Virus record (IMG/VR): IMGVR_UViG_2778261295_000004
DNA: 33,277 nucleotides
Strand: one strand, 5' to 3'
Source of the DNA: a virus
Taxonomy: Duplodnaviria > Heunggongvirae > Uroviricota > Caudoviricetes
Shown: positions 1 through 33,277 of the stretch, piece after piece
Layout: each line of letters starts with the position of its first letter
Position numbering within the stretch: the first letter of the stretch is position 1
The notes under the pieces: model-generated
What the model was told of the DNA's origin: nothing
Database searches by the model: none
What the model saw: the letters and a program-made list of their open reading frames with translations, nothing else
Program-made: the position numbers and the translations under genes

Positions 1-258
1 ATGCAAACCGTTATTTTTGGTCGTTCGGGTTGCCCTTACTGTGTGCGTGCAAAAGATCTGGCTGAGAAATTGAGCAATGAACGCGATGATTTTCAGTATC
101 AGTATGTAGATATTCGTGCGGAAGGGATCACTAAAGAAGATCTACAACAAAAGGCAGGTAAACCCGTAGAAACCGTGCCGCAGATTTTTGTCGATCAGCA
201 ACATATCGGCGGCTATACCGATTTTGCTGCATGGGTGAAAGAAAATCTGGACGCCTGA
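1..258 (+). CDS. grxA: Glutaredoxin 1
   Basis: 85-aa ORF starting at ATG at position 1 with the CPYC redox motif; sequence matches my recollection of E. coli GrxA. Confidence 0.9.
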   Translation: MQTVIFGRSGCPYCVRAKDLAEKLSNERDDFQYQYVDIRAEGITKEDLQQKAGKPVETVPQIFVDQQHIGGYTDFAAWVKENLDA

Positions 259-267
259 TCGTCTGAC

Positions 268-300
268 AAGCCCTCGCGTTGAGGGCTTTACTGATTTTTT
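268..300. terminator. Probable bidirectional intrinsic terminator between convergent grxA and ybjM
   Basis: Inverted repeat agccctc / gagggct with a 5-nt loop followed by a T-run (ctgatttttt); overlaps the ybjM stop codon. Confidence 0.5.
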
Positions 301-665
301 CTGTGCTGTGGTTTAAACAAACTACTGATAAATAAGAAACACAGTGCCCCCAGCGCACACCAGAACACCGCGCTTAGTAACCATGCCAGCTCTTGCCAGA
401 ATGAGCGCGTCGGTGAAAAAAACAGCCGCATAATGAGCATTGAACAGGGTGCCGCCAGCATTGCGCCAAATAGAGGTTTCAGGACTTCTCTACGCTGTGA
501 AAAGAAACTGGCAACTGCTCCAGGAAGAATGAAAAATAGCAAGCCGATTTCAGGATGCCCGGCAGCCCGAAAAGCGCCTTTCATGTGCGTCGCCAGAAAA
601 AGGCACACCACAATGAAGAGGACAAAACAGCAGATTGCCCCCGCCCAACGTTGTTTATGTTTCAC
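288..665 (-). CDS. ybjM: Inner membrane protein YbjM
   Basis: 125-aa strongly hydrophobic ORF, GTG start, in the conserved position between grxA and ybjL. Confidence 0.7.
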   Translation of the reverse strand: MKHKQRWAGAICCFVLFIVVCLFLATHMKGAFRAAGHPEIGLLFFILPGAVASFFSQRREVLKPLFGAMLAAPCSMLIMRLFFSPTRSFWQELAWLLSAVFWCALGALCFLFISSLFKPQHRKNQ

Positions 666-934
666 TCGTTCCTCCTGACACTGCGTCTATCGAACACATT
701 TTTCGCCAGTGTGGCGTTCAGTAAGATAAAGCCGCTTCGCATTCCATGCTAATATAGGCCAACGCAATTCATATAGCCGTTGATACCTAATGTGATTACA
801 CTAGTAAAATATATTGTTACTTTACTATCGTTTAGGTGCGCTGAATGAATCTGCGCCCTGAATTCTGGTAAAAAACATTATCGTAAATTACCATTTCTTT
901 CAACAGCTTACTAGTAAACAAGAAGTTAGCCTCC

Positions 935-2620
935 GTGAATATAAACGTCGCCGAATTGTTAAATGGGAATTACATTCTGTTATTATTTGTGGTCCTCGCG
1001 CTTGGGCTATGTCTCGGAAAGTTACGACTTGGTTCGATCCAACTGGGTAATTCCATTGGCGTTTTAGTCGTATCGCTGTTATTAGGCCAACAACATTTCA
1101 GCATTAACACCGATGCGCTTAATCTTGGCTTTATGCTGTTTATTTTCTGCGTCGGGGTCGAAGCCGGACCGAACTTTTTTTCCATTTTTTTTCGCGATGG
1201 GAAAAATTACCTAATGTTAGCACTGGTGATGGTTGGCAGTGCGCTGGTGATCGCCTTAGGGTTAGGTAAGCTGTTTGGCTGGGATATTGGCCTGACGGCC
1301 GGTATGTTAGCAGGCTCTATGACGTCGACACCGGTTCTGGTCGGTGCTGGCGATACACTGCGTCATTTCGGCATGGAAAGCAGGCAGCTCTCACTGGCAC
1401 TGGATAATCTGAGCCTCGGGTATGCCTTAACCTATTTAATCGGTCTGGTGAGTTTGATTGTTGGTGCGCGTTACTTGCCGAAATTGCAGCATCAGGACTT
1501 ACAGACCAGCGCCCAGCAAATCGCCCGCGAACGTGGCCTGGACACTGATGCCAACCGTAAGGTTTATTTACCGGTGATCCGCGCCTATCGCGTCGGCCCG
1601 GAGCTGGTGGCCTGGACCGACGGCAAAAATCTGCGTGAACTGGGTATTTATCGACAAACCGGCTGCTACATTGAACGTATTCGACGTAACGGGATTCTGG
1701 CAAATCCAGACGGTGATGCCGTGCTACAAATGGGCGATGAAATAGCGTTGGTAGGCTATCCCGACGCCCATGCCCGACTCGATCCCAGCTTCCGTAACGG
1801 TAAAGAAGTTTTCGATCGTGACCTTCTCGACATGCGTATCGTCACTGAAGAAGTGGTCGTTAAAAACCATAACGCTGTAGGTAAACGTCTCGCACAACTG
1901 AAGTTGACCGATCACGGTTGCTTCCTTAACCGCGTCATTCGTAGCCAGATTGAGATGCCGATAGATGACAACGTCGTGCTTAACAAAGGTGACGTTTTAC
2001 AAGTCAGCGGTGATGCCCGTCGCGTAAAAACCATCGCCGATCGCATCGGCTTTATCTCGATTCACAGCCAGGTCACTGACCTGCTGGCATTTTGCGCCTT
2101 CTTTGTTATTGGGCTGATGATCGGGATGATCACCTTCCAGTTCAGCACATTCAGTTTCGGCATGGGGAACGCTGCCGGGTTGTTATTCGCCGGAATTATG
2201 CTGGGCTTTATGCGTGCTAACCACCCGACCTTCGGTTACATTCCGCAAGGTGCATTAAGCATGGTGAAAGAGTTCGGCTTGATGGTGTTTATGGCAGGCG
2301 TTGGTCTGAGCGCCGGTAGCGGTATTAATAACGGCCTGGGCGCGATTGGCGGTCAGATGTTGATTGCCGGATTAATTGTCAGTCTTGTGCCCGTGGTTAT
2401 CTGTTTCTTGTTCGGTGCTTATGTATTGCGAATGAACCGCGCACTGTTGTTCGGCGCAATGATGGGCGCACGCACCTGCGCGCCGGCAATGGAGATCATC
2501 AGTGATACAGCTCGCAGTAACATCCCTGCGCTGGGCTATGCGGGCACCTACGCAATCGCCAACGTCCTGCTGACGCTGGCAGGGACAATCATCGTCATGG
2601 TATGGCCAGGATTAGGATAA
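935..2620 (+). CDS. ybjL: Putative transporter YbjL (YidE/YbjL-type membrane transporter)
   Basis: 561-aa ORF (GTG start) with hydrophobic N- and C-terminal membrane halves around a soluble central segment; matches my recollection of E. coli YbjL. Confidence 0.85.
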
Positions 2621-2732
2621 AACTGAAGTTGCCCTGAAAATGAAATTTTTTTGCACAACCGCAGAACTTTTCCGCAGGGCATCAGTCTTAATTAGTGCCA
2701 CTGCTTTTCTTTGATGTCCCCATTTTGTGGAG

Positions 2733-2776
2733 CCCATCAACCCCGCCATTTCGGTTCAAGGTTGATGGGTTTTTTG
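2733..2776 (+). terminator. Intrinsic terminator-like hairpin downstream of ybjL
   Basis: cccatcaacc ... ggttgatggg inverted repeat followed by tttttt. Lies in the host/prophage junction interval 2621-2855 where attR is expected. Confidence 0.45.
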
Positions 2777-2855
2777 TTGCCTGAAATTTATACCCTTTAA
2801 AATCATGATGTTAGAAGCACTGCTTTTTAACGATGGCGACAAAATGGCGGCAGCG

Positions 2856-3074
2856 TCAAAGAGAGAGCGCCACCTGTCCTGATTTCATTGGATGCGGCTG
2901 AACCGGATTTGACTCTTTTGGCGTTGCAATCGAACGAACAAAAGTTTCATGGGTAACAAAAGTATGGCTGCAGTTAATGTTCTGGCACTGGTTGTAACGC
3001 TCTTTGGTCAATGAAGATACCTGAAAACTGCTGCGAGTATGGGCGGCACTTCCACACAGTGGGCAAATCATCAT
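2856..3074 (-). CDS. ogr: Late gene transcriptional activator Ogr (zinc finger)
   Basis: Small protein with CPLC ... CQNINC zinc-finger spacing resembling P2 Ogr; immediately downstream of D. Start refined to an internal ATG with an upstream GGAG (table ORF extends to 3107). Confidence 0.85.
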   Translation of the reverse strand: MMICPLCGSAAHTRSSFQVSSLTKERYNQCQNINCSHTFVTHETFVRSIATPKESNPVQPHPMKSGQVALSL

Positions 3075-3164
3075 TTTTCGAGTTCTCCCCATTTTTGCTA
3101 AATTCACAATAATGATACCGTATTATTCCATTTTGCAAACTTAAAAGTTCTCCATTGCGAAGAA

Positions 3165-4265
3165 TCATTCCATTTCGAAATCATCAATCCTCACTTCAAG
3201 CTCCAGACTGGTCGTAAAACCGTTATCCGGGCTGACGGTATGTGTCAGAGTCGTAATGGTCCATTCCGCATCATCTATCGGCTGTTTAAAACCACTGACT
3301 TTCACTGGCATTTCCGTGTAGAGATCCGCCCGCCCTTCTGCCAGTTGTAATGAGAATGACGCAACACCGCGTTGCAGGCGTTCCCACTGCATTTTCGCCG
3401 CTCGTTCGGCGTTGCTCCGGTTGGCATAAGTGCGATTAAGTACCAGCACGTTTTCATCCGTACCCACCAGGTAATCGCCCTGCTTCGCTTCCGGCTCTTT
3501 CTTCTGCTTCTTGGCCCTGCGCTTACGCTTCACTGTAGTGCTTTCTTTCTTCGTGGGTTCGCGGGTATGCAACCAGCTGGCAATTACGCCCGTGTAAGCT
3601 CCGCGATCCGCCAGGGTAAAGCGGTGACTGTCGCCGTCCTTACGTGTGATAGTGATCACCGACAGTGGTTTACCGCTGGCACTTTTACCCTGTCCCTGCC
3701 GGATGAATAACAGATTGCCATTTTTCACCGACGCAATAGCACCGTACTGGCGCGCCAGCCGCATCAGAAAACTACCGTCACTCTCATTAGTCTGGTCTAT
3801 ATGCTCCACGGGCTTATCCGACAGGTCTTTACCCAGTGCCATCTTCAGCTTGTGACGTGCGGCTATTTCCTTCACCACTTCCCCGACAGTGGTCTTGTGC
3901 CACGATTTTTCACGGCGGGTATTCAGCGTTTCCCTAAAATCAGCACTTCGCGCCCGGATAGTCAGGCGATCCGGTGCGCCAGTGTGTTCAATCTCGTCCA
4001 CCGTGAATGCCCCTTTCGGGAAAAGCGGCTGCCCTTTCCAGCCCAGCGCCAGCGTAATAACCGCACCACGGCGCGGCAGCACGATTTTTCCGTCGGCGTC
4101 GTCCAGCTCCAGATCAAGCTGGTCCGCTTCAAATCCCCGGTTATCCGTCAACGTCAGCCCCATCAGGCGGTTGTCCAGCACAGTGGTAATATCCCTGCCT
4201 TCAATACTGATGCTGAATGCCGGAGTTTTGTTGCCTTTGTTAACCAGTTCAGAGCTGAAATTCAC
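3165..4265 (-). CDS. D: Tail protein D (late control gene D)
   Basis: 366-aa ORF in the D position after U; GTG start overlaps the U stop (GTGA). Confidence 0.9.
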   Translation of the reverse strand: MNFSSELVNKGNKTPAFSISIEGRDITTVLDNRLMGLTLTDNRGFEADQLDLELDDADGKIVLPRRGAVITLALGWKGQPLFPKGAFTVDEIEHTGAPDRLTIRARSADFRETLNTRREKSWHKTTVGEVVKEIAARHKLKMALGKDLSDKPVEHIDQTNESDGSFLMRLARQYGAIASVKNGNLLFIRQGQGKSASGKPLSVITITRKDGDSHRFTLADRGAYTGVIASWLHTREPTKKESTTVKRKRRAKKQKKEPEAKQGDYLVGTDENVLVLNRTYANRSNAERAAKMQWERLQRGVASFSLQLAEGRADLYTEMPVKVSGFKQPIDDAEWTITTLTHTVSPDNGFTTSLELEVRIDDFEME

Positions 4266-4747
4266 GACAGAAGCCCTCCCACCGTTTTACTGATATCGCT
4301 TAAGGCAGATGTTGCCGTTCCCTGCAGATTACTCAGCTGCGCACTGAGATCACCGAACATATCGGACAGGGACTCATCCACCCGTTTGAGCGACAGGGTG
4401 AACTCAATCCGGCGCGGCATACCGTCGCGGAAAAACTCCGTTTTAGTCTGATTCAGTCCCTCAATCACATACATGCCGTAAATCGTGCCGCTGCCTTCAA
4501 TCAGAGGCCATGCTTTCCCCTGTTCTGCCATCTGCTCAAGTGCCAGCAACGACAGCCTGCCGCCTGTTATCTCCGGCATAAGAACACCGGAAAGCGTCAG
4601 CATGTCGTTGTCCGGTCCCAGAAACTGCGTGGACGGACGACGATTTACCCGGCTGTTAGCCGCATGTCGCCAGCTGCGCTGATACTGCAGTTCCTGATAC
4701 GGCACGGTGCGCAGCATAAACACGTACAATCCCAGCACCATCATCAT
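4262..4747 (-). CDS. U: Tail protein U
   Basis: 161-aa ORF; ATGA start/stop overlap with T; position between T and D. Confidence 0.9.
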   Translation of the reverse strand: MMMVLGLYVFMLRTVPYQELQYQRSWRHAANSRVNRRPSTQFLGPDNDMLTLSGVLMPEITGGRLSLLALEQMAEQGKAWPLIEGSGTIYGMYVIEGLNQTKTEFFRDGMPRRIEFTLSLKRVDESLSDMFGDLSAQLSNLQGTATSALSDISKTVGGLLS

Positions 4748-7700
4748 GCGTCGTATCCCCCCTGATCGCTGTAGTTACTCCTGGCTTTTGCCTTCAGCCT
4801 GCGTTCACGTTCATCAAGCTGGCGGGCCACCTCCCGCGCAATATCCTGCGCACTTTGTCCTGGCTGTGTCTGGATGATGATCTGCGTCGGTGCCTCAATC
4901 CTGTAAACGGGCGGCACAGTGGCTGCACGACTCACAATTGCTTCTCCACCTTTCGCGGGAAGTGCCAAAGGGTGCAACGGTGGAAGCTCTGCTGGCGCGG
5001 CAGCAACGCCCATCATTCCGGCAACAACGGCAGCCAGTGCAGCTGTATTTCTCCGGCTGATCACATTTGCCGGGCCGTTAACAATTTCCGGCCCGTTTTC
5101 ACCGACGATGCCAAACTGCCCGCGCGGGATATACCCGCCGCTGTCATACATCCCCGCAAAGCCATATCCCCATGACGGGAAACCACCCGATGGCATCATC
5201 ACTTTACCGTCTGCATTCACCGTCGCAGGTTGCTGACGCGTCACGCTTTCCGGCAGTTTTGCCTTTGCGGCCTCTTTACTGACAATGCCGAGCTTCTCCA
5301 GCAACCAAGAAACGCCGGATTTCAGGGAGTCCAGCGGATGCATGACCATATTCAGCCCTTCCGCCAGTGCCTCTCCGAATCGCCGCCCCATTGCCGCTGC
5401 ACTCTGCAGTTCGGCAGAGGTCGACTTAACGGGCGTCAGCAGATCAGTAAACCAGCCCCACAGCGCCTGTACTTTGTCGCCAATCCACTGGAACACGGGC
5501 TTAAGCGGTTTGAATGCTGCACTGACGGGACCTGCCGCCGCTTTGAATCCTTCCACCACGCCACCAAGAAATGCGGTGATGGGTTGCCAGTATTTCCAGA
5601 CAACCAGCGCCAAGCCCGCCAGTGCAGTAACCACAAGACCTATCGGACTGAGCAGAGCACCTAACAGACCAGATATGGCATACAGGGCAACGCGCAGCAT
5701 CGCCAGTGGACCAGATGCCAGTACTCGCAGCACCGTGCCTGCGGCGGCCAGTCCACCGCGCAGTACCGCCAGAGGATTCATAAACATCACAGCAACAGCA
5801 CGTAAACCGGATAATCCAGACCGCAAAAGTGCAACCGGCGCACCTGCTACAGTTTTCAGGACATTTCCCGTCAGTGATGCCGTGCGGCGCAAAGACGACA
5901 ACGGCGCAGTAAGTAAACCTGCGGCGTTGCCCGATGAAGCAAGCCCGCGTCGCAGCAGTGCCAGTGGTGCGCCAGCCAGCCAGGACAACGCGCTGCTGGT
6001 TCGAGTTACTGCTGCCGTAACGGAAGGTAACGTTTTGATACCCAGCACAGATAATCCCAGACGGATCACTGCCAGCAGCCCCAGCACTGCAGCCAGCGCC
6101 ACCGCTAAGGTGCCGAGGCCTACGGTAACCGCAGCCACCACAGCGGCTACTTTCATCAGTGTGCCTGTCAGTTCCGGGTTAGCTTCCACCCAGCGGCGCA
6201 ACGCCCCCGTGATGCTTTTCACCGTGTACAGAATATCCATCAGCGGCTGGCGCAGCGTTTCGCCCAGGCTGCTGAAGGTGTTCTGCGCTCCGGTTTTGAC
6301 CAGCAACCACTGAGCAGAAAGTGAGTCTTTGTTGATGTCGGATTCTTTCTGCATGGAACCGAGCGCATCATTGCCCGCAGTCAGTTTTAGCTGGCGCTGC
6401 AGTTCCGGCAGGTTGTTTGCCAGTTTCGCCGCGTCATCGCCAAACTCTTTACCAAACAACATGGTCATGGCAGACAGGCGCTTATCCTGCGGCAGTGCGT
6501 TCACCTTCTCCAGCACACGCTGGATAGTTCCCATCGCATCCTTCGTCATCTGCTTTTCAATCACTTCAGGATTGAGCTTCAGCAGATTCATTCCTTCAAA
6601 GAAACTCTTGCTTTGCATGGTGGCAATGGACAATTCACGCACCATCGCGTTTGCTGCACTGGCTGCAACCTCTGGCGCAGCACCCAGTGTCAGGAAGGTG
6701 GAACCCAGCGCCGCCGCTTTACGATAATCCAGACGGTCAGCCACACCGCCCAGGCGTTGCATGACATCAATGATGTCCGCCCCTTTCGACATGGCGTTAT
6801 CATCCAGATAGTTCAGCGCATCACCGAGCTGTTCAATATTGCGGGTAGGTATTTTGTAGAGCTGGGCGATTTTCCCCAGACTTTCTGACAGTTCATCCGC
6901 TGGCAGCTCAAAGGCTGTTGCCGCCTTTGCCGCCGTGCTGGCGAAGGCCAGCAGGTCACGTTTCTGGTCTTCCCAGCTGTCGTCAGGGTTTGCGACGTTC
7001 ATGCGCGCCCCACCTTCAACCAGTGCGGCGAAGTCCACAGCACCGTTTTCCATCGGCAACTGTTCGCTGGCAGCCTTGATGGCATCCTGCATTTCATAAA
7101 AACGCGCAGTGCGATTGCCATTATCGCCACGCAGACCATTGACCTGCTTTGCCACACCTTTCATGGCATCTTCCATGCTGGTATAGCTTTTTACTGCCGC
7201 CATCACTGGTGCGCCCATTGCCAGCCCTGCAGCCGTGGTGGTGGCTCCGGCACCTGCAATCCGATCCCTTACTTCAAGACGCCTGGCGTAAGCCCCCCGG
7301 GCGGCGTGCATTTTTCGCTGTTGCTCCCCGACACGTCGTAACCTCGCTTCCTGCTCAGAAAGCTGCCTGTTATAACGCATCGTTTCACGGGTAATGCGGG
7401 CCGTCGCACTGGCGCCATCATTAGCTGAAATACCAGCACGATAAAGTTCTGCACGCACAAGCGCCGTCTGCTGCTGCAGCTTTTTCTGGCGTTCTTCCAG
7501 GCGCTGAACAGCCAGCCGTTGACGGCCCAGAGCAACAACCTGACGTTGCGAAGGCGGCCCCATCGCTCCCAGTTCCTGACTGAGCAAATTTGCACGCTGG
7601 CGGGCATAGTTCAGCCTGTCGCCTAATTTCTGATTTTCTGCCTGCAGCTTTCGGAAGCTGTCCAGACTGCTCCCGGCCTGATCAAGCTGCTTTATTGCAT

Positions 7701-7821
7701 CGCGGGATTTTTTGACAGCAGCAGCCAGTTCTCTTGAACTGGCCTGCGCAGATCGAAATGGGCGGGTGAGCTTGTCAACCGCATTAAGAATGACCTGCAG
7801 ACGCAGGTTGTTATCACTCAT
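4744..7821 (-). CDS. T: Tail tape measure protein T
   Basis: 1025-aa ORF with N-terminal coiled-coil-like region and Ala/Gly/Leu-rich hydrophobic repeats, located after E/E'. Confidence 0.9.
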   Translation of the reverse strand: MSDNNLRLQVILNAVDKLTRPFRSAQASSRELAAAVKKSRDAIKQLDQAGSSLDSFRKLQAENQKLGDRLNYARQRANLLSQELGAMGPPSQRQVVALGRQRLAVQRLEERQKKLQQQTALVRAELYRAGISANDGASATARITRETMRYNRQLSEQEARLRRVGEQQRKMHAARGAYARRLEVRDRIAGAGATTTAAGLAMGAPVMAAVKSYTSMEDAMKGVAKQVNGLRGDNGNRTARFYEMQDAIKAASEQLPMENGAVDFAALVEGGARMNVANPDDSWEDQKRDLLAFASTAAKAATAFELPADELSESLGKIAQLYKIPTRNIEQLGDALNYLDDNAMSKGADIIDVMQRLGGVADRLDYRKAAALGSTFLTLGAAPEVAASAANAMVRELSIATMQSKSFFEGMNLLKLNPEVIEKQMTKDAMGTIQRVLEKVNALPQDKRLSAMTMLFGKEFGDDAAKLANNLPELQRQLKLTAGNDALGSMQKESDINKDSLSAQWLLVKTGAQNTFSSLGETLRQPLMDILYTVKSITGALRRWVEANPELTGTLMKVAAVVAAVTVGLGTLAVALAAVLGLLAVIRLGLSVLGIKTLPSVTAAVTRTSSALSWLAGAPLALLRRGLASSGNAAGLLTAPLSSLRRTASLTGNVLKTVAGAPVALLRSGLSGLRAVAVMFMNPLAVLRGGLAAAGTVLRVLASGPLAMLRVALYAISGLLGALLSPIGLVVTALAGLALVVWKYWQPITAFLGGVVEGFKAAAGPVSAAFKPLKPVFQWIGDKVQALWGWFTDLLTPVKSTSAELQSAAAMGRRFGEALAEGLNMVMHPLDSLKSGVSWLLEKLGIVSKEAAKAKLPESVTRQQPATVNADGKVMMPSGGFPSWGYGFAGMYDSGGYIPRGQFGIVGENGPEIVNGPANVISRRNTAALAAVVAGMMGVAAAPAELPPLHPLALPAKGGEAIVSRAATVPPVYRIEAPTQIIIQTQPGQSAQDIAREVARQLDERERRLKAKARSNYSDQGGYDA

Positions 7822-8250
7822 CGTTGGCCCCGCTTCTCTGAATCGCTTTATACCGCCATTCCAGCACTTCGGTCAGCGGCATAACGTCAGTAACGGATGG
7901 CGGCCAGTGAAAAATGGTGGCGATATCTGCCACCAGATCGTCAACCGTCAGGCTGTCGGTAAACCGGCAAGCACCGACTTCTTCAACAAAAAAGTGACAA
8001 CCTCAACCGACATGGCAGTGAGATCTGCCGGGTCCATCTCTGCAATTTCCTGTGCAGTCAGTGCCGGACTGGAGATGCGGGGGATCACGGTCATCATCGC
8101 GTTTACATCCATATCCATAATGGCCTGCAGGCGTGTACCGCGCAGCGCACCGGACTGCGGTTTACGCAGCACAATTTCGGTGATTTCTGTTTTACCGCGC
8201 TTGATGGGGGTATCCAGTTGAATGGTCTTTTCAGTCTGCTTATCGCTCAT
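7814..8250 (-). CDS. Tail assembly chaperone E+E' (predicted programmed -1 frameshift product)
   Basis: Slippery heptamer T-TTT-TTG on the minus strand at 7993..7987 inside gene E. By my hand translation the -1 frame continues about 52 codons past the E stop and ends at a TGA at 7816..7814, overlapping the T start codon. Confidence 0.65.
7948..8250 (-). CDS. E: Tail assembly chaperone E
   Basis: 100-aa ORF between FII and T containing the TTTTTTG slippery site near its 3' end. Confidence 0.85.
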   Translation of the reverse strand: MSDKQTEKTIQLDTPIKRGKTEITEIVLRKPQSGALRGTRLQAIMDMDVNAMMTVIPRISSPALTAQEIAEMDPADLTAMSVEVVTFLLKKSVLAGLPTA

Positions 8251-8304
8251 TTTGCTGTCCTGTCAATTGGGTTCTGGCGCGGTATTCCGCGCCGTTCAGA
8301 TATA

Positions 8305-8820
8305 TCAGAGGCCGAGGGCGTTGCGGTGCGCTTCCATCAGGTCCACACCGTCCACAATTTCCACCATGTTGATAAGGTCCACTTCATAGAGCACCTCACC
8401 ATTGATGGTCAGCTTCGCGTAGCTGTTGGTACTGGTCACTTTGGTGGTGTTGCTTTCGCCCGTCTTCCACTCGCCGGAATCCACTTCTTTGTGACGTCCA
8501 CGCACGACAAGCTCCACGGCCTGCACTTCCCCGGTATCGTCACGCTGAATAGAGCCAGTAAAGCGCAGCTGGATGCCATCCACCGTGGCTTTACCCATCT
8601 GTTTAAACAGCAGCAATTCAGTACCACCAATGGAAAATTCTGTGTCCAGCGCACTGTCATCAAGCCCCAGATCCACATCCACCGCACCCGGCATTCCGCC
8701 GCCGCGATACTTCTCATATTTGCGGGTAAATTTCGGCAGCGTCAGCGACTCAACGATCCCCTGCCAGTTGTTCCCGTCGTTAAACAGGTTCAGGTGTTTT
8801 AATTTGCGTGGTAAAGCCAT
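8305..8820 (-). CDS. FII: Tail tube protein FII
   Basis: 171-aa ORF directly downstream of the sheath gene; P2 order FI-FII-E-T. Confidence 0.9.
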   Translation of the reverse strand: MALPRKLKHLNLFNDGNNWQGIVESLTLPKFTRKYEKYRGGGMPGAVDVDLGLDDSALDTEFSIGGTELLLFKQMGKATVDGIQLRFTGSIQRDDTGEVQAVELVVRGRHKEVDSGEWKTGESNTTKVTSTNSYAKLTINGEVLYEVDLINMVEIVDGVDLMEAHRNALGL

Positions 8821-8829
8821 GTTGTCCCC

Positions 8830-10002
8830 TTACGCGCTGACCTGGCTGGCGAAATTCACCAGGTACTGATCGGTGATGCGCTGACGCAGCATCAGGTTTT
8901 CAAGTGGCGGCACTGGCGTGTAGTCGTAGTCGATGGTGAGTTTTCCGGCTTTCAGCGTGTCTTTGTCGTTCACCGACTCATCCAGCCAGCAATCACCACC
9001 AATGAGATAGCCCTGACTGACCAGGCTGCGCATTTTGGCGCGGATACCTTCGATAATGTCGCGGGCCAGCGACGGGTTAAGCGGTTTATCCACCGCCCAC
9101 ATGTGTGCTTCTGCCATCGTGTCCATCAGCACCTGCGCCGTGCGGGTGTAGTTTTCGAAGGCAAAGAGCGGGTCATCACTCAGGCAGCGGGAACCCCAGA
9201 AGCGGAAACCGTCTTTACGCACAAGCGTGGTGACGTCGTTCTGGTTCAGCAGACCTGCATCGGTTGCCGGGTCCTGCAGATCCCAGAACACATCTGCAGA
9301 AATTCCGGTGACACCGTTCACGCCCACGTTGGACAGGCTTTTGTGCCATCCGGTCTGCTCGTCAATTTTGGCGCGCAGACCAAGCGCACGGGCGGTGGCA
9401 TATGCCGTTGCTTCGGCATTCAGCACCGTGTCCCAGCCAGTAAAGTCAGGCCAGATCAGCATCCCTTCGCGCTGGCTGAAGTTTTCGCGGTAAGTGATCG
9501 CCTCCTGCACTGTCTTGCAGCCATACGCTGACAGGTAAGCAAATCCACGCAGGCTTTGCGCCACGCTCAGCAACTCAGTAGCTACCGCCTTGGTGTCGTG
9601 GCCTGGCACGCCGAGAATGCGCGGTTTAACGCCGAGCTGTGACTGGGCAGATAACAGGGCTTTCATACCTGTTTTTTTACCTTCAGCAGTCACTGCGCCG
9701 ATGATATTGGTCGTGGTTTCGTCTTCCGTTTCACCCTGCGGCACACGCACAACAATGGTCACGGGTTTTGCCTGGTCAGCGATGGCATCCAGCGAACGGG
9801 CCAGAGTACCGGACTCACCCGCTTTACCGCTGGCAGTCAGCACATCAGTGATCAGCACTGGTTTATTAAGAGGAAACATTTTTGCATCGGCATCATCGCC
9901 CGTGCAGACCATACCCACGATGGCGGTGCTCACCGTGGTAATGGATCGGGTGCCTTCGTTGACTTCAACAACGCGCACCCCGTGGTGGTAATCCTGAGCC
10001 AT
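8830..10002 (-). CDS. FI: Contractile tail sheath protein FI
   Basis: 390-aa ORF at the head of the FI-FII-E-T-U-D operon; ATG start. Confidence 0.9.
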
Positions 10003-10077
10003 AAGGCAGTCTCTCCGGTAGTAGAGGGGGTCTGCCTATGTTCTGGTTGATACGAGCAGGATGCACGTTATGTGGTT

Positions 10078-10095
10078 TGTATGAAAAATGGCACA
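10078..10095. promoter_or_regulatory. TGT-N12-ACA dyad upstream of FI (candidate Ogr-dependent late promoter element)
   Basis: tgt-atgaaaaatggc-aca, centred roughly 85 bp upstream of the FI start codon. The TGT-N12-ACA dyad is the activator element I recall for P2/P4 late promoters. Confidence 0.45.
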
Positions 10096-10134
10096 ACGGC
10101 GGATACAGGAATCCCCGCAGACGCGGGGATGTAT

Positions 10135-10569
10135 TCAGACTTCTGGTGATAAAGGCCAGACTATATCCGGGGCATCACTTACATTAATATTTTCAAGTAA
10201 CTCAAGATAATCCAGCATCGCATTAAATCTGGTTGTCTCCATTTCGTTCAGCCTGCCAAGCTGTAATTTTGATGGCCATTGTTTTTCATTAATCAGGTTG
10301 TTAGCCTCATTAATGCGCATCTGTTTCATCATTTCTGCCTGTTCCACCTGTTCCTCATGGGTCAATGGTGGACGTTCTTCCCATGATGGCTGGTTATCAG
10401 TGCCTGCAACCATTTTGTACCCTTCCCGATAACCAAGATAAAACTCCTGATAGACTGCATCACTTACCTCAATACAGTCATCCGGCCACGCATCGAGAGC
10501 ATCGTAATAATCAGATTTCAGTTCACTGTTATAAAATGCATTTCTTGATGGACTGTAAAAATAACTCAT
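10135..10569 (-). CDS. G: Tail fibre assembly protein G
   Basis: ORF immediately after tail fibre H; start refined to the ATG overlapping the H stop (TGATG); table ORF extends to 10602. Confidence 0.8.
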   Translation of the reverse strand: MSYFYSPSRNAFYNSELKSDYYDALDAWPDDCIEVSDAVYQEFYLGYREGYKMVAGTDNQPSWEERPPLTHEEQVEQAEMMKQMRINEANNLINEKQWPSKLQLGRLNEMETTRFNAMLDYLELLENINVSDAPDIVWPLSPEV

Positions 10570-12299
10570 CAGACCCCCTCCGCAATAAACCCAATATTCC
10601 ATCCACCGTTATCTCCGGTGATGCTCAGAGTAAAGCCAGTTGCAGTAATAGCTGTAATGGCGACACCCTCAACACTCCCACCGTGTGGCGAACGGAAAAC
10701 GGGGATCACGTACCAGCACTGACGGGCAAATGGTGTCGGAAAATTCACCTGATACTCTTTATTCACCACACCAGTTGCCCCGGGAAAATAACTGTTAAAA
10801 AACTGCTTCAGCACACCGCCAGTTATTCGGTGATAATTGCTGCCAAATGAAAATTCATCTTCACAAACACCCCGACGCCATAGTGTTGTATTGTCTTTAA
10901 CCGTATCAGAGCCGCTGAAACGGTGATACATTTCCCCTGCTCCGGTGATGAAAATCTGCGCGCGTCTGTTCTTGTTATACGCAGCCTGAAAACCTGCACC
11001 ATTCGATGGCACTTCATCTGCATTACCTGAATATGCAAGAAACTGTGAAACCTCACCCATTTCGTAGTTATTATTGCTACCGATTCCGTATGCTCCCTGT
11101 TGCAGAGCACTTTCAGCCTTATCAACCGTCGGTTTAAGTCCCAGATTCTGAATAAACAAAGTCGGGTCAGGAATATCAGCACCATTGCGGTCCTTTGCCA
11201 GTCTCGCGCTGGCGTTGTCCATCGCAATTTTTACCGCTTTCAATGTCGCCGCAACATTTTCTGACACGCTGTTTACATCGTTCCCCAGTTGCACCATTCC
11301 TTTAACACTCACTGATGCTTCTGGATAATGTGCACTGGTGAACACCTGATTCCACGGTGTTTCATCATCGGCAATTTTCGATAACATGCTGAATCGACAG
11401 TACATCTTGCCATCATTAGCGACATAAATCTGTGCACGTCGATTGTCGTTGTAACAGGCCTGGAAACCAGCACCATGTGTTGGCACTTCTGGATAGCCGA
11501 CAGCTGTACCATAAGCAAAAAATTGCGATTTGGTTCCCATGGTTTTCAGATAAGCCAGGCCAATTCCATAATCTCCTGGCTGAATCGCTGATGCAGCTTT
11601 ATCAACAGTCGTTTTCAATCCCAGATTCTGAACAAACAGTGCCGGATTGGGAATATCAGAACCATTGCGGTCTTTTGCCAGTCTGGCGCTGGCATTATCC
11701 ATCGCTATTTTCACTGCTTTTGGCGTTGCAGCGACTGTTTCATCATTGCTTTCCACACCGCTATACAGACGTACAAATCCCTTTTCTGTCAAAGACGCAG
11801 AAGGATGGAGGCGCGATTGCTCATGAATTTCTATTTGTTGATCTACATAATGACGGGTTGCCAGCACGACAGCAGGGTCGATTTTCAGGGTGATATTGTC
11901 CGTACTGCTGGTAATCAGCACCATGCGCACGGTCTGGGTGCGCCCGCTGCCTTCAGCCAGTTGTGGCTTATAGCTTTCCGGGCAGTTGCCCACGGCAATC
12001 AATGCCCCGGACTCATCAAACAGGCCCACTTCACGTATCCACCAACCGCCCTCGTTTTCTGGGATCACCTGTTCGGCAATAATCTGGCTGCTGTTCTGCG
12101 GGTCGATATAGAGCATATTCAGCGCAGCCCGGCGTTTCTCATTTACCAATGCTGTCTGCTTTGCGTCCGGCGTTGGCAATGTTCCGCCGCCATCGCCGAC
12201 CGCCATATGGGTAATTTTTAAAGGCACACCGAGCGCGGCGGCGCTGGCAAGTTTCGCCGCGCCAATATCCGTCAGCAGGGTATAAAATTTTGTGCTCAT
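10569..12299 (-). CDS. H: Tail fibre protein H
   Basis: 576-aa ORF after baseplate gene I; N-terminus has the conserved P2-like tail fibre anchor region; C-terminal half contains a tandemly duplicated module. Confidence 0.85.
   Translation of the reverse strand: MSTKFYTLLTDIGAAKLASAAALGVPLKITHMAVGDGGGTLPTPDAKQTALVNEKRRAALNMLYIDPQNSSQIIAEQVIPENEGGWWIREVGLFDESGALIAVGNCPESYKPQLAEGSGRTQTVRMVLITSSTDNITLKIDPAVVLATRHYVDQQIEIHEQSRLHPSASLTEKGFVRLYSGVESNDETVAATPKAVKIAMDNASARLAKDRNGSDIPNPALFVQNLGLKTTVDKAASAIQPGDYGIGLAYLKTMGTKSQFFAYGTAVGYPEVPTHGAGFQACYNDNRRAQIYVANDGKMYCRFSMLSKIADDETPWNQVFTSAHYPEASVSVKGMVQLGNDVNSVSENVAATLKAVKIAMDNASARLAKDRNGADIPDPTLFIQNLGLKPTVDKAESALQQGAYGIGSNNNYEMGEVSQFLAYSGNADEVPSNGAGFQAAYNKNRRAQIFITGAGEMYHRFSGSDTVKDNTTLWRRGVCEDEFSFGSNYHRITGGVLKQFFNSYFPGATGVVNKEYQVNFPTPFARQCWYVIPVFRSPHGGSVEGVAITAITATGFTLSITGDNGGWNIGFIAEGV
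10905..11300. repeat. Tandem duplicated module inside tail fibre gene H, copy 2 (approximate bounds)
   Basis: Second occurrence of the same roughly 130-aa module, diverged in sequence from copy 1. Confidence 0.6.
11370..11760. repeat. Tandem duplicated module inside tail fibre gene H, copy 1 (approximate bounds)
   Basis: Protein segment ...AVKIAMDNASARLAKDRNG(S/A)DIP(N/D)P(A/T)LF(V/I)QNLGLK...GAGFQA.YN.NRRAQI... occurs twice in gpH; this is the first occurrence in the protein. Confidence 0.6.
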
Positions 12300-12901
12300 G
12301 GATTCACTCTCATTGTGTCAATAACATGGACCGCCCCACCTTCATGCGCGGTGCCGCCGGAAATAATTGTTTCGTTGATATACGGATAGATCGTGATTTC
12401 TTCGCCAAGATAGCTGGCGGCCCCCACCCAATGCGGACCGCTGGTCTGCAGATTGATGGACATGCCGATCATGTGACGGCTACATGGTTTGGCATCGCTT
12501 ATCAGCCGCTCAAGTTCCAGATAGGTATCTTCAGTGATGCCCTGGTCCTGCACGCCGATATCCAGACGAAACGTGCCCGGTGCCTCTCCGGTCTGCCACC
12601 ACTCAATAATGCGGATCAGAAAGCCGAACGGCTCCACCACCCGCCGCACGGCACTGGTGGTCCCTTTATGCTGATGAATATAAAAAGCATCCTTCACCAC
12701 CTGGCGCTTGACGCTTTCTGTCCAGCCTTCGTCCCAGCGATCCACAGAGAACGCCCAGGCGAGATAAGGCAGGAAGCTGACCGGGCAGGTAGCCGGATTC
12801 CACAAGTCACGCAGCGGCAACTGCAGATCAGAAATCCCGCTACAGGTCTGCGCCAGTCGGCGCTCCAGTGAAGTTGACCCCGATGGCAGCAGACTATTCA
12901 T
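12296..12901 (-). CDS. I: Baseplate assembly protein I
   Basis: 201-aa ORF between J and H; ATGA overlap with the H start. Confidence 0.85.
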   Translation of the reverse strand: MNSLLPSGSTSLERRLAQTCSGISDLQLPLRDLWNPATCPVSFLPYLAWAFSVDRWDEGWTESVKRQVVKDAFYIHQHKGTTSAVRRVVEPFGFLIRIIEWWQTGEAPGTFRLDIGVQDQGITEDTYLELERLISDAKPCSRHMIGMSINLQTSGPHWVGAASYLGEEITIYPYINETIISGGTAHEGGAVHVIDTMRVNP

Positions 12902-13802
12902 CCGTTCCCCCGTTGGTCACGCTCCACTCCGTACATGATGCCGCCTGCGTTTTGTTCAAAACCACATCCGCCAGCGGCGAAGCCAGCTCCACACGCTGCA
13001 CACCCTCAACATGCAGGGCGGCAAAGATGGCGCTACGGCGAATATCCCGACCAAGACGCGTCTGACTGGCGATGTACTTCTGCAGGCTGGCTTTTGCCGC
13101 TGCCATTACCGGCTCTGCTTCCGGTCCCGGATAGAGAAAAATGGTGGCTTCCACGCGATACGGGATGATTTCTGCGCTGCGAACCGTCAGACGGTCAGCC
13201 ACCGGGCGGACGTTCTCACTGTTCAGAGCTTTTTCCACCACGTCCAGCAGGTCTTTTTCTGCAGTTCCATCGCCTTCGCGGCTAAGGACAGTCAGCACCA
13301 CCTCTGCAGGTGCCGGGCTGGTTGCACTGGCATCCGCCACCCGACCGTCGGCGCTTCGGGCATGAAATTCATAAGCTGCAGTTGGCCCCGCAACAGAAAG
13401 CCCTTCAAAGGCTGCAGGCACACGCAGGCGTAACGCTTCATCGCTTTCCATCACAGCTGCAACGGGCGGCACAGCATCATTATCAGCAGGCGTCACCGTC
13501 AGGCGTGTCACGTTGTAGTTGGCAGCGAGCTGGTCAAGATCGCCGCCCATCGCGTAAGCCACCATCACCGCCTGCGCGGCTTCGTTAATGCGCTGGCGCA
13601 GAAGCAACTCACGGTAAGCGTTCTCCTGCAACAATTTAGTGACGGGTTCAGATTCCAGTTCCAGCGTTCGGATCACGGCTTCCTGCTCATCTTTCGGATG
13701 AAGCGCCACAAATTCTGCCTTGCGTTCGGCAAGCAGCGTCTCAAAGTCCGGCACATCCACAATCTGCGGTGCAGGCAACTGCGAAAGGTCAATCACTGCC
13801 AT
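12894..13802 (-). CDS. J: Baseplate protein J
   Basis: Start refined to ATG (MAVIDLSQLPAP...) with an upstream AGGAG; the table ORF begins at an upstream GTG (13841). Confidence 0.85.
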   Translation of the reverse strand: MAVIDLSQLPAPQIVDVPDFETLLAERKAEFVALHPKDEQEAVIRTLELESEPVTKLLQENAYRELLLRQRINEAAQAVMVAYAMGGDLDQLAANYNVTRLTVTPADNDAVPPVAAVMESDEALRLRVPAAFEGLSVAGPTAAYEFHARSADGRVADASATSPAPAEVVLTVLSREGDGTAEKDLLDVVEKALNSENVRPVADRLTVRSAEIIPYRVEATIFLYPGPEAEPVMAAAKASLQKYIASQTRLGRDIRRSAIFAALHVEGVQRVELASPLADVVLNKTQAASCTEWSVTNGGTDE

Positions 13803-14148
13803 TCTCTGCTCCTGTTGATACGGAAAGGGACACAGGCACACCGTTATTCCGCCGCCCGGTCAGCTCCACCACCATAGAACCGTCAAAGTTGCTGTTGATG
13901 GTGATGGAATCCAGCGTCAGCCGTGGCTCCCAGCGACTCAGCGCCACATACACTGCCGACATGACCTGCAGGCGTAATGCCGGATTTTGTGGCTGATCTA
14001 TTAAAACCGACAGGAGGGAACCATATTCCCGGCGGGCAATACGGCTACCCTGCGGTGTCAGCAGAATGTCCCGCACCGACTGGCGCAGATGATCAATATC
14101 AGTAATGACTTTGCCGCTGGTATTGTTCATCCCGCTATAAAGCGTCAT
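13789..14148 (-). CDS. W: Baseplate protein W
   Basis: 119-aa ORF; ATGA overlap with the V stop; GGAGG Shine-Dalgarno upstream. Confidence 0.85.
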   Translation of the reverse strand: MTLYSGMNNTSGKVITDIDHLRQSVRDILLTPQGSRIARREYGSLLSVLIDQPQNPALRLQVMSAVYVALSRWEPRLTLDSITINSNFDGSMVVELTGRRNNGVPVSLSVSTGAENGSD

Positions 14149-14723
14149 ACCGGGCCTCCGGTTGTATCGCCGCCTTTCAGGACGCCAGTATGCTGATGCG
14201 CATCAACCACGATCCCGTTAGAACTCATCGCTCCGCCGCCCTGGGTAACGCCACCATTGATCACCACTTCGCTGTTAATGCGCGTGCGGTCAGCCTCCAG
14301 TACAAACTCACTGGTTTTCATGGTGATGTTGTCAGCAGCCTCAATGACCATTGATTTGATGCCCCTGACATACCAGCGCCCGGTGGCGGGTTCGTATTCA
14401 AACCAGCCACCGTCAGGATGTTCTGTCACGCAGGCGTCCGCCGACGTCGACGGTGGTGCGAACTGATTCGAATAGACAGCGGGCAGCGCAAAGGCGGTTT
14501 CCAGATTGCCGCCCAGACTCAGCAGCACCACCTGCTCACCTTCCGATGGTCGCCACCATGTACGGGCATTCCCGGCACGCAGCGTCAGCCAGCTGATCCA
14601 GTTGGTTTCAAGCTCGCCCGTTTTCACCCGGCAAAGCCAGTTTTCCCTGTCCACTTCGGTGACTACCCCTGTGCGGATCAGGTTGGTGATAAGGCGCATG
14701 ATTTCGGTTAATTGTGCGTTCAT
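14145..14723 (-). CDS. V: Baseplate spike/assembly protein V
   Basis: 192-aa ORF at the head of the V-W-J-I-H-G operon. Confidence 0.85.
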   Translation of the reverse strand: MNAQLTEIMRLITNLIRTGVVTEVDRENWLCRVKTGELETNWISWLTLRAGNARTWWRPSEGEQVVLLSLGGNLETAFALPAVYSNQFAPPSTSADACVTEHPDGGWFEYEPATGRWYVRGIKSMVIEAADNITMKTSEFVLEADRTRINSEVVINGGVTQGGGAMSSNGIVVDAHQHTGVLKGGDTTGGPV

Positions 14724-14769
14724 AGGGAAAGGTTGCCATCAGGGGAAGAAAGGCGGCAGTGCTGCAACT

Positions 14770-14787
14770 TGTATCAGTGCTGATACA
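14770..14787. promoter_or_regulatory. TGT-N12-ACA dyad upstream of V (candidate Ogr-dependent late promoter element)
   Basis: Near-palindromic tgt-atcagtgctgat-aca in the 68-bp gap between the S stop and the V start. Confidence 0.45.
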
Positions 14788-14791
14788 AAGA

Positions 14792-15238
14792 TCACCCCGC
14801 CAGCCATTGCAGAATCATGTCACGGGTCATTGCCTCAACATCATCATTTACACCCAGAAGGCGACGCTCTGCGTAACGCACCTCCGGTCCCTTACGACTG
14901 ACGCGATCTCGCAGGCCGTAATGGTGAACGCGGGCAATGCGCTGCACCTTGCCTTCAAACTGCACGCTGGCAGAGTCGGTGCTGGCGGCAGTTTTCAGGT
15001 ATTTTGTGGTGCGCAGCTTTGCAAACATCTGACGTTTGATACGGCCTTTTTTACTGCGTGCTGTTACCCGTCGCGGTTCATAGCTGCTGCCGTCAGGGTT
15101 GCGCTGCATCCTGATATTCTGCTGCTGTGTCCGGCGAAGTTCCTGCGCCAGCTGGCGCATCATGCGGCTTCTCGTGGCTGGTTCCAGATTCGCCAGCAAG
15201 GCACTCAGCCAGTCGTCCACCTTCTGCAGTTCAGCCAC
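14792..15238 (-). CDS. S: Tail completion protein S
   Basis: 148-aa ORF with GTG start overlapping the end of R; P2 order R-S-V. Confidence 0.8.
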   Translation of the reverse strand: MAELQKVDDWLSALLANLEPATRSRMMRQLAQELRRTQQQNIRMQRNPDGSSYEPRRVTARSKKGRIKRQMFAKLRTTKYLKTAASTDSASVQFEGKVQRIARVHHYGLRDRVSRKGPEVRYAERRLLGVNDDVEAMTRDMILQWLAG

Positions 15239-15662
15239 GTTTCACCGTCCACATTTCTTCAGGTGCATCAGGTTCCGCTATAGCTTCAACGCTCGACACA
15301 CTGCCGTCAGTGCTGACCAGCACACGCTCCGTCAGTTGCAGGTTCAGGCTGATATCACAGACATCGTTGCGCAGAATATCCACCTCAAAGGTGAATAGCT
15401 TTTCCCGTAACGCCGGGTTATTGATGGCATCGGGCTGGTTATCCCTCAGCCACAGCAAAACCGGGGCCATCAGCAGATTCTGGTCGCCGCTGAAATCCTC
15501 AATCACCGCGTTCAGTGTGTAACGGTACTCCCACGACATGGAGCTGGCTCCCGTGGCAACCAGCGAACCGTTATCCACAAACAGATGCAGTTTGTCCGGG
15601 TTATTGCGGACATAAGGCACCGCTTTATTGAGGGCGTGGCGCAGGGATTGTGGTTTGTTCAC
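15231..15662 (-). CDS. R: Tail completion protein R
   Basis: Start refined to an in-frame GTG preceded by AGGAG; the table ORF starts at an upstream TTG (15683). Confidence 0.8.
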   Translation of the reverse strand: MNKPQSLRHALNKAVPYVRNNPDKLHLFVDNGSLVATGASSMSWEYRYTLNAVIEDFSGDQNLLMAPVLLWLRDNQPDAINNPALREKLFTFEVDILRNDVCDISLNLQLTERVLVSTDGSVSSVEAIAEPDAPEEMWTVKRG

Positions 15663-15915
15663 TGTTTCGCTCCTGACACGCAATAATCATGTCCACTTTG
15701 TCTGCACAGACCGCCCAGGCGGCCTCCGTTTCATCCAGCAACGCGTTCAGATCACCGTTAGTGCGCGGCGTTGCCTGATCCAGCCGACACGGCGTCACTC
15801 GCGGACAACCACTGACGGTAAGCCATACCTCCGGTGAGTGCCGGACGTTTCCGCAGCCGGATAATGTCAGCAGGCAAAGGAGTATCAGCCCAGCGGCGTA
15901 AATCCTCGTTCTCAC
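15625..15915 (-). CDS. lysC: Outer-membrane spanin lipoprotein LysC (Rz1-like)
   Basis: 96-aa ORF with signal peptide and lipobox LTLSG-C; begins inside lysB in another frame and runs past its end; GTG start. Confidence 0.7.
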   Translation of the reverse strand: MRTRIYAAGLILLCLLTLSGCGNVRHSPEVWLTVSGCPRVTPCRLDQATPRTNGDLNALLDETEAAWAVCADKVDMIIACQERNSEQTTIPAPRPQ

Positions 15916-16186
15916 GTTTCAGTTCCTCGATCCGGTGTTGTCGTTGTCTCAGCAGCGTGCTGGTCTGTTCTGCTTCGGCATAGAGCCGCGCCTGCTCCCG
16001 GTTATTGGTTTCAGTCAGAATGGACAGGCTGATAAGCTGGCTATTGCTCTTTGCCAGTGCCTGGCTTTTGCTCTGCAGCTCGTCTGCCTGCGTGCTGATG
16101 GTCTGGCTGGCATCAGCCAGCCGCCACGTCTGCCAGCCCAGCGCCGCCAGTAATAACGTCAGCACAACCAGCGGCAACCGGTTCAT
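15758..16186 (-). CDS. lysB: Inner-membrane spanin LysB (Rz-like)
   Basis: 142-aa ORF with N-terminal TM segment and charged coiled-coil-like remainder; ATGA overlap with lysA. Confidence 0.75.
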   Translation of the reverse strand: MNRLPLVVLTLLLAALGWQTWRLADASQTISTQADELQSKSQALAKSNSQLISLSILTETNNREQARLYAEAEQTSTLLRQRQHRIEELKRENEDLRRWADTPLPADIIRLRKRPALTGGMAYRQWLSASDAVSAGSGNAAH

Positions 16187-16560
16187 GCTGCTACCTGTTG
16201 CGCCATCTGATTACGGGTGATCCAGAAGGCAATAACGGTCAGCAGATAAAAGACCAGGGTAATAGCCCACCCCGTCCAGGCGAGACTTACAACAATCAGC
16301 AATCGCATCACCCAACTGGTAAATACGTTTTCTTTTCGGGTAATTGTCTTCAGCAAAGATACCCTTAACTCCTGCCAGAGCGGGCCATTCTTAATTAACG
16401 CAGCCAGTGCTACCGGAATTACCGCCCATGTCAGCAAACAGGCTACCCAAACGCCGGACGCTGCCAGTACCGGAAAAATCCCCTGCGGATACACCATTGC
16501 TGCGATTAACAGCGCTATCCATAACATCAGAAACAGTCCGCTGATTAATTTCTTTTTCAT
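16183..16560 (-). CDS. lysA: Lysis accessory membrane protein LysA
   Basis: Multi-TM small protein; start refined to internal ATG (MKKKLISG...) with GGGAG upstream, one base after the K stop; table ORF extends to 16632. Confidence 0.7.
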   Translation of the reverse strand: MKKKLISGLFLMLWIALLIAAMVYPQGIFPVLAASGVWVACLLTWAVIPVALAALIKNGPLWQELRVSLLKTITRKENVFTSWVMRLLIVVSLAWTGWAITLVFYLLTVIAFWITRNQMAQQVAA

Positions 16561-16561
16561 T

Positions 16562-17074
16562 TCAGTTTGCTCCCTGTAAACACCAGGCCATCTCCCGCGC
16601 ACGGCGGTTATCCAGCCCCTGATTAAACACACCTTTCACATAAACCCAGCGCGGCAACTGTCGGCACGCATCCGCCCAGCGCCGCTGATTGAGCAATTTC
16701 ACCAGCGTGGAGCTGCAGGCATTGCCTGTCCCCACGTTGAAGGCAAACGACACCACCGAGTCATACACCTTTTGTGGCGGCTGTTGCTTCACACATCTTT
16801 CCAGCGCCCGCTCCACACGCAGCACGTTGGAGATAAGCCCTTCTGCTGCCTGTCGTTCCGTAATAATTTTGCCGGGAATGACGCCCGACGTATTACCAAT
16901 GCCGTCGGTCCAGACACCCGCGCTGCACTGATACGGCTGCAGACGACAGCCTTCGTAATCGGCGATCAGTTTCAGTCCCTCCACGGAGGTGTGAAGCTGC
17001 TGAAACCCCGGCAGCGTGGCAGCAATAGCCAGCACGGCCCCGACAAGGCAGCGTTTAACGATTGATGGATTCAT
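16562..17074 (-). CDS. K: Endolysin K (T4-lysozyme-like muramidase with N-terminal hydrophobic SAR-like segment)
   Basis: 170-aa ORF; E...D...T catalytic spacing in LIADYEGCRLQPYQCSAGVWTDGIGNT; hydrophobic N-terminus. Confidence 0.85.
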   Translation of the reverse strand: MNPSIVKRCLVGAVLAIAATLPGFQQLHTSVEGLKLIADYEGCRLQPYQCSAGVWTDGIGNTSGVIPGKIITERQAAEGLISNVLRVERALERCVKQQPPQKVYDSVVSFAFNVGTGNACSSTLVKLLNQRRWADACRQLPRWVYVKGVFNQGLDNRRAREMAWCLQGAN

Positions 17075-17270
17075 AGTCCTCCCGCGAGATCTGCCCGTCG
17101 CGCAGAAGCTGGTAGGCTTTGTGTTTGTAGTACCAGTTGATAGCCAGCATCAGCACACCGATCATCAGGCCGCCCAGCGTTGAGGCATCCTTGATGGACA
17201 AATCGCCCAGCCAGGCCAGCACGACGGCGATGCAATACGTGATAAAGGCGCTGATTCGCTCAAGCGTCAT
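17055..17270 (-). CDS. Y: Holin
   Basis: 71-aa ORF with two hydrophobic segments and a charged C-terminus, immediately upstream of the endolysin. Confidence 0.7.
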   Translation of the reverse strand: MTLERISAFITYCIAVVLAWLGDLSIKDASTLGGLMIGVLMLAINWYYKHKAYQLLRDGQISREDYESINR

Positions 17271-17273
17271 AAT

Positions 17274-17477
17274 TCAGTCCCATAGCTGGACGGTCTGCAC
17301 GGTGGTGGTCGTCGGAATGTCCGGCAGCTCCACCTGCAGCCCGTGAGGTAAAAAGGGGCTGTATTCGGCAAGCCCCGGATTTGCCTTCAGTACCTGCTCC
17401 GTGACACCCTGCGTGCGCCCGTAATGACGCCAGCAAAGTGCGTCCACCGTGTCATACTGATGCGCACGCACTTTCAT
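17274..17477 (-). CDS. X: Tail protein X
   Basis: 67-aa ORF; ATGA overlap with L; position L-X-holin. Confidence 0.8.
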   Translation of the reverse strand: MKVRAHQYDTVDALCWRHYGRTQGVTEQVLKANPGLAEYSPFLPHGLQVELPDIPTTTTVQTVQLWD

Positions 17478-17941
17478 CAGATAAGCTCCACTGTGCAGTG
17501 CGGCGCATCCTGCACCCGGCTGATGGCCCAGCGGGCGTCACGCCATAAATCACCGCTTGCTTCCGCCAGTTCCTCGCCTCGCTTCGCACCGGATGCCGTG
17601 GCGTCATAGTCCTGGTAACGTTCGTTGAGCATGGCGCGTGCCCAGCAGTAAACCGCGTTGAAATAGTGCTGAATGCGCTCGCTTTTGCCGTCCAGTTGTT
17701 CCGCCGGGACTTCTGCCAGCGAGGCATACCCCAGCATCTGCTGGCGTCTGCGAAACTCATACAGCTCTGCGTTGACCTCCGAAATTGCCGACAGCGCAAC
17801 CTGCTTTAAACGCGGCTGCGTCACCGTGCCGTCAGTGCGCATGACACTGCGAAACTCCGACAGGTCCACATCAGGCCAGAACGGCGTATTTCTAATGATT
17901 TCCGCCTGTTCCGGTGCCTGTTCTGGCGCAACAAACTTCAT
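17477..17941 (-). CDS. L: Head completion protein L
   Basis: Start placed at ATG 17941 preceded by AGGAGA; an alternative GTG start at 18004 (table ORF) lacks a clear Shine-Dalgarno. Confidence 0.8.
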   Translation of the reverse strand: MKFVAPEQAPEQAEIIRNTPFWPDVDLSEFRSVMRTDGTVTQPRLKQVALSAISEVNAELYEFRRRQQMLGYASLAEVPAEQLDGKSERIQHYFNAVYCWARAMLNERYQDYDATASGAKRGEELAEASGDLWRDARWAISRVQDAPHCTVELI

Positions 17942-18036
17942 GCTGCTTTCTCCTGAAATAAAGGGCGGTGGACGGGGTTTTGATGTGGCAGTGCCTTTCG
18001 CCACCCCGTGCCGCCCGTGCGCGGGGGCACGTTCTG

Positions 18037-18687
18037 TCAGCGGCTGTCATTGCGCAGTCTGCGCTCCAGCTGCTGTTTGTCTTTTTTCACGCCACAGCGG
18101 GGATCGAGCTGTAACGCATGGTTGAGATGATTAAGGGCGGAAGCCGGATTGCTTTCACTCAGGACAGCGCCAATCGCTTTATGCAGACGCGCCCGTGACT
18201 GGTCCGGCATATCCAGACCGTCTGTCAGCTCCAGCGTCTGCAGCAACAGATCGACATCAAAGCCGGTGGCGGCAAGCATTGCGCTCTGCGCAGCGTCTGC
18301 CATTTCCTCTGCCAGCACGGTCTGCACATTGCGATTACCCAGCGGCATCACCCAGCCATGACGCAGGGCATGACGCCCGATCTGCAGCGCCCCGGCATAA
18401 TCTCCGGCATCAATGCGCCACAGCATCACGTACATCAGCACGTCATCCTGTTGAGCGCCTCCGGCAGCCAGGACACCCTCTGCCCAGGCGGCGTATTTCG
18501 GCAGCAGCTCCACCTTGATTTCCGCTTTTTTGACCGTGGACTGAACGCCCTTGAGACGGCGGCGGTCTTCCGCCAGTTGCAGCAGCATCAGGTCATAGCC
18601 CGACGCGTGGCGAACACTGCCACCCTCGCGGGCGGCCTGTTCAGCCTGAACGCGCAGGCGATGCTGCCGTGCGGGACTCAGGCTCAT
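18037..18687 (-). CDS. M: Terminase endonuclease (small) subunit M
   Basis: 216-aa ORF after capsid gene N; P2 order O-N-M-L. Confidence 0.85.
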   Translation of the reverse strand: MSLSPARQHRLRVQAEQAAREGGSVRHASGYDLMLLQLAEDRRRLKGVQSTVKKAEIKVELLPKYAAWAEGVLAAGGAQQDDVLMYVMLWRIDAGDYAGALQIGRHALRHGWVMPLGNRNVQTVLAEEMADAAQSAMLAATGFDVDLLLQTLELTDGLDMPDQSRARLHKAIGAVLSESNPASALNHLNHALQLDPRCGVKKDKQQLERRLRNDSR

Positions 18688-18690
18688 GAA

Positions 18691-19749
18691 TTACGCTCCG
18701 GTTTCTGCTGCGGCGGCGCTGAAGTCACCAATCTGGATGTTTTCCACCAGTGCGGCGCAGCGGTAGTCCTCAACCACATAGGCTTCGTTAACGGATTCAA
18801 AGTTTTCAATCCGGTCACGTTTCGGGTTGTCGATAACTGAACGGCGGCGGGTGTCTTCCTGCCAGTAGATGGACAGGTTATCCAGACGGGTGATCAGCAG
18901 CGCATTCGGCGGGAAGAACGGCGCACGCACGGCCTGCAGGCCACCCATGCGTTTCTGGCTGATGATCATATCTGCAGCCAGTTTTTCACTGTTCTCCTGC
19001 TCTTTGTTGACCAGCGGGAAATACTTGTCAGACAGCAGTTCACGACCGCAAATCACCACCAGATCGTCATCGTCCTGGAAAACCACGTCGATAAGCTCAT
19101 TGACGGCATCCATCACCACAGCGTCCAGGTTGGCATATTCGCCACCTTTCCCGACTTTCACCGCACCCGGAGTGGTTTCGCCGCCCGTGGTGGTGCTGCC
19201 CATGACGTGATCCGGTGCATCTTCACGGATTTTCTGCAACCAGCCTTTGTTAACATCCTGCAGCAGCGGGTTTTCGCTGCGGTTGGAGTTTTTCGCACGC
19301 TTCACGCCGTTAAAGCCGATCATGATGCGGTCCAGTGCCTGACGTTTCACGATGGCGTCACGGATACGCACCTGGAAATCCTGAAACTTCGCCCACAGGT
19401 CCAGCTTCGCGTAGGTCAGCACCGTGTCAAAGTTGGTCTGCTCGCATTTATATTCCACATCGACCATCAGCGTCGGATCGACAGGTTCACGCTCTTTCGC
19501 GGTGGTGTCAGTGGTTCCGGCAATGGTGCTGCCAACACCCAGCCCCAGCAGCTGACCGGACTGCTCAATCACTGGGGTGACATTAATCAGCGTCAGGAAA
19601 GCGGCGGACTGCTGGATCTGGTCTTCCAGCGTCTGCTGCACAGACGGCTCCACAGTGAACTTGCTGGACAGTTCTTCAACTGCCACACCGTTCAGACGCG
19701 CCAGCTGCTGCAGGTAAGCGTTAAAAGCAAAGCGGGTATTCTTCTTCAT
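18691..19749 (-). CDS. N: Major capsid protein N
   Basis: 352-aa ORF after scaffold gene O. Confidence 0.9.
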   Translation of the reverse strand: MKKNTRFAFNAYLQQLARLNGVAVEELSSKFTVEPSVQQTLEDQIQQSAAFLTLINVTPVIEQSGQLLGLGVGSTIAGTTDTTAKEREPVDPTLMVDVEYKCEQTNFDTVLTYAKLDLWAKFQDFQVRIRDAIVKRQALDRIMIGFNGVKRAKNSNRSENPLLQDVNKGWLQKIREDAPDHVMGSTTTGGETTPGAVKVGKGGEYANLDAVVMDAVNELIDVVFQDDDDLVVICGRELLSDKYFPLVNKEQENSEKLAADMIISQKRMGGLQAVRAPFFPPNALLITRLDNLSIYWQEDTRRRSVIDNPKRDRIENFESVNEAYVVEDYRCAALVENIQIGDFSAAAAETGA

Positions 19750-19765
19750 CAGGTTTTGTGCTCCA

Positions 19766-20599
19766 TCAGCAATTGGTCAGAGTGTCAGCGGGGGCGTTAC
19801 CGCCTGTTGCACGCTGGCGGTAGTCCTGGCGGCTGTCTTCATGACTCAGCTTATTCACCAGTTCGTTAAAGGCGGTCTGCTGTGCCTGCAGGGCAGTCTC
19901 CAGCTCAGACAGGCGTTCTTCCTGCTCAGACAGGGATTTTTCGGTGCGTGCGCTCAGGTTTTGCTGCTCAGTGGCGACCAGCTCCACGGCCTTATGCACA
20001 TCAGAGAACCGGGCGTCATCGGACTGCTCTTTTTTGGTAAACAGCGCCGTGACGCGGGCAAACAGGGACGGTTTGTCGTCCTGGATTTCTTCCAGTTCGA
20101 TCACCGTTTCCTCTGCAGCGGTAAAGAGATTGGCAGGATTCTGCTTGCGGTTTGCCAACGGGTTATGGGCTGCACTGGCGCTGAATGTCAGCATTTCCGT
20201 ACCCAGACTGGCAGGGTCATCAGTGGCAGCCAGGCCGACCAGGTAGGCTTTGCCCGTATCAGCGAACTTCGGGCTGACTTCCATAGAGGTGAATAATTTC
20301 TGGCCTTTTTTCACCAGTTCCACCAGGGACTCCGTTGGCTCAACGTCAGCATACAGCGCCATCTTGCCTGCCAGCGGACCTTCCGTGATTTCTTCAGCAA
20401 ACAGCGCCGTCACCTTGCCGTAGCGGTTAAAGGTGCTGTCCGGCAGATAAGACTTGATGTGCTCAAGGTTAATCAGCGCGGTATACACCGCCGGGTTATA
20501 GCTGGCTGCCATCTGTTCCAGCCATTCACGCTGGATTTCGCGTCCGTCGGTGGTGGCACCTTCCACCCCGATGCGAAAACGCTTTGCTTTCACTGTCAT
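19766..20599 (-). CDS. O: Capsid scaffolding protein O
   Basis: 277-aa ORF with acidic, coiled-coil-rich C-terminal half, divergent from P. Confidence 0.85.
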   Translation of the reverse strand: MTVKAKRFRIGVEGATTDGREIQREWLEQMAASYNPAVYTALINLEHIKSYLPDSTFNRYGKVTALFAEEITEGPLAGKMALYADVEPTESLVELVKKGQKLFTSMEVSPKFADTGKAYLVGLAATDDPASLGTEMLTFSASAAHNPLANRKQNPANLFTAAEETVIELEEIQDDKPSLFARVTALFTKKEQSDDARFSDVHKAVELVATEQQNLSARTEKSLSEQEERLSELETALQAQQTAFNELVNKLSHEDSRQDYRQRATGGNAPADTLTNC

Positions 20600-20677
20600 G
20601 AGCCGTGCTCCGTTAGAAAAAACTTACTGGAGCCTTATGGTTGCGGTGATAGGGGCAGTGAAACAATGCGCGGTATT

Positions 20678-20695
20678 TGTACCGACAACCACACA
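20678..20695. promoter_or_regulatory. TGT-N12-ACA dyad in the divergent P/O promoter region (candidate Ogr-dependent late promoter element)
   Basis: tgt-accgacaaccac-aca in the 142-bp interval between divergently transcribed O and P. Confidence 0.45.
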
Positions 20696-20741
20696 AACCG
20701 CAGGCGGGGAAAGCCTTCATTCAAGGCTGTAGGTTTGTGCC

Positions 20742-22508
20742 ATGAACACCACACTGACACCCGCAGATCTCGATCCCCGTCGGCAGGCCATGCTGCTGTA
20801 CTTTCAGGGATACCGCGTAGCCCGCATTGCTGAAATGCTGGGCGAGAAAGTTGCAACCGTTCACAGCTGGAAAAAACGCGACAAGTGGAGTGACTATGGG
20901 CCGCTGGATCAGATGCAGCTCACCACCGCCGCACGCTACTGCCAGCTCATTATGAAGGAGCACAAAGAAGGGAAAGATTTCAAAGAGATTGACCTGCTGG
21001 CGCGCCAGTCGGAGCGCCATGCGCGGATCGGCAAGTTTAACAATGGCGGCAACGAAGCCGACTTAAACCCTAACGTCGCCAACCGCAACAAAGGCCCGCG
21101 CCGTCAGCCGGAAAAGAACGTTTTCACCGATGAACAGATTGAGAAGCTGGAAGAAATCTTCCATTCCTCCATGTTCAACTACCAGCGCCACTGGTGGGAA
21201 GCCGGAAAAACCAACCGCATCCGCAACCTGCTGAAGTCACGCCAGATCGGCGCGACCTTCTATTTTGCCCGTGAAGCCCTGATTGACGCCCTGCTAACCG
21301 GGCGTAACCAGATTTTCCTTTCCGCCAGCAAGGCACAGGCCCACGTCTTTAAGCAGTACATCATCGACTTCGCCAAAGAAGTGGAGGTGGAGCTGAAAGG
21401 CGATCCGATGGTGCTTCCTAACGGGGCCACGCTGTACTTCCTCGGCACCAATGCCCGCACGGCCCAGAGTTACCACGGCAACCTGTATCTGGATGAATAT
21501 TTCTGGATACCGAAATTCCAGGAGCTGCGCAAAGTGGCTTCCGGTATGGCTATTCACAAGAAATGGCGACAGACCTATTTTTCCACGCCATCCAGTCTGA
21601 CACACAGTGCTTATCCGTTCTGGTCCGGTGCGCTGTTCAACCGTGGGCGCAACAAAGCCGATAAGGTGGACATCGACCTGTCCCACAGCAATCTGGCCCC
21701 CGGCCTGCTGTGCGCAGACGGGCAATACCGCCAGATAGTCACCGTGGAAGATGCGGTGCGCGGCGGCTGTAACCTGTTCGACCTTGACCAGTTGCGCATG
21801 GAGTACAGCCCGGACGAATACCAGAACCTGCTGATGTGCGAGTTTGTGGACGATCTCGCGTCCGTGTTTCCGCTCAGCGAGCTGCAGGCGTGCATGGTTG
21901 ACAGTTGGGAAGTCTGGACCGACTTTCATGCTCTGGCCCTGCGCCCGTTTGGCTGGCGCGAAGTGTGGATCGGTTATGACCCGGCAAAAGGTACGCAGAA
22001 CGGCGACAGCGCCGGATGCGTGGTGGTGGCACCGCCAGCCGTGCCTGGCGGTAAGTTTCGCATTCTTGAGCGTCACCAGTGGCGCGGGATGGACTTCCGC
22101 GCCCAGGCTGACGCCATCAAAAAACTGACCGAACAGTACAACGTGACCTATATCGGCATCGACTCGACAGGTGTCGGTCACGGTGTTTATGAGAACGTGA
22201 AAGCGTTCTTTCCTGCCGTCCGGGAGTTTGTCTACAACCCCAACGTTAAAAACGCCCTGGTACTCAAGGCCTACGACATTATCAGCCACCGCCGTCTGGA
22301 GTTTGACGCCGGGCATACCGACATCGCGCAGTCATTTATGGCAATCCGTCGCGCCACCACCGCCAGTGGCAACCGCCCGACCTATGAAGCCAGCCGCAGT
22401 GAAGAAGCCAGCCATGCCGATCTAGCCTGGGCAACAATGCACGCACTGTTTAACGAACCGCTGCAGGGCGAGTCCGCCAATACCAGCAATATTGTGGAGA
22501 TTTTTTGA
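20742..22508 (+). CDS. P: Terminase ATPase (large) subunit P
   Basis: 588-aa ORF divergent from O; ATG start; its stop overlaps the Q start (TGATG). Confidence 0.9.
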   Translation: MNTTLTPADLDPRRQAMLLYFQGYRVARIAEMLGEKVATVHSWKKRDKWSDYGPLDQMQLTTAARYCQLIMKEHKEGKDFKEIDLLARQSERHARIGKFNNGGNEADLNPNVANRNKGPRRQPEKNVFTDEQIEKLEEIFHSSMFNYQRHWWEAGKTNRIRNLLKSRQIGATFYFAREALIDALLTGRNQIFLSASKAQAHVFKQYIIDFAKEVEVELKGDPMVLPNGATLYFLGTNARTAQSYHGNLYLDEYFWIPKFQELRKVASGMAIHKKWRQTYFSTPSSLTHSAYPFWSGALFNRGRNKADKVDIDLSHSNLAPGLLCADGQYRQIVTVEDAVRGGCNLFDLDQLRMEYSPDEYQNLLMCEFVDDLASVFPLSELQACMVDSWEVWTDFHALALRPFGWREVWIGYDPAKGTQNGDSAGCVVVAPPAVPGGKFRILERHQWRGMDFRAQADAIKKLTEQYNVTYIGIDSTGVGHGVYENVKAFFPAVREFVYNPNVKNALVLKAYDIISHRRLEFDAGHTDIAQSFMAIRRATTASGNRPTYEASRSEEASHADLAWATMHALFNEPLQGESANTSNIVEIF

Positions 22509-23542
22509 TGGGAAAGAGTAAGAAGAACCGCGCTGCGTCGACGAACCAGATCCAGCATAAAAGCCAAACTTCAGCCGAAGCATTCAGCTTTGGCGATCCC
22601 GTTCCTGTTCTGGACCGCCGTGAACTGCTGGACTATGTGGAATGCGTACAGATGGATCGCTGGTATGAGCCGCCTGTGAGTTTCGACGGACTGGCGCGAA
22701 CCTTCCGCGCCGCCGTGCATCACAGCTCACCGATTGCGGTGAAATGCAACATTCTGACCAGCACCTACATCCCTCACCCGCTGCTCAGCCAGCAGGCTTT
22801 TTCACGTTTTGTGCAGGACTATCTGGTATTTGGTAACGCCTACCTGGAGAAACGCACGAACCGCTTCGGTGAAGTTATCACCCTTGAACCTGCGCTGGCA
22901 AAATACACCCGACGCGGTTTAGACCTGGATACCTACTGGTTTGTGCAATACGGCATGACCACGCAGCCGTATCAGTTCACGAAAGGCTGCATCTTTCATC
23001 TGATAGAACCGGACATCAACCAGGAGATCTACGGCCTGCCCGGTTATCTTTCTGCCATTCCGTCGGCCCTGCTCAACGAGTCCGCCACGCTGTTCCGCCG
23101 TAAATATTACATCAATGGCAGTCATGCTGGCTTCATCATGTATATGACCGATGCCGCGCAGAACCAGGAGGATGTGAACAACCTCCGCAACGCAATGAAA
23201 AGCGCCAAAGGTCCGGGTAACTTCCGCAATCTGTTTATGTACTCGCCTAATGGTAAAAAAGACGGACTTCAGATTATCCCGTTGTCAGAAGTCGCAGCGA
23301 AGGATGAATTTCTGAACATCAAGAACGTCAGCCGTGATGACATGATGGCGGCGCACCGCGTACCGCCCCAGATGATGGGAATTTTGCCGAATAATGTTGG
23401 GGGTTTTGGGGATGTGGAGAAGGCCAGTCGCGTATTTGTACGTAATGAATTAACGCCCTTGCAAAAAAGGCTACAAGAGCTGAACGACTGGCTGGGCGAA
23501 GAAGTGATTAAATTTACGCCCTATATTCTTTCAGAAGAATAA
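22508..23542 (+). CDS. Q: Portal (capsid vertex) protein Q
   Basis: Start refined to the ATG overlapping the P stop; the table ORF starts one codon earlier at TTG (22505). Confidence 0.9.
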   Translation: MGKSKKNRAASTNQIQHKSQTSAEAFSFGDPVPVLDRRELLDYVECVQMDRWYEPPVSFDGLARTFRAAVHHSSPIAVKCNILTSTYIPHPLLSQQAFSRFVQDYLVFGNAYLEKRTNRFGEVITLEPALAKYTRRGLDLDTYWFVQYGMTTQPYQFTKGCIFHLIEPDINQEIYGLPGYLSAIPSALLNESATLFRRKYYINGSHAGFIMYMTDAAQNQEDVNNLRNAMKSAKGPGNFRNLFMYSPNGKKDGLQIIPLSEVAAKDEFLNIKNVSRDDMMAAHRVPPQMMGILPNNVGGFGDVEKASRVFVRNELTPLQKRLQELNDWLGEEVIKFTPYILSEE

Positions 23543-23550
23543 TTCCGAAC

Positions 23551-24249
23551 TTATTTGTTTCTTCTTTGTTCACGCCTTGTCTTGGCTTCGATAAGGCGTT
23601 GAGGTTCAGTGTAAAGCCGTTCTAAAAAAAGATAGGTAAAATCTTCAAGATCCTCAGCAGCAGCTTTATCCAAAATACCTTCATGCGCGCCATCATTTCC
23701 GTCATCTTTAACGCATTCAGCTAGTTCCCTTAAAGCTTCAGGCAATAGATGATTATCAAATAACCAATCCATTCTTAACCCTAGGCTTCTCCTTATTTTT
23801 TGCGCAGGCCCTTGCTCCCCATCAGGAAGAAGTCCTTTTGTTGCATAATCAAGGCAAAGCCTAAACATGGTTGCTGCTGCATTATAACAACCAATAGCCA
23901 AACATTTCGCCCCTTCCTCATATGCACTATTGATATGCTCAGGTAAGAACTCTGGCGGCTCCTCTACTGCTAAGTCTGCCGGTGATATAGGCCTAACAAC
24001 CTCTGCAACTTCCTTTAAGCCGAATATTCCACTTTCCCAATTATAGCCATCTAAAGTTTTATTTTTCGTTAAAGGTCTGCAAAGAAACATTGTCGTTTTA
24101 TGACACTCTCGGCAAACACAATAGACCTCGTATTCGTATGTTTTACCCCCGCCCAATGCATTGTAAACCCTAGTGCAATTCAGCCCATTAACATCAAACG
24201 CTATTTTTTGTGATCCACATCGTGGACAGTCATCCACTAACATAACCAT
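23551..24249 (-). CDS. Cargo protein: N-terminal zinc ribbon plus C-terminal DUF4145/HEPN-like domain (candidate abortive-infection or defence effector)
   Basis: 232-aa ORF with strong GGGAGGAG Shine-Dalgarno; Cys motifs CPRC and CVCREC near the N-terminus; C-terminal ...LRELAECVKDDGNDGAHEG... resembles the GN-x-x-AH core of DUF4145 as I recall it; AT-rich compared with flanking phage genes. Confidence 0.55.
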   Translation of the reverse strand: MVMLVDDCPRCGSQKIAFDVNGLNCTRVYNALGGGKTYEYEVYCVCRECHKTTMFLCRPLTKNKTLDGYNWESGIFGLKEVAEVVRPISPADLAVEEPPEFLPEHINSAYEEGAKCLAIGCYNAAATMFRLCLDYATKGLLPDGEQGPAQKIRRSLGLRMDWLFDNHLLPEALRELAECVKDDGNDGAHEGILDKAAAEDLEDFTYLFLERLYTEPQRLIEAKTRREQRRNK

Positions 24250-24359
24250 GTCAATTGCTCCTCCCTATGAAAAAAATGAGTTGAAAAATTGAATATTCAC
24301 GACTTAAAAAGCTAGCCTATTTAACACCATAATTTCATTAATTCAACCATGAGCGCGCG

Positions 24360-24378
24360 CTCGTATCCCCGCCACGCC
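24360..24378 (-). other. Candidate cos cohesive-end core
   Basis: Minus strand reads GGCGTGGCGGGGATACGAG, matching in its first 13 nt my recollection of the 19-nt P2/186 cohesive end (GGCG(A/T)GGCGGGGAAAGCA...); adjacent perfect palindrome GAGCGCGCGCTC at 24351-24362. Confidence 0.4.
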
Positions 24379-24427
24379 TGCCCGCTTTGTGTAGTGGTTT
24401 TCATGCAGGTGCCTGATCCACGCAAAA

Positions 24428-24450
24428 GCCCGCCAGTTCTGGCGGGCCTT
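24428..24450 (-). terminator. Intrinsic terminator downstream of the 372-aa cargo gene
   Basis: gcccgccag / ctggcgggc stem followed on the minus strand by TTTTG; lies about 65 bp past the stop of the 24514..25632 gene. Confidence 0.5.
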
Positions 24451-24513
24451 AGCAAAAACGATCCTCAAACGGTCATGCAAATTCAGGCAGCATAGGCATG
24501 CACTGTTGTTAGG

Positions 24514-25632
24514 TTAGTTCGTAATGCCAATTTCCTTCAAAACTTTAGCCATTTCCGTCTGACTTAACTTGTTCCTGAACAAAGGGAAATTTTTCATTTT
24601 TTCCGCTCGTTGCCCTTTTGAAATAGTAATCTTTCCTGATGCTGATAACTCAGAGTCAAAAAAATAACATATTGTTGAATTTGAATTCTCCATATTTGAC
24701 TTGATACAATTCCATATGCTTTCTTTTTTCATTTCACACATTCTAGGACCAAAAATGATCCCTTTAACAACATTAGCATCATGATGAAAAATATGTCCAA
24801 TATTTCGATTTACGCGTCTTTGAACATGCCGCTCACTCCCTATTCCTGCATTTGCCTCTGGAATAAACATTCGATATTCAGCTTCATATCTCCAAAATCT
24901 ATTTTTAGTTAAAAATAACTCTGCAACATTTGCGCTTGGGTCTAGAAGTGAAACCTCTTTAGCCTGATTACTATATTTTATTTGCTTAACTGGAAAATTA
25001 AATTTATCTGATGAAAATAAATTTTCTCTTAGCTTCATTCCAGGATGTGGCACGCCATTAATATTAAAATCCTGCGTTTCATAAATCACAACACAACCAC
25101 TAAAGCCTGCAGCATAATGCGCCCACATCATACGATCTAACGCATTAGCTGAAAATGACACACTGAATACTGCAGGAACTATTTTCCTATACAACCTTTC
25201 TTTGATACTGTTCTCGCAAAGTGAGACCAAAAATTGGCGTGGTTCAGGAATATTCCCATAAATAGCGGAATTAATCACATTGATAGGTAGTAAACCATCA
25301 TTTATGATCTTACGTATCTCATCAACGTGTGAGTCAAACAGGCTATCTAATGACTCAATGCTACTTTTTATTTTTTTTCCTCTAAAAATACGATTCAATC
25401 CCTTATGTATCTTCAAATTACTCAAATCTAATATGTGACTCAAATTTTCATAGGATTTATCGCAAGGAGAACGCAATAAAATATCCCATAATTTCAATTT
25501 ATTATCAAAACGATAATCTATATTGAGATCATTAGGATCATTCAATTGCGCAGGAGCGGAAAAATATAATTCATTATAACGAATAGCTTTCTCGAAGAAG
25601 AAGTCCGGACGGTAATACTTGAAAAGATACAT
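24514..25632 (-). CDS. Cargo protein with DUF2971-like N-terminus (candidate anti-phage or abortive-infection protein, function unknown)
   Basis: 372-aa ORF, ATG start; N-terminal LFKYYRPDFFFEKAIRYNELYFSAPAQLNDPND resembles the DUF2971 signature as I recall it; strongly AT-rich and Asn/Lys/Ile/Phe-rich unlike the phage backbone. Confidence 0.55.
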   Translation of the reverse strand: MYLFKYYRPDFFFEKAIRYNELYFSAPAQLNDPNDLNIDYRFDNKLKLWDILLRSPCDKSYENLSHILDLSNLKIHKGLNRIFRGKKIKSSIESLDSLFDSHVDEIRKIINDGLLPINVINSAIYGNIPEPRQFLVSLCENSIKERLYRKIVPAVFSVSFSANALDRMMWAHYAAGFSGCVVIYETQDFNINGVPHPGMKLRENLFSSDKFNFPVKQIKYSNQAKEVSLLDPSANVAELFLTKNRFWRYEAEYRMFIPEANAGIGSERHVQRRVNRNIGHIFHHDANVVKGIIFGPRMCEMKKESIWNCIKSNMENSNSTICYFFDSELSASGKITISKGQRAEKMKNFPLFRNKLSQTEMAKVLKEIGITN

Positions 25633-26137
25633 GACATTACCTATAACATTGCAATATTAACAACCGTATGAAAACGGTTTGATTGTATTGATAATATCCT
25701 ATTCTGCATATACCACAGTGTAAAGATTAATTTTAAATACCATATCCAACAGTAAATCATGTATCGACCGCCAGATAAGAAGCTTTTGAAAAACTTGGAC
25801 AATAATTAATCAAAAGGTAAGAGATACTCTTCAAATACATGACGTTGGCTTCCTCTTTCGTGATAACTATCAAGACCAAGTCCATTAGATAATGGACATC
25901 AAATATTCCAAGTCAATCCAAGAACAATCATCATAAGCTCTTCCCATCCTGTATCCTCTATCTCACTCTTTTGGACATTGAAAGAAGCCCCTCTGACCGG
26001 GAATGATTGTTTCCAGCGTTTGACCACGATATACAATATGATATTTGATGTCTTTTGATCAGATGGCTAACGCCTCGCACAGCTCGTTGTTCAACCTTGC
26101 TGACGCCAGAAGCAAGTTCAGACGCCAGCAACGTTTC

Positions 26138-26371
26138 TTAATGCAGCCAGCTGTCGTCTTCCCACACCTTCTGCATAATTTTCATCACTTGTTTTCTTTC
26201 TTCGTCCAGTTGCAGTCCGGTCAGTTCCACACCGTTAGAGCTACCTTTGCGGATACGAATTACCGTTTTGGGATACAGGGGGCGCAGATTGCGGTAAAGC
26301 TCGGATTCAAGGGCGTCCAGGGTAGACTGGCTAATTTTCTGCTCTTTATCGATCATTATTTCAATGCGCAT
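26138..26371 (-). CDS. DinI-like SOS-response protein
   Basis: Start refined to internal ATG (MRIEIMIDKEQ...) with GAGGTG upstream; N-terminal MRIE... and C-terminal acidic W-containing tail resemble E. coli DinI. Confidence 0.8.
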   Translation of the reverse strand: MRIEIMIDKEQKISQSTLDALESELYRNLRPLYPKTVIRIRKGSSNGVELTGLQLDEERKQVMKIMQKVWEDDSWLH

Positions 26372-26381
26372 AAAAGTCACC

Positions 26382-26570
26382 TCAGCTGATGACATCCATT
26401 GAGCGGTTGTATTCGTGGCTTCTGATTTTTGCCATGAGTTCATCAGTCAATTCAGAAACCCACTGCAGAGCCAGCCCCTTCTCTTCATCACTACACTCAC
26501 TAGCCGCTACAAGCTTAAGAAAAAAATCAATGCGCTGGAGCTTCAAAGACTCCAAAAAATAGTCCTGCAT
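26382..26570 (-). CDS. Small protein (62 aa), first gene of the LexA-box operon; possible Tum-like antirepressor
   Basis: Internal ATG preceded by a perfect AGGAGG; the upstream part of the table ORF (to 26672) contains the LexA box and so is unlikely to be coding. Confidence 0.5.
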   Translation of the reverse strand: MQDYFLESLKLQRIDFFLKLVAASECSDEEKGLALQWVSELTDELMAKIRSHEYNRSMDVIS

Positions 26571-26611
26571 TTTTCCTCCTATGACACCACAAGCAATACT
26601 GTACACATAAC

Positions 26612-26631
26612 CACTGTTTATATTTACAGTA
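26612..26631. promoter_or_regulatory. LexA box (SOS operator)
   Basis: cactgtttatatttacagta fits the CTGT-N8-ACAG consensus with an AT-rich spacer; lies about 40 bp upstream of the small ORF start. Confidence 0.65.
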
Positions 26632-26723
26632 TATAATAATCTTACTGATGTAAAACGTTTTTTTACGTTCATCAGCCTGATATGCCTGGTATTATTAAGA
26701 GCACGAATTGTTAACCCGCGTAA

Positions 26724-29102
26724 TTAATACAGATCCCGCCACTTATCATCTTCCTGCAAACGCTGGTTCCGATAGAAGATACGCAGGCCTGCTCCTGACG
26801 GAATACTGCCGCCGCGAAGGAGTAAATCGACCTCTTTCTCGCTGCCATCAAATCCTCTGGACTTCAGTTCATAGACGAGCTGCTGTCGTTGATGGTCTGT
26901 AATTCGCTGTTTGTAGTCTCTACGCCGTTTCGGTTTCACCAGGCGTAACCTTGCAGCCAGTTCCCGGCGTTCTTTTTTGTTCATACTGTGCAGGTAATCG
27001 TGCAACTCCTTGTCATCCATACGGGTGATATCCGTTCTGGTATCCCCATCAGCTGATTTGTCTTTCCCTTGTTGGTACAAATTTTCAGCAAGGGGACAGT
27101 TATTGCCACGAGTCCGAGTCCAAGGGGCGCAAGCGCCCTGGTCGGCTGCCGCCTCCTGAACATCAACGGCCTTACGAACCATTTTCCACTTCACGGCATG
27201 AGTGCAGATCTTGCCCTCTGCAATAGGTGACCAGATGCCATAAATACGAATGCCGTGATCGCCATAGGCGGTCGGCTCTTCGTTGATTTCATAAGCGGTT
27301 CTGATGAGGTGATATTTGCGGGGAACCAGTACGCCGCCCTGCTTCATGATGTAGGTGGCAAAACAACCAGCATCAGCAGCAGCCAGGATGGCATCAAGGC
27401 GCGGGTTATCCAGTACCGGCGCACCTGCTTTTTTGTCCCCCTGTTGCCTTGCCGCCTGACCAGCCAGCAATCGCAGTTCACGGTAAGCCTGACGCCCCGG
27501 AATGCCAAAGAAGCGGAATTGCTGAACACGATGCAGAGACGCCCAGGCATTAACGTATTCAGCATTATCACGCAGGGATTTCCCCGTTTCCTTGCTGATC
27601 TCGCCAGCCAGACCACGCCCGTCAATGTTCTTACTGATGTATTTCGCGATGTAGCTTGTTGGCGTACCTTTGCGCGGGTTAATCAACTCAGACTTAAAGC
27701 GCGGCCCAGTGTTATTGCCCAGTTCCTCGCGGTCTTCACGGATGGCAAACTTACGCAGTAATGCAGTGATGGCGCGGCGGTCTTTTTTGCGCATAAAACA
27801 CAACAGGTGCCAGTGAACTGTACCGTCATGATGCGGCTCAGCCACCCGCACGCCATACCACCGCAATCCGGCTTTGTGCATCGCCTTACGAAATGCAGCA
27901 AACATGCCGACCAGATAATCACTGCTTTGTCTTACCGTCGCATTTGTCCAAGTTGGGTTGGGCCTGCCATTATTTAGCGTGGAATGGAAACGTGACGGAC
28001 AGGTGATGGTGTAGAAAACGGCGCAGTCACCGCGCATTTCCGCGATAAGCTCCAGGCCTTTAACACAGGCCATCATCTCATTGCGGCGATGCGCAGGGTT
28101 GCTGCTGCTGGCGTTTACCACATCCTCCATGTCCAGCGTGTCGCCGTCTTCGTTCACCAGTTCATGAGAACGAAAAAACTCCAGCGACTTACGGCGCTGC
28201 TCACGTTTATGCATCACGGCTTCATAGCTGACATAGGGAGATGCTTTTTTGCTGACCAGGCAGACAGCACGCAACTGCTCTTCCCGCCATTCGCAACGCA
28301 TCTTCCATAATTTCCGGTACCACCAGTCAGCGCACAACATACGCGCCAGCGAACCCGGAATGAGTTCATAGGGCACGGGTTTACGGCGGTTTCTTTTCCG
28401 GCGGAGTTGCTCAAACGCAGGCGGGATGACATCCAGACGCAGGGTTTCCGCTGCCACCTTTTCCCATGTCTTGCGGATTTCTTCTGGCTTAACGTCATCG
28501 GTGACATACAAATCGCCACAAGCTGCATCAAGGCACATGCTCATATGCGCAGCTACCAGGGTGGACAGGCGTTTCACCTGATCCTGACTCATTTCAGGCA
28601 GGATCAGCAGGCCGTCCAGCCCTTCATGGCTTGCCATAAAGCGAAAAGAAGTGGATAGCTGACAGTCGCGTACATGCTCCAGCCGTTCCAGACATGGCTT
28701 AATCGTCTCACGCAAATAGCGGGAATAAGCCTTTGGCCTGCCCAGGCTGCTGAAGTATTCAATACGTTGCATCAGTGGCTTGCTGATATGGGAAGGCTGG
28801 GCATTAACGTCCGCCAGAATGACCATATCTGGATTAAAACGCTGCTGCTCATGCGCCAGCTTTGCCCGACTAATGAGCTTATCCTGCTCCATTTCGCGCT
28901 GGACAGGATCACGGGATTCATTAAAGAAATAACGCTCCCAGACCTGATCACTCAGTGCCTCGCGGCGCAGCTGTTCCTGCTCGTTATCGGCAGCGTACAG
29001 AGCGATCAGGTTTGAAAGCGCAGAAACTGAAGATTGCTCTTCCGTCTCTACGTAAGGATTGATTGCTTTTTTCTCAGCATTCCAGGAATAGCTGTAGTTC
29101 AT
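26724..29102 (-). CDS. A: Replication initiation protein A (rolling-circle endonuclease)
   Basis: Large ORF containing ...[18 protein letters not shown]... and ...[12 protein letters not shown]... motifs typical of P2 gpA-family initiators. Start placed at ATG 29102 (GGAGA upstream, TAATG overlap with the upstream gene); table ORF extends to 29153. Confidence 0.9.
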
Positions 29103-29932
29103 TACGCAATCTCCAGTTCGAGCTGTGAAGGCTGCAAACCATTCGACAGCCAATCAGAAACTGAAGGTGGGCGAACAGCTTCAATTGCACCTTTTAAAAT
29201 TGCGCAACGGTTTTTCAGAATGACAGCTTTCAGCTCCTTTTCCGTCAGATTGCGCGAATACTCAGCCTCCTGAATAGCCCGCGTCAGCTCAGGATATTTG
29301 CTATTAAATTTGGGGACATTGCAGGCAAGATTTGTACTGTCGGCAGTCGCCAGTGGGTAATTTCCCAACACACGACCGTCAAGCATGCGCAAACCATGAA
29401 CAGCTGTTTTGAAATTGTGTCGGCAATAAATTGCTTCAAAAGCGTCCTGCATACGACGATGCCAGTGCGCAGTTCTGATAGCCGCATATTCACCAGACGA
29501 TCCAAAGCAGACACGAGGCCATTCACGACATAGCTCGATAAGCCGATCGATTGACTCGTGCAGATGCCAGACGGGAGTTGCCTTCCCGTAGAACATTTTC
29601 GGAACTTCGTTTATCAGGGCATCATTGTCACGTTCACCTCCGTCCACAACATCAGGAATGACAAAAAAAGCGACCTTAGGATGGTGGTAATAGTTCAGGA
29701 GCCATTTATAAAAATCACTCCAGTTAATTTTTAGCCCACGCACCCATGCAGAAAATGCGCCGTTATCAATGCCGACGACCTGAGCGTGCTGAATGGACGC
29801 CGCAATCTGATCTGGTCGTACATAGGAGACGAAAGCGCCAGCTCCGCTCACCGCAATACGATGAACGTCGCCAGCACTTCCCCAGACAGGCGTCCCATGG
29901 AAATGATGAATTCCGTGGTGCATTTCTTTCAC
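29102..29932 (-). CDS. Hypothetical protein between dam and A
   Basis: 276-aa ORF, GTG start overlapping the dam stop (alternative ATG at 29923); translationally coupled on both sides. Confidence 0.5.
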
Positions 29933-30783
29933 ACTTGCACCCCGAAAATAACAGTAGAGTCACGTCCCCTACTAAAATCGGCACTAAACCAATTAGCAGA
30001 TTTAGTGGCAATCATCTCTGTTGCAAATTTTCCCTCCCCCGCTGCAACGCCGATGCTGCGTTTCGCCCTGATGTAGTGGTGAGTGAAATTACGATAAAGG
30101 GACCGGGTCAAAGACGTGTTACTGTTAGAAACAATGACCGGATGTCCTTCTGATGACCGATGTTCAAGAATGGATGCCAGGTGATACTGATCATCTTCAG
30201 TGAAACCATCAGTGTGATAGCCGGAAAACGTACCGTCATAAGGCGGATCGCAATACACCACATCCCCCACCTTCAACATCGCCAGCGTTTCATCAAAGCT
30301 GGCGCAGATAAACGTTGCCCGCTGGGCTTTCTCTGCAAATGCGCGAATTTCTTTTTCAGGGAAATACGGATTTTTATAATTACCGTAGGGAATGTTGAAA
30401 TGCCCGCTCTTGTTATAGCGACATAAACCACGGTAACCGTGACGATTGAGATACAGGAAATATACCGCTTTCATGAAATCAGTAATTTCAGTGGAGTAAT
30501 TAAACTCCTGCCTTATGTTGTAATAAGCCACCTCCCTGTTTGCTTCCTCAAATAAAGCTCTGGCACGAGATATAAACGCCTCACAATCAGCAGCAACCTT
30601 TTTATAGAGGTTGATTAAATCAGGATTAATATCCGCAACAAGATAGCTGGGGTAATCCGTCTCCATCATCACTGCACAGGAACCCGCGAAAGGTTCAACC
30701 AGTCGCGGGCCAGCAGGAAGATGCTTTTTCAGTTCGGACATTATGGCGGTTTTATTTCCTGCCCATTTCAGGATGGTGCTCAT
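29929..30783 (-). CDS. dam: DNA adenine methyltransferase (Dam family)
   Basis: Start refined to ATG ([11 protein letters not shown]...) with GGAGGTG upstream; contains the ILKWAGNK and DPPY motifs of Dam-type N6-adenine methyltransferases. Confidence 0.85.
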
Positions 30784-31007
30784 ACAGCACCTCCGTTGTA
30801 ATGTTTGCCTTTCAGCTCTGCGATTTCCTGACAGGTAATGCAAAGCTGCACACCCGGAATGGCACGGCGGCGTGCTGGCGGAATTGGCGCTTCACACTCA
30901 ACGCAAAGCACGCGGGACACGCCCGGCGTTTTGGCACGGGCAGCACGGATATGGCGTTGGCGTTCTTCTTCAACGCGCTGCTGTACGAGATCCATTGCAT
31001 CAGCCAT
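30780..31007 (-). CDS. TraR/DksA-family C4 zinc-finger protein
   Basis: 75-aa ORF with CVEC ... CITC spacing; ATGA overlap with dam. Confidence 0.75.
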   Translation of the reverse strand: MADAMDLVQQRVEEERQRHIRAARAKTPGVSRVLCVECEAPIPPARRRAIPGVQLCITCQEIAELKGKHYNGGAV

Positions 31008-31240
31008 CAGTGGATCTCCTGCGCTTCGTTCTGGATTGCTTCAGCAGTCACACGCAGCAGTTCTGCCGCTTCGACGTGGTTTAGCTGGCGGGAGGTGATA
31101 TGACACGCCAGGCTATCGAGGCGAGCAGCCATTGCTTCAGCCCTTGCCCGGCGTTCTTCCAGACGAGCCTCTGTCAGTAAAAGATTAAGACCTGCATCAT
31201 CCGGTCCGGTTTTGGTCGTGAGGGTTTCAATATTACGCAT
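31007..31240 (-). CDS. Hypothetical early-operon protein
   Basis: Start refined to ATG (MRNIETL...) with AGGAGA upstream; ATGA overlap with the downstream gene. Confidence 0.5.
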   Translation of the reverse strand: MRNIETLTTKTGPDDAGLNLLLTEARLEERRARAEAMAARLDSLACHITSRQLNHVEAAELLRVTAEAIQNEAQEIH

Positions 31241-31307
31241 AAGCAATTCTCCTGAATTTAGATAAAGGGATGCCCGGCGGGTTTACGCCATTAATTTCAT
31301 TAGTTGG

Positions 31308-31649
31308 TTAATTCGGCATGGTTAGCCGTCTGGGAAATAAGCTCACCACTGCACGAAAATGATTCATTGCTTTAATCAACTCCCGCTTTTCGTCAGTGGT
31401 CAGCTCATTAATGCTGATGCTATGACGTTCAGCTGGAATTTTTGCCATAAAGAATATGGCAGCCAGTGCCCGTTTATTTTGTTCATTATTGATATCCCGA
31501 GGATCACGCATATCTTTAATAAACCGCTCAAGCTCTGACTCAATATTCAAACCAAAAACTTTCGCCCTTAACTCCGCAATATGATTAAGTCCATTCAGGC
31601 GTTCACCGGGTCTTAATGGAACAGTCGCCGCAGCGCCTTCAATAGCCAT
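31308..31649 (-). CDS. Hypothetical early-operon protein
   Basis: 113-aa ORF, ATG start, same strand and operon as cII and A. Confidence 0.5.
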   Translation of the reverse strand: MAIEGAAATVPLRPGERLNGLNHIAELRAKVFGLNIESELERFIKDMRDPRDINNEQNKRALAAIFFMAKIPAERHSISINELTTDEKRELIKAMNHFRAVVSLFPRRLTMPN

Positions 31650-31813
31650 TTGTTCCCCCGTTTTTTCGTAGATAGTTCTGCCAGCAATTCATCTTGTGAA
31701 CGGCACGGATGCCAGCGTTTACCATCCTCACCCATGATCCAGCCGTGACCGTAGTGCATTGCCGGACTTTGTTTTACCAGCAGCGATGCAAATGATGGTT
31801 CTTTCGTCAGCAT
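31613..31813 (-). CDS. Hypothetical small protein
   Basis: Start refined to ATG (MLTKEP...) with GAGGTG upstream; contains HPC/WH residues. Confidence 0.4.
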   Translation of the reverse strand: MLTKEPSFASLLVKQSPAMHYGHGWIMGEDGKRWHPCRSQDELLAELSTKKRGNKWLLKALRRLFH

Positions 31814-31820
31814 AAGCACC

Positions 31821-32330
31821 TCACAGCAAACCGAATGAAGCACCGAGGCCAGTCACGGTATCAACTGCACTCGCCATCGCAGGATTAGCCTGTAAACGGG
31901 CCTGCAATGAAACAGCGGCCAGCGCCATCAGTCGTGTTACAGAGTTAATGCTGCTGATAGCATCACGACGACCTGCACTGGTTTTTACATCGCCAGATAC
32001 CGCACCTGCAGCAACACGCCCGATCTCTGCGGTTGCACTCATGACATAATGCGGCAGTTTCTCTTTTGCCACCTCATTAATCGGTACACATGGCAGGCAG
32101 TGAATCTGTGCCAGAAAGCCATCTACCAGCGTTGAATCTTCAGTCAGATCGGTAAGCAACCAGATTTCTGGTGCGGTTAATAAATGAGGTTGAGCTGGGT
32201 TCAGCTTGTTCCGCAGAATCTGTACATTCATGCCTGCACGTTCTGCCAGTCGCACCAGGTTGTGGCGCAGTGCGAATGCACGACAGGCTTCGTCAAAATG
32301 TGGATGTTTGGAAACTTGATAATCAAACAT
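31821..32330 (-). CDS. cII: CII-like lysogeny establishment regulator (186 CII-type)
   Basis: 169-aa ORF directly downstream of apl/cox on the lytic strand; the length equals what I recall for 186 CII; call is by position and size, not by a verified alignment. Confidence 0.55.
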
Positions 32331-32362
32331 AGTCAGCCCCTTCCCTTTATTTCAAAATCGAA

Positions 32363-32584
32363 TCAATTGATTACGACATTGGAATCGGCAAGCGCATCCA
32401 CTGTCATGGCTGCAATGTTGATCATTACCTTTTCACGTTTTTTATCCTTGCGAAGACGATGCCGCTTAAGGCGTCCATCTGCGAGCATACTGTTGATAGT
32501 GTCTACAGATAACCCTGTGAGTTCACTGTACTTTTCAACCGAAATGGATGGGACAGCTAATGTGATTGAAATGTGCTGAGTCAT
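32363..32584 (-). CDS. Excisionase / lytic-switch repressor (Apl/Cox-like)
   Basis: 73-aa basic protein with helix-turn-helix-like segment (SVEKYSELTGLSVDTINSMLADGRL), first gene of the operon divergent from cI; AGGAGA Shine-Dalgarno. Confidence 0.65.
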   Translation of the reverse strand: MTQHISITLAVPSISVEKYSELTGLSVDTINSMLADGRLKRHRLRKDKKREKVMINIAAMTVDALADSNVVIN

Positions 32585-32635
32585 AAGGCAACATCTCCTG
32601 TTTAAGTGTGTTTAACATTGACGAGTAGTTGTAAG

Positions 32636-32709
32636 TCACATTTTGAAATCAATGCGACTATAAGATCACAAATTGAAATCGTCAACCATAAAGTTCACAA
32701 GGTGAAATC
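32636..32709. promoter_or_regulatory. Three direct repeats TCACA-N3-TGAAATC in the cI / apl switch region (candidate operator sites)
   Basis: Copies at 32636-32650, 32666-32680 and 32695-32709, spaced 30 and 29 bp; the third overlaps the cI ribosome-binding site. Confidence 0.5.
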
Positions 32710-32710
32710 G

Positions 32711-33277
32711 ATGGATTTTAGTCAAGGTGGAAAGAAAGCTATCGAAAGGATGGTTGAAGCCTATGGGTTCACTACAAGACAGGCGTTATGTGAACAACTA
32801 GGCATATCAAAAAGCAGTCTTGCTACACGCTACATGAGAGATTCATTCCCTTCTGATTGGGTTATTCAGTGCGCGCTCGAAACAGGAGTAAACATAAAGT
32901 GGCTGGTAACAGGCTTACCTCCTAAACATGAATATTTAACGTCTGACATCATCAATATTCAAAAAATAAAATTGATTGATGGAGTGCTATTGGATGCAGG
33001 AACACTAATGTTTGACAAAGTGTTCATTCCTGATGGTTTATCATCACCATCTGTGATATCAAACGGGAATAACTCTTATTTTATTGAGAGGGATTTCACA
33101 GATGTAGTTGATGGTGATTGGTTAATCTCCATTGATGGAAAGCATTCTATAAAACAAGTTATTAGAATTCCTGATAATAAAGTTAAGATTAACTATGGGA
33201 ATATCATTGTTGATATGAACATTAATGACCTTGTATTCATCGGCAAAGTTATAGCAGAATTCAAGATAAGAGGCTAA
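32711..33277 (+). CDS. cI: Immunity repressor CI (186-type)
   Basis: Start placed at ATG with AAGGTG upstream (table ORF starts at GTG 32606); N-terminal HTH-like segment (TTRQALCEQLGISKSSLATRYMRD), divergent from apl/cox; stop codon is the last three bases of the window. Confidence 0.7.
   Translation: MDFSQGGKKAIERMVEAYGFTTRQALCEQLGISKSSLATRYMRDSFPSDWVIQCALETGVNIKWLVTGLPPKHEYLTSDIINIQKIKLIDGVLLDAGTLMFDKVFIPDGLSSPSVISNGNNSYFIERDFTDVVDGDWLISIDGKHSIKQVIRIPDNKVKINYGNIIVDMNINDLVFIGKVIAEFKIRG

Follow-up and report, generated by a model that had tools for sequence, protein, structure and literature searches.

The small RNA gene rybB has been described as an insertion site of P2-type prophages in Escherichia coli W, B and Crooks, whose elements Rybb*W, Rybb*B and Rybb*Cr were assigned to the 'rybB ncRNA', and Rybb*B of E. 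coli B is known to carry the retron Ec86 (Archer 2011, PMC3032704). A Klebsiella prophage was later located 'precisely within the gene for ... RybB' (Hudson 2014, PMC4048246), and rybB was listed as hotspot #29, with similar prophages in 109 E. coli genomes (Hochhauser 2023, PMC10121019). In addition, Klebsiella phage 4LV2017 (Elveevirus) has a GenBank record in which the reverse complement of ATGGGTTTTTTGTTGCCTG is marked as attL and attR, and which has the Klebsiella rybB gene at its end. Our literature searches found no paper that gives the core sequence of this system, a 27-bp as against a 14-bp core, the attB alleles or the arm-site geometry.

Two classical phages offer further points of comparison. 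The core of 186 corresponds to 36 bp of the 3' end of the tRNA-Ile gene ileY (ACTCATAATCGCTTGG...), and in the annotated genome of this phage the crossover is predicted in the first 7 bp of the common core. P2, whose core in the annotated genome is AATCTCCCTTACACGGGCTTATTTTTT, has as its target locI, a small RNA locus that corresponds to the cyaR (ryeE) RNA (PMC3032704 Table 2).

Here we describe the interval 2621-2855 of a 33,277-nucleotide stretch of DNA (the whole of which is hereafter called the window), where a segment of host chromosome meets a prophage. This interval is almost certainly the ogr-proximal junction of a P2/186-like temperate phage that integrated site-specifically at the 3' end of rybB. 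The initial annotation was to be contradicted by an integrase end that maps to a known att locus; rybB is a published one, both in the three reports cited above and in the att annotation of 4LV2017. As an insertion site it is already known and very common for P2/186-like phages, and the finding is real but ordinary.

Results

Gene content of the window and its relatives

The genes that frame the window and the prophage are given below in window coordinates.

1-258: grxA, the host gene that opens the window
288-665, minus strand: ybjM, host gene
935-2620, plus strand: ybjL, aspartate:alanine antiporter family (Pfam Asp-Al_Ex and TrkA_C; RefSeq annotation of the RM10740 region), the host gene upstream of the junction
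2856-3074, minus strand: ogr, late-gene activator (Pfam Ogr_Delta, E 5e-22; RefSeq annotation of identical junctions), the terminal prophage gene, oriented toward rybB and ybjL
32363-32584, minus strand: Cox-like excisionase/repressor (PHROG phrog_575 'Cox-like excisionase and repressor', E 3.6e-26)
32711-33277, plus strand: CI-type immunity repressor (Pfam Phage_CI_repr and Phage_CI_C), the last gene of the window

These positions bear out the initial reading that the prophage abuts the 3' flank of ybjL, with ogr facing the host gene. Beyond ogr come gpD and then a complete P2-type set of tail, lysis, head, replication and regulatory genes, and the structural, lysis, replication and regulatory genes all appear as intact ORFs. 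The control region is 186-like, comprising CI, CII, Fil and a DinI/Tum-like gene together with the Cox-like ORF, which sits at the cox/apl position and is divergent from CI. Its sequence makes the Cox-like protein the likely directionality factor for excision, although neither BLASTP similarity to 186 Apl nor a Pfam match was found for it. The prophage additionally carries a DUF2971 gene as cargo, which is a PADLOC candidate (PDC-S31).

The initial annotation had assumed that the window reaches the integrase end of the prophage. It stops instead at the CI stop codon (33277), and the integrase gene lies beyond it. The far end was inferred from relatives, the structural part from RM10740 and the immunity region from ECO2947. 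Over positions 1-24501 the window shares 99.8% identity with the annotated grxA/ybjM/ybjL-prophage region of E. coli RM10740, and positions 31300-33277, which hold the immunity region, are 100% identical to ECO2947, where CI is followed in order by two cargo genes, the integrase gene, the arm sites, the core and rcdA. No complete genome matched the window as a whole, and 23000-33277 was covered at more than 86% by 0 of 5426 genomes. On the evidence of these alignments, the window prophage is a mosaic whose cargo and immunity segments have been replaced.

Break points of the junction in E. coli genomes

A megablast search with window positions 2400-3150 against 5426 complete E. coli genomes recovered the full ybjL-rybB-ogr junction in 1109 of them, ATCC 8739 (Crooks) included; elsewhere the match ends at 2791. 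A 301-bp K-12-type empty site spanning rybB and rcdA served as query in the reciprocal search of the same genomes. The uninterrupted rybB-rcdA site was present in 4227, and in the remaining 1196 the site is split, with the rcdA-side piece beginning exactly at the equivalent of window position 2765. About one in five complete E. coli genomes has a prophage at the rybB site.

Because prophage-free genomes match the window to 2791 only and lysogens are split at 2765, the junction is, by this comparison, a true prophage-chromosome boundary and not a chance adjacency, and the empty sites of prophage-free E. coli confirm that it lies where the initial annotation had placed it. The interval 2621-2855 is composed of 144 bp of host-only DNA (2621-2764), the 27-bp core (2765-2791) and 64 bp of phage arm (2792-2855).

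A record labelled as a plasmid (NZ_CP148327.1) was considered as a mobile copy of the site and rejected, as it carries the chromosomal segment potG...ybjL together with half of the prophage. It is a chromosomal fragment that probably became a separate record through misassembly.

An intact rybB gene in the junction

RybB is a sigma-E-dependent, Hfq-binding small RNA. The host-only part of the junction and the start of the core hold the following elements of its gene.

2663-2696, plus strand: rybB promoter region with sigma-E-type elements, as read from the sequence
about 2697-2776, plus strand: gene of the small RNA RybB, full-length and not changed by the insertion (RF00110; identical to the empty sites)
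2731-2771, plus strand: RybB terminator hairpin with a 12-bp stem and a T-run (six T) at 2770-2775 (RNA fold; Rfam structure line)

The sole Rfam match in 2300-3400 is RybB (RF00110, 2700-2778, plus strand), scoring 105.3 bits (E 2e-22; gathering score 40), and all 79 model positions (1-79) are aligned without truncation. The G of GCCACTG (2697) is the first base of the RNA, and through 2778 the gene is identical to the K-12-type and O157 empty sites. For E. coli in general, a RybB transcript of roughly 80 nt has already been established. Candidate sigma-E elements consist of aGAACTT at 2663-2669 (GAACTT at 2664-2669), a 16-nt spacer, TCTTA at 2686-2690 and the G at 2697, and this promoter region has the same sequence in both types of empty site. 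Transcription of rybB has been found to be RpoE-dependent (PMC5736990). In this regard, the GAACTT/TCTTA arrangement, as far as its sequence goes, is that expected of an RpoE-dependent rybB promoter.

Folding of 2697-2776 gave -25.2 kcal/mol (z = -3.17 against shuffles), and the resulting terminator coincides with the structure line of the Rfam alignment. A simple terminator scan of 2500-3200 returned nothing; it missed the RybB hairpin because it allows loops of at most 8 nt and the RybB loop is larger. A host terminator-like hairpin in the 235-bp junction had been reported in the initial annotation, and it is indeed present as a 12-bp stem plus T-run at 2731-2776. The annotation missed the gene, however: the hairpin is the terminator of rybB, itself the target of integration.

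No terminator was detected between the convergent ogr and rybB genes. The RybB hairpin was considered as a bidirectional terminator and, on inspection, rejected in that role, the minus strand being without a T-run after the hairpin. In the empty sites of a K-12-like strain and of O157:H7 the gene order is ybjL - rybB - rcdA (ybjK); in the window ybjL is found upstream of rybB, and the prophage separates rybB from rcdA.

Attachment core and attB alleles

Alignment of the window junction with two empty sites, three integrase-side junctions and two contiguous attP sequences delimits two nested features.

2765-2791: attachment core ATGGGTTTTTTGTTGCCTGAAATTTAT, 27 bp, common to the window junction, the phage attP and the O157-type empty attB
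2765-2778: invariant 14 bp ATGGGTTTTTTGTT, identical in all eight aligned sequences

The core takes in the final 5-7 nt of the stem of the terminator and continues through the U-tail into the 15 bp that follow rybB. Both the 27-bp and the 14-bp core occur in a single copy in the window. To that extent the initial annotation was right that the core is not definable from the window alone, but it is easily defined once outside sequence is brought in. The direct repeat to be sought at the integrase end can be read in relatives, the 14 bp ATGGGTTTTTTGTT being present at both junctions of RM10740.

The K-12-type empty site reads GGTTG ATGGGTTTTTTGTT ATCTAAAACTTAT CTACTACC. The ogr-side junction of RM10740, which is the same as that of the window, reads GGTTG ATGGGTTTTTTGTT GCCTGAAATTTAT ACCCTTTAAAATC, and its integrase-side junction reads ACATAA ATGGGTTTTTTGTT ATCTAAAACTTAT CTACTACC. 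The 14 bp are thus shared exactly by the two RM10740 junctions and the K-12-type attB, with four differences in the next 13 bp. To the right of the 14-bp block, all four phage-type bases are found at the ogr-side junction of RM10740, and all four host-type bases at the integrase-side junctions of both RM10740 and ECO2947. Given this segregation of the four mismatches, strand exchange in K-12-type hosts must, as far as junction sequences can tell, fall within 2765-2778. By its likeness to the predicted, unmapped crossover of 186, the 7-bp crossover would probably lie at about 2766-2772.

The O157:H7 empty site consists of ATGGGTTTTTTGTTGCCTGAAATTTAT followed by CTACTACC and is identical to attP at 27/27 positions, against 23/27 for the K-12-type attB. 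The 27/27 allele occurs in roughly 400 genomes, mostly O157:H7 in the sample, and the rest have three or four mismatches; these frequencies are estimates from a spread sample of ranked matches and not a full count. In most of the genera examined the host side after the T-run reads GTTGCCTGAAAT, which makes the phage-type sequence the common enterobacterial one and the K-12 version a diverged allele. The integrase-side junction of Escherichia sp. MOD1-EC7003 has phage-type bases across all 27 bp.

Inverted repeats were also considered as core-type Int sites (ATAAAT...ATTTAT in attP and TTCAAGG...CCTGAA in attB). They were rejected, being about 19 bp apart, unlike an overlap of 6-8 bp.

Phage arms and the integrase side in relatives

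The phage part of the interval comprises the following features.

2792-2855: phage P' arm, the first phage-only DNA, found in the contiguous attP of KP12 but not in empty sites
2833-2852, plus strand: two tandem putative arm-type integrase motifs, ATGGCGACA and ATGGCGGCA, 11 bp apart (pattern scan)

RM10740 and Klebsiella phage KP12 have integrases that are 100% identical. The KP12 record has ogr directly after int, and the sequence between them is the predicted attP, in which int is followed by the arm sites, a hairpin, the core ATGGGTTTTTTGTTG(T)CTGAAATTTAT, a P' arm as in window 2792-2855, and ogr. The P arm of KP12 matches the arm found at the integrase-side junction. For the window prophage, the attP of the excised circle would read CATAAATGGGTTTTTTGTTGCCTGAAATTTATACCC. 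ESSI2_ev040, whose Int is 86% identical, likewise has a contiguous attP, which shares the initial 19 bp of the core (ATGGGTTTTTTGTTGCCTG); tandem arm motifs lie on both sides of it, and genes other than ogr follow the P' arm. The record vB_EcoM-813R9 was rejected as a source of attP, as it runs into rcdA, ybjJ and ybjI and comprises a prophage plus flank.

Every attP and integrase-side junction has, before the core, a small hairpin, AACCC(A/G)TTT-ACAT-AAATGGGTT, with a T-run (-9 kcal/mol). Located immediately downstream of int, this hairpin probably terminates the lysogenic operon.

The tandem arm motifs of the window end 3 bp before the ogr stop codon, and the tandem pattern TGGCGRCANNRTGGCGRCA occurs once in the 33-kb window, against 0.01 occurrences expected. 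Relative to the core, tandem TGGCGRCA motifs lie at -115/-104 on the P arm and at +68/+79 on the P' arm. A tandem motif about 114-115 bp upstream of the core was found in 16/16 tabulated integrase-side arms from several genera, these loci having been chosen for the presence of both core and tandem motif. On the integrase side of the window prophage, tandem TGGCGACAAAGTGGCGGCA would be expected some 114 bp ahead of ATGGGTTTTTTGTT. Read as its reverse complement (TGYCGCCAYTT), the motif agrees at 10/11 positions with the arm-type consensus of 186 Int, YAYCGCCAYTY (NC_001317). The final codons of int in RM10740 overlap the P-arm motif. Insertion of a glycine-rich ORF in ECO2947 has displaced the int stop codon by about 700 bp, and there the motif persists in non-coding DNA, its distance from the core unchanged. 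This retention despite the moved stop codon argues that the motif acts as a DNA site and not as coding sequence.

Predicted IHF sites accompany these motifs. The consensus WATCAANNNNTTR (TAACTTATTGATT on the opposite strand) is found at -52 in 11/16 P arms, and a pattern scan of the P' arm gave an IHF-like site with one mismatch at 2801-2813. The integrase of relatives with the same junction contains the Pfam domains Int_N and Phage_integrase and can be aligned over its full length with 186 Int, at 56% identity.

One scan of species-representative genomes with the integrase yielded 77 loci. Among integrases of at least 85% identity, the 14-bp core is exact in Escherichia, Klebsiella, Raoultella, Citrobacter, Silvania, Scandinavium and Kluyvera, and relatives in Enterobacter and Salmonella have a version that is nearly the same. 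An rcdA homologue is found within 2.5 kb at several of these loci. Integrases at about 55% identity or less are found without this core.

Comparison with described systems

The P2-like prophages known from the rybB site (Rybb*W, Rybb*B, Rybb*Cr, Kpn38RybB, those of hotspot #29 and 4LV2017) have the same target, core repeat and gene order as the window, with ogr adjoining rybB and int adjoining rcdA. The annotated attL and attR of 4LV2017 correspond to the first 19-20 bp of the core. Window positions 2792-27000 align over 82% of their length with KP12 and 4LV2017, and in this aligned part the structural region has an identity of about 96-97%. The differences between these prophages and the window are confined to the cargo and the immunity module; as cargo, the window has its DUF2971 gene, whereas E. 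coli B has retron Ec86 and 4LV2017 a retron St85-type pair.

Phage 186 resembles the rybB-site phage in having tandem sites on both arms and the CI/Cox-like/CII/Fil/DinI-Tum gene set, and in carrying the 3' end of an RNA gene, so that the host gene is restored. Its arm-type sites have the same motif and lie at -116/-105 from the start of the core, against -115/-104 here. The two differ in the core itself, which is located at the ileY 3' end in one and at the rybB terminator in the other, and in the lysogenic-operon terminator, which in 186 lies beyond the core, whereas the equivalent hairpin is part of the core here. The Cox-like protein has no counterpart by similarity in 186 Apl.

With P2 the rybB-site phage has in common a tyrosine integrase, arm sites on both sides, a probable role of IHF and Cox, and the position of ogr adjacent to attP. 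The P2 core is also 27 bp long and also has a T-run, but its sequence is unrelated to the core described here. In addition, P2 Int is only 35% identical, the P2 arm-type motif is TGTCCACA-like and not TGGCGRCA, and the immunity system differs. The initial annotation did not recognise a classical P2 or 186 attachment site in the junction, and this judgement holds: the P2 and ileY cores are different, and ARAGORN found no tRNA in the whole window.

Discussion

The features described above suggest how integration would take place. The phage attP carries ATGGGTTTTTTGTTGCCTGAAATTTAT, whose first 11 bases (ATGGGTTTTTT) provide the descending strand and T-tail of the hairpin that follows int; in the chromosome, the same ATGGGTTTTTT forms the end of the RybB terminator. 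Recombination would then join phage and host where two different terminators have their descending strand and T-tail. A tyrosine integrase, encoded past the end of the window, would bind the tandem arm-type sites on both phage arms, probably aided by IHF, and would exchange strands inside the first 14 bp. Because both partners are identical across these 14 bp, rybB would be rebuilt base for base. In line with this notion, the core starts inside the terminator and runs through the U-tail, and to judge from the junction sequence rybB is for this reason restored unchanged by integration. At the other junction, next to rcdA, the integrase gene would keep its hairpin. Excision would need the Cox-like protein encoded at 32363-32584.

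Other explanations of the junction have to be weighed against this one. It is hardly credible that the hairpin is merely the terminator of ybjL or a generic intergenic terminator, and that the phage targeted anonymous intergenic sequence with no gene in it. It is true that ybjL is without an obvious terminator of its own in 2621-2696 and that its read-through may also stop at the hairpin. However, the covariance match to RybB is full-length and reaches 105 bits against a threshold of 40, a conserved candidate sigma-E-type promoter lies correctly spaced upstream, the core starts inside the terminator stem of the RNA, and the literature names rybB as the target. Strand exchange in the distal part of the core (2779-2791), instead of the first 14 bp, is in turn very improbable. 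The O157-type attB is identical to attP over 27 bp, so that sequence alone cannot place the crossover there, and the integrase-side junction of MOD1-EC7003 is phage-type throughout; this last pattern is nevertheless explained if the host has the 27/27 allele. The mismatch pattern of RM10740 and ECO2947 can only arise if strands are exchanged to the left of 2779, no stretch other than the 14 bp is invariant in all attB alleles and attP variants, and the spacing of the arm sites matches that of 186, where the crossover is predicted at the beginning of the common core.

The junction could also be a fossil, in which a fixed prophage has lost the ability to excise and 2765-2855 are relics. Many P2-like prophages found in genomes are defective, and the frequency of that state would speak for a fossil, as would the mosaic nature of the prophage, with its replaced cargo and immunity segments, and the location of the integrase gene outside the window. 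Against this, the gene modules are intact as ORFs, the core and both arm-type motifs are perfect, and phage records exist for near-identical elements, in one of which attP is contiguous. On balance we regard a fossil junction as unlikely. The matter bears on the present activity of the prophage only, and the identity of the site is unaffected by it.

Integration of a P2/186-like phage at the 3' end of rybB, with exchange in the first 14 bp of the core, is the reading that we retain. A wider proposal can be built on it, in which the hairpin after int would serve as the crossover site through mimicry of the RybB terminator, the attB alleles would set the efficiency of integration, and convergent read-through would link the phage to sigma-E. 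That all three parts hold jointly seems to us improbable. If they did, recombination would take place terminator with terminator, and the attB alleles of O157:H7 (27/27) and K-12 (23/27) would set a lineage-specific integration efficiency. Moreover, late-operon read-through could run antisense across rybB at induction, or rybB read-through could run over ogr under envelope stress; either is conceivable because no terminator was detected between ogr and rybB.

The 27-bp and 14-bp cores, the attB alleles and the arm-site geometry are routine refinements of a known system, and the current understanding of it is unchanged by these results. Their value is mainly one of annotation: the 235-bp junction holds an intact regulatory RNA gene, and the boundary of the prophage can be set to the base, with a shared core at 2765-2791 and phage-only DNA from 2792. 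The prophages of the rybB site deliver variable anti-phage cargo, and exact boundaries help in the comparison of such islands. Taken together, the case illustrates the general rule that the 3' ends of genes for small stable RNAs, be they tRNA, tmRNA or sRNA genes, serve as targets of temperate phages, which carry a copy of the RNA-gene end that they displace, so that the host gene survives.

Variation at the rybB-rcdA attachment site

The 13 bp directly 3' of the RybB T-tail occur in at least three alleles in E. coli; an empty rybB-rcdA site of the O157:H7 type (L086, 1566-1592) was compared with one of the K-12 type (L002, 3366-3392). The O157:H7-type allele is exactly the phage attP sequence, and the other alleles differ from it by 3 or 4 mismatches. 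Despite this perfect match to attP, every O157:H7 site sampled was empty. The host flank of the integrase-side junction also varies: in Escherichia sp. MOD1-EC7003 (L009, 3628-3670) the sequence beyond the 27-bp core is CTACTACTACC, as opposed to CTACTACC in E. coli, and this is a 3-bp repeat expansion directly adjoining the core.

NZ_CP148327.1 (42 kb) is labelled as plasmid pZ1323HEC0475-2, and its content is the chromosomal stretch from potG through ybjL, followed by rybB and half of a P2-like prophage; the record probably reflects an assembly error or represents a piece of the chromosome. Two further contigs, JAEWTL010000113.1 and L074, belong by label to 'Bacillota bacterium' metagenome-assembled genomes. 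The former carries an integrase copy 99% identical to the E. coli type, together with the core and rcdA, and its label likely results from contamination or mis-binning. The L074 contig encodes a 51% identical relative of the integrase, and neither core nor rcdA was detected on it.

Variable segments of the prophage and its relatives

Relative to the E. coli lysogen RM10740, window 24501-26140 is a variable cargo segment, and a second segment, 29027-30008, is without a megablast match to that genome. The following features lie in or near these segments:

24514-25632, minus strand: DUF2971 protein of 372 aa, with a match (E 3e-23) to PDC-S31, a family that PADLOC lists as candidate defence
23551-24249, minus strand: DUF4145 protein, weakly matching PADLOC PD-T7-4 (E 1.4e-6)
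29102-29932, minus strand: ORF of 276 aa within the second segment

The DUF2971 ORF is flanked by the portal gene and the replication region, a position that holds retrons, TIR or AIPR genes in related prophages. The DUF4145 protein is shared with RM10740. The second segment is flanked by the replication endonuclease and a methylase, and searches of its 276-aa ORF against Pfam and PADLOC gave no match in either.

The E. coli relative ECO2947, in which the immunity region shows 100% identity with window 31300-33277, has two insertions (L006, 5480-7213 and 8422-8736). The one between CI and int encodes an AAA ATPase together with a DUF4276 protein, a pair matching PADLOC HEC-01A/B (E 2e-154 and 6e-63), and an ORF of glycine-rich GGG(L/M)YTGP repeat units is inserted between int and the arm-type sites.

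Possible origin of the attachment core

In phage 186, the annotated terminator of the lysogenic operon (L088, 931-958), GGCCACTCTCTCGAGTGGCC, is directly succeeded by TTTTTGTTGCCT, and these 12 bases recur as the central part of the attachment core in the rybB phages. Given this shared sequence, a 186-like ancestor may have supplied the core of the rybB phages from the terminator region of its lysogenic operon.

Follow-up and report, generated by a model that had tools for sequence, protein, structure and literature searches.

A P2-type −1 frameshift site in the tail assembly chaperone gene of a Wadgaonvirus/Fels-2-type Escherichia coli prophage

Introduction

Among the described systems, the E/E+E' genes of phage P2 (Christie et al. 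2002, J Bacteriol 184:6522, taken here from PMC3091744 and the NC_001895 annotation) stand closest to the locus considered here. In P2, a shift at TTTTTTG has been found to yield a 91-aa E and a 142-aa E+E' protein (PMC3091744), and the P2 record (NC_001895) annotates a 'site of -1 translational frameshift' at GGT TTT TTG together with a joined E+E' CDS. The P2 fusion is described as a product formed in vivo with a fixed low frequency and as essential for lytic growth (NC_001895; PMC3091744; PMC5009743), and a downstream hairpin is stated to be absent in P2 and in Burkholderia relatives (PMC3091744). The P2 shift has been assigned to the lambda G/GT class of tail-assembly frameshifts (PMC5009743), for which the work of Levin et al. 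1993 and Xu et al. 2004, 2013, 2014 is available here in the summary given by PMC5009743, and the efficiency of the P2 type is put at 2–3 times the ~1:30 of lambda (PMC5009743). In lambda, G and G-T likewise follow the major tail/tube gene and precede that of the tape measure, and the ~1:30 shift takes place on G_GGA_AAG. In this paradigm (Xu et al. 2004) the chaperones reportedly associate with the tape measure and tube proteins and do not end up in the virion, and the P2 shift is said to occur at ~10%. This latter figure fits the '2- to 3-fold higher than lambda' of PMC5009743.

A second group of described relatives comprises the Salmonella elements Fels-2 (STM2699/STM2697.1), RE-2010 and SEN8, and the Fels-2 record already notes a translational slippage that forms a functional gpE+E'. 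Here we describe the corresponding locus in a window of 33,277 nt, by which we mean the whole stretch of DNA that was analysed. The virus is a contractile-tailed myovirus with the heptamer T_TTT_TTG, unlike lambda, and its prophage belongs to the Wadgaonvirus/Felsduovirus branch of the Peduoviridae, whereas P2 is a Peduovirus. Fels-2, RE-2010 and SEN8 share 85–86% DNA identity with it across the region, with an identical heptamer and an almost identical downstream sequence that carries minor substitutions only.

Organisation of the E/E' locus

The features of the site are collected in Table 1. An initial annotation, based on translation by hand, had placed a T-TTT-TTG heptamer near the 3' end of E and a −1 frame that stays open beyond the E stop, and computational re-translation has reproduced both: the heptamer has the phase X_XXY_YYZ, its first T being the third base of codon 86 (ACT), and the −1 frame, which starts from G 7987 with the codon GTT, runs through 57 codons (VEEVGACRFTDSLTVDDLVADIATIFHWPPSVTDVMPLTEVLEWRYKAIQRSGANDE) with no early stop. 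The predicted E+E' fusion accordingly comprises 88 + 57 = 145 aa. The same annotation had let the extension terminate on a TGA overlapping the ATG of T; a TGA is indeed found next to the T start, though it falls within codons 2–3 of T (cgATGAGTGAtaa) and not on the ATG (7821..7819), which precedes the E' stop by 2 nt, and the E' and T reading frames therefore share 8 nt. Shortly before the heptamer the −1 frame is interrupted by a TGA, so that a productive shift is confined to 55 nt (8002..7948), and the heptamer is the sole in-phase X_XXY_YYZ within this zone. The −1 frame of Fels-2 and RE-2010 happens to extend much further upstream, which gives an overlap of 238 nt as compared with 55 nt in the window.

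Table 1. Positions of the features at and around the E/E' frameshift site (window coordinates).
Feature	Coordinates	Strand	Description
Gene FII, tail tube protein	8820..8305	minus	Directly upstream of E; PF04985 Phage_tube, 201.7 bits
Gene E, 0-frame tail assembly chaperone	8250..7948	minus	ATG-initiated ORF, 100 aa; stop TGA 7950..7948
TGA closing the −1 frame 5' of the heptamer	8005..8003	minus	From frame translations
Shine-Dalgarno-like GAGGT, candidate stimulator	8004..8000	minus	GAGG core 7 nt 5' of the heptamer
Slippery heptamer T_TTT_TTG	7993..7987	minus	ACT TTT TTG = Thr86 Phe87 Leu88 of E
E' extension, −1 frame	7987..7814	minus	57 sense codons, VEEVGACRFTDSLTVDDLVADIA...GANDE; TGA 7816..7814
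GTG used as E' start by RefSeq/PGAP	7933..7931	minus	39-aa 'GpE family phage tail protein'
Gene T, tape measure protein	7821..4744	minus	ORF, 1025 aa; TIGR01760, 312.9 bits; PF10145

Both parts of the predicted fusion have been matched to known families. E is recognised by Pfam PF10109 (Phage_TAC_7) with 67.5 bits at a cut-off of 25, residues 9–88 corresponding to profile positions 1–78 of 79, and Pfam describes this family as 'tail assembly chaperone proteins E, or 41 or 14'; the match to PHROG 103 ('tail protein') reaches 150 bits. E' is recognised by PF06528 (Phage_P2_GpE) with 65.5 bits at a cut-off of 23, over the whole 37-position profile and fusion residues 107–143. NCBIfam holds no model matching E or E+E', a PDB sequence search with E+E' has given no match at E up to 1, and similarity to lambda G/G-T has not been detected at the sequence level, the Pfam hits being to P2-type families only.

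The architecture that had been proposed, namely that of the P2 chaperone genes and of most long-tailed phages, is supported. Two overlapping reading frames, E and E', are situated between the tube gene FII and the tape measure gene T, and family membership, gene order, heptamer with its phase, a −1-frame E' and its end at the T start all agree with P2. The Pfam and NCBIfam hits of the single genes give the order FI-FII-E-E'-T-U-D-ogr, which is that of P2 (FETUD tail operon), within a series of tail fibre H, fibre-assembly G, sheath FI, tube FII, E/E', T, gpU, gpD and Ogr. Even the E' stop falls within T codons 2–3 in both phages (ATGAGTGA in the window, ATGAGTAA in P2), and the fusion shows 48.9% identity to P2 over 96% of the E+E' query (tblastn, E = 7e-30). 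Differences concern lengths and single codons: E has 100 aa in the window and 91 aa in P2, the fusion 145 aa and 142 aa, and the 0-frame part of E beyond the heptamer 12 and 6 codons; the heptamer is preceded by ACT (Thr) in the window and by GGT (Gly) in P2. An antisense reading frame over E (7712..8221, plus strand, 169 aa) has been treated as spurious, because it has no Pfam hit and it is the minus strand that shows codon periodicity.

As regards the host, the first 2.6 kb of the window appear to be host chromosome, and the window therefore seems to hold one end of a prophage. Over the 651 bp of 7700..8350, in which E/E' are flanked by the end of FII and the beginning of T, identity amounts to 100% with E. 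coli RM10740 and to 99.8% with Escherichia phage 500465-1 (Peduoviridae, Wadgaonvirus), and this segment occurs in 999 of 5426 complete E. coli genomes.

Conservation of the slip site among relatives

A tblastn search with the fusion protein has matched 425 phage records, and in nearly all of 60 sampled rows the match is split in two pieces, which is the pattern to be expected when E and E' lie in different frames. For a closer comparison a set of 69 loci has been assembled, consisting of the window, 19 phage loci and 49 prophage loci in bacterial genomes (different bacterial species). In all 69, E' is found in the −1 frame relative to E, and an in-phase heptamer is present at the same place. 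It has the form T6N in 66 (TTTTTTG in 57, TTTTTTA in 7, TTTTTTC and TTTTTTT in 1 each), with the Ralstonia YO077_2 locus, for instance, showing GGT TTT TTG in phase, and the remaining three carry other canonical heptamers, namely G_GGA_AAG (a Mannheimia phage), C_CCT_TTC (a Klebsiella phage) and A_AAT_TTT (an E. coli phage). Site, phase and −1-frame protein have been kept across elements of Enterobacterales, Burkholderia, Ralstonia, Pseudomonas, Acidovorax, Sphingomonas, Vibrio and Zymomonas.

The codon that precedes the heptamer is particularly informative with regard to the level at which the site is maintained. Across the set it is ACT, GGT, CTT, GAT, AGT, TCT, ATT or TAT, so that seven amino acids (T, G, L, D, S, I and Y) are encoded and 8 of 8 codons end in T. 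The residue varies and the T does not, which points to selection on the nucleotide and not on the amino acid, and an invariant T is what selection for the X of X_XXY_YYZ leaves behind.

Predicted mechanism

The anatomy of the site, the homology of its parts and the family-wide conservation of site and −1-frame coding are matters of direct observation, and they make it very probable that the locus carries a P2-type programmed −1 frameshift, from which a 100-aa gpE and a minority 145-aa gpE+E' would be produced. The majority of ribosomes on E would terminate at TGA 7950..7948 and release the 100-aa gpE, and a minority would slip by −1 with peptidyl-tRNA-Phe on UUU (7992..7990) and tRNA-Leu on UUG (7989..7987). 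Both tRNAs would then re-pair with UUU UUU in a tandem slippage, decoding would restart at GUU (7987..7985), and the shifted ribosomes would decode 57 more codons up to the TGA just within T, giving the 145-aa gpE+E'. A tandem slip predicts the junction ...SVEVVTFLVEEVGACR (VVTFLVEEVG, Leu retained; TFLVEE), and either a slip in the P site only, with a vacant A site, or an inserted U predicts ...VVTFFVEEVGACR (VVTFFVEEVG; TFFVEE).

Orthology and conservation suggest that the fusion protein is made from the window prophage. Its frequency of shifting and its chaperone function may be taken to follow those of the described systems: if P2 E/E+E' and lambda G/GT are taken as models, the E part common to both products may bind the tape measure protein and the E' domain may recruit tail tube and sheath assembly, with the frameshift setting a fixed low ratio of long to short product.

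Alternative readings of the locus

RefSeq/PGAP treats E' as an independent gene of 39 aa that starts from GTG 7933, which would render the heptamer incidental. A GTG-initiated frame of this length is indeed present at 7933..7814 and has been annotated in RefSeq and in several phage records, the PF06528 model covers only the GTG-initiated part of E', and the same codon is ATG in P2 and P2-like phages. However, GTG 7933 is not preceded by a Shine-Dalgarno sequence, its anti-SD duplex of −3.0 kcal/mol being close to the background mean of −3.16, as compared with −7.0 kcal/mol for T and −8.3 kcal/mol for FII. The codon itself is replaced by GTA or ATT in 3 of 43 close relatives and by Trp or Ile in Vibrio MAR and Acidovorax Alfacinha3. 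The alignment to PHROG 1756, moreover, spans fusion residues 85–145 and thereby begins at the heptamer and not at the GTG.

Further points against a separate gene come from the sequence 5' of the GTG, where coding periodicity and amino-acid conservation in the −1 frame are already evident. Column entropies from an ungapped alignment of 43 distinct relatives follow the −1-frame phase in the 14 nt from the E stop to the GTG (0.34, 0.03 and 0.99 for positions 1, 2 and 3), the 0-frame phase 5' of the heptamer (0.50, 0.27, 1.11), and are flat in the doubly coding zone. Of the 18 −1-frame residues before the GTG, 10 are the same as in P2 (counted by eye), whereas the 0-frame tails after the heptamer vary in length and sequence. 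According to both the list of reading frames and direct reading, the −1 frame holds no start codon from 8002 to 7934, so that only ribosomes that have come through E can make these 18 residues. GTG 7933..7931 is thus probably not a real start, and an independent E' gene with an incidental heptamer appears highly improbable.

A programmed frameshift in the ribosome would have the same outcome as transcriptional slippage, in which the polymerase adds one U on the T6 run and the edited mRNA is translated into the −1 extension. The site does offer a homopolymeric run of six T, on which an extra U would bring about the same frame change, and the conserved T before TTT TTG would lengthen this run as well, so that it favours neither mechanism. 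Efficient transcriptional slippage in bacteria, however, normally needs runs of about nine. Within the comparison set the run reaches T7 in 1 of 69 loci and is never longer, and the heteropolymeric heptamers of three relatives, with runs of 3 nt only, suit tandem tRNA slippage and not polymerase slippage. Because of these two observations transcriptional slippage is disfavoured; the P2 record and PMC3091744 also describe a translational frameshift, and we regard slippage of the polymerase as very unlikely.

The heptamer by itself is not a rare motif, TTTTTTG occurring 20 times on both strands of the window as compared with ~10 expected. In a rough window-wide control over 38 long reading frames, from which E itself had been left out by the automatic gene picker owing to the longer antisense frame that overlaps it, 34 heptamers in phase were counted in the 38 other frames, and their −1 extensions have a median length of 9 codons. 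An extension of at least 50 codons is seen at four of them, and only two run beyond the 0-frame stop, one of them in a host gene and the other being a G_GGG_GGA in T. This G_GGG_GGA, in phase five codons before the T stop, has been rejected as a second frameshift site, because it constitutes the Shine-Dalgarno sequence of gene U (anti-SD duplex −10.2 kcal/mol). The significance of the E heptamer therefore rests on position, homology and conservation, which together provide strong comparative evidence for the site. A purely coincidental heptamer and open −1 frame without function, for which these control counts would speak, is effectively refuted by the conservation of site, phase and −1-frame protein across many bacterial groups, and its probability is close to nil.

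Possible stimulators of the shift

In E. coli reporter assays, heptamers ending in UUG or UUA, with a heterogeneous codon, shift less than those ending in UUU or UUC (PMC4066793). The UUG-ending heptamer is intrinsically weak, and some stimulation might therefore be expected; how a P2-type site reaches ~10% is not explained by the heptamer alone. Stimulated signals of this kind have been described in E. coli dnaX and IS911/IS3-type elements, which share with the window an in-phase X_XXY_YYZ heptamer and an upstream SD-like sequence. They differ in having A_AAA_AAG and not U_UUU_UUG, and in a 3' hairpin or pseudoknot, typically 5–9 nt beyond the heptamer, for which no support has been obtained in the window, nor a match to an Rfam frameshift element.

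On the 3' side, a candidate hairpin GUCGGU-N12-ACCGAC of 6 bp begins 8 nt downstream of the heptamer (7978..7955). The folds of 74 nt and 161 nt are hardly distinct from those of shuffled sequences (z = −0.87 and −0.80), and RNAalifold on 43 distinct relatives has predicted no structure adjoining the site. Among the pairs of the 6-bp hairpin only a single one varies in both partners, with ~10% of cells broken, and the pair counts of the minimum free energy hairpin are likewise almost without covariation; the conservation of the hairpin region is explained by its coding in two frames. A search of 7600..8400 against Rfam at E up to 10 has returned a chance snoRNA hit only and no known frameshift element. 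Fold z-scores, RNAalifold and covariation thus lend no support to a stimulatory hairpin or pseudoknot 3' of the site.

On the 5' side, the SD-like GAGGT forms an anti-SD duplex of −6.8 kcal/mol in the window. A GAGG(T/G) located 5–7 nt 5' of the heptamer reaches a duplex energy of at most −6 kcal/mol in 57 of 61 distinct relatives, ranging from Enterobacterales to Burkholderia, Acidovorax and Sphingomonas, and the third base of the GAG codon, a synonymous position, varies unusually little (entropy 0.15 vs a third-position mean of 1.11), though the motif also encodes a conserved Glu/Lys-Val and the sequences are phylogenetically related. The documented spacing of SD stimulators of −1 shifts is 9–14 nt (PMC5009743), as it is in the dnaX/IS-type signals; the 5–7 nt observed here are shorter and lie outside what defines an internal SD stimulator. 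The upstream element is accordingly a lead rather than a finding, and it is doubtful, if conceivable, that GAGGU(G) acts as a real stimulator at such an unusually short spacing. If it did, it could account for the ~10% shift of P2 on a weak U_UUU_UUG or U_UUU_UUA without a 3' structure, and the spacing rules for SD-stimulated −1 frameshifting would be extended.

Implications

The comparison supports the site as an orthologue of the P2 E/E+E' frameshift in a Wadgaonvirus/Fels-2-type E. coli prophage, and as such as a recoding event already known in kind. For discovery it is of little consequence, being a textbook recoding site in a common prophage. Its value lies in annotation, where the separate 39-aa E' call omits the frameshift together with the 18 conserved residues between heptamer and GTG, and the correct product would be a 145-aa joined CDS, as in the records of P2, PSP3 and KL3. 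Beyond this, the eight preceding codons, all of them ending in T, offer a clean comparative example of selection at the nucleotide level on a slip site.

Turnover of the slip site and its upstream context

The heptamer that is read as the slip site in E has turned over among distant relatives while the recoding event is retained, as canonical heptamers other than T_TTT_TTG have been found at the equivalent place in L011, L014, L015, L017 and L018 (Table). A Shine-Dalgarno-like element precedes the slip site, and such an element has likewise been observed at the equivalent position in the compared loci L002-L068, where the third base of its GAG codon is nearly invariant and the anti-SD duplex reaches -6 kcal/mol or below in 57 of the 61 distinct relatives. 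As documented stimulators of -1 frameshifting are spaced by 9-14 nt (PMC5009743) and the element here lies nearer, its role as a stimulator is only putative.

Features noted in the window and in the compared records
Feature	Record	Coordinates	Strand	Remarks
Glutaredoxin-like ORF	window	1..258		presumed from reading the translation
Membrane-protein ORF	window	288..665	minus	125 aa; presumed likewise
Transporter-like ORF	window	935..2620		561 aa; presumed likewise
Predicted attachment site	window	~2620..2860
Ogr/Delta zinc-finger gene	window	2856..3107
G_GGG_GGA	window	4762..4756	minus	in phase, 5 codons ahead of T stop
Antisense ORF	window	7712..8221	plus	169 aa, TTG start; exceeds E in length
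E' as free-standing CDS	window	7933..7814	minus	39 aa, GTG start
E' as free-standing CDS	L001	3418..3537		39 aa, GTG start
E' as free-standing CDS	L071	718..837		39 aa, GTG start
T_TTA	window	7962..7959	minus	0-frame codons GGT TTA, doubly coding zone
Shine-Dalgarno-like element	window	8004..8000	minus	GAGGT/GAGGTG/GGAGGTG across window and L002-L068, 5-7 nt 5' of slip site
G_GGA_AAG	L014, Mannheimia phage 587AP1	694..700
C_CCT_TTC	L011, Klebsiella phage ST16-OXA48phi5.4	652..658
A_AAT_TTT	L017, Escherichia phage 503458	655..661
T_TTT_TTC	L015, Vibrio phage MAR	634..640
T_TTT_TTT	L018, Zymomonas plasmid	652..658

Other slippery-type sequences

TTTTTTG occurs 20 times on both strands of the whole window vs 10 ± 3.2 expected from dinucleotide-preserving shuffles, a count matched by none of 100 shuffles, and T-tracts of terminators or intergenic regions may account for many of them. 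Within the doubly coding zone, the T_TTA tetramer could in principle allow a single tRNA to slip back weakly by one nucleotide, which would lead into the E' frame as well; its T_TTN pattern is fairly well kept in close relatives because the -1 frame encodes a Phe that is conserved. Near the end of the tape-measure gene T, the -1 frame from G_GGG_GGA continues directly into U via an ATGA start/stop overlap. This heptamer is most simply read as the Shine-Dalgarno sequence of U, with an anti-SD duplex of -10.2 kcal/mol, rather than as a further recoding site.

Prophage boundary and annotation of the E/E' region

The left end of the window up to 2620 appears to be host chromosome, and the prophage has started by 2856 with the Ogr/Delta gene; the predicted attachment site should therefore lie between the two. 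In RefSeq/PGAP and several GenBank phage records, E' is given as a 'GpE family phage tail protein' of 39 aa counted from the GTG, an annotation that leaves out the frameshift together with 18 conserved residues 5' of this codon, and Pfam PF06528 (37 positions) appears to have been built on the truncated form. The ORF antisense to E/E' is almost certainly spurious, because it has no Pfam match and the codon periodicity of substitutions across the region belongs to the minus strand; it is nonetheless able to mislead gene pickers that favor the longest ORF.

Follow-up and report, generated by a model that had tools for sequence, protein, structure and literature searches.

A common P2-like prophage lysis module with a predicted P1 Lyz-type SAR endolysin, a class II holin and overlapped spanin genes

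The lysis genes of phage P2 lie between the tail genes X and R in the order X-Y-K-lysA-lysB-lysC-R, where lysB and lysC share 146 nt and lysC and R share 38 nt. The P2 holin Y (93 aa, phrog_175) has been described as a type I protein with three TMDs (PMC3091744), the endolysin K is soluble, lambda-R-like and without an N-terminal TMD, and the P2 record lists lysA as not essential but as influencing lysis timing. SAR endolysins, on the other hand, are described as having a weakly hydrophobic N-terminal TMD, and the definitive test of this class is an enzyme which is non-cleaved, tethered and inactive and which is then released by depolarisation or a pinholin (PMC9239132). One such system is P1 Lyz, for which the catalytic triad is defined as Glu-8X-Cys-5X-Thr and whose catalytic Cys stays sequestered in a disulfide before activation (PMC3556154). 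Another is found in HP1, a member of the Peduoviridae, where Lys is classed as SAR based on lysis when expressed alone in E. coli and on Sec-dependent phage release, and where Hol behaved as a pinholin in experiments (PMC7312051). The HP1 cassette follows the tail tube gene and lacks both LysA and an annotated LysC (PMC7312051), while its orf25 product is weakly LysB-like. Phage 21 encodes a two-TMD class II holin of ~70 aa (S21) with a dual-start antiholin, a SAR lysozyme (R21) with an E-D-T motif which is regulated by refolding only and without disulfide caging, and a two-component spanin whose Rz1 gene is fully embedded in Rz. The combination of a class II holin, a SAR endolysin and overlapped spanins is already known from P2-like phages, and the cassette described below has itself been annotated and described before.

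The window analyzed here, a stretch of 33,277 nt of viral DNA (IMGVR_UViG_2778261295_000004), is an integrated prophage beside the host genes grxA, ybjM and a ybjL-like permease. Positions 15625-17270 on the minus strand are a five-gene host-lysis module of this P2-like (Peduoviridae) prophage, lying in the late head/tail operon in the order L-X-holin-endolysin-lysA-lysB-lysC-R-S, and the module would be transcribed as an internal part of that operon. The upstream boundary is the gpX tail gene (17274-17477, minus strand; PF05489, E=1.7e-33; 60% identity to P2 X) and the downstream boundary is the gpR tail completion gene (15231-15662, minus strand; PF06891, E=6e-46; 53% identity to P2 R), whose GTG start lies within the 3' end of lysC and whose coordinates agree with the annotation of relatives. 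A sequence-only reading had placed a compact lysis cassette here, and its five ORFs are all present on the minus strand between gpX and gpR; since each has a profile match over the curated cut-off, they are not chance ORFs. The cassette stretch is matched at 100% nucleotide identity by the E. coli RM10740 chromosome, where the PGAP names are HP1 family phage holin, lysozyme, DNZ54_00345 family protein, lysB and lysC, and among 5426 complete E. coli genomes, 775 (~1 in 7) contain at least 80% of it. The Klebsiella phages 4LV2017 and KP12 are ~97.5% identical to the cassette stretch, and the Peduoviridae phages 500465-1 and 4LV2017 show 97.5-97.7% nucleotide identity. KP12 carries essentially the same cassette (peg.316-320, with proteins 93.7-100% identical; PMC9902359), as do 4LV2017, Escherichia phage 500465-1 and the RM10740 prophage (97.5-100% nucleotide identity). 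The differences between these four are annotation details, with a LysC which is shortened (38, 57 or 82 aa) or missing altogether, and with an endolysin shortened to 157 aa in KY271398. A P2-like prophage lysis module composed of a SAR endolysin, a class II holin, a LysA modulator and a spanin pair, acting as proposed below, is considered probable at roughly 0.85.

The resemblance to P2 extends from the location between X and R and the order of holin, endolysin, LysA, LysB and LysC to the pattern of gene overlaps. The holin and endolysin genes overlap by 20 nt, the endolysin and LysA genes are separated by a 1-nt spacer (TGA-A-ATG), LysA and LysB overlap by 4 nt (ATGA), LysB and LysC by 158 nt, and LysC and gpR by the same 38 nt as in P2. 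The overlapping starts and stops noted earlier for the whole cassette thus hold at three of its four internal junctions, the spacer after the endolysin gene being the exception. Among the proteins, LysC is 42% and LysB 35% identical to the P2 counterparts, and LysA belongs to the same PHROG (phrog_162). In contrast, the holin and the endolysin are unrelated to P2 Y and K: a class II holin stands in the place of Y, and a P1-Lyz-type SAR lysozyme in that of K. Unlike P1 lyz, which is unlinked from lydA (PMC9025707), the endolysin gene adjoins that of its holin in a P2-type cassette.

The endolysin (16562-17074, minus strand) is a SAR-type GH24 lysozyme of 170 aa which matches PF00959 with 133 bits and whose ATG at 17074 is preceded by a GGGAGGA Shine-Dalgarno sequence. 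Among solved structures, P1 Lyz is the closest to it in sequence (1XJT, E=5.5e-26), in an alignment which begins at query residue 13 and hence inside the N-terminal membrane segment. The same structure is the best PDB fold match of the AlphaFold model (TM 0.74 over 175 columns, covering almost all of either protein, at ~34-36% identity in the fold alignment), followed by matches which include the SAR endolysins DLP12 RrrD and R21. The PDB relatives include 1XJT, 3HDE and 4ZPU; of these, R21 (3HDE, E=1e-16) is a significant relative in both sequence and structure. The model is of moderate confidence overall (pLDDT 74.9) and poor at residues 46-68, a region which includes the catalytic residues C50 and T56.

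The catalytic region departs from the E-D-T motif assigned to it by the sequence-only reading, as the sequence is instead E41-x8-C50-x5-T56. The motif EGCRLQPYQCSAGVWT aligns with EGCRRDPYMCPAGVWT of P1 Lyz (1XJT, 1XJU), and the column of the catalytic residue holds either C or D across the endolysin family. A second cysteine, the putative caging partner C43, sits two residues after the catalytic E41, as in P1 Lyz. In the numbering of Xu et al. 2005, the caging and SAR-segment cysteines of P1 Lyz are reportedly Cys44 and Cys13, respectively. Given an E-C-T rather than an E-D-T motif, activation is predicted to be of the P1 Lyz disulfide type, and on its sequence the endolysin matches the disulfide-regulated subtype of P1 Lyz, not the E-D-T subtype of R21. 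There are seven cysteines, and an odd count is consistent with three disulfides and one free catalytic thiol. Across 34 close homologues, six of them (C9, C50, C94, C120, C137 and C165) never vary and conservation of C43 is at least 90%; P1 Lyz shares several further conserved cysteines beyond those of the active site and the SAR segment. Of 36 distant homologues (one from each 50%-identity cluster) which possess an N-terminal TMD and the E-C-C-T pattern, 34 also have a cysteine within that TMD. HP1 Lys, at 34% identity, has both the same E-C-C-T pattern and a SAR cysteine. The position of the SAR cysteine differs from that in P1 Lyz, since C9 lies at the N-terminal, cytoplasmic edge of the TMD and P1 Cys13 aligns with L15 instead; the protein is also shorter and is without an insertion of ~11 residues near residue 117. 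Homology to P1 Lyz, the conserved TMD cysteine and the fold match to 1XJT together bear out the proposal of a SAR-type endolysin, an assignment which is well supported at the level of sequence. By analogy with characterized relatives, the SAR segment would remain uncleaved and the protein would be exported via Sec, and activation would proceed by exchange of a C43-C50 for a C9-C43 disulfide.

The holin gene (17055-17270, minus strand) encodes a class II holin of 71 aa, a probable pinholin, which matches PF16080, the Pfam family named for the HP1 holin, with 36.7 bits (cut-off 28.8). TMDs are located at residues ~6-22 and ~32-48 and are followed by a charged C-terminal tail with a net charge of +1. 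In contrast to S21, there is a single start and no dual-start motif, with an in-frame stop directly upstream and M36 as the next Met. HP1 Hol is likewise without a dual start, overlaps its endolysin gene and falls into the same PHROG (phrog_20, to which the holin scores 93.7 bits), whereas the pairwise similarity of the two holins is not significant (E=0.92). Against PF04971, the family of the P21 holin S, the score of 23.2 bits is under the cut-off of 26, and the holin is therefore not filed as a member of the S21 family.

Whether this protein forms small or large holes is the point on which a competing reading retains the most weight. In that reading, the same genes would include a canonical large-hole holin, and the SAR endolysin would be freed by the loss of membrane potential that any holin brings about, as in the pairings of P1 LydA with Lyz and of lambda S105 with R21. 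It is consistent with the finding that SAR endolysins also work with canonical large-hole holins (PMC9025707), with the insignificant similarity to HP1 Hol and the PF04971 score below the cut-off, and with a TMD1 which is comparatively hydrophobic (35% GAST, mean Kyte-Doolittle 2.12). TMD1 of HP1 Hol, Ep4 and C171, a comparison set which includes Autographiviridae relatives, has 50-65% GAST and Kyte-Doolittle values of 0.7-1.3, so that a phage 21-style exit of TMD1 is not obvious for the more hydrophobic segment found here; there is a small possibility that the holin triggers by a topology change unlike that of S21. A heptamer model of the identical holin (KP12.peg.320, 100% identity) has been published at low confidence (pLDDT ~51; PMC9902359), which gives the large-hole reading some further room. 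Against it stands the shared PHROG with HP1 Hol, a pinholin-like protein by experiment (PMC7312051), while same-family relatives have a clearly SAR-like TMD1 and a length of 71 aa with two TMDs is the format of the phage 21 pinholin. Moreover, in all eight divergent phages sampled with a homologous holin (Peduoviridae, Autographiviridae and one lambdoid-like phage), the next gene is an endolysin with a weakly hydrophobic N-terminal TMD, and a soluble endolysin is found in none of them. A large-hole holin is rather unlikely, although it should be taken seriously, and a pinholin, which the sequence-only reading reasonably named as the normal partner of a SAR enzyme, is the plausible reading, with the size of the pinholes taken from characterized relatives. 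Small-hole assays by expression have been established for HP1 Hol (PMC7312051) and P1 LydD (PMC9025707).

Downstream of the endolysin, the lysA gene (16183-16560, minus strand) encodes a membrane protein of 125 aa with ~4 TMDs which matches the profile NF038378 with 121 bits (cut-off 40). Scores against phrog_162 are 147 bits for this protein, 227 for P2 LysA and 183 for EtG LysA, and the pairwise BLAST match to P2 LysA is marginal (E=0.014). The profile match, the roughly four TMDs and the position between endolysin and lysB place the protein in the P2 LysA family. Since lysA is missing from 14 near-identical cassettes as well as from PSP3 and YenM_06.16-2, its dispensability is supported. 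Based on the P2 annotation and earlier work (PMC3091744), LysA may be an accessory lysis-timing factor with an antiholin role. A different and improbable view is that LysA is not a generic antiholin but a swappable, dispensable module which tunes how or when the SAR endolysin or its pinholin is released, for example by stabilizing the tethered endolysin or the inactive holin. Such a tuner would explain why LysA occupies the same position in P2, with its large-hole holin and soluble endolysin, and in this cassette with a class II holin and a SAR endolysin, and also why cassettes with endolysins of 97-99% identity may either carry or lack it.

The hydrophobic N-terminal segment of the endolysin, which had been noticed from the sequence alone, spans residues 9-24 (CLVGAVLAIAATLPGF) and is directly preceded by K7 and R8. 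With 7 of 16 GAST residues and a mean Kyte-Doolittle value of 2.11, it is weakly hydrophobic, similar in hydropathy to the TMDs of the HP1 Lys, Ep4 and C171 endolysins and in agreement with the published SAR description (PMC9239132). The layout also resembles that of a signal peptide, with K7 and R8 as n-region, an h-region of 13 residues and a Pro-Gly turn, where signal peptidase I might cut, for instance behind L21-P22-G23, and for the homologous HP1 endolysin, SignalP gave a signal peptide (residues 1-22) even though the protein is classed as SAR (PMC7312051). Because of this precedent, calls by SignalP or TMHMM are not decisive on SAR character. An ordinary Sec signal peptide which is cleaved to leave a secreted, periplasmic and untethered enzyme is nevertheless very improbable: no selection of the kind seen for the invariant C9 and for the TMD cysteine of distant homologues would be expected on a cleaved peptide, and the C43-C50 cage could not open without C9. 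Furthermore, the crystal structure of active P1 Lyz (1XJT) contains the homologous segment, within which the sequence alignment starts (query residue 13), and residues 11-30 of the AlphaFold model pack onto the body of the protein with pLDDT values of 81-91. The KP12 study describes spot-lysis testing of the purified enzyme, with inconsistent statements on whether activity was verified (PMC9902359).

The two remaining genes encode the spanin pair. LysB (15758-16186, minus strand; 142 aa) is the i-spanin, equivalent to Rz, and is identified by the equivalog TIGR03495 (172.8 bits, cut-off 92.75) and by phrog_89 "Rz-like spanin" (E=8e-45). Its TMD at residues ~4-19 is followed by a charged periplasmic domain which is rich in Gln, Glu and Arg, is presumably helical by analogy with the family and, in contrast to P2 LysB with its two cysteines, is cysteine-free like the rest of the protein. 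LysC (15625-15915, minus strand), the o-spanin and Rz1 equivalent, is a precursor of 96 aa which matches NF038368 P2_Rz1 with 121.9 bits and PF23793 with 58.4 bits (cut-off 27 for both). Its signal peptide MRTRIYAAGLILLCLLTLSG has Arg2 and Arg4 in the n-region and precedes C21, and the lipobox ILLCLLTLSG-C21 fits the PROSITE PS51257-type pattern, in line with the lipoprotein signal proposed earlier. Position +2 is Gly22 rather than Asp, as expected for an o-spanin sorted to the outer membrane, and mature LysC has 76 aa with four further Cys and seven Pro.

As read initially, lysC starts inside lysB in a different frame, +1 as in P2, and extends beyond its end. The term "nested", however, does not fit, as lysC ends 133 nt past the lysB stop: a pair in which the o-spanin gene starts within the i-spanin gene and ends past it is classed as overlapped, not embedded (PMC6139136). 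The start of lysC, unlike that of P2, is a GTG, the first start codon after an in-frame stop, with GAGGA 8 nt upstream. The 96-aa product is an improvement on the database records checked, in which LysC is either left out or shortened (38, 57 or 82 aa) and, where shortened, has lost all or most of the lipoprotein signal peptide. Homology to P2 LysC, which is also 96 aa long and is aligned over residues 1-92, supports the GTG-started form. Of 77 close relatives, 76 have an intact LysC, and full-length versions (at least 80% coverage) occur in 236 phage records at identities down to 37%.

Least probable of all is the reading that the prophage is defective and its cassette a relic which no longer drives lysis. 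Integration beside host genes and the frameshifted endolysin-LysA fusions and deletion fusions among close homologues speak for it, but the five ORFs are intact in the window, the proteins remain intact across 80 relatives (amino-acid identity mostly 92-100%, LysB 78-99%), and near-identical cassettes are carried by the isolated phage KP12 and by phages with records deposited as complete genomes.

As a functional module, the cassette would act in a sequence modeled on its characterized relatives. The lysozyme would be exported via Sec, with its N-terminal SAR segment anchoring it in the inner membrane, and would remain inactive as long as a disulfide to Cys43 blocks the catalytic Cys50. Meanwhile, the holin would build up in the membrane and depolarize it at a set time, most likely through small "pinholes". 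Upon loss of the proton motive force, the SAR segment would exit the bilayer and the released Cys9 would attack the Cys43-Cys50 disulfide, leaving Cys50 free, so that the lysozyme could refold and degrade the cell wall as P1 Lyz does. A complex of LysB in the inner membrane and the outer-membrane lipoprotein LysC would then disrupt the outer membrane. LysA, with its four TMDs, would presumably modulate the timing without being essential.

The cassette is a common prophage module and, as such, of little importance for discovery. For a recombinant use of the endolysin as an "enzybiotic", Cys9, Cys43 and Cys50 together with the redox state would be expected to govern enzyme activity. Finally, the natural presence and absence of lysA in near-identical cassettes provides a ready-made comparison for LysA function.

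The lysis cassette consists of five consecutive minus-strand genes at 15625–17270, all of which had been called correctly, coordinates included, in the sequence-only reading. A 71-aa holin (17270–17055) passing PF16080 is followed by a 170-aa lysozyme, the endolysin (17074–16562), passing PF00959; a 125-aa membrane protein, LysA (16560–16183), passing NF038378 and phrog_162; a 142-aa LysB (16186–15758), matching TIGR03495 at 172.8 bits (cut-off 92.75); and a 96-aa LysC (15915–15625), scoring 121.9 bits against the NCBIfam equivalog P2_Rz1 and 58.4 bits against Pfam LysC (cut-off 27 for each). On the same strand, the cassette is flanked by tail gene X (17477–17274, PF05489) and tail-completion gene R (15662–15231, PF06891), the latter sharing 38 nt with LysC. 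The overlapping starts and stops described earlier hold for three of the four internal junctions: the holin and endolysin genes share 20 nt, LysA and LysB meet in an ATGA overlap, and LysB and LysC share 158 nt. At the fourth, the endolysin stop is separated from the LysA start by a 1-nt spacer (TGA-A-ATG). Promoter and terminator counts within the cassette lie at shuffle level (2 versus 1.6 expected and 5 versus 3.4), and an Rfam scan of 14500–18500 returned no element at E up to 0.1. Separate regulation of the cassette is thus unsupported, and these results fit an internal late-operon position, as in P2.

The cassette is ordinary and already known. The E. coli RM10740 chromosome matches it at 100% identity, and all five genes are already named in the NCBI annotation of that chromosome. 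Two Peduoviridae phages, Escherichia phage 500465-1 and Klebsiella phage 4LV2017, match at 97.5–97.7% identity, and of 5426 complete E. coli genomes 775 contain the cassette at ≥80% coverage. Relatives of the endolysin occur on more than 590 IMG/VR contigs, the best 80 being 96–99% identical. The same cassette is found in Klebsiella phage KP12 (holin 100%, endolysin 97.6%, LysA 96.8%, LysB 93.7% and LysC 94.8% identical), whose authors described it as P2-type with overlapped i-/o-spanins, and an AlphaFold model of the KP12 endolysin was superposed on 1XJT (TM-align 0.83) with the signal-anchor-release (SAR) domain conserved (PMC9902359). A spot-lysis test of the purified endolysin is reported in the same paper, although its statements disagree as to whether the activity had been confirmed (PMC9902359). 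A class II holin, SAR endolysin and i-/o-spanins were also listed in the genome announcement of another Peduoviridae phage (PMC12697156). The KP12 record (OM835953, L096) is classed under Vequintavirinae, and the KP12 paper reports 397 genes and two different lysis cassettes (PMC9902359); the genome of this 34.8-kb clone, however, is P2-like. The published cloning forward primer for the KP12 endolysin is the same as that for KP1 (PMC9902359). “KP12” may be a mixture including an induced prophage.

The window holds a P2-like prophage with adjoining host genes, and no tRNA genes were found in it. Its first 2664 nt are host chromosome, not prophage, and carry a glutaredoxin gene (1–258), YbjM (288–665, minus strand) and an Asp-Al_Ex/TrkA-C permease gene (935–2620). 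From 2665 onwards the sequence resembles 4LV2017, which places the prophage end or attachment site near this position. Two minus-strand cargo genes occupy a variable region beside the portal gene (23551–25632); one encodes a DUF4145 protein of 232 aa that weakly matches PD-T7-4, the other a 372-aa DUF2971 protein matching the candidate defence family PDC-S31 (80.9 bits), whereas 4LV2017 carries a retron St85 effector and reverse transcriptase at this position. Three segments have no megablast match to 4LV2017, one in the tail-fibre region (10053–11840) and two in the early/regulatory region (29028–30016 and 32531–33277), and probably represent mosaic segments concerned with host range and regulation.

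Compared with P2, identity reaches 60% for X, 53% for R, 42% for LysC and 35% for LysB, while the LysA proteins are related at profile level only, with phrog_162 in common, and neither the holin nor the endolysin is related to its P2 counterpart (Y and K, respectively). The sampled Peduoviridae are mosaic in this respect, with LysB and LysC kept in all: P2 and PSP3 have Y and the soluble K, the window phage, MLG42, ST512-KPC3phi13.6, EtG and YenM_06.16-2 have a class II holin of about 71–73 aa and a lysozyme of about 170 aa, and Pseudomonas and Burkholderia relatives have other holin/endolysin pairs.

The spanin genes had been described as nested. LysC does start within lysB in a different frame (+1), as had been noted; it ends 133 nt beyond the lysB stop, which corresponds to the “overlapped” architecture typified by P2 rather than to the “embedded” (nested) arrangement of lambda Rz/Rz1 (PMC6139136; PMC3091744). 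Since alternative-frame ORFs are common in the window, an open frame by itself is weak proof, and the profile matches are decisive. By tblastn, LysC is found in 236 phage records at ≥80% coverage and identities down to 37%, including P2 lysC, whose product also has 96 aa. When re-read in Yersinia MLG42, Klebsiella ST512-KPC3phi13.6, EtG, PSP3, P2 and Pseudomonas Dobby, the frame is open from a start within lysB and has a lipobox cysteine, and 76 of 77 close IMG/VR relatives keep the full-length frame, LTLSG-C and the GTG start. This GTG (15915) is the first possible start past an in-frame stop and has GAGGA 8 nt upstream. Lipoprotein, signal-peptide and transmembrane assignments for the five proteins were based on hydropathy, a PROSITE-type lipobox pattern and homology; the LysC precursor MRTRIYAAGLILLCLLTLSG|C21 matches the pattern, in agreement with the lipobox proposed earlier, with arginine in the n-region and, as an outer-membrane sorting signal, Gly at +2. 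Database annotations of LysC are poor: NC_049342 has a 38-aa version, KP12 and MLG42 have one of 57 aa, RM10740 has one of 82 aa initiated at a CTG, and in 4LV2017 the gene is unannotated, so that the signal peptide is wholly or mostly lost in every case. The version that homology to P2 LysC supports is the 96-aa call of the sequence-only reading. Mature LysC has four periplasmic cysteines (C37, C43, C70 and C80), which also occur in P2 LysC. In P2 LysB, two cysteines lie close to the C-terminus, whereas the LysB of the cassette contains none; any covalent spanin links would therefore lie within or between LysC subunits.

The best solved relative of the endolysin is P1 Lyz (1XJT, E=5.5e-26), with an alignment beginning at residue 13, inside the N-terminal hydrophobic segment. 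The catalytic stretch EGCRLQPYQCSAGVWT matches EGCRRDPYMCPAGVWT of P1, and the triad is therefore E41-x8-C50-x5-T56 (E-C-T) in place of the E-D-T motif originally proposed. In P1 Lyz, the cysteines concerned are Cys13, Cys44 and Cys51, a numbering for which PMC3556154 offers a secondary statement. The window endolysin has seven cysteines (9, 43, 50, 94, 120, 137 and 165); across 34 homologues of 79–98% identity, C43 is at least 90% conserved and the other six never vary. Among representatives of 50%-identity clusters, 36 pair an N-terminal transmembrane segment with the E-C-C-T pattern, and in 34 of them a cysteine lies within this segment or at its N-terminal edge. The sequences are related and hence not independent samples; the segments themselves are, however, very diverse. 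Many relatives without the segment carry E-L-C-T, E-L-D-T or E-C-C-T. Deep conservation was assessed by a representative-protein search and phage tblastn, and the IMG/VR relatives (≥96% identity) were used for polymorphism.

The hydrophobic N-terminal segment noted earlier is a 16-residue transmembrane segment with 44% Gly/Ala/Ser/Thr preceded by K7-R8, consistent with the published description of SAR domains (PMC9239132). In the AlphaFold model (mean pLDDT 74.9), residues 11–30 reach 81–91 and the hairpin 46–68 falls below about 50. In the PDB, the model is closest to active-form P1 Lyz (TM 0.74 over 175 columns), and the next matches include the SAR endolysins DLP12 RrrD and R21. HP1 Lys, at 34% identity, shares the cysteine pattern; when expressed alone it lysed E. 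coli, and HP1 release from H. influenzae needed Sec, hence its classification as a SAR endolysin (PMC7312051). The SAR reading is thus supported by the match to P1 Lyz in sequence and fold, the N-terminal cysteine pattern and the weakly hydrophobic segment (Hessa-scale values are approximate). It points to the P1 Lyz disulfide-isomerisation subtype, for which we infer non-cleavage, membrane release and disulfide exchange. The shorter 157-aa annotation in KY271398, which would drop K7, R8 and C9, is contradicted by GGGAGGA, a strong Shine-Dalgarno sequence preceding the 17074 ATG, and by the conservation of residues 1–13.

Endolysin-LysA proteins of 276–296 aa make up about 40 of the 120 endolysin clusters nearest to this one. 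They are probably errors or pseudogenes and not genuine fusions, since loss of one G from a G run would explain each of the three junctions examined (P0005, P0014 and P0019) and singleton assemblies account for most of these clusters. The deletion would affect a different G run in each of the three, within the last ~15 endolysin codons; P0014, however, was seen on 30 contigs. The corresponding region of the window (16562–16632) comprises the endolysin 3′ end and the region upstream of lysA, where the open LysA frame extends 24 codons beyond its ATG on the upstream side. Two other fusions, one of holin with endolysin and one of endolysin with a gpD-like protein, also occur (P0001 and P0054 are listed with the fusion clusters).

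A pinholin-type partner had been proposed for the endolysin. The holin has two predicted transmembrane segments (6–22 and 32–48), a short loop and a charged tail, and its first segment is more hydrophobic than that of the relatives compared. It has a single start, with an in-frame stop just upstream and M36 as the next Met, and therefore no phage 21-style dual-start antiholin; against the phage 21 S family profile it scores 23.2 bits, below the cut-off of 26. PF16080 is the “HP1 family” and phrog_20 is common to the holin and HP1 Hol, the link being made by profile methods only: pairwise BLAST is not significant against HP1 Hol (E=0.92) and marginal against P2 Y (E=0.001). HP1 Hol kills without beta-galactosidase escape and is needed for lysis in Haemophilus (PMC7312051). 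SAR endolysins also function with large-hole holins (PMC9025707). Eight divergent phages with a homologous holin were examined (five Peduoviridae, two Autographiviridae and one lambdoid-like Yersinia phage). In each, the gene directly downstream encodes an endolysin with an N-terminal weakly hydrophobic transmembrane segment, some of these enzymes being of the Cys type and others of the R21-like E-D-T type. This adjacency supports a pinholin-type partnership. Weighed against the more hydrophobic first segment and the compatibility of SAR endolysins with large-hole holins, the pinholin reading is plausible, at somewhat better than even odds.

LysA, a membrane protein of the P2 LysA family with about four transmembrane segments, is treated as an antiholin in the literature (PMC3091744), and the P2 record describes it as nonessential and affecting lysis timing. 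In 14 of 80 IMG/VR loci whose endolysins are 97–99% identical to that of the window (L048, L062, L063, L065, L067–L069, L071, L076–L079 and L081, at positions of about 3507–3513, and also L075), lysA is absent and lysB begins 5 nt past the endolysin stop. The LysB of these loci is a different allele, 77–83% identical. Near-identical cassettes thus show a natural presence/absence polymorphism of LysA. PSP3 and YenM_06.16-2 likewise have no lysA and, together with the 14 loci, identify LysA as an accessory module.

Follow-up and report, generated by a model that had tools for sequence, protein, structure and literature searches.

The AT-rich island between portal gene Q and the DinI-like gene of this P2/186/Fels-2-like prophage appears, from sequence comparison, to consist of two independent single-gene immunity candidates, one RAZR-like (gene 1) and one encoding a DarT-like ART (gene 2), and not of an undescribed system. 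The island occupies the gpA-gpQ (cos-proximal) defence hotspot of the prophage, and we consider it probable that this hotspot has been filled by two unrelated and independently acquired abortive-infection modules of one gene each, one on either side of cos. Acting as two separate abortive-infection modules is also the most likely function of the two genes. In the following, the window is the whole stretch of DNA that was analysed (33,277 nucleotides); its features are collected in Table 1.

Table 1. Features of the island and its flanks, with positions in the window
Feature	Position	Strand	Basis or remark
Terminase P, P2-type	20742-22508		left-flank backbone
Portal gene Q, 345 aa	22505-23542	+	ORF; portal annotation in homologous phages/genomes
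Gene 1, Zn-ribbon + DUF4145/HEPN, 232 aa	23551-24249	-	
Gene 1 residues 101-232, DUF4145/HEPN domain, predicted RNase	23554-23949	-	
Gene 1 K181 to H189 codons (KDDGNDGAH), HEPN R/K-x7-H motif	23683-23709	-	
Gene 1 residues 61-100, long variable linker	23950-24069	-	
Gene 1 residues 1-60, Cys4 zinc ribbon, proposed sensor	24070-24249	-	invariant cysteines; AF2 model
Gene 1 upstream region, cos to ATG	24250-24359	-	read from sequence
cos-like cohesive-end core	24360-24378	.	sequence and Cartapus annotation
Intrinsic-terminator-like hairpin GCCCGCCAGAACTGGCGGGC then TTTT, 3' of gene 2	24424-24447	-	read from sequence
Gene 2, DUF2971, ART-like fold, 372 aa	24514-25632	-	
Gene 2 E250-A-E252 codons, ExE, ART motif III candidate, within KN.FW.YE.E.R	24877-24885	-	
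AT-rich spacer, 505 bp, 5' of gene 2	25633-26137	-	
DinI-like gene, right edge of hotspot	26138-26443	-	Pfam DinI E 1.2e-22 and annotations in relatives

Location and composition of the island

The stretch from 23543 to 26137 (2595 bp) is the lowest-GC part of the window, with a GC content of 0.379 versus 0.552 in the late-gene backbone (3165-23542). Among 614 segments of equal length, 5 have a GC content as low or lower, and the minimum falls inside this stretch. These values bear out the first-pass annotation, which had described about 2.6 kb of AT-rich DNA between portal gene Q and the SOS operon, carrying two same-strand genes; both open reading frames are present (Table 1). Portal gene Q is the conserved left edge of the hotspot and converges with gene 1, the stop codons of the two lying 8 bp apart. 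The flanking genes also include the DinI-like gene and gpA. The former probably starts at 26371, because the product annotated in its relatives is 77 aa long.

In P2, old and tin lie in the A-to-cos arm. The island described here shares with the old/tin hotspot its locus, its position next to cos and its rapidly swapped, AT-rich cargo; it differs in the cargo genes themselves, in that both sides of cos are filled, and in that the point of exchange maps within cos. The proposal that the cargo occupies the A-to-cos position does not hold for gene 1, which lies on the Q side of cos. Relatives with ~94% identical flanks have other cargo at the same site (AIPR, TIR, SEFIR, Hypoth_Ymh and others), and Abi-alpha genes and further hypotheticals also occupy the Q-to-A slot in close relatives. 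The island shows the arrangement of P2-like hotspot cargo, with variable genes between conserved gpQ and gpA/DinI, beside cos. The view of the Q-to-A interval as a hotspot for variable cargo and defence genes agrees both with this swapping among close relatives and with earlier work: the gpA-gpQ defence hotspot of P2-like phages is already published (Rousset 2022, PMC9122126), and the same locus appears as a defence hotspot in Vassallo 2022 (PMC9519451) and in NAR 2026 gkag898 (PMC13586616).

Independent assortment of the two genes

A cos-like core and a terminator hairpin, both noted at first reading, are present between gene 1 and gene 2. Read on the minus strand, the core is GGCGTGGCGGGGATACGAG, and this sequence at 24360-24378 resembles the cohesive ends of 186 and P2; in phage Cartapus, the homologous stretch carries a putative cos site annotation. 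The GC-rich hairpin is absent from the output of the consensus terminator scan because the scan demands at least five T. The window matches phage Cartapus over 23402-24406 (98.9% identity) and E. coli ARL09/232 over 24352-26800 (100% identity); therefore, the junction lies inside cos. This means that the window is a cos-centred recombinant, in which two cargo lineages meet at 24352-24406, and it offers a clean example of independent cargo shuffling on either side of cos in P2-like phages.

The distribution of the genes agrees with this picture. Among 5426 complete E. coli genomes, 46 carry gene 1, 27 carry gene 2 and only one carries both, where chance predicts about one among the ~1250 genomes matching part of the interval, a base that counts matches to any part of it and presumably consists mostly of matches to the cos region. 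The usual partners differ, being AIPR for gene 2 and other hypotheticals for gene 1, and in the distant genomic contexts of their homologues no conserved partner gene was found, each gene occurring alone. It may be argued that the two genes are one cooperating two-gene system across cos, considering that they lie on the same strand, are neighbours in the prophage form, and co-occur here and, as ~81-84% identical alleles, in E. coli LR882997. We regard such a system as highly improbable: the terminator and cos stand in between, the usual partners differ, the co-occurrence is at about chance level, distant homologues of each gene are found alone, and the window itself is a recombinant. A two-gene operon was likewise rejected on the co-occurrence and junction evidence, which supports the suspicion raised at the outset that these are independent single-gene modules.

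Each gene is maintained as a functional unit would be. Compared with the LR882997 alleles, gene 1 shows a dN/dS of 0.04 and gene 2 one of 0.135, and both genes are under purifying selection; each is also phyletically widespread while keeping a constant length. These observations weigh against the explanation that either gene, or both, is a selfish addiction toxin or an inert moron without an anti-phage role, which draws on HEPN and ART being common toxin domains. We give this explanation a low probability, since no conserved antitoxin-like neighbour is present in the contexts examined, the purifying selection is strong, the spread of each gene is wide, and RAZR itself, to which gene 1 is compared below, is harmless to the cell without its trigger.

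Gene 1 and its relation to RAZR

The product of gene 1 is identical to WP_000245244.1 of E. coli RM10740. Its first description as a Zn-ribbon plus DUF4145/HEPN-like protein is confirmed by a match to Pfam DUF4145 (PF13643; E 4e-7, 30.5 bits, cutoff 23.1) and by cysteines C8, C11, C46 and C49, which are conserved without exception in 59 diverse homologues. The helical HEPN fold, together with a PF13643 score above the gathering threshold, places the protein in the DUF4145 branch of the HEPN superfamily. In the AF2 model, the zinc ribbon has three beta-strands, and the K181-H189 loop is the sole stretch with pLDDT <50. Of the 59 homologues, 34 have R and 21 have K in the first column of the catalytic motif, and 57 keep the histidine. 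The zinc ribbon and linker are far more variable than the HEPN domain in this family; identity across the narrow A1 alignment is 43% in the zinc-ribbon region versus 70% in HEPN. Homologues adjoin integrase, AbiTii and ParE genes and are also found in phages. Neither WP_000245244 nor WP_000245245 is among the DefensePredictor table entries listed, and NCBIfam has no model for the protein of gene 1 or of gene 2.

The closest characterized relative is RAZR (PD-T7-4), a ring-activated zinc-finger RNase (Zhang et al., Nature 2026, PMC13017515; PDB 9Y9C). RAZR is a single-gene, trigger-activated ssRNA RNase that is non-toxic without its trigger, and its variable zinc-finger domain sets the specificity. 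Both RAZR and gene 1 are single-gene proteins of ~210-230 aa that begin with a Cys4 zinc ribbon, continue with a linker and end in a DUF4145/HEPN domain. They are homologous in the HEPN domain and at the linker end, and in both families variability is greatest in the N-terminal domain. The family profile of gene 1 finds RAZR chain 9y9c (E 3.4e-4), and the alignment pairs K181 with R146 and H189 with H154; among PDB sequences, this match was reached only with the broader A3 profile, and single-sequence and narrow A1-profile searches of PDB sequences returned nothing for gene 1. Family against family, hhalign gives a probability of 96.9 and E 1.8e-10, the full-length run covering HEPN only. The C-terminal end of the linker, ISPADLAVEEPPEFLPEH, aligns with IIPAAGNVELPNPDMPDN in the RAZR linker. 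The catalytic R-x7-H of RAZR is thus present in gene 1 with a conservative K-for-R substitution, the gene 1 clade having K and RAZR having R at the first position.

With its equal domain order, homologous HEPN and linker, aligned catalytic residues and a match to the PADLOC PD-T7-4 model (PDLC04109; 25.9 bits, E 1.4e-6), gene 1 might be taken for a plain RAZR/PD-T7-4 orthologue that assembles as a 24-mer around portal or Erf-like rings, in which case there would be nothing new in it. We consider this unlikely. The match covers positions 39-165 of the 211 in the model, whereas true RAZRs (E. coli, K. variicola, Pantoea) reach 315-339 bits and span positions 1-209, so that gene 1 falls short of a full-length profile match. 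The HEPN identity is only ~22-26%, and the linker of gene 1 is ~25 residues longer. The zinc fingers align at one CxxC knuckle only (domain-only hhalign, 14 columns at the second CxxC, probability 47), and a global alignment of the gene 1 zinc ribbon with the RAZR zinc-finger domain fails. The family of gene 1 is moreover large and separate, with at least 223 representatives (50% identity clustering, E<=1e-30). The genomic slot differs as well: gene 1 sits at P2 Q-cos, whereas PD-T7-4 "often overlaps an integrase gene" (PMC9519451). From these comparisons, gene 1 appears to be a distant relative of RAZR, of a sister family with a homologous HEPN domain.

Several other proteins were compared. 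The homologues in an Stx phage and an ECOR13 phage (~25% identity) were not accepted as true RAZRs, as they reach E ~1e-3 on PD-T7-4. DS-38, BxaP and Ishtar are other DUF4145/HEPN defence proteins that act singly and, like the gene 1 candidate, use a domain of the HEPN type. Identity of gene 1 with DS-38 of DefensePredictor (WP_001313577.1) was rejected, as DS-38 has 366 aa and the opposite domain order, with HEPN N-terminal and cysteine-rich zinc fingers C-terminal; BxaP and Ishtar have DUF4145 at the N-terminus and other C-terminal domains, an architecture unlike that of gene 1.

Upstream of gene 1, a ribosome-binding site, GGGAGGAG, is read from the sequence at 24258-24265. The AT-rich promoter of gene 1 is putative, as the consensus scan of 24250-24359 on the minus strand gave no sigma-70 match.

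Gene 2 and the DUF2971 proteins

The product of gene 2 is identical to WP_021542067.1, which is among the defence genes predicted by DefensePredictor (log-odds 8.6). Its earlier description as DUF2971-like stands by a narrow margin: the Pfam match (PF11185, E 3e-4) is marginal, at 22.4 bits against a cutoff of 22.0. Gene 2 and 38 of 38 sampled relatives match four models of the PADLOC candidate PDC-S31; the best match of gene 2 is moderate (E 3e-23, ~81 bits, positions 9-236 of 259), and PHROG 1762 is matched at E 5e-29. As the PDC-S31 models are 208-273 positions long, the clade of gene 2, at 370 aa, has an extra insert and extra C-terminal sequence. A literature search found no paper describing a test of PDC-S31.

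The protein has an ART-like fold that comes closest to DarT and Tpt1, which are nucleic-acid ARTs, and not to protein-toxin ARTs. A published description (PMC12522546) presents DUF2971 as DarT-like ARTs in which a Tyr (motif II) and an ExE (motif III) are conserved, and E250-x-E252 is invariant in 38 of 38 sequences; by this conservation and that description, E250 and E252 are the candidate catalytic residues. Sequence similarity of gene 2 to DarT of DarTG or to Tpt1/KptA is not detectable, and the family profile gave chance matches only against PDB sequences. DarT, an ssDNA thymidine ADP-ribosyltransferase, is also without the ~105-residue helical insert and the ~110-residue C-terminal region of gene 2. 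Among the ORFs adjoining gene 2 (DinI-like, small hypotheticals), there is no macrodomain match and no DarG or NADAR partner; with neither DarG nor a DarT sequence match, gene 2 is not a DarTG toxin-antitoxin system. A 40%-identical homologue lies in the cargo region of a lambdoid prophage, beside GIY-YIG and HNH genes.

Protection against phage is validated for two distant DUF2971 proteins, Aristaios (316 aa, from a lactococcal plasmid), which shows an abortive-infection phenotype, and DS-45 (181 aa, from E. coli). Like gene 2, both are encoded by a single gene and have an ART-like fold. DS-45 has the ...EAEYR... motif in common with gene 2; it is very distant (hhalign E 0.11), with different size and inserts. 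Aristaios, compared by description, likewise differs in size and inserts. The DefensePredictor test table gives no DS name to a further 281-aa E. coli DUF2971 protein, FDRT, which we read as assayed without protection.

Gene 2 could also serve the phage itself, as an ART for host takeover or counter-defence like T4 Alt/Mod, or be a lysogenic-conversion or virulence effector. ART folds serve all such roles, a Legionella survey predicts ~18% of DUF2971 proteins to be secreted effectors, and the apparent failure of FDRT to protect points the same way. Such roles are improbable, however, for a gene in a slot that holds validated or recognised defence genes in relatives. The match to a PADLOC defence-candidate family, the high DefensePredictor score of the identical protein, the nearness of its fold to DarT and Tpt1 rather than to protein-toxin ARTs, and the defence phenotypes of two DUF2971 proteins all argue against them as well, and the contexts examined have no secretion-related neighbour genes.

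The first-pass annotation had held that neither protein matches a named defence system, which is not supported: gene 1 matches the PD-T7-4 model and its HEPN domain is homologous to that of RAZR, and gene 2 matches PDC-S31 and belongs to DUF2971 with Aristaios and DS-45. By virtue of these matches, the refutation that the annotation had set for itself, a match of both proteins to named systems, applies at the superfamily or candidate level, but neither at that of orthology nor at that of experiment. Its designation of the module as undescribed holds in part only, the locus being published and the genes of known type. In the literature searched, there is no anti-phage test of the gene 1 protein, the gene 2 protein or a close homologue; WP_021542067.1 is predicted only.

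Proposed mechanism and implications

The analysis shows where the two genes lie, how they are built, their folds and homologies, their independent assortment and their purifying selection; from this we infer a defence phenotype, triggers, substrates and autoinhibition, and propose the following. First, the variable Cys4 zinc ribbon and linker of gene 1 would bind a protein of the infecting phage. The trigger could be a large oligomeric assembly, by analogy with RAZR; because gene 1 falls outside PD-T7-4 and the zinc ribbons cannot be aligned, a ring-scaffold trigger is pure analogy. Binding would position the C-terminal DUF4145/HEPN domains, and the K181/H189 site would then cleave ssRNA, causing translation to stop. 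Second, the DarT/Tpt1-like core of gene 2, made up of conserved segments 1-45 and 151-260 with the invariant E250-x-E252, would use NAD+ to ADP-ribosylate nucleic acid or, less likely, protein after infection is sensed. As no DarG-type antitoxin is adjacent, gene 2 is presumably self-restrained by its insert (46-150) and its C-terminal region (261-372). The full version of this proposal, in which gene 1 represents a sister family of RAZR whose unrelated zinc ribbon and longer linker sense another kind of phage signal, while gene 2 is an antitoxin-free, self-silenced DarT/Tpt1-like nucleic-acid ART released by a phage trigger, is tentative, and we would sooner expect some part of it to be wrong.

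If it is true, gene 1 would be a natural comparison for RAZR, having the same effector domain with a non-homologous sensor. It could then test ring templating as a general activation rule for zinc-ribbon HEPN proteins; should gene 1 sense another signal, the principle of HEPN positioning would be seen to generalise beyond ring scaffolds, or to fail to do so. Another question it could answer is how self-activation is escaped in a prophage with a portal ring of its own. Gene 2 could, if the proposal holds, explain for the first time how the widespread DUF2971 defence proteins (Aristaios, DS-45, PDC-S31) work, and control of a DarT-like enzyme without DarG would be a novel mode of regulation. All this adds to what is known of phage-borne defence hotspots and alters none of it.

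Sequence between gene 2 and the DinI-like gene

An Rfam search of the island found no RNA family. Promoter-like sites lie in the spacer at 25724-25696 and 25916-25889; the count of the promoter scan is no higher than in shuffled sequence (13 vs 9.7±3.5). E. coli ARL09/232 has the same spacer at 100% identity. At 25891-26058, the spacer retains what is left of a conserved hypothetical ORF of 86 aa, now decayed and interrupted by an in-frame stop.

Layout of the locus

The window is a P2/186/Fels-2-like prophage, in which the late genes P and Q on one side and the gpA and DinI-like genes on the other converge on a cos-like site. The Q-DinI interval (23543-26137, 2595 bp) has a GC content of 0.379 versus 0.552 in the late genes, is the window's GC minimum for stretches of equal length, and contains exactly two ORFs, both on the minus strand. 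The first-pass annotation had described such an AT-rich two-gene island, divided by a terminator hairpin and a cos-like site, and this holds to the exact ORF coordinates; in the related phage Cartapus, the counterpart of the cos-like core is annotated "putative cos site". It had also compared the island with the A-to-cos cargo position of P2. As a refinement, gene 1 lies on the Q side of cos, and thus the two genes occupy opposite ends of the linear virion DNA.

Features around the cos-like site
Feature	Coordinates	Strand	Remarks
Terminase P	20742-22508	+	transcribed toward cos
Portal Q	22505-23542	+	transcribed toward cos
Gene 1	23551-24249	-	232 aa, zinc ribbon plus DUF4145/HEPN
Gene 1 ribosome-binding site		-	strong; between the two ORFs
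Cos-like core	24360-24378		minus strand GGCGTGGCGGGGATACGAG; between gene 2 and gene 1
Hairpin	24447-24424	-	GC-rich with T-tract, terminating gene 2
Gene 2	24514-25632	-	372 aa, DUF2971
DinI-like gene	26138-26443	-	heading to cos from gpA side
Small ORF	26382-26672	-	96 aa by mechanical call; between gpA and DinI-like gene
gpA	26724-29153	-	heading to cos from opposite side

The mechanical call of the DinI-like gene is longer than the 77 aa annotated in relatives, so the true start is probably 26371. The hypothetical upstream of it is annotated as 62 aa in relatives versus 96 aa here, and the 96-aa ORF has no match in Pfam or PADLOC. At 25891-26058 (-) an 86-aa conserved hypothetical ORF survives only as a decayed remnant, interrupted by an in-frame stop; undamaged versions are present in Cartapus (CARTA_46), LF82 and LR882997, and the remnant has an identical copy in E. 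coli ARL09/232.

A hotspot with two exchangeable slots

The interval is the gpA-gpQ defence hotspot known from earlier work (Rousset et al. 2022, PMC9122126; Vassallo et al. 2022, PMC9519451; a 2026 NAR study, PMC13586616). Between flanks ~88-95% identical, relatives carry differing cargo, including AIPR/Abi-alpha, TIR, SEFIR, Hypoth_Ymh and various hypotheticals. In E. coli ARL09/232, an AIPR gene adjoins Q and the window's DUF2971 gene lies past cos; in Cartapus, E. coli RM10740 and LF82, the window's DUF4145 gene adjoins Q and other genes lie past cos. Positions 23402-24406 of the window are 98.9% identical to Cartapus and 24352-26800 are 100% identical to ARL09/232; considering that these matches overlap only at 24352-24406, across the cos core, the window is a recombinant with its junction within 55 bp around cos, and judging from these alignments cos seems to be a recombination anchor for exchange of the two cargo slots. 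Of 5426 complete E. coli genomes, 46 carry gene 1, 27 carry gene 2 and one carries both (LR882997, alleles ~81-84% identical), where chance predicts about one such genome among the ~1250 that match the interval at least in part (in most cases presumably at cos). The differing cargo, the recombinant junction, the co-occurrence and the published hotspot thus bear out the suggestions that the locus is variable and that the two genes are independent modules. Both are under purifying selection, with dN/dS against the LR882997 alleles of 0.04 for gene 1 and 0.135 for gene 2.

Gene 1 and its relation to RAZR

The DUF4145 assignment of gene 1 stands. Its family numbers 1901 representatives at E<=1e-3 in a 50%-identity clustered library, 223 of them at E<=1e-30; almost all are ~230 aa and match end to end. 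Across 59 diverse members, C8, C11, C46, C49, E112 and R130 are invariant and 57 retain H189; at position 181, 34 members have R and 21 have K, with K across the whole enterobacterial clade. Identity is 43% in the ribbon, 31% in the linker and 70% in the HEPN domain.

PADLOC matches gene 1 weakly to PD-T7-4 (E 1.4e-6), now named RAZR, a characterised ring-activated zinc-finger RNase. This zinc-finger plus DUF4145 protein is harmless on its own; once it has assembled into a 24-mer around the portal or Erf-like rings of a phage, it cleaves ssRNA via R146/H154, its specificity being determined by the zinc-finger domain (PMC13017515). The broad gene 1 family profile picks up the RAZR chain in PDB entry 9Y9C (E 3.4e-4), placing K181 over R146 and H189 over H154. 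Profile-profile comparison with RAZR-family sequences, retrieved with the 9Y9C-matched fragment, gave a probability of 96.9 (E 1.8e-10, 22% identity) over the HEPN domain only; BLASTP also aligns the end of the linker. However, true RAZRs score 315-339 bits with the PD-T7-4 model and the window protein 25.9, the N-terminal domains align at only one CxxC knuckle, and the linker is ~25 residues longer in gene 1. In both families it is the N-terminal portion that varies most. By sequence, therefore, gene 1 represents a sister family of RAZR, with shared architecture and effector and a different sensor domain.

DS-38, a DefensePredictor entry, was ruled out as the same system, its domain order being reversed. 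The PHROG 1305 label "DNA binding protein" found no other support. Residues 184-190 (window 23680-23700), the conserved, predicted catalytic GNDGAH loop, are the only part of the AF2 model where pLDDT falls below 50; the loop could be ordered only upon dimerisation or activation.

Distant homologues lie beside integrase, IS91, AbiTii and ParE genes in Oceanimonas, alone in Nitrospira, and also in Burkholderia, Stx and Gordonia phages; the zinc-ribbon HEPN architecture recurs in phage cargo positions outside P2. Homologues of ~25% identity occur in Shigella phage POCJ13 (3040-3714) and phage PhiR12_3 (2992-3666); those in Stx/lambdoid phages lie close to RelE/ParE-type toxin, antitoxin, Ren-like exclusion or Roi genes. 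In Gordonia phage Meyran (145-759), the homologue is the very first gene of the actinophage genome.

Gene 2

The DUF2971 assignment of gene 2 is upheld, barely over threshold. Its 58 homologues, all ~370 aa, come from Enterobacterales and Pseudomonas. The invariant blocks of the family are FK..R....RYNE.YFS..LNDP.D, S.SFS, MWAHY..GF.GC and KN.FW.YE.E.R; residues 1-45 (73% identity) and 151-260 (50%) form the conserved core, and the helical insert (46-150) and C-terminal region are variable (~35%). PADLOC assigns gene 2 (E 3e-23), and likewise 38/38 sampled relatives, to its candidate PDC-S31. The identical WP_021542067.1 is a "predicted novel defense gene" in the DefensePredictor tables (log-odds 8.6) and is absent from that resource's table of tested systems. 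Among distant DUF2971 proteins, Aristaios of Lactococcus protects with an abortive phenotype and DS-45 of E. coli (DefensePredictor) is protective; a third, FDRT, stands in the DefensePredictor test table with no DS name, which we read as tested without protection. Neither a macrodomain or NADAR antitoxin nor another conserved partner adjoins gene 2 in the window or the homologue contexts examined. A homologue of 40% identity belongs to the cargo region of a lambdoid prophage, where GIY-YIG, HNH and DUF7380 genes flank it.

Proposed function

The first-pass annotation called the island a candidate undescribed module and recognised no named defence system in either protein. Neither protein is orthologous to a characterised system, and in the literature searched we found no record of phage testing for either; in other respects the claim is not supported, as both are of known kinds, are already flagged by defence-prediction resources, by weak (PD-T7-4) or candidate (PDC-S31) matches, and lie in a known defence hotspot.

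The analysis shows where the genes lie, their folds and homologies, the alignment of catalytic residues, their modular assortment and the selection on them; a defence phenotype, triggers, substrates and autoinhibition are inferred. We favour, with somewhat better than even confidence, two separate single-gene, trigger-activated abortive-infection modules. First, the zinc ribbon of gene 1 would sense a phage protein and its RAZR-like HEPN domain would act as the RNase effector. Second, gene 2 would be a DarT/Tpt1-like NAD+-dependent ADP-ribosyltransferase, its target most probably nucleic acid, held back by its own variable regions. Of greater interest, the gene 1 sensor might recognise something besides rings, and gene 2 might be a DarT-type enzyme able to do without an antitoxin.

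Prophage ends and other low-GC stretches

Within the prophage, lower GC (0.39-0.49) is also seen at 10001-12000, around a 576-aa minus-strand ORF, and at 29001-33277, the early/integrase end. At 2700-2778 (+), just beyond the gpD-side prophage end, Rfam identifies a full-length RybB sRNA (RF00110, 105 bits), and thus the prophage appears integrated adjoining rybB; late-gene ORFs begin at 3165.

Follow-up and report, generated by a model that had tools for sequence, protein, structure and literature searches.

In the DNA analysed here, a gene for a 232-aa protein lies between the portal gene Q and cos of a P2/186-like prophage, and the question was what this protein may do and whether its place in the phage genome is exceptional. 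The whole stretch (33,277 nt; IMG/VR record IMGVR_UViG_2778261295_000004) is referred to as the window; its left end carries E. coli chromosome (ybjM, ybjL-like permease). The local gene order is P, Q, DUF4145 gene, cos, DUF2971 gene, DinI-like gene, A, and the features were located as follows:

20742-22508, plus strand: terminase gene P
22508..23542, plus strand: portal gene Q, convergent neighbour of the DUF4145 gene and left boundary of the slot
23543..24351, no strand: Q-side cargo slot, the whole variable interval from the Q stop to the cos block
23551..24249, minus strand: complete ORF for the zinc ribbon + DUF4145/HEPN protein, 232 aa + stop, ATG start
24258..24266, minus strand: Shine-Dalgarno-like GGGAGGAGC (GGAGG), 8 nt 5' of the ATG of the DUF4145 gene, read directly from the sequence
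24352..24507, no strand: conserved cos block, right boundary of the slot, with the 19-nt cohesive end at 24360-24378, delimited by cos-anchored conservation of loci
24514-25632, minus strand: DUF2971 gene, across cos from the DUF4145 gene
26724-29153, minus strand: replication gene A (gpA)

The 232-aa reading frame described in the initial annotation was confirmed at its coordinates, and all C-terminal strings quoted there were present in the translation. The stop codons of Q and of the DUF4145 ORF were located at 23540-23542 and 23551-23553, respectively, so that 8 nt separate the two convergent genes, as had been stated. Upstream, 110 nt lie between the gene and the cohesive end; downstream it is flanked by the convergent portal gene. 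No consensus sigma-70 promoter turned up in a simple scan upstream on the strand of the gene, nor did scanning give a canonical terminator between Q and the DUF4145 gene; a hairpin lacking a T-run was located inside the 3' end of the latter. RefSeq-type annotation names the product 'DUF4145 domain-containing protein' (WP_000245244-like). Homologues formed 605 clusters in a 90%-identity collection, and the representatives matched in a 50%-identity library numbered 222 at E ≤ 1e-30, 708 at E ≤ 1e-10 and 1827 at E ≤ 1e-3. Identities of 45-50% extended from Enterobacteriaceae to Omnitrophota, Verrucomicrobiota, Pirellulales and Nitrospirae. Judged by these homologues, the frame is far beyond a chance ORF.

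The protein was divided into the following parts, all encoded on the minus strand:

24073..24249, minus strand: Cys4 zinc-ribbon domain, aa 1-59 (C8-x2-C11, C46-x2-C49), presumed sensor, from conservation and the AF2 model
23950..24072, minus strand: variable linker, aa 60-100, with a strand at 82-88
23554..23949, minus strand: helical DUF4145/HEPN domain and basic C-terminal tail, aa 101-232
23683..23709, minus strand: codons K181-D-D-G-N185-D-G-A-H189, the [K/R]-x3-N-x3-H motif, from alignment with R146, N150 and H154 of RAZR

A zinc ribbon had been proposed from the motifs CPRC (C8, C11) and CVCREC (C44, C46, C49). Four of these cysteines, C8, C11, C46 and C49, were conserved in 95-98% of 239 family members, and the N-terminal domain was beta-rich in the AF2 model (pLDDT ~85-92; predicted strands at 3-6, 16-30, 36-46 and 52-59); the ribbon thus stands as a Cys4 set, whereas C44 is not conserved and drops out of it. 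Residues 1-59 were the fastest-evolving part of the protein, and identity over aa 1-100 versus the HEPN half was 79% versus 94% for P0002 and 45% versus 81% for P0025. Four extra conserved cysteines in the HEPN domain were considered as a second metal site; this is unlikely, given that Ala or Ser takes their place in 6-17% of members.

For the C-terminus, the proposed DUF4145/HEPN likeness was borne out by profile search, in which Pfam DUF4145 (PF13643) matched aa 114-203 with E = 4e-7 and 30.5 bits against a gathering score of 23.1. The domain has the helical HEPN fold (HEPN superfamily, Pfam clan KNTase_C). Instead of the canonical HEPN motif R-x4-6-H, the window protein has K-x7-H and its family [K/R]-x3-N-x3-H; the canonical motif is missing from about 20% of DUF4145 members (PMC3710099). 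E112, R130, N185 and H189 were near-invariant among the 239 members. The conservation of the RNase-type residues in homologues, proposed as a check in the initial annotation, is thus high at N185 and H189; position 181 is occupied by Lys in 157 and by Arg in 70 of the 239. Such an interchange under strong constraint argues that both residues may be functional there. In PHROGs, a full-length match was obtained to phrog_1305 (E = 1e-52), labelled 'DNA binding protein', for which no experimental basis was found; no NCBIfam model matched the protein. The combination of zinc finger and DUF4145 domain was also seen in gp20 of the Stx-phage POCJ13 and in Burkholderia phage proteins, with Arg in the motif. 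These distant homologues lie even further from the defence protein PD-T7-4.

PD-T7-4, from E. coli UMB1727, was recovered by functional selection and described as a zinc finger fused to an RNase-family domain (Vassallo et al. 2022, PMC9519451), and has since been renamed RAZR, for ring-activated zinc-finger RNase (Zhang et al., Nature 2026, PMC13017515; PDB 9Y9C/9Y6U). It consists of a Cys4 zinc-ribbon domain (ZFD) and a DUF4145 HEPN domain, and defence is abolished by R146A and by H154A; A68-G69-N70 is functionally required as well (PMC13017515). RAZR is non-toxic when overproduced alone and exists as linear oligomers, and it is activated when 24 copies assemble around ~170 Å rings of phage portal proteins (T7 gp8, T3, SECphi18) or of an Erf-like protein; the activated form cleaves single-stranded RNA non-specifically, which leads to translation arrest and abortive infection (PMC13017515). 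The ZFD is the variable specificity determinant and the most variable region of RAZR, and still binds rings (PMC13017515).

The window protein was compared with RAZR at several levels. The PADLOC model for PD-T7-4 matched it over aa 36-200 (E = 1.4e-6, 25.9 bits) and matched 70 of 94 family representatives (best 8.9e-13), spanning both domains in some; scores as modest as these are expected of a sister family. The RAZR chain in PDB was missed by phmmer with the window protein, by phmmer with P0090 and by a 24-sequence profile. It was reached with a 94-sequence family profile, which matched chain 9y9c_OA ('DUF4145 domain-containing protein', 219 aa) with E = 1.7e-5, and the fragment aligned in this match was used to gather the RAZR family. 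One protein, P0267, has every RAZR residue named in PMC13017515 (R29, Y31, R35, T41, E43, A68-G69-N70, R146, H154). When the two families were aligned with hhalign, a probability of 97.0% was obtained (E = 8e-11, 114 columns, window 100-224 / RAZR 76-193), with the pairs E112/E88, R130/R105, K181/R146, N185/N150 and H189/H154. The abortive-infection link suggested in the initial annotation was thereby strengthened, as the architecture is that of PD-T7-4/RAZR and K181 and H189 align with its catalytic R146 and H154 (PMC13017515). Arg is invariant at 146 in the RAZR family, whereas the window protein has Lys181 at this place, which is the chief biochemical reservation about the RAZR-like reading.

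By BLASTP, pairwise identity to RAZR was 27% over 131 aa, confined to the linker and HEPN half, where the linker segment I-x-P-A...P-P-E-x-L-P aligns with RAZR 64-79, the stretch in which the required A68-G69-N70 lies. Neither hhalign profile comparison nor BLASTP gave any similarity between the zinc ribbon and the RAZR ZFD. In the AF2 models, the order of strands and CxxC knuckles was the same in both, the RAZR model being of low overall confidence (pLDDT 61.5) and reaching 77-90 only in residues 10-60. [quoted passage not shown] The two proteins are further alike in being single proteins of ~220-230 aa with two CxxC knuckles ~30-35 residues apart, in having the catalytic positions x7 apart, with Asn and His conserved, in a sensor half that is more variable than the effector half, and in being encoded by a stand-alone gene on mobile DNA. 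They differ in ~25 extra residues of the window protein (aa 60-81) between ribbon and strand 82-88, in its longer basic C-terminal helix, and in location, as the RAZR gene overlaps an integrase gene whereas the window gene occupies the P2 Q-cos slot. From these comparisons we conclude that the protein belongs to a distant sister family that shares the architecture of RAZR, and is not an orthologue.

Other known systems were compared as well. DS-38 (HEP2, WP_001313577, 366 aa) is a zinc-finger + HEPN defence protein that was validated in DefensePredictor (bioRxiv 10.1101/2025.01.08.631726; Science 2026, PMC13092281), and resembles the window protein as a zinc-finger + HEPN single-protein system from E. 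coli. According to its authors (Laub's group), only the HEPN part is in common with PD-T7-4, and a differing trigger or activation was argued (PMC13092281). Identity of the window protein with DS-38 was rejected (232 aa versus 366 aa for WP_001313577). AbiV, LsoA/RnlA, Csm6 and HEPN-MNT toxins differ from the window protein in having no zinc ribbon, in the canonical R-x4-6-H in place of [K/R]-x7-H, and in their control by antitoxins or cyclic nucleotides.

The initial annotation had placed the gene between cos and Q and called this location unusual, the corresponding interval of P2 being short and gene-free. The P2 cos 19-mer, sought in the window with up to 3 mismatches, gave no match. The window cos is 186-like, with 5 mismatches to the P2 19-mer, and was found through conservation among phages and alignment to P2: nt 1-19 of P2 cosL aligned to window 24378..24360 on the minus strand (GGCGTGGCGGGGATACGAG, 14/19 identical), followed by the common CGCGCGCT. 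With the cohesive end at 24360-24378, the DUF4145 gene does sit between Q and cos. Window 24352-24504 was conserved at 82-92% in ~40 other P2-like phages, and in cos-anchored loci the conserved block extended from about -15 to +140 (~155 bp), with conservation at background level on either side. In P2 itself, the Q-cos interval was indeed short, with 167 nt, the terminator tQ only and no gene.

The lineage of the window phage differs from P2 in this respect. A census was made of 80 IMG/VR loci in which Q was at least 92% identical to that of the window, and cos was mapped in 75 of them by pattern and BLAST. An ORF of at least 70 aa was present between Q and cos in 73 of the 75, convergent with Q in 71 of these occupied loci; the interval measured between 191 and 3532 nt, 50 different spacings being seen, and its ORFs fell into 62 protein clusters. 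Among the clusters were AbiU/AIPR, retron RT-Toprim, RT+NDT, PIN_12, GmrSD, TIR, Schlafen/AlbA_2, SieB, AAA_13 and DprA+PRTase, the cargo of sister prophages being mostly recognisable defence genes. The DUF4145 gene is carried by only ~5% of closely related prophages and by 41 of 5426 complete E. coli genomes (~0.8%). In phage Cartapus (LF82 prophage), the same gene is annotated in the same place (99.6% aa identity), and homologues at 52-88% identity adjoin the portals of diverged P2-like phages. GC content was ~40% in the Q-side slot versus ~55% in the flanking core genes.

The old and tin genes of P2 lie on the gpA side of cos. The window locus falls between gpA and gpQ, beside cos, with variable occupancy among close relatives, and so belongs to P2 hotspot #1. 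The gpA-gpQ interval is described as a P2 defence hotspot, with old and tin, in the literature (Rousset et al. 2022, PMC9122126; Vassallo et al. 2022, PMC9519451; Moura de Sousa et al. 2026, PMC13586616), and the supplementary table of Rousset et al. (PMC9122126) already contains a row 'hypothetical + DinI + DUF2971 + DUF4145'. Like the window locus, this hotspot varies in occupancy among near-identical phages, is low in GC and holds known defence systems as neighbouring alleles. The view of the location as unusual was thus abandoned in the light of the 73 of 75 relatives with Q-cos genes, the published hotspot and the identical arrangement in Cartapus; the DUF4145 gene occupies the slot in which phages of this lineage ordinarily keep defence genes. 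The conserved cos block splits the hotspot of these phages into two cargo slots; in the window, the slot next to Q is taken by the DUF4145 gene and the one towards A by the DUF2971 gene. This split is not spelled out in the portions of PMC9122126, PMC9519451 and PMC13586616 that were available.

The surroundings of the gene were also surveyed in 80 diverse genome loci of the family. No recurrent neighbour was found in these loci, except P2 structural genes in 5; the other 75 had no portal, terminase or cos nearby, and one family member adjoins an IS91 transposase and an integrase. A test for a type II toxin-antitoxin arrangement found no adjacent antitoxin gene (e.g. MNT) and no conserved neighbour in the 80 loci. 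The A-side cargo that accompanies the DUF4145 gene varies, being DUF2971, GAPS4 or a 225-aa protein, and in locus L141 the Q-side cargo that accompanies a 97%-identical DUF2971 gene is a different one. The DUF4145 gene is therefore, like RAZR / PD-T7-4, a single-gene system. Its DUF2971 neighbour was also compared with the validated DS-45 ('2971'), a 181-aa protein, and identity was rejected.

Very probably, the product is a HEPN nuclease of defence or exclusion. More specifically, the gene is best explained as a stand-alone anti-phage 'moron' of a P2/186-like prophage that probably encodes a RAZR-like abortive-infection RNase with a zinc-ribbon sensor. By analogy with RAZR, the protein would be made in the lysogen and kept inactive as dimers or linear oligomers. 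Its zinc-ribbon domains would bind a multimer, probably a ring, formed by a protein of a superinfecting phage (e.g. a portal or an Erf-like recombinase), and this binding would reposition the HEPN dimers, whose [K/R]-x3-N-x3-H site could then cut single-stranded RNA non-specifically, so that translation would stop and the infection be aborted. That activation occurs in the manner of RAZR, through assembly on a ring of phage protein, is put forward tentatively, as slightly less likely than not. An observation that counts against ring-sensing is that the phage builds a portal ring of its own, which poses a problem of self-activation for a sensor of portals or rings.

A functional pairing with the neighbouring portal gene would be one answer to this problem. 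The ribbon allele carried by the phage would ignore its own gpQ dodecamer and detect the portals or Erf-like rings of other phages, among them competitors of the P2-like kind; late P-Q transcription, reading through where no canonical terminator precedes the DUF4145 gene, would in addition yield antisense RNA that keeps the gene silent while the phage itself is in lytic growth. On this reading, Lys would moreover be able to stand in for the 'essential' HEPN Arg. We regard this pairing as doubtful.

Several other explanations were weighed against the RAZR-like reading. The protein might be a defence HEPN RNase whose ribbon senses a cue other than a ring, for example a phage protein in monomeric form, some nucleic acid or a signal of host takeover, with no need for a RAZR-style 24-mer. 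The restriction of the hhalign match to the HEPN half, with ZFD homology undetectable by sequence, is in line with such a trigger, as are the segment of ~25 residues (aa 60-81) that RAZR does not have, the existence of ZnF-HEPN proteins with distinct ZnF domains (DS-38), and the different homes of the genes, RAZR overlapping an integrase gene and the present family residing in the P2 slot or in IS/integrase elements. However, bona fide RAZR is itself most variable in the ZFD and binds rings all the same (PMC13017515), the strands and CxxC knuckles of the two proteins follow in the same order, and the linker motif aligns; a non-ring cue is accordingly rated as rather unlikely, with some weight left to it. 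Much less room is given to a non-catalytic or non-defence protein, i.e. a nucleic-acid-binding regulator or a packaging accessory near cos in which a Lys-for-Arg HEPN domain serves as a binding module. Its position as the first gene after cos, the label of phrog_1305 and the Lys in place of the canonical HEPN Arg would fit such a role, but the label has no experimental basis that could be found, and most of the family occurs outside P2-like phages (75 of 80 loci without portal, terminase or cos nearby). Further, a gene carried by ~5% of closely related prophages, in a slot otherwise filled with defence genes, does not suit a packaging function, and near-invariant H189, N185, E112 and R130 together with the K/R interchange are what an active site predicts, which makes this role very unlikely.

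HEPN RNases are common among the toxins of toxin-antitoxin systems (PMC3710099) and the gene is on a mobile element, and a prophage-stabilising toxin (addiction or toxin-antitoxin-like), or a stress-induced RNase unrelated to superinfection, was considered for these reasons. A conserved adjacent partner was absent from the 80 loci, RAZR overproduced alone is non-toxic (PMC13017515), and the hotspot turns over rapidly with the gene not fixed in it; such a toxin is held to be highly improbable. A two-gene system with the DUF2971 gene (24514-25632) would agree with the common strand of the two genes and with their co-occurrence in the window, at 4 of 6 places with an 88%-identical homologue and in the table of Rousset et al. 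(PMC9122126). Yet cos lies between the two genes, so that the packaged DNA carries one at each end, the DUF4145 gene is found with GAPS4 or the 225-aa protein instead, the 97%-identical DUF2971 gene has a different Q-side partner in L141, and no association was found outside P2-like phages in the 80 loci. This pairing was considered the least probable of the explanations.

For practical purposes, the RAZR-like reading is that of a defence gene found where P2-like phages keep their defence genes, and of a kind of protein that is known and has recently been explained. The annotation 'DUF4145 domain-containing protein', or 'DNA binding protein' in PHROGs, could become 'RAZR-like HEPN RNase, putative'. 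A ribbon that cannot be aligned with the RAZR ZFD, together with a Lys/Arg active site, offers natural variants for the study of RAZR recognition and of how strictly HEPN domains depend on Arg, and the locus is a tractable case of a prophage with a possible portal or ring sensor beside its own portal. If the pairing with the portal were true, it would be a built-in solution to the self/non-self problem of a structure-sensing immune protein. Should the protein prove active, RAZR-type immunity would through this subfamily take in far more proteins, with 222 representatives at 50% identity for E ≤ 1e-30 and 1827 for E ≤ 1e-3, in many phyla.

The P2 'gpA-gpQ hotspot', as seen in the lineage of this prophage, is two distinct variable slots, one on each side of a conserved cos block. 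The features concerned are listed below, together with some further features of the window.

Slots, genes and structures in the window
288-665 (-), ybjM, host chromosome flank
935-2620 (+), ybjL-like Asp-Al_Ex/TrkA_C permease gene, host chromosome flank
23543-24351, Q-side slot, between the portal gene Q and cos
23572-23599 (+ strand), hairpin, antisense to the DUF4145 ORF and inside its 3' end
24352-24507, conserved cos block, ~155 bp
24508-~26700, A-side slot, between cos and the replication gene A
24514-25632 (-), DUF2971 protein gene, 372 aa, in the A-side slot
26138-26443 (-), DinI-like protein gene
29929-30843 (-), orphan Dam-type N6-adenine methyltransferase gene, immediately upstream of gene A

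In a set of 75 related IMG/VR loci, 50 spacings, ranging from 191 to 3532 nt, and 62 protein clusters were counted for the Q-side slot alone; the clusters included AbiU, retrons, GmrSD, TIR, Schlafen, SieB and DprA-PRTase. On the A side, the DUF2971 gene has a GC content of ~33%, and its product matched PDC-S31, a candidate family of PADLOC (E 3e-23), as well as phrog_1762. The DefensePredictor supplement (bioRxiv 10.1101/2025.01.08.631726; PMC13092281) includes, among its predicted defence genes, an E. coli DUF2971 protein of 372 aa, WP_000280510.1. The DUF2971 protein of this prophage is not the defence protein DS-45 ('2971') validated there, which is a different protein of 181 aa. The DinI-like protein scored 41.5 bits against the NCBIfam DinI model, under the equivalog cutoff of 111; in related prophages this gene is conserved, with gene A on one side of it and the A-side cargo on the other. 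The orphan methyltransferase was assigned to Pfam MethyltransfD12 and to PADLOC oMTase (E 6e-110). Since ybjM and the permease gene represent host flank, the window consists of the prophage and adjoining E. coli DNA.

Within the Q-side slot, the hairpin begins ~30 nt past the Q stop and is stable (a stem of 10 bp, with a centroid of -15 kcal/mol and z -3.7), with no T-run. The late transcript of the terminase and portal genes (P-Q) may end at this hairpin; if it does not, it would run antisense through the putative defence gene encoding the DUF4145 protein. The HEPN domain of this protein carries four further cysteines (aa 116, 121, 132 and 179; codons within 23713-23904), which are conserved in 83-94% of the 239 aligned homologues; the other homologues have Ala or Ser at these positions. 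Judged from this alignment, they are probably buried packing residues and not a second metal site.

More distant zinc-finger (ZnF) + DUF4145 proteins were located in two further phages:

L002 4040-4714, POCJ13 gp20 (Shigella/Stx phage)
L003 4001-4636, Burkholderia phage phiBt-TXDOH

Both have Arg in the motif (VRIDANKAVH, VRLDGNDALH). The early/immunity region is where their genes are found, in lambdoid and Burkholderia temperate phages, and a RelE/ParE toxin as well as a Ren-like exclusion gene adjoins one of the two. On one Logan contig (L089, 7295-12699), the portal gene is split by a Mu-like element with Mor, GemA and transposase genes, directly adjoining a DUF4145 copy. In Enterobacter wuhouensis (L010, 6697-7798), the DUF4145 homologue, with 59% identity, is set apart from the portal gene by an extra ~1.1 kb, which means that other cargo can share the Q-side slot with a DUF4145 gene.

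Follow-up and report, generated by a model that had tools for sequence, protein, structure and literature searches.

A probable P2-family cos site between two accessory genes of an Escherichia coli prophage

We consider it very likely that positions 24353-24503 of the window, i.e. the whole 33,277-nt stretch of viral DNA analysed here (IMG/VR record IMGVR_UViG_2778261295_000004), form the cos site of a P2-family prophage (Fels-2/Elveevirus-like) in E. coli. The initial annotation had proposed a packaging site embedded between two cargo genes, and our data uphold this proposal, as homology to P2, 186, PSP3 and P4 flanks the GC-rich core on both sides and the 19-mer found here has been mapped as the cohesive end in E. 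coli HS. We establish the sequence homology and the boundaries of the module, the independent exchange of the cargo and the presence of the terminase genes. This cos type and the hotspot around cos are already in the literature, as is the mapping of the cut in a sister prophage; the architecture is common, and the cos result raises no new question. It sets the predicted physical ends of the packaged genome for the window prophage, with both accessory genes intact, self-contained and approximately 130 nt away from the termini, and can help to annotate the element, to place the limits of cargo in the P2 hotspot and to design cos-plasmid or transduction constructs.

Positions 1-2700 of the window represent E. 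coli chromosome carrying grxA-ybjM-ybjL with 100% identity to many E. coli genomes, and the P2-family prophage adjoins ybjL. Just downstream of ybjL, at 2765-2778, we found the att core AACAAAAAACCCAT, which was reported for the inducible HS prophage (PMC8008629 Table S3) and therefore marks the end of the prophage and an integration site being the same as that of the HS phage. The integrase and the second att site are outside view since the CI repressor gene is cut off by the end of the window. The minus strand of the window corresponds to the P2 map orientation, and the layout gpM/N/O - gpP - gpQ - cargo - cos - cargo - DinI - gpA is the order of the P2 family:

17477-20599, minus strand: gpL/gpM/gpN/gpO (Pfam)
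18037-18687, minus strand: small terminase subunit, homologous to gpM, presumed to recognise cos (Pfam Phage_term_smal, E = 2e-40)
20742-22508, plus strand: large terminase subunit, homologous to gpP, presumed to cut cos (Pfam Terminase_6N, Terminase_6C, Terminase_5)
22505-23542, plus strand: portal gene, homologous to P2 gpQ, bounding the hotspot on its left (Pfam Phage_portal; P-Q-cos order as in P2/186)
23551-24249, minus strand: left-end cargo gene, 232 aa, DUF4145, pointing inward from the predicted left terminus (Pfam PF13643, E = 4e-7)
24514-25632, minus strand: right-end cargo gene, 372 aa, DUF2971, transcribed toward the predicted right terminus (PADLOC PDC-S31, E = 3e-23; Pfam DUF2971, E = 3e-4)
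26138-26443, minus strand: DinI
26724-29153, minus strand: gpA

According to the Pfam assignments, both cognate terminase subunits (gpM and gpP) are encoded by the same element as cos. The site is located beside gpQ, on the gpA side, matching the records of P2, 186, Fels-2, SEN8 and HS. Upstream of gpA, the early region of the prophage also encodes a D12-class (Dam-like) N6-adenine methyltransferase (29929-30843, minus strand).

The region between the two cargo genes contains the following features, given in the order of their coordinates:

24318-24346, minus strand: candidate sigma-70 promoter, TTGAAT (24346-24341), a 17-nt spacer and TAAATA (24323-24318) with a TG upstream of the -10 (a consensus guess)
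24351-24362: perfect 12-nt palindrome GAGCGCGCGCTC (direct reading)
24353-24407, minus strand: homologue of the 55-bp P2-family cos core (TGCATGAAAACC...AAAGCGGGCA, 19-mer, CGCGCGC; alignment)
24353-24503, minus strand: whole conserved cos module (-125 to +26 of the cut) with cargo junctions at both edges (column conservation, BLAST breakpoints)
24360-24378, minus strand (P2 map orientation): predicted 19-nt cohesive end 5'-GGCGTGGCGGGGATACGAG-3' (sequence match to annotated or mapped cos)
24408-24503, minus strand: right-arm part of the module with repeated (T/A)GCAT(G) boxes (tetramer count, alignment)
24424-24450, minus strand: intrinsic terminator in the cos module, GGCCCGCCAG-AA-CTGGCGGGC-TTTT (fold)

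Reading the minus strand from 24378 to 24360 directly yields GGCGTGGCGGGGATACGAG, exactly as it had been annotated, and the closeness to the P2/186 cohesive ends that had been noted for it holds: the 19-mer is identical at 15/19 positions with 186 and PSP3 and at 14/19 with P2 and P4, the ends of which are annotated in their records. Its first 13 nt are the same as in 186, its start fits the GGCG(A/T)GGCGGGGA pattern of the 19-nt P2-family overhangs, and the 13-mer GGCGWGGCGGGGA occurs a single time in the 33-kb window. The final six bases of the overhang are TACGAG, differing from the AAGCA(C/T) present in P2, 186, PSP3 and P4, so that applying P2 biochemistry to this site leans on the read-start data for HS rather than on classical end sequencing.

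We aligned the joined right and left ends of the P2, 186, PSP3 and P4 records with the window, Fels-2, SopEPhi, vB_EcoM-813R9 and vB_YpM_MLG42, which shows the similarity to the cos regions of P2, 186 and PSP3 extending well past the GC-rich core. All aligned sequences share the pattern TGCAT(T/G)AAAACC-N-AAAG(C/T)GGGC(A/G), followed by the 19-mer and (T/C)GCGCGC; for P2, 186, PSP3, P4 and the window this can be written as TGCAT-AAAACC-...-AAGCGGGC, then the 19-mer, then GCGCGC, i.e. these flanks are kept in all five. The concept of a 55-bp P2 cos core goes back to Ziermann & Calendar 1990, as cited in PMC5694545; its exact limits as used here, from TGCAT to GCGCGC, were derived from the P2/P4/186 alignment. 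Within this core 41, 43, 44 and 44 of 55 positions are identical to P2, 186, PSP3 and P4, respectively, and the best ungapped match of the core elsewhere in the window, on either strand, reaches 29-31 of 55. Using the 153-bp module as a query, BLAST found matches in 89 phage records, the lowest E-value being 7e-56.

The question of the virion ends, which had been raised together with the annotation, is effectively answered on a close relative. For the mitomycin-induced prophage of E. coli HS, read-start analysis and PhageTerm gave GGCGTGGCGGGGATACGAG as cos (NC_009800 926016-926034; Zuend et al. 2021, PMC8008629, Suppl. Table S4), i.e. ends identical to the 19-mer of the window. The termini were thus demonstrated in other work on a module identical to that of the window at 134/151 positions (89%), with one mismatch in the 55-bp core as counted from the alignment, and by analogy they are predicted for the window prophage. 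HS phage 1 furthermore shares the att core and has the layout gpA-DinI-ORF-cos-ORF-gpQ with ORFs flanking cos on both sides, differing in that these encode hypothetical proteins of 225 aa and 463 aa, where the window has DUF2971 and DUF4145. The same cos type is found in SEN8, Fels-2, SopEPhi and Cartapus (Felsduovirus/Elveevirus, Peduoviridae) with an identical 19-mer and modules being 87-92% identical, and different cargo flanking it except for the left side of Cartapus. For Salmonella phage SEN8, whose record begins with the 19-mer, exactly this sequence was given as cos (PMC5427200). In Escherichia phage Cartapus, the record of which is 98.7% identical to the left flank of the window, the 19-mer lies within a 'putative cos site, homologous to the cos of P2 phage'. 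Both the SEN8 and the Cartapus record label cos as 'putative', and the LF82 paper on Cartapus gives coverage and does not report termini.

To delimit the module we scanned IMG/VR for the pattern, resulting in approximately 120 loci, 44 of which carry the identical 19-mer and were anchored at the cut for analysis of column conservation. In these 44 loci the columns are conserved from -125 to +26 and drop to noise directly outside both edges. A 501-bp query across cos and its flanks has matches in 1250/5426 complete E. coli genomes, in which the BLAST alignments break at 24352-24354 and 24503-24504. The aligned sequences contain additional TGCAT(G) boxes upstream of the core. Measured from the cut, the right-arm part of the module in the window has GCAT at -123, -100 and -28 and ATGC at -121 and -115; these five GCAT/ATGC tetramers in 126 nt compare with a mean of 1.17 elsewhere, a count reached by 5/527 comparison windows. 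The (T/A)GCAT(G) boxes of the window (Fels-2 type) group line up with those of P2, 186, PSP3 and P4, and they are plausibly candidate recognition repeats for the terminase small subunit. A search of 23400-26200 against Rfam for known structured RNAs gave no hit at E <= 1.

The palindrome next to the cohesive end, described before as a perfect GC palindrome, is present at 24351-24362 but is not conserved as such, as just (C)GCGCGC is kept across phages. It is composed of the CGCGCGC at 24353-24359 that is conserved in cos, of CTC at 24360-24362 (plus strand), which is the end of the overhang, and of GA at 24351-24352, which is the junction of the DUF4145 cassette; its outer GAG/CTC arms hence consist of the last three overhang bases and of cargo-junction bases. 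We ruled out the 12-nt palindrome as a conserved element since CGCGCGC alone is kept among phages with the same 19-mer, and its symmetry is a chance extension of the invariant GCGCGC. That GAGCGCGCGCTC is an element independent of cos, such as the site of a dimeric regulator or nuclease or a recombination site, we regard as highly improbable. Its perfect 12-nt symmetry at a cargo junction would fit such an element, as would the invariance of GCGCGC at this position across P2, 186, PSP3, P4 and the window group, but the latter is explained by cos itself because the invariant part is formed by the last 6-7 bp of the 55-bp core. Furthermore, the symmetry is lost in Fels-2, SopEPhi, 813R9, MLG42, SEN8 and HS, which share the 19-mer and read ...GAGCGCGCGCA(A/G)..., and in E. 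coli H22, which reads GAGCGCGCGTTC, and an inverted-repeat search with a 6-nt seed did not list the palindrome. The hairpin in the right-arm part has to be weighed in a similar way. On the plus strand 24428-24447 reads GCCCGCCAG-TT-CTGGCGGGC, a G+C-rich inverted repeat, and the minus strand folds into a G+C stem of 9-11 bp followed by TTTT (z = -3.2 for the whole 116-nt segment), so that a terminator hairpin at 24428-24450 is present as initially annotated, with stem and TTTT on the strand of the upstream genes. The 372-aa ORF on the minus strand (24514-25632) has its stop codon 64 nt upstream of it. Being placed inside the conserved module and kept whatever the right-hand cargo, even in loci without right cargo, the hairpin could mainly be a structural cos element, i.e. 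a recognition site for the terminase or of the IHF type, and the aligned position in 186, PSP3 and P4 is indeed occupied by an inverted repeat, either GCCAG..CTGGC-like or GCGCC..GGCGC. We nonetheless find this reading quite unlikely. While 28/44 window-type loci have a stem of at least 6 bp plus TTTT regardless of cargo, a stem of at least 6 bp is found in 2/32 P2-type modules and a T-run in 0/32, P2 packages normally without the hairpin, and the window-type hairpin has all the parts of an intrinsic terminator, in the same orientation as the genes upstream of it. An alignment of nine sequences had suggested the inverted repeat at -70..-50 as a universal covarying cos element, and the survey of approximately 120 loci speaks against it by these same counts.

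The hairpin is thus a lineage-specific terminator of the Fels-2-type module and, by its near-absence from P2-type modules, not a general element of cos. It would end the transcript of the right arm (DUF2971 and read-through from DinI) 50-70 bp before the right terminus. A more far-reaching model, according to which the terminator insulates cos, i.e. terminase binding or end annealing, from cargo transcription and the sharp junctions (7 bp inside the left overhang and at -125) reflect an exchange of cassettes via recombination at free cohesive ends, is speculative and in our estimation rather improbable; recombination at free cohesive ends as the driver of exchange was put forward as a speculation by Rousset et al. 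(PMC9122126). If true, the module would be a defined portable 'landing pad' with its edges directly giving the minimal cos. Concerning the loop, we observed AA at 24437-24438 in 16 loci with the full 9-bp stem, as in the window, and TT in 6 including HS and Fels-2, the stem being unchanged.

The location of cos implies by geometry, as had been proposed, that the two cargo genes occupy the two ends of the linear genome, with the ATG of the DUF4145 gene 129 nt inside the predicted left terminus and the stop codon of the DUF2971 gene 135 nt inside the predicted right terminus. The 232-aa protein shares 231/232 residues with CARTA_1 from Cartapus, the prophage of LF82, where the same gene is likewise found beside cosL, and 232/232 with the homologue of E. 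coli H22; it has a weak PADLOC match to PD-T7-4 (E = 1.4e-6, 25.9 bits). PDC-S31, the family matched by the 372-aa protein, is a candidate defence family in PADLOC. The G+C content is 0.29-0.36 for DUF2971 and 0.41-0.44 for DUF4145, compared to 0.52-0.62 for the gpP/gpQ/gpA backbone. The DUF4145 and portal genes converge with 8 bp between their stop codons and no evident terminator there.

The gene content between gpA and gpQ varies among related prophages, with breakpoints at the edges of the modules. The DUF2971 gene (97-100% identity) recurs in many E. coli P2-like prophages with AIPR, PIN, retron St85 or hypothetical genes as left partners, and the DUF4145 gene occurs with other right partners, namely a P-loop NTPase in strain H22 and Cartapus's own genes, showing that left and right cargo genes are exchanged independently. 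Since each of them is found with other partners, DUF2971 and DUF4145 forming one two-gene system across cos is mostly rejected. In a diverged prophage (L136; NZ_LR882997.1 1241095-1246593) with approximately 82% nucleotide identity over window positions 22400-26800, the same two cargo families are arranged in the same way around cos, with 203/232 (DUF4145), 302/372 (DUF2971) and 303/345 (portal) amino acids identical to the window. The pairing of DUF4145 and DUF2971 has therefore persisted through considerable divergence, though each also has other partners.

The region between gpA and gpQ is a known cos-proximal hotspot described by Rousset et al. 2022 (PMC9122126) and re-surveyed in 2026 (de Sousa/Rocha group, PMC13586616), and the slot between cosL and gpQ was described by Dodd & Egan 1996 and Nakayama 1999, as cited in PMC5694545. 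The window shares with this hotspot the variable AT-rich accessory genes directly beside cos that are swapped between otherwise similar prophages and is unlike it in nothing essential, filling both sub-slots, left and right of cos. Neither of the two cargo genes belongs to the experimentally validated defence genes. Among the loci with the same 19-mer the distance from cosL to gpQ ranges from 164 to 3375 bp; in the 21 loci with both sides measurable it lies between 183 and 3375 bp, with 17/21 exceeding 300 bp. DinI and cos are 206 to 2580 bp apart. In 9/21 loci cos has substantial inserts to its left and right, as in the window (821 and 1762 bp). In P2-type loci cosL and gpQ are separated by ~179 bp in 24/28 cases; accordingly, the gap of ~180 bp without a gene in P2/186 corresponds in the window to the 821-bp slot carrying a cargo gene.

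As the cos module and the terminator fill everything upstream, a dedicated promoter of the DUF4145 gene must lie in 24250-24352. TTGAAT and TAAATA elements had been suggested for it within 24255-24330; the pair does exist on the minus strand but lies partly outside this interval, and a scan with the sigma-70 consensus returned zero minus-strand sites in 24250-24350. In the L136 locus the TTGAAT of the -35 is kept and the TAAATA of the -10 is not.

By homology with P2, 186 and P4 we infer cleavage of the site in the window prophage, a role of the TGCAT boxes and the efficiency of the terminator, which leads to the following model. After excision and replication, a terminase formed by the gpM homologue (18037-18687) and the gpP homologue (20742-22508) would act on the site, recognising the right-arm part of the module of approximately 125 bp by its TGCAT-box repeats and the AAAACC...AAGCGGGC element. 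It would introduce two nicks 19 bp apart, at 24379|24378 on the minus strand and at 24359|24360 on the plus strand, resulting in a packaged linear genome with 19-nt 5' overhangs, GGCGTGGCGGGGATACGAG and its complement, the ends of which would re-anneal upon injection. The left terminus would start with 7 conserved bp followed by ~103 bp of the DUF4145 upstream region, and the end of the right arm would comprise the DUF2971 stop codon (135 nt), the terminator (50-70 nt) and the AAAACC...AAGCGGGCA element, the module-borne terminator halting right-arm transcription short of cos. Such a cut would split neither cargo gene nor any promoter-gene pair. As just 7 bp (CGCGCGC) are conserved left of the overhang, both flanks are free for accessory cassettes.

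An alternative to this model is that the site, although truly homologous to cos, belongs to a prophage that is defective (cryptic) and is a relic that is never cut or is perhaps used in trans by a co-resident P2-like helper. The window ending within the CI repressor gene with the integrase and the second att site beyond view would allow for this, poor inducibility is common among E. coli P2-like prophages, and Cartapus, the closest phage record, has a very low titre and none of its virions were seen by TEM. Against it, gpL, gpM, gpN, gpO, gpP and gpQ are all full-length with strong Pfam matches, the cos core is one position off that of the HS prophage, which is itself inducible and packaged, and the att core is intact, so that we judge a defective prophage to be unlikely and favour a cos site that is cut by its own terminase.

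The cos of lambda (cosQ-cosN-cosB) is a functional analogue of the site described here, with staggered nicks by terminase, 5' cohesive ends and an asymmetric recognition region on one side, although sequence similarity is absent, the overhang is 12 nt compared to 19 nt, and the extended conserved region of the window-type cos, unlike that of lambda, is located in the right arm. The P2 terminase favours monomeric circles, the lambda terminase concatemers. A literature search for the direction of P2 packaging yielded nothing usable. A further variant of the overhang, GGCGTGGCGGGGAGAGCAT, was observed in five IMG/VR contigs (L018, L061, L090, L092, L107). Homologues of gpQ, gpA and DinI were undetectable within the DNA fetched for these contigs, which may be P4-like satellites or represent a more distant lineage using a P2-type cos.

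Follow-up and report, generated by a model that had tools for sequence, protein, structure and literature searches.

Introduction

The locus studied here raises the question of what a 372-aa protein of the DUF2971 family does at the very position of a P2-like prophage where P2 itself carries exclusion genes. The interval between the gpA and gpQ genes is P2's own site for tin and old and an experimentally validated defense hotspot (Rousset et al. 2022, PMC9122126), and P2 hotspots also hold non-defense cargo such as partition systems or a cytolethal distending toxin (PMC9122126). We addressed this question by computational analysis of a DNA stretch of 33,277 nt (the window, that is, the whole stretch that was analyzed), covering the boundaries of the gene, its expression signals, its family, its predicted fold, and its neighbors. 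The DUF2971 family as a candidate for defense and the arrangement of this hotspot (catalogued in 2022) are already known; what is added here are a DarT-like predicted fold for this clade, a conserved private promoter, the exact boundaries of the cassette, and a two-slot structure around cos.

A DUF2971 cassette in one of two cargo slots around cos

Essentially the whole window is taken up by one P2-like prophage. The left edge belongs to the host, with ybjM and the gene of a YbjL-type permease, and tail and baseplate genes that include gpD, the tail fiber, and tail-fiber assembly come next; the terminase gene gpP (20742..22508) and the portal gene gpQ (22505..23542) are both on the plus strand. 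The order on the minus strand is DUF4145, DUF2971, a DinI-like gene (26138..26443), a small conserved ORF, the replication endonuclease gene gpA (26724..29153), a Dam-type methylase, and CII. The DUF2971 gene is therefore found between DinI/gpA and cos, within the gpA-gpQ interval, and the preliminary description had correctly placed it at the tin/old position.

The limits of the cargo could be read from phage vB_EcoM-813R9 (L021), which has no DUF2971 gene. When the window was compared to this phage by blastn, positions 24353-24504 and 26066-27000 of the window were found about 5 bp apart there, which defines a cargo cassette of 1,561 bp at 24505..26065 (minus strand). With 34% GC compared to 55% in the prophage backbone, the cassette bears out the suggestion, made earlier from composition, that it was acquired horizontally.

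The cos site maps to 24348..24406: the isolated phage Cartapus has a linear genome that ends at window position 24406, and the 59-bp "putative cos site" annotated in this phage falls on the same stretch. Since cos thus separates the DUF4145 gene from the DUF2971 gene, the two occupy independent cargo slots: virion DNA begins on the left with DUF4145 and ends on the right with DUF2971, in the old/tin slot proper. The gpA-gpQ hotspot is in fact made up of two places for cargo, one on each side of cos. In sibling prophages, the slot of the DUF2971 gene is filled by SIR2 with an ATPase, a KAP NTPase, or DarT with Macro, while four P2-like loci that share a HIRAN module have SIR2 with an ATPase, a KAP NTPase, or hypothetical proteins there and no DarT. 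Loci with DarT and Macro in P2 hotspots are also present in the supplement of Rousset and colleagues, as WP accessions (PMC9122126).

An intact gene under selection with its own promoter

The gene itself (24514..25632, minus strand) is an ORF of 372 aa from ATG to TAA, just as it had been called, with the N-terminus exactly as quoted; at the local composition of 33.5% GC, 372 codons would stay free of stops by chance with a probability of around 2e-14. GC3 of the gene region is 29%, and the encoded protein is indeed rich in Asn, Lys, and Ile (I 8.9%, N 8.6%, K 8.1%). Its pI of 9.2 is basic and compatible with nucleic-acid binding, yet does not settle the target. Pairwise dN/dS values of 0.07-0.19 against four homologues at 63-81% identity show that the gene is functional and under purifying selection.

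An identical protein is present on 425 contigs in public databases, under the automatic name "DUF2971 domain-containing protein [Enterobacteriaceae]". Among 5,426 complete E. coli genomes, 27 have the cassette, in each case once, on the chromosome, and with an intact CDS annotation. When 50,697 deposited phage genomes were searched by tblastn, a single weak match came up, so that the gene is seen in prophages and not in sequenced isolated phages.

Upstream of the gene, a promoter scan predicted a sigma-70-type promoter at 25696..25724 (minus strand; TTTACA, a spacer of 17 nt, and TAGGAT). An alignment of seven loci from P2-like, ICE, and satellite-like contexts revealed the same -35 hexamer and the same spacing in all seven and a closely conserved -10 hexamer (TAGGAT, TAAGAT, TAAAAT, or TAATAT), and outside the P2-like loci upstream conservation is limited to this promoter region. 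The alignment shows that the cassette owns a conserved putative promoter and would form a self-contained expression unit. The start had been described as the gene's own, with a weak Shine-Dalgarno sequence, and this agrees with AGGT at 25639..25642 (minus strand), 6 nt in front of the ATG and kept as [AG]GGT[AG]A in six of the seven loci. The terminator that had been attributed to the gene needs a correction: the GC-rich hairpin with its TTTTG tract (GCCCGCC-agaact-GGCGGGC-TTTTG; 24423..24447, minus strand) is real, resembles an intrinsic terminator, and would end the transcript, but it belongs to the cos-proximal backbone and not to the cassette, because it lies inside positions 24353-24504 that are conserved in P2-like phages without the DUF2971 gene. 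A predicted fold of the 5'-UTR that would sequester the Shine-Dalgarno sequence (z -2.4) was discounted as a control element because one of its arms reaches into the -10 element and is unlikely to be transcribed.

The remainder of the cassette upstream of the promoter is a decayed remnant of a small ORF (25808..26064, minus strand), which was recognized by tblastn with the intact ORF of locus L002 and has an in-frame stop in the window. This ORF of 86 aa belongs to phrog_2100 (E 6e-40). Two related P2-like loci (L002 and L016) have an intact copy; in four others (L013, L017, L018, and L020) the ORF has suffered a frameshift, truncation, or partial deletion, and none of the tested loci of the ICE, satellite-like, or Pseudomonas type contains it.

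A small clade within the very large DUF2971 family

The preliminary description had proposed a DUF2971 protein to be checked against Pfam, and this search supports the assignment. The Pfam model DUF2971 (PF11185) matches residues 169-255 with a marginal 22.4 bits against a gathering threshold of 22.0, and all 43 aligned homologues match it as well (best E 1e-8). Much stronger matches came from PADLOC, where model PDLC04990 of family PDC-S31 covers residues 3-312 (E 3.1e-23) and three further PDC-S31 models also match, and from PHROGs (phrog_1762, E 5e-29). Neither Pfam nor PADLOC matched anything in the 372-aa protein besides DUF2971 and PDC-S31, and NCBIfam gave no match. PDC-S31 is mentioned in no paper of the literature that we searched; it is a computational candidate family, presumably defined by association with defense islands.

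A profile of the clade matched at least 7,032 clusters (50% identity) at E <= 1e-3 and only 22 at E <= 1e-30, which by sequence places the window protein in a small clade, with proteins of about 370 aa, that is part of a very large family. Alignments with distant members end around residue 315, so that the C-terminal region (residues 297-372) is specific to this clade. Invariant among the 43 homologues are K5, R8, Y19, E21, Y23, F24, and L30-N31-D32-P33-x-D35, while 129 divergent members at 15-43% identity share Y173, G179, Y220, K243, E250, E252, R254, and G295 without exception and conserve E21, F24, N31, D32, W170, W247, and G291 to at least 90%. All of these invariant and highly conserved family residues are retained in the window protein. 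Its two core motifs, MW[AS]HYA..G (M169-W-A-H-Y173-A) and W.YE.E.R (W247-R-Y-E250-A-E252-Y-R254), are invariant in the clade, in line with the strictly conserved Tyr and ExE of published DUF2971 descriptions (PMC12522546).

The N-terminus had been taken for the DUF2971 signature, which is correct insofar as the motif is genuinely family-wide (N31 and D32 in at least 90% of the 129 divergent members) but not in the sense of the Pfam model, outside of whose range (169-255) it lies. The pattern [FY]-[KR]-[YF]...(F/L)NDP is found in distant DUF2971 proteins of Klebsiella and Vibrio plasmids as well as in divergent representatives, and the same distant members also share an S-F-S strand followed by MW[AS]HYA and, in addition, W.YE.E.R.

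A predicted ADP-ribosyltransferase-like fold

The catalytic triad of ADP-ribosyltransferases, H-Y-E or R-S-E, is arranged on strands beta1, beta2, and beta5 around the NAD+ pocket, and the R-S-E class usually modifies arginine in proteins. A structure prediction and fold search had been suggested as a check, and the AlphaFold2 model that we obtained from the alignment of 43 sequences is a confident one (mean pLDDT 93, pTM 0.86). It is composed of a predicted ADP-ribosyltransferase-like core (residues ~1-41 and 151-296), a helical insert (~42-150), and a C-terminal alpha/beta domain (~297-372). In this model, the fold resembles ADP-ribosyltransferases and is nearest to the nucleic-acid-modifying enzymes DarT and Tpt1, with DarT the closest. 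Foldseek searches of the model against PDB and BFVD returned nothing at E <= 0.001, and when PDB sequences were searched with an HMM of the clade (A1) or of the broad family (A2), nothing but chance matches came up and no ADP-ribosyltransferase was among them. An ADP-ribosyltransferase-like fold had been predicted for DUF2971 before (PMC12522546, PMC11381338). The predicted fold, together with the invariant Tyr and ExE, corrects the previous view that most of the protein is devoid of any assignable motif.

Candidate residues for motifs I to III follow each other in the expected order on predicted strands, with K5 on strand 2-7, S159-F-S161 on strand 155-161, and E250-x-E252 at the start of strand 252-258; Y173 is located on a predicted helix that comes after strand 155-161. 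Judging from the model, we infer that K5, Y173, and E250/E252 would sit in the NAD+ pocket at the positions of ADP-ribosyltransferase motifs I-III. The conserved ExE, a Lys or Arg on strand 1, and the S-x-S strand resemble the R-S-E class, which makes a protein target such as RNA polymerase possible.

The residue at motif I is a non-canonical lysine, not the canonical His or Arg, and weighs against the reading that we prefer below, an abortive-infection ADP-ribosyltransferase. The same lysine at a position that varies across the family could also fit a catalytically dead binder with this fold that acts as a decoy, as a blocker that binds DNA or RNA, or as a superinfection-exclusion factor, and the same is true of the lack of any sequence-level match to a solved ADP-ribosyltransferase. 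We consider such a dead binder very unlikely, given that the strict invariance of Y173, K243, E250, E252, and R254 at 15-43% identity is typical of a catalytic center and that the active site of DarT, too, departs from the canonical one (PMC9967889).

No partner gene travels with the DUF2971 gene

The nearest structural relative, DarT, is restrained by DarG, and some P2-like loci have an 86-aa ORF upstream of the DUF2971 gene; both would fit a toxin of a toxin-antitoxin pair, with the phrog_2100 ORF, an RNA from the 430-bp upstream region, or the DUF4145 neighbor as the antitoxin. The available loci make this highly improbable. The phrog_2100 ORF is broken in the window as well as in L013, L017, L018, and L020 and missing elsewhere while the DUF2971 gene stays intact, and we rejected it as an antitoxin because it is a decaying gene. 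No gene for a macrodomain (DarG) or a NADAR protein was found in the window or in around 15 homologous loci, and upstream of the gene only the promoter region is conserved outside P2-like loci.

The DUF4145 gene (23551..24249, minus strand; 232 aa; Pfam DUF4145 with E 4e-7 and PADLOC PD-T7-4 with E 1.4e-6) lies beyond cos and is swapped for unrelated genes beside DUF2971 genes of 69-100% identity. In E. coli ARL09/232, where the DUF2971 gene is 100% identical, the other slot has an AIPR gene; it has an unrelated gene of 380 aa where the DUF2971 gene is 97% identical, and a 306-aa + HIRAN pair beside relatives of 69-71%. The combination of DUF2971 and DUF4145 occurs in only 1 of 5,426 complete E. 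coli genomes, at 82% identity. We therefore ruled out DUF4145 as a functional partner, because it sits across cos and its slot varies independently of the DUF2971 gene.

Homologues in P2-like hotspots have at least four different neighbors. Those in lambdoid prophages adjoin EMARD_N, GIY-YIG, or HNH genes or follow the O/P replication genes, and others reside in ICEs, in a satellite-like island with AlpA and primase, or on a Pseudomonas chromosome. No conserved partner gene was found across the P2-like, lambdoid, ICE, and chromosomal contexts, and the promoter is the sole element that travels with the DUF2971 gene from one context to another.

These contexts also bear on whether the gene serves defense at all. 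It could encode an ADP-ribosyltransferase for lysogenic conversion or modification of the host, be it an effector or virulence factor or a take-over enzyme like Alt and Mod of T4, and this would fit with the non-defense cargo of P2 hotspots (PMC9122126) and with the prediction that ~18% of DUF2971 proteins are secreted effectors (PMC12522546). We find this quite unlikely: no secretion-system gene is conserved beside the DUF2971 gene in the loci surveyed, and close homologues occupy cargo slots of prophages, ICEs, and satellites beside HNH, GIY-YIG, AIPR, EMARD_N, and similar genes. The promoter accompanies the gene outside phages, so that the gene is not tied to the lytic program of P2, and the presumed definition of PDC-S31 by defense-island association likewise speaks for defense.

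A single-gene abortive-infection module as the best explanation

The reading that we prefer, with a probability of roughly 0.6, is that the DUF2971 cassette constitutes a single-gene anti-phage abortive-infection module of the Aristaios / PDC-S31 family in the tin/old slot of a P2-like prophage. The lysogen would produce the 372-aa protein in auto-inhibited form, with the helical insert of ~110 residues and/or the clade-specific C-terminal domain serving as lid or sensor, until an infecting phage lifts this auto-inhibition. The enzyme would then use NAD+ to ADP-ribosylate nucleic acid or some part of the machinery for gene expression, and the resulting block of phage and host gene expression would abort the infection as described for the Lactococcus DUF2971 protein Aristaios. 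This defense reading is supported by an intact gene under purifying selection that has its own promoter, no conserved partner, and all invariant residues, by membership in the DUF2971 and PDC-S31 families, by the predicted fold, by its residence in a validated defense slot, and by the precedent of Aristaios.

A defense role could also be exerted with the same fold by depletion of NAD+, with the protein acting as a glycohydrolase or phosphorylase and cells dying or arresting from the loss of NAD+ as with SIR2, TIR, or RES-domain effectors. This appears unlikely to us because the best structural matches of the model are true transferases that act on nucleic acids, because the invariant ExE and the conserved K243, W247, and R254 look more like substrate recognition than hydrolysis, and because Aristaios is reported to block transcription specifically.

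A toxin that is constantly expressed without an antitoxin requires auto-inhibition, which is inferred in the case at hand and counts against the defense reading. One tentative possibility for the single-gene module is that of a stand-alone, antitoxin-free relative of DarT that may ADP-ribosylate phage DNA or mRNA through a non-canonical center of Lys, Tyr, and ExE, silence itself by the insert or the C-terminal domain, and be triggered directly by a phage component. If true, this would be a new regulatory solution for an ADP-ribosyltransferase toxin that targets DNA or RNA, found in the tractable setting of E. coli and P2, and the importance of the locus would rise with it.

As they stand, our results leave current concepts unchanged and extend a known candidate defense family to a known hotspot. 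DUF2971 is a very large family, in which the clade profile matches at least 7,000 clusters (50% identity), and Aristaios is to our knowledge its only tested member. A cassette of ~1.2 kb (promoter and ORF) in a well-understood E. coli P2-like prophage is a convenient model to ask how an antitoxin-free ADP-ribosyltransferase-like toxin is silenced, what it targets, and which phages trigger it.

Comparison with known systems

Among characterized systems, Aristaios is the closest by function and family, a single-gene DUF2971 system of 316 aa that was described from Lactococcus (plasmid pUCCL641_199; Grafakou et al. 2024, PMC11381338). It confers Abi-type phage resistance with a block of phage transcription, and phage structural proteins are undetectable in infected cells; selection of escape mutants was not attempted because resistance to the phages in the test was of an all-or-none kind (PMC11381338). 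By this published description, the gene studied here shares with Aristaios its single-gene DUF2971 nature, the predicted ADP-ribosyltransferase fold, a location on a mobile element, and the lack of an antitoxin. It differs in its length of 372 aa, in an extra C-terminal domain that is common to only ~22 clusters (50% identity), and in being carried by an enterobacterial P2-like prophage instead of a plasmid in a Gram-positive host.

The relationship to DarT is one of predicted structure, where DarT is closest among the matches of the model. The Pfam family of DarT (DUF4433) matched none of the 43 members at E <= 10, PADLOC gave no DarT match, and, unlike in DarTG systems, there is neither a DarG macrodomain nor a NADAR partner. 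On both counts, DarT sequence and DarG partner, the protein falls outside DarTG. The candidate residues K5, Y173, and E250-x-E252 contrast with H13, R51, Y71, and E160 of Thermus DarT (PMC9967889), and the large helical insert and the additional C-terminal domain set the protein further apart from DarT.

A direct HMM match links the protein to PDC-S31, a candidate single-gene family of PADLOC-DB v2. Within E. coli P2 hotspots, the combination "hypothetical + DinI + DUF2971 + DUF4145" is listed as a Pfam string (Rousset et al. 2022, Table S5A, PMC9122126) that is identical to the window in gene order and hotspot, and DUF2971 is missing from the supplementary table of cloned systems in the same study (PMC9122126). 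With the genes that P2 itself carries at this place, the DUF2971 gene shares no homology, and Pfam and PADLOC detected nothing in it that resembles the ATPase or TOPRIM domains of Old. Tin and old are its closest counterparts by position alone, in a slot bounded by gpA/DinI-like orf91 on one side and by the right-hand cos end on the other, and just as tin and old are exclusion genes expressed from the P2 prophage, we propose the same for the DUF2971 gene.

Two cargo slots make up the P2 hotspot

The gpA-gpQ hotspot is the interval between the replication endonuclease gene gpA and the portal gene gpQ; midway through it, window positions 24348-24504 hold the cos site followed by 100 bp of conserved sequence that includes a terminator hairpin. 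The cos site itself (about 24348-24406) contains CTCGTATCCCCGCCACGCC, which resembles the P2/186 cohesive end. Since cos and the conserved terminator stretch sit mid-hotspot, the hotspot comprises two separate slots for cargo, which become the opposite ends of the genome once it is packaged, and the contents of these slots flanking cos vary independently of each other.

The cos-to-portal slot of the window encodes a 232-aa DUF4145 protein (23551-24249, minus strand; Pfam E = 4e-7) that opens with a CxxC...CxxC zinc-ribbon-like motif and matches PADLOC PD-T7-4 (E = 1.4e-6) as well as phrog_1305 (E = 1e-52), a family labelled "DNA binding protein". The isolated P2-like phage Cartapus is 98.9% identical to the window over the end of the portal gene, the DUF4145 gene, and cos, and in its genome the DUF4145 gene is the first after cos. 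This gene probably represents a second piece of defence cargo, independent of the DUF2971 gene.

Surroundings of the DUF2971 gene and other prophage regions

Upstream of the DUF2971 gene, its 5' leader carries a perfect 6-bp inverted repeat, AACCGT-tttcat-ACGGTT (25662-25679, minus strand), in the interval between promoter and Shine-Dalgarno sequence. The repeat is partially conserved in locus L002 and not conserved in more distant loci; it could serve as an operator or form a hairpin in the leader. Further upstream lies a pseudogene of the phrog_2100 family (86-aa phage protein of unknown function; about 25808-26064, minus strand), which is interrupted by an in-frame stop in the window. L002 and L016 have an intact copy, whereas the copies in L013, L017, L018, and L020 have suffered frameshifts, truncation, or partial deletion.

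Beyond gpA, an orphan N6-adenine DNA methyltransferase of the D12 class (Dam-like; 29929-30843, minus strand; Pfam E = 2e-76, PADLOC oMTase E = 6e-110) is encoded by a gene of the kind typical of P2-like phages, for anti-restriction or self-methylation. Between it and gpA, a 276-aa ORF (29102-29932, minus strand) matches phrog_887, labelled as queuine tRNA-ribosyltransferase and a moron, strongly (E = 2e-96), although the match stops after the first ~60% of that profile; Pfam and PADLOC searches gave no match. L001 lacks this ORF at the corresponding position and L013 has a PAPS_reduct gene in its place. This position may be a third variable slot, with the ORF as DNA-modification cargo of a Tgt/DpdA-like kind.

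At the other end, the host genes ybjM (288-665, minus strand) and a YbjL-type Asp-Al_Ex/TrkA_C permease (935-2620, plus strand) precede the prophage, and the left junction therefore lies near 2.7-3.1 kb. No tRNA genes were found throughout the window.

Comparison with related loci

On the Vibrio harveyi plasmid pVH2 (L009, 902-3040), a 712-aa protein has its DUF2971 domain at the C-terminal end, fused to a long helical N-terminal region that looks TPR-like by eye, which suggests that in part of the family a sensor or regulatory module is built into the same polypeptide.

In sibling E. coli P2-like prophages (L023, L025, L024, and L026), the cos-to-portal slot holds a pair of genes for a 304-aa protein and a HIRAN protein, and the DinI-to-cos slot is filled with other cargo: depending on the strain, SIR2 with an ATP-binding protein, an NTPase of the KAP family (with IS903B), or uncharacterised proteins of 289 and 176 aa. 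DarT with Macro is also recorded for the DinI-to-cos slot in Table S5A of Rousset et al. 2022 (PMC9122126).

Follow-up and report, generated by a model that had tools for sequence, protein, structure and literature searches.

Why should a compact prophage leave 505 bp without a long open reading frame (ORF) between a dinI-like gene and a DUF2971 gene? The interval occupies positions 25633-26137 of a 33,277-nucleotide stretch of viral DNA, the whole of which is called the window here. The original prediction proposed that it held the promoter and operator of the neighbouring cargo gene, a small RNA, or the decayed remnant of an earlier cargo gene. Our analysis indicates that the interval is very probably a composite of three pieces, namely a backbone spacer with a hairpin, a dead gene of the phage family phrog_2100, and the upstream region of the DUF2971 gene with its probable promoter.

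The interval lies in the cargo hotspot of a P2-like prophage

The window is the sequence of a P2-like prophage (Peduoviridae) in reverse orientation (Table 1). Variable cargo stands between conserved gpA and portal flanks, as in the gpA-gpQ cargo (defence) hotspot of P2-like phages that was defined in PMC9122126 and is also described in PMC13586616, and near-identical prophages carry different cargo between gpA and gpQ. The identities first given to the genes on either side of the interval were confirmed by Pfam, the cargo gene matching DUF2971 at E=3e-4, just above the curated cut-off. The DUF2971 protein family is ART-like and comprises predicted DarT/AbiGi-like ADP-ribosyltransferases (PMC12522546), and the DUF2971 protein shares a domain relationship with the single-gene Aristaios defence system (PMC11381338). 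The cassette holds no intact antitoxin-like partner gene.

A second, separate cargo slot lies between the portal stop codon and cos and is occupied here by the DUF4145 gene, which has a weak PADLOC match to PD-T7-4 (E=1e-6). Three loci whose DinI-DUF2971 region is identical or near-identical to that of the window (L001, L002 and L003) carry AIPR, DUF262 or DprA-like genes in this slot. Since its contents vary while the DinI-DUF2971 region stays, the two slots swap independently.

On the other side of the interval, a canonical LexA box (aCTGT-ttatattt-ACAGta, 26613-26631) coincides in part with a promoter-like region that stands, in minus-strand orientation, immediately upstream of the 62-aa ORF and the DinI-like gene. 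Its presence suggests an SOS-inducible prophage in which a LexA-controlled transcript has the interval at its 3' end.

The interval is AT-rich, as first described, with 37.8% GC compared to 51.6% for the whole window. The GC content is uneven, at 55.6% in 26066-26137, 37.5% in 25806-26064 and 30.6% in 25633-25805, and this was the first sign of a composite make-up. It is also true that the coding strand has no ORF of 60 codons or more. The longest mechanical ORFs on the minus strand encode 57, 53, 45 and 42 aa, none of which matched the PHROGs, and on either strand no frame runs without a stop for more than 63 codons, a maximum found on the plus strand. The interval had been thought long for such a phage, but the gaps between DinI and the first cargo gene in three other P2-like prophages are 159, 302 and 413 bp, and its length is not unusual for the cargo hotspot. 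A tandem repeat search of the interval found none, and a search for direct and inverted repeats found only short two-copy matches of chance size.

Table 1 Features of the interval and its surroundings, with window coordinates and the evidence for each. L010 is an IMG/VR locus with an intact phrog_2100 gene; L002 and L003 carry the sister haplotype.
Feature	Position	Strand	Evidence or remark
Portal gene gpQ	22505-23542	plus	
DUF4145 gene	23551-24249	minus	
cos region	~24250-24450		
DUF2971 (ART-like) cargo gene, intact	24514-25632	minus	Pfam DUF2971; PADLOC PDC-S31 (E=3e-23); RefSeq annotation
DUF2971 upstream region, 30.6% GC	25633-25805	minus	Homologous 177-bp spacer in L010; segmental conservation
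Leader	25633-25661		93% identity to L010
DUF2971 Shine-Dalgarno AGG	25639-25641	minus	6-7 nt before ATG (at 25632), in conserved leader
Palindrome AACCGT-ATGAAA-ACGGTT	25662-25679		30 nt upstream of DUF2971 ATG at 25632
Block with palindrome	25662-25689		71% identity to L010
Block with TTTACA-17-TAGGAT	25690-25729		87.5% identity to L010
Candidate sigma-70 promoter TTTACA-17-TAGGAT	25724-25696	minus	Consensus 9/12; hexamers identical in three haplotypes
Distal block	25730-25805		69% identity to L010
phrog_2100 pseudogene	25806-26064	minus	tblastn, profile match, nucleotide alignments
Segment deleted in sister haplotype	25814-25934		Alignment with L002 and L003
Backbone spacer, 72 nt, GC 55.6%	26066-26137	minus	Directly after dinI stop; megablast/blastn and 16-version alignment
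Relic Shine-Dalgarno GAGG	26073-26076	minus	8 nt before former start; invariant GCGAGGCGTTAGCyATG in gene-bearing loci
RNA hairpin	26097-26131	minus	Covariation, RNAalifold, folding energy
DinI-like gene, 77 aa in RefSeq	26138-26371	minus	Pfam DinI (E=6.6e-23); RefSeq annotation of identical locus
62-aa ORF	26570-26382	minus	Shine-Dalgarno AGGAGG; between DinI-like gene and gpA
Replication gene gpA	26724-29153	minus	

Two haplotypes of the interval in E. coli

The 505-bp interval was compared by megablast with 5,426 complete E. coli genomes. E. coli ARL09/232 has an interval identical to that of the window. Nine genomes contained the full 505 bp at an identity of at least 99.8%, and a 384-bp form was found in 17 genomes among the matches listed, where this sister haplotype is thus commoner than that of the window. 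Any match at all was present in 513 genomes by megablast and in 656 by blastn, mostly to the last 72 bp alone (26066-26137). Alignment with L002 and L003 showed that the 384-bp form differs by a clean 121-bp deletion (25814-25934) between the short repeats ATCAAAAG and ATCATAAG, which are 8-bp near-repeats. The DUF2971 gene was intact and annotated in all loci inspected. As segment 25814-25934 is missing from the sister haplotype, it is dispensable. In two of the 17 listed carriers of the 384-bp form, the RefSeq annotation has a 49-aa hypothetical protein that spans the junction left by the deletion (L003 3625-3774, approximately window 25757-26027); this gene call is most likely spurious.

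The middle of the interval matches a decayed phrog_2100 gene

Sensitive blastn aligned window 25905-26135, at 70% identity, with a region of phage Cartapus that comprises the spacer downstream of DinI and the 5' part of CARTA_46, an 86-aa hypothetical gene. The Klebsiella phage ST13-OXA48phi12.1 encodes an 85-aa homologue (QBP27628) in the same place after dinI, and CARTA_46 and the Klebsiella protein match the phrog_2100 profile at E=5e-40 and E=4e-35, respectively. A translated search for gene remnants, of the kind recommended with the original prediction, was positive: by tblastn, the window was matched by CARTA_46 at E=7e-16 and by the protein of L010, the closest intact relative, at E=9e-22, with an in-frame stop within the match. 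A conceptual translation of the window matched phrog_2100 at E=4.5e-15 over profile positions 3-58 of 85, and the homologous frame reads I-*-SKDIKYHIVYRGQTLETIIPGQRGFFQCPKE*DRGYRMGRAYDDCSWIDLEY..., each asterisk being a stop. Together, these sequence comparisons show the middle 259 bp to be a decayed copy of this 86-aa phage family.

In the L010 locus, DinI is followed by an intact phrog_2100 gene of 86 aa, a spacer of 177 bp and a DUF2971 gene that encodes 372 aa. The locus is about 80% identical to the window in nucleotide sequence over the whole stretch, and its DUF2971 is 81% identical in amino-acid sequence. One complete E. coli genome, NZ_LR882997.1, has the same intact arrangement, with the gene annotated. 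Position is equally consistent: in Cartapus, the Klebsiella phage, L010 and L011-L037 alike, phrog_2100 comes after dinI, separated from it by the same 72-73-nt spacer, and begins at the same place.

Lesions were listed from the pairwise alignment of the window with the intact L010 copy. There are six: one start loss (ATG>ATC at 26064-26062), two nonsense codons (GGG>TGA at codon 2 and TGC>TGA at codon 34) and three frameshifting indels (+1, -2 and -1). TAA, the stop codon of the former gene, is still present at 25808-25806, and the distance from start to stop is 259 nt compared to 261. The window copy lacks a start codon and an unbroken reading frame of about 85 codons and, given its family similarity, was filed as a pseudogene of phrog_2100. 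Over the first 58 codons, identity at the first, second and third codon positions is 0.82, 0.90 and 0.74; this is the pattern of a once-constrained gene and fits a fairly recent inactivation. The 121-bp deletion of the sister haplotype takes out the C-terminal half of the remnant and is a second erosion step. Sequencing errors are an unlikely source of the lesions because the full-length copies of nine independent complete genomes are at least 99.8% identical and the ATC-TGA start region is shared by every haplotype aligned. The pseudogene appears to have decayed in situ at the edge of the hotspot and not to be a scar left by recombination that exchanged one defence system for another.

One of the short two-copy matches, a perfect 12-nt inverted repeat (GACATCAAATAT at 25895-25906 and ATATTTGATGTC at 26041-26052), lies within the pseudogene and is absent from the intact L010 orthologue. 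It may be due to chance, or may have arisen by templated (quasi-palindrome) mutation as the DNA decayed.

phrog_2100 is a small accessory gene of temperate phages

Several kinds of temperate enterobacterial phage, among them P2-like, P22-like (where the gene lies in the non-essential ea region) and SSU5-like ones, encode members of phrog_2100. These are always annotated as "hypothetical", as are all 64 phrog_2100 clusters in a large protein database. Searches against Pfam, NCBIfam and PADLOC gave no match, and none of the matches to PDB sequences was significant (best E=0.2). A confident AlphaFold model (pLDDT 85.2) has four strands and one helix, and Foldseek found no match to it at E<=0.001 in the PDB or BFVD. 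Two identifications were rejected. The family does not detectably correspond to orf97 of phage 186, in which tblastn found no match, and a role as dedicated partner of DUF2971 is ruled out by its unrelated neighbours in Cartapus, the Klebsiella phage and P22-like phages.

The gene was also found independently disabled in many P2-like prophages (L006, L020-L028, L030, L033-L037). It has a stop at codon 15 in L020-L028 and frameshifts or stops in L034, L036 and L037, is truncated in L033 and L035, and is heavily decayed in L006. So many independent inactivations point to recurrent loss of a small accessory gene in the prophage state. The suggestion of a decayed earlier cargo gene was therefore right about the remnant, which is a multiply disabled phrog_2100 with intact orthologues in L010 and NZ_LR882997.1, and wrong about its nature: phrog_2100 is a small accessory gene, often beside dinI in P2-like phages, and not earlier defence cargo.

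The DUF2971 upstream region contains a candidate promoter

For the upstream region, identity between the window and L010 was compared with a neutral level of 72%, which is their identity at third codon positions in both DinI and DUF2971. Two segments, the block with the promoter-like hexamers and the leader, lie above this level (Table 1). Taken with the consensus match, which has its -35 and -10 hexamers at a spacing within the 16-18 nt of sigma-70 promoters, this places the DUF2971 promoter, probably, at 25724-25696. The comparison of promoter and palindrome covers three haplotypes, and a search of genome contigs with the DUF2971 protein for more diverse upstream regions yielded no confirmed relatives. 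Promoter-like sites as such number 13 in the region compared to 8.9 +/- 3.2 expected, which is no enrichment over shuffles. The original proposal of a cargo promoter is thus plausible for the proximal ~100 bp, on the grounds of consensus and conservation, and does not extend to the rest of the interval.

Two other candidates were rejected as functional. A promoter-like TTGACT-16-CATTAT (25916-25889) and a terminator-like hairpin (25897-25880) both lie within the 121 bp missing from the commoner haplotype and are neither palindromic nor conserved in L010. The DUF2971 cassette as a whole has 31-34% GC. H-NS binds the low-GC cargo of another P2-like prophage (bioRxiv 10.64898/2026.09.05.749240) and, by analogy, the AT-rich cargo region of the window is a plausible H-NS target.

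Regulatory and coding alternatives

The palindrome for which an operator role had been suggested is indeed present (Table 1). We nevertheless consider it unlikely that the whole interval is a dedicated regulatory region of the cargo gene in which this palindrome serves as operator for a dimeric regulator. The 6+6 palindrome is perfect and stands between the candidate -10 element and the Shine-Dalgarno, with a promoter probably nearby, but 66% of dinucleotide-shuffled versions of the interval contain a perfect 6-bp inverted repeat whose loop is 3-10 nt long, and 41% of shuffles of the proximal 173 bp contain one of that size. The palindrome also differs in the three haplotypes. On the mRNA strand its arms read AACCGU/ACGGUU in the window, AACUGU/ACGGUU in the sister haplotype and AACUGU/UCAGUU in L010, with one arm base differing in the sister haplotype and two in L010. 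The G>A change at 25676 breaks the dyad as DNA in the commoner sister haplotype, while in L010 the closing pair is lost and a 4-nt insertion adjoins. Moreover, the surrounding block (25662-25689) diverges at the neutral rate, the cassette is without a regulator gene, and some 330 bp of the supposed regulatory region are already accounted for by the spacer and the pseudogene. The dyad was thus found to be neither beyond chance nor conserved among homologous loci; it is probably fortuitous and could amount to no more than a weak hairpin of the 5' leader.

A small RNA or cis-regulatory RNA is, in our view, very unlikely. Such an RNA could be, for example, an antitoxin-like element for the ART-like DUF2971, possibly derived from a transcript of the pseudogene. 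The interval is indeed a non-coding region upstream of a potentially toxic ART-like gene (PMC12522546), and the substitutions in the leader hairpin follow a C-G > U.G > U-A path on the mRNA strand, one pair being C-G in the window, U.G in L008 and U-A in L010. However, the leader fold has z-scores of -0.8 to +0.7, not significant compared to shuffles, and no credible terminator was seen. An Rfam 15 covariance-model scan of 23000-27500 on both strands gave no match at E<=1, and the interval has no tandem repeats. The commoner haplotype has also lost 121 bp of the pseudogene with DUF2971 still intact, and the distal part of the upstream region is at neutral divergence.

Continued function of the phrog_2100 remnant, by recoding, from internal starts or as an obligate DUF2971 partner, is scarcely credible. 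It adjoins DUF2971 in three haplotypes and retains the codon-position conservation of its first 58 codons, but that pattern is what a recently inactivated gene is expected to show. The remnant has six independent disabling lesions, among them the loss of its start codon, and a further 121-bp deletion in the sister lineage. Elsewhere the family adjoins unrelated cargo or stands in the ea region of P22-like phages, and it is independently disabled in many prophages.

It is just as hard to credit that a DUF2971 leader peptide is made from a small upstream ORF (39-53 codons, 25802/25760..25641, minus strand): the frame is open over the C-terminal ~25 codons common to the window and L010, but its starts and ends differ between haplotypes, the shared part has about 2 synonymous compared to 7 non-synonymous substitutions (manual alignment reading), there is no PHROG match and no convincing Shine-Dalgarno, and overlap with the conserved promoter block explains its preservation.

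A conserved spacer and hairpin at the dinI end

The 72 nt next to dinI, which were not remarked on in the original prediction, dominate the matches to the interval in the 513 (megablast) and 656 (blastn) E. coli genomes (query 434/435-505). Similarity between prophages ends at about 26066, some two bases short of the former start codon, in loci with and without a following phrog_2100. In an alignment of 16 distinct versions of the spacer, the blocks GGTTGAACAACGAG and GCGAGGCGTTAGC are invariant, the latter containing the GAGG Shine-Dalgarno. To judge from these alignments, 26066-26137 is backbone sequence and not cargo, with the invariant blocks marking the edge of the variable cargo region.

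In the dinI-sense transcript the spacer can form a hairpin of 14 bp in all (11 bp, one mismatch and 3 bp) with a 5-nt loop. Across the 16 versions, pairing is kept in 91% of cells compared to 30-58% for slid partners, and five pairs are changed on both sides in a compensatory manner. The covariation score is 0.275 compared to 0.176 in shuffles (reached in 0 of 500), a control that relatedness of the sequences can inflate. RNAalifold recovered the hairpin, and a 75-nt segment containing it has a minimum free energy of -26.4 kcal/mol. There are 21 G.U cells, and pairing falls to 83% if read on the other strand, a sign that the structure forms in dinI-sense RNA.

The hairpin is followed by the invariant GGUUGAACAACGAG and then by the ribosome-binding site of the next gene. 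It is a GC-rich stem-loop without a U-tract and therefore fails the definition of an intrinsic terminator; a terminator scan did not report it. It may act as a 3'-end stabiliser, a processing site, a weak terminator or an intercistronic structure of the LexA-controlled dinI operon. A more speculative idea, to which we give only tentative credence, is that the hairpin and the invariant blocks form an undescribed RNA element of the LexA-controlled operon in 186-type P2-like phages, perhaps for processing or insulation that uncouples SOS-induced transcription from the cargo. Conservation of the spacer reaches as far as the first cargo start codon, and for this reason the spacer could also be a homology anchor for the exchange of defence cassettes. 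Two further loci with different cargo, L038 (AAA ATPase and S8 peptidase) and L039 (SEFIR), share the sequence GTTAGCTCTGTrGTGCATGT immediately past the spacer, a possible sign of one more shared segment at this junction on the edge of the hotspot.

Discussion

The three pieces of the interval fit together as follows. The dinI stop codon is followed by the 72-nt backbone spacer, with a strong RNA hairpin that has been maintained in evolution and a ribosome-binding site for the gene after it. That gene, phrog_2100, survives as a dead copy, which the sister lineage erodes further by its 121-bp deletion. The last piece, ~173 bp of very AT-rich DNA, would have arrived together with the DUF2971 gene and would supply it with a candidate promoter (probably TTTACA-17-TAGGAT), a short leader and a Shine-Dalgarno. 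On this composite reading the apparent anomaly is removed: the long non-coding gap is a dead small gene plus an ordinary promoter region, and no new element needs to be proposed to explain it. The locus is also a well-resolved single case, in which intact ancestor-like, disabled and further-deleted states can all be compared. Two by-products are the recognition that phrog_2100, a small accessory gene in temperate phages of enterobacteria, is lost repeatedly after the phage has become a prophage, and that the dinI-side edge of the cargo hotspot is marked by a conserved hairpin and spacer.

The arrangement resembles the SOS (tum) operon of coliphage 186, so far as this is set out in PMC5322425 (citing Brumby et al. 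1996), in its LexA box CTGT-N8-ACAG, small ORF and DinI-like gene between gpA and cos. It differs in that phrog_2100 has no tblastn match there and is thus not detectably 186 orf97. We infer from the shared strand and the Shine-Dalgarno spacing that the remnant was a member of the SOS operon. The spacer hairpin shares with Rho-independent terminators and 3' stabilising stem-loops a strong GC-rich stem-loop right after a stop codon, here with compensatory changes, whereas it lacks the U-tract of the former and looks more intercistronic.

The remnant itself is like the phrog_2100 proteins CARTA_46 and QBP27628 in sequence, position after dinI, spacer, Shine-Dalgarno and start position, and unlike them in having no start codon, two nonsense codons and three frameshifts. 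Pseudogenes are widespread in such elements. In the survey of PMC13586616 (NAR 2026), 98% of P2-like prophages carry at least one, about half of them in defence loci; ~90% of the pseudogenes are small remnants between genes, and for most the similarity is to genes of unknown function. The window remnant goes beyond these in that it can be assigned to phrog_2100, has an intact orthologue in the same position and shows a second erosion step. It shares with the small intergenic pseudogenes of the gpA-gpQ hotspot the type of element, the hotspot, a remnant beside an intact defence-type gene and swapping cargo, and the interval is an ordinary instance of this documented class.

What the first reader, a model, noticed from the sequence alone, without database searches (positions are those of the whole stretch)
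26138..26640. LexA-box-controlled operon (small ORF plus dinI-like gene) next to the cargo island: 186-type SOS induction module
A LexA box (26612-26631) overlaps a putative promoter driving a 62-aa ORF with a perfect AGGAGG and then a dinI-like gene. This mirrors the SOS operon of coliphage 186 (tum antirepressor followed by a DinI-like orf) that makes 186 UV-inducible, unlike P2. The small ORF is much shorter than 186 Tum as I recall it, so it may be a different or minimal antirepressor, which would be worth characterising. Together with the 186-type CI this predicts the prophage is SOS-inducible.
Basis: partly seen in the sequence, partly recalled or inferred. Interest (0 to 1): 0.6.

Follow-up and report, generated by a model that had tools for sequence, protein, structure and literature searches.

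The report
LexA-controlled split tum antirepressor operon
This is the DNA-damage switch of a P2/186-like E. coli prophage: a LexA-repressed promoter drives a small antirepressor gene (tumA) and a DinI-like gene (tumB), an arrangement already described for phages PSP3 and Fels-2 and found in about a fifth of complete E. coli genomes, so it is real but ordinary.

Summary
On the minus strand at 26138-26654 lie a promoter (TTTACA-17-TACTGT), a LexA box, an AGGAGG site, a 62-aa ORF and a 77-aa DinI-family ORF, just downstream of the gpA replication gene.

The interpretation, a 186-type SOS induction module, is right in substance. Its account of 186 is not. In 186 the DinI-like part is the C-terminal half of Tum itself, and the next gene, orf97, is not DinI-like.

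The 62-aa ORF matches the N-terminal half of Tum (profile comparison E=6e-8, residues 5-48 of each). The DinI ORF aligns from Tum V71, the internal GTG start of truncated Tum. The window therefore carries a split tum, which the PSP3 record annotates as tumA/tumB and the literature describes for Fels-2 (TumA 96.8% identical).

Two details go beyond the finding:
- The operator is a double, overlapping LexA site about 86-88% identical to colicin operators. It is conserved in all 11 Fels-2-type phages examined.
- TumA stays 86-100% identical while the partner CI repressors diverge to 20-30% in the C-terminal domain and keep 57-69% in the N-terminal domain. This suggests a broad-specificity antirepressor that docks on the CI N-terminal domain.

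Novelty: already known. Interest: low.

The parts
26649..26654 (-). -35 hexamer TTTACA of the tum promoter (p95 equivalent)
   Evidence: Sequence. TTTACA with a 17-nt spacer is conserved in all 11 Fels-2-type relatives even where the flanks diverge. The layout matches the annotated 186 p95. The generic scan did not call it.
26626..26631 (-). -10 hexamer TACTGT, identical to the first 6 nt of LexA box 1
   Evidence: The 186 record annotates the same hexamer, TACTGT, as the p95 -10, coincident with the start of its LexA site.
26612..26631 (-). LexA box 1, TACTGTAAATATAAACAGTG
   Evidence: Unique in the window. A CTG-N10-CAG box lies at the equivalent position in 186, PSP3, Fels-2, YenM06.16-2 and ESSI-2 and in the other relatives except ST15phi14.1, where box 1 reads ACATTG instead of ACAGTG.
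26597..26616 (-). LexA box 2, CAGTGGTTATGTGTACAGTA. It overlaps box 1 by 5 nt. Its left half is degenerate and its right half is a perfect match.
   Evidence: Conserved in all 11 Fels-2-type phages and absent from 186, PSP3, YenM and ESSI2. The 42 nt at 26595-26636 match 844 plasmids, mostly small Col-type, at 85-88%. The match lies just upstream of the colicin E1 gene of ColE1 and of a colicin-like tRNase gene.
26575..26580 (-). Shine-Dalgarno AGGAGG for tumA
   Evidence: AGGAGG is conserved in the relatives.
26382..26570 (-). tumA: 62-aa homologue of the N-terminal (antirepressor) half of 186 Tum
   Evidence: hhalign of the family profile A1 against 186 Tum gives probability 94.7%, E=6.3e-8, residues 5-48 aligned to 5-48. 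It is 96.8% identical to Fels-2 STM2728. dN/dS is 0.06-0.07 against the four diverged relatives. The AF2 model is a helical hairpin with pLDDT 84.6. The start codon is supported because most family members begin at this Met.
26378..26383 (-). Ribosome-binding site GAGGTG for tumB, overlapping the tumA stop codon TGA
   Evidence: A small hairpin at 26376-26393 spans it.
26138..26371 (-). tumB: 77-aa DinI-family protein, equivalent to the C-terminal half of 186 Tum
   Evidence: Pfam DinI E=6.6e-23. It is 41% identical to Tum 71-145, starting exactly at V71, the annotated internal GTG start of truncated Tum. It matches PHROG 189 at profile positions 71-148 of 151. It resembles PSP3 TumB.
26093..26133 (-). 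GC-rich hairpin just after the tumB stop. It could be a partial terminator or a 3' stabiliser.
   Evidence: An 11-bp stem in a fold of -33.2 kcal/mol, but no U tract and only z=-1.9. Its function is inferred.
32711..33277 (+). cI: 188-aa 186-type immunity repressor, the presumed target of TumA
   Evidence: BLASTP against 186 CI gives 30% identity, E=2e-31. Alignment with 13 relatives is.
26724..29153 (-). gpA-like replication endonuclease gene immediately upstream (context)
   Evidence: It is 96% identical to gpA of 813R9, 4LV2017 and Cartapus and 86% identical to Fels-2 gpA. The order A-tum is the same as in 186, PSP3 and Fels-2.

Best explanation
This is the SOS-induction operon of a Fels-2/186-like (Peduoviridae) prophage, in the split form called tumA-tumB in PSP3.

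In undamaged cells, LexA dimers occupy two overlapping boxes that cover the -10 hexamer and the start region of the promoter, and keep it off. DNA damage activates RecA, LexA cleaves itself and the promoter fires.

TumA is a 62-aa helical hairpin homologous to the N-terminal half of 186 Tum. It is proposed to bind the CI immunity repressor, probably at its conserved N-terminal DNA-binding domain. This would prevent operator binding, derepress the early lytic promoter and induce the prophage.

TumB is the free DinI-like domain. It is proposed to bind RecA filaments and tune the strength or duration of the SOS signal. 186 makes an equivalent free domain from an internal GTG start.

The colicin-type double operator should give very tight repression and late, all-or-none firing, which suits a lethal decision.

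Shown here: the sequence elements, the homologies, the conservation and the selection. Inferred: LexA binding, the TumA-CI interaction and its domain, and the TumB-RecA interaction.
For: - Anatomy verified.
- The LexA box is unique in the window. A box is conserved upstream of tum or tumA in every relative examined.
- TumA family profile against 186 Tum: E=6.3e-8, in register over residues 5-48.
- TumB is DinI family. It aligns from the internal start V71 of 186 Tum.
- The PSP3 record annotates tumA as 'similar to 5' end 186 tum; UV induction of prophage' and tumB as 'similar to dinI and 3' end of 186 tum'.
- PMC3121763 states that Fels-2 and PSP3 have tum split by a stop codon and that the PSP3 upstream gene carries the antirepressor activity.
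- Window TumA is 96.8% identical to the Fels-2 protein.
- 186 Tum is an established LexA-controlled anti-CI factor (PMC7708051).
- TumA-only versions without DinI exist in ESSI-2 and YenM06.16-2. This fits the antirepressor activity lying in the TumA part.
- Both genes are under purifying selection.
- The double operator matches colicin operators, which are known to bind two LexA dimers and give no basal expression (PMC2994835).
- The CI in the window is 186-type.
Against: - No experiment on this or any Fels-2-type TumA protein was accessible. The PSP3 evidence is a GenBank note and a personal communication, and PSP3 TumA is only weakly similar to the window protein (hhalign E=0.004, probability 9%).
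- BLASTP sees no similarity between the 62-aa ORF and Tum. The homology rests on a profile comparison over 44 columns.
- The -10 hexamer is poor (3/6), and the promoter scan did not call the promoter.
- Near-identical TumA proteins sit with CI proteins of only 35-47% identity. This would be odd for a highly specific antirepressor.
- The integrase and the prophage ends lie outside the window, so inducibility of this particular prophage cannot be judged.
Confidence: 0.85

Rival explanations
1. The two ORFs are the remains of a single tum gene broken by a nonsense mutation. On this reading the module is a decaying pseudogene and the prophage is no longer SOS-inducible.
For: [quoted passage not shown]
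Against: The split layout is present in 1125 of 5426 complete E. coli genomes. It also occurs in Salmonella, Klebsiella and Yersinia phages. Both halves have dN/dS of about 0.06 at saturating dS. tumB has its own ribosome-binding site and ATG. The split point coincides with the internal start used in 186. Stand-alone TumA genes exist.
Confidence: 0.02
2. The operon is an SOS-induced accessory (moron) module. TumB/DinI modulates host RecA and the small protein has some other role. Prophage induction would not depend on it.
For: TumA is essentially invariant across phages with very different CI proteins. That is what one would expect if its target were a conserved host factor rather than CI. No direct assay of a Fels-2-type TumA was accessible.
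Against: TumA is homologous to the Tum half that distinguishes the antirepressor from plain DinI. PSP3 tumA is annotated as needed for UV induction. Fels-2 is reported as the cause of lexA-null lethality. TumA identity tracks CI N-terminal-domain identity across 15 phages (Spearman 0.78, against 0.19 for the C-terminal domain), although the pairs are not independent.
Confidence: 0.1
3. The LexA-like site is a chance AT-rich palindrome, and the operon is expressed constitutively or read through from gene A.
For: The region is AT-rich, and the generic scan found no promoter.
Against: No match to the consensus is expected by chance. The box, its 17-nt spacing from TTTACA and the second box are all conserved where the flanking sequence has diverged. 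There is near-identity to colicin LexA operators.
Confidence: 0.03

Closest known systems
tumA-tumB of Salmonella phage PSP3, and STM2728 / STM2726.1 of Fels-2
   Same: The layout is the same: gene A, a LexA-box promoter, a roughly 60-aa tumA and a 77-aa DinI-like tumB. Window TumA is 96.8% and TumB 100% identical to the Fels-2 proteins. The promoter and operator are almost base-for-base the same as in Fels-2.
   Different: PSP3 TumA is highly diverged (about 16% identity, hhalign E=0.004), and PSP3 has a single LexA box. The gene after tumB in Fels-2 (STM2726) is absent from the window, which carries different cargo. The CI in the window is only 35% identical to Fels-2 CI.
The p95-tum-orf97 SOS operon of coliphage 186
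   Same: It occupies the same position downstream of gene A. Its LexA box overlaps a TACTGT -10. The N-terminal half of Tum is homologous to TumA, and the C-terminal half is homologous to TumB. The repressor is a 186-type CI.
   Different: In 186 the two domains are fused in one 146-aa protein, with internal starts giving free C-terminal products. 186 has a single LexA box, and it has orf97, which is absent from the window.
Colicin operon operators (for example ColE1 cea) with two overlapping SOS boxes
   Same: About 40 nt of operator are 85-88% identical, including the CAGTGGTTAT.TGTACAGTA second box and the same 15-nt offset between boxes. Colicin double boxes bind two LexA dimers and suppress basal expression (PMC2994835).
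   Different: They drive a toxin and lysis operon on plasmids, not a phage antirepressor. The -35 and leader regions are unrelated.
The dinI-gfoA / gftA LexA-controlled antirepressor operons of the Gifsy prophages
   Same: These are LexA-repressed operons that pair a DinI homologue with a small antirepressor acting on a non-cleavable repressor, and the antirepressors can act in trans (PMC3121763).
   Different: The gene order is reversed, with dinI first. The phages are lambdoid and have unrelated repressors. No sequence relationship to TumA was tested.

Membership tests
Tum/TumA antirepressor (N-terminal domain of 186 Tum) | Sequence homology to residues 1-70 or so of 186 Tum | tested here: met
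   hhalign of the 29-sequence family profile against 186 Tum: probability 94.7%, E=6.3e-8, residues 5-48 to 5-48. Pairwise BLASTP found nothing. Yersinia phage 'tum protein' sequences bridge both families.
Tum/TumA antirepressor (N-terminal domain of 186 Tum) | The gene lies just downstream of replication gene A and is preceded by a LexA box overlapping its promoter | tested here: met
Tum/TumA antirepressor (N-terminal domain of 186 Tum) | The protein binds CI and prevents operator binding, and is required for UV or mitomycin induction | not testable with these tools
   Only literature on 186 Tum and the annotation and personal communication for PSP3.
DinI family (Pfam PF06183) | Match to the family profile above the curated threshold | tested here: met
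   81.3 bits against a cut-off of 24.2, E=6.6e-23, covering profile positions 1-63 of 63. 186 Tum 72-142 matches the solved E. coli DinI structure 1GHH.
DinI family (Pfam PF06183) | Binds RecA filaments and modulates co-protease activity | not testable with these tools
   Inferred from family membership only.
LexA (SOS) operator of Enterobacteria | A CTGT-N8-ACAG palindrome close to TACTGTATATATATACAGTA, placed over the promoter | tested here: met
   Box 1 matches 17/20 with an intact core, is unique in the window, and overlaps the -10.
LexA (SOS) operator of Enterobacteria | LexA binding and SOS-dependent transcription | not testable with these tools
   Would need EMSA or reporter assays.
Colicin-type double SOS operator | Two overlapping 20-nt boxes offset by 15 nt, the second with a degenerate left half | tested here: met
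   Aligned with ColE1 and a C. koseri colicin-like plasmid. 844 plasmid records match. Conserved in 11 of 11 Fels-2-type phages.
186 SOS operon in the strict sense (tum plus orf97) | A fused 146-aa Tum, and orf97 downstream | tested here: not met
   tum is split here. tblastn finds no orf97 homologue in the window.
186-type CI repressor | Full-length homology to 186 CI (N-terminal HTH domain plus C-terminal oligomerisation domain) | tested here: met
   30% identity over 176 aa, E=2e-31. Alignment.

The most novel reading that the evidence does not exclude
Fels-2-type TumA may be a broad-specificity 'master' antirepressor. It stays 86-100% identical while its partner CI repressors belong to many immunity types (C-terminal domain 20-30% identical). 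It may work by docking on the conserved CI N-terminal domain, around the invariant RD.FP..W.I.C.LETG stretch. If so, one SOS-induced TumA could cross-induce heteroimmune P2-like prophages in the same cell. The colicin-type double LexA operator would then make that decision late and all-or-none.
Probability: 0.35. Interest if true: 0.45.

Novelty: already known. Interest (0 to 1): 0.2.

Why it matters
It matters mainly for annotation. This module decides whether a very common class of E. coli, Salmonella and Klebsiella P2-like prophages responds to DNA damage. It occurs in about 21% of complete E. coli genomes. Yet tumA is labelled 'hypothetical', 'unknown function' or even 'levan regulatory protein' in nearly every record. 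Recognising it as tumA lets these prophages be classed as SOS-inducible, unlike P2.

Two side observations are cheap to test and bear on cross-talk between prophages and on the timing of induction. One is the colicin-type double LexA operator. The other is an almost invariant antirepressor facing highly divergent repressors. Neither changes the basic picture.

Tried and rejected
- BLASTP of the 62-aa ORF against 186 Tum found no alignment. Homology showed up only with a family profile.
- Pfam found no family for the 62-aa ORF.
- The profile search of PDB sequences found nothing.
- Foldseek of the AF2 model against the PDB gave only generic helical hairpins, none with E below 0.5.
- The generic promoter scan did not detect the promoter, because TACTGT matches only 3/6 of TATAAT. 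I relied instead on the layout of the annotated 186 p95 and on conservation.
- Bunny, Liu & Roth 2002 (PMC151935), the primary paper on Fels-2 tum, is not held. Its content is cited second-hand from PMC3121763.
- A literature search for 'TumA/TumB' returned only noise.
- I considered and rejected three alternatives: a broken pseudogene, a chance palindrome, and the longer 96-aa ORF from the ATG at 26672. The 96-aa ORF would start upstream of the -35 and run through the operator, and most family members start at the downstream Met.
- The phmmer search of 1.8 billion representatives found 67 small stand-alone relatives and none clearly fused to DinI. The direction of evolution, fusion or fission, is therefore not resolved.

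Full report
**What is there**

Everything described here reads on the minus strand, just after the stop codon of an 809-aa gpA-like replication gene (26724-29153). The 153-nt intergenic region holds these elements:
- TTTACA at 26649-26654, followed by a 17-nt spacer.
- TACTGT at 26626-26631.
- The 20-nt palindrome TACTGTAAATATAAACAGTG at 26612-26631.
- AGGAGG at 26575-26580.
- An ATG at 26570.

Two ORFs follow.
- The first encodes 62 aa (26382-26570).
- Its TGA stop overlaps a GAGGTG ribosome-binding site. A second ORF of 77 aa follows (26138-26371). It is a clear DinI-family protein (Pfam PF06183, E=6.6e-23).
- A GC-rich hairpin without a U tract follows the second stop.

**Is it more than chance?**

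- The palindrome is the only site in the window within three mismatches of the LexA consensus, with none expected in shuffles.
- A CTG-N10-CAG box sits just upstream of the equivalent gene in 186, PSP3, Fels-2, a Yersinia phage and Cronobacter phage ESSI-2.
- Against four relatives whose synonymous sites are saturated (dS 0.8-1.8), both ORFs show dN/dS of 0.05-0.08. Both are translated, selected genes.
- The longer 96-aa ORF that many gene callers report would begin upstream of the -35 and run through the operator. Most members of the family start at the Met used here.

**What the two genes are**

The annotated 186 record shows that the p95 promoter has the same layout, with TACTGT as the -10 and as the first six bases of the LexA site.
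- 186 tum encodes a 146-aa protein with several internal starts. The last is a GTG at residue 71, which gives a 'truncated Tum' that 'modulates SOS induction'.
- The window's DinI ORF is 41% identical to Tum 71-145, and its Met aligns with that V71.
- In PHROGs it matches profile positions 71-148 of a 151-position family built on Tum-length proteins.

The 62-aa ORF gives no BLASTP alignment to Tum and no Pfam hit. I therefore built a profile.
- A search of 1.8 billion representatives found 67 small relatives. I aligned 29 diverse ones (A1).
- Compared with 186 Tum by hhalign, the profile gives probability 94.7% and E=6.3e-8, with residues 5-48 aligned to Tum 5-48.
- The shared core reads roughly (L/I)(Q/E)R(I/V)..h..+L.A...C...(D/E)+..AL..h.E(L/I).

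The window therefore carries tum split at its domain boundary. It does not carry 'tum followed by a DinI-like orf'. The 186 gene after tum, orf97, has no DinI domain and no homologue in the window.

**This is already known**

- The PSP3 GenBank record annotates tumA ('similar to 5' end 186 tum; UV induction of prophage') and tumB ('similar to dinI and 3' end of 186 tum') in exactly this arrangement.
- Lemire et al. 2011 (PMC3121763) state that Tum looks like an antirepressor fused to DinI and that Fels-2 and PSP3 have the coding region split by a stop codon. They add that in PSP3 the upstream gene carries the antirepressor activity (Christie, personal communication, cited in Bunny et al. 2002).
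- The same passage credits Bunny et al. with showing that lexA null mutations are lethal in Salmonella because of Fels-2.
- Window TumA is 96.8% and TumB 100% identical to the Fels-2 proteins STM2728 and STM2726.1.
- The DNA of the module is 97-100% identical in many E. coli chromosomes and is present in 1125 of 5426 complete E. coli genomes. It is also common in Klebsiella and Salmonella phages.
- Almost everywhere tumA is labelled 'hypothetical protein'. PHROG 698 is listed as 'unknown function'.

**Mechanism**

The best-supported model is the 186 one (PMC7708051).
- LexA represses the promoter, and SOS removes LexA.
- The antirepressor then sequesters CI, and the early lytic promoter fires.
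- The window has a 186-type CI at 32711-33277 (30% identity, E=2e-31), together with cII and a cox/apl-sized ORF beside it.
- TumA is predicted to be a two-helix hairpin (helices 2-23 and 28-61, pLDDT 84.6). It has no informative structural neighbours.
- Stand-alone TumA genes with a LexA box but no DinI gene occur in ESSI-2-type and Yersinia phages. This fits the antirepressor activity lying in TumA, with TumB as an accessory modulator of RecA filaments, as in the DinI family.
- None of the protein interactions can be tested here.

**Two details beyond the finding**

First, the operator is double.
- A second box, CAGTGGTTATGTGTACAGTA (26597-26616), overlaps box 1 by 5 nt.
- The 42 nt at 26595-26636 match 844 plasmids, mostly small mobilizable Col plasmids, at 85-88%.
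- In ColE1 and in a Citrobacter colicin-like plasmid the matching sequence lies just upstream of the colicin gene. It reads TGCTGTATATAAAACCAGTGGTTATATGTACAGTA in ColE1 and TACTGTATATAAAACCAGTGGTTATATGTACAGTA in the Citrobacter plasmid.
- The TTTACA-17-box 1-box 2 arrangement is kept in all 11 Fels-2-type phages examined, even where the flanking sequence has diverged. In one of them, ST15phi14.1, box 1 carries a G-to-T change in its right half (ACATTG). 186, PSP3, the Yersinia phage and ESSI2 have a single box.
- I could not check whether Bunny et al. already noted this.

Second, TumA does not co-vary with CI as a whole.
- Phages with TumA 97-98% identical to the window's have CI proteins only 35-47% identical. 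TumA travels with the gpA block.
- Splitting CI by domain gives a clearer picture. In every Fels-2-type phage the N-terminal DNA-binding domain is 57-69% identical to the window's. It contains an invariant stretch RD.FP..W.I.C.LETG.
- The C-terminal domain is only 20-30% identical.
- Across 15 phages, TumA identity correlates with CI N-terminal-domain identity (Spearman 0.78) but barely with C-terminal-domain identity (0.19).
- The pairs are not independent and linkage confounds the comparison, so this is suggestive only.
- It points to TumA docking on the conserved part of the N-terminal domain, and to possible cross-induction between heteroimmune prophages. That would parallel the trans-acting Gifsy antirepressors.

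**Verdict**

The functional interpretation is essentially right, but its comparison with 186 is inaccurate, and the suggested novelty ('different or minimal antirepressor') dissolves. The ORF is the known TumA half of a split tum. Novelty: already known. Interest: low. The operator architecture and the breadth of TumA specificity are modest, testable side questions.

Noticed in passing
window 23551-25632 (minus strand), with the gene-free stretch 25633-26137: This is the cargo island downstream of tumB. It is low in GC (0.30-0.37, against about 0.54 in gpA). It carries a 372-aa DUF2971 protein that matches the PADLOC candidate defence family PDC-S31 (E=3e-23). It also carries a 232-aa DUF4145 protein with a weak PD-T7-4 match (E=1e-6). 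In relatives the same slot holds other cargo: a retron, a TIR protein, an ATPase with RloB, and STM2726. Whether the tum transcript reads into it is unknown.
   Followed up: partly
window 32711-33277 (+): The CI repressor in the window has no close relative among 50,697 phage records. The best full-length match is 47% identical. One E. coli record matches 62% over the N-terminal third only. Its C-terminal end lacks the SFEC..DDI motif shared by the others. It is probably an undescribed immunity type.
   Followed up: partly
L007 998-1939 (Klebsiella phage 4LV2017) and L020 119-979 (PSP3): The CI proteins of 4LV2017 (about 313 aa) and PSP3 (286 aa) carry two tandem copies of the N-terminal HTH domain ahead of one C-terminal domain.
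   Followed up: no
window 26376-26393 (minus strand): A small hairpin (GTCATCAGCTGAGGTGAC followed by TTTTATG) spans the tumA stop codon and the tumB ribosome-binding site. The scan flagged it as terminator-like. It could make tumB translation depend on ribosomes finishing tumA, or attenuate transcription between the genes.
   Followed up: no
L017 about 7010-7128 (Klebsiella phage ST13-OXA48phi12.1): This relative has a much longer leader between the double LexA operator and the tumA ribosome-binding site. The leader contains repeated GGATATCC / TATGGCAA motifs that the others lack.
   Followed up: no
database records for tumA homologues: Many gene callers extend tumA to 84-106 aa from upstream in-frame starts that run through the promoter and operator. 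Some records name it 'levan regulatory protein'. Both look like annotation artefacts.
   Followed up: partly
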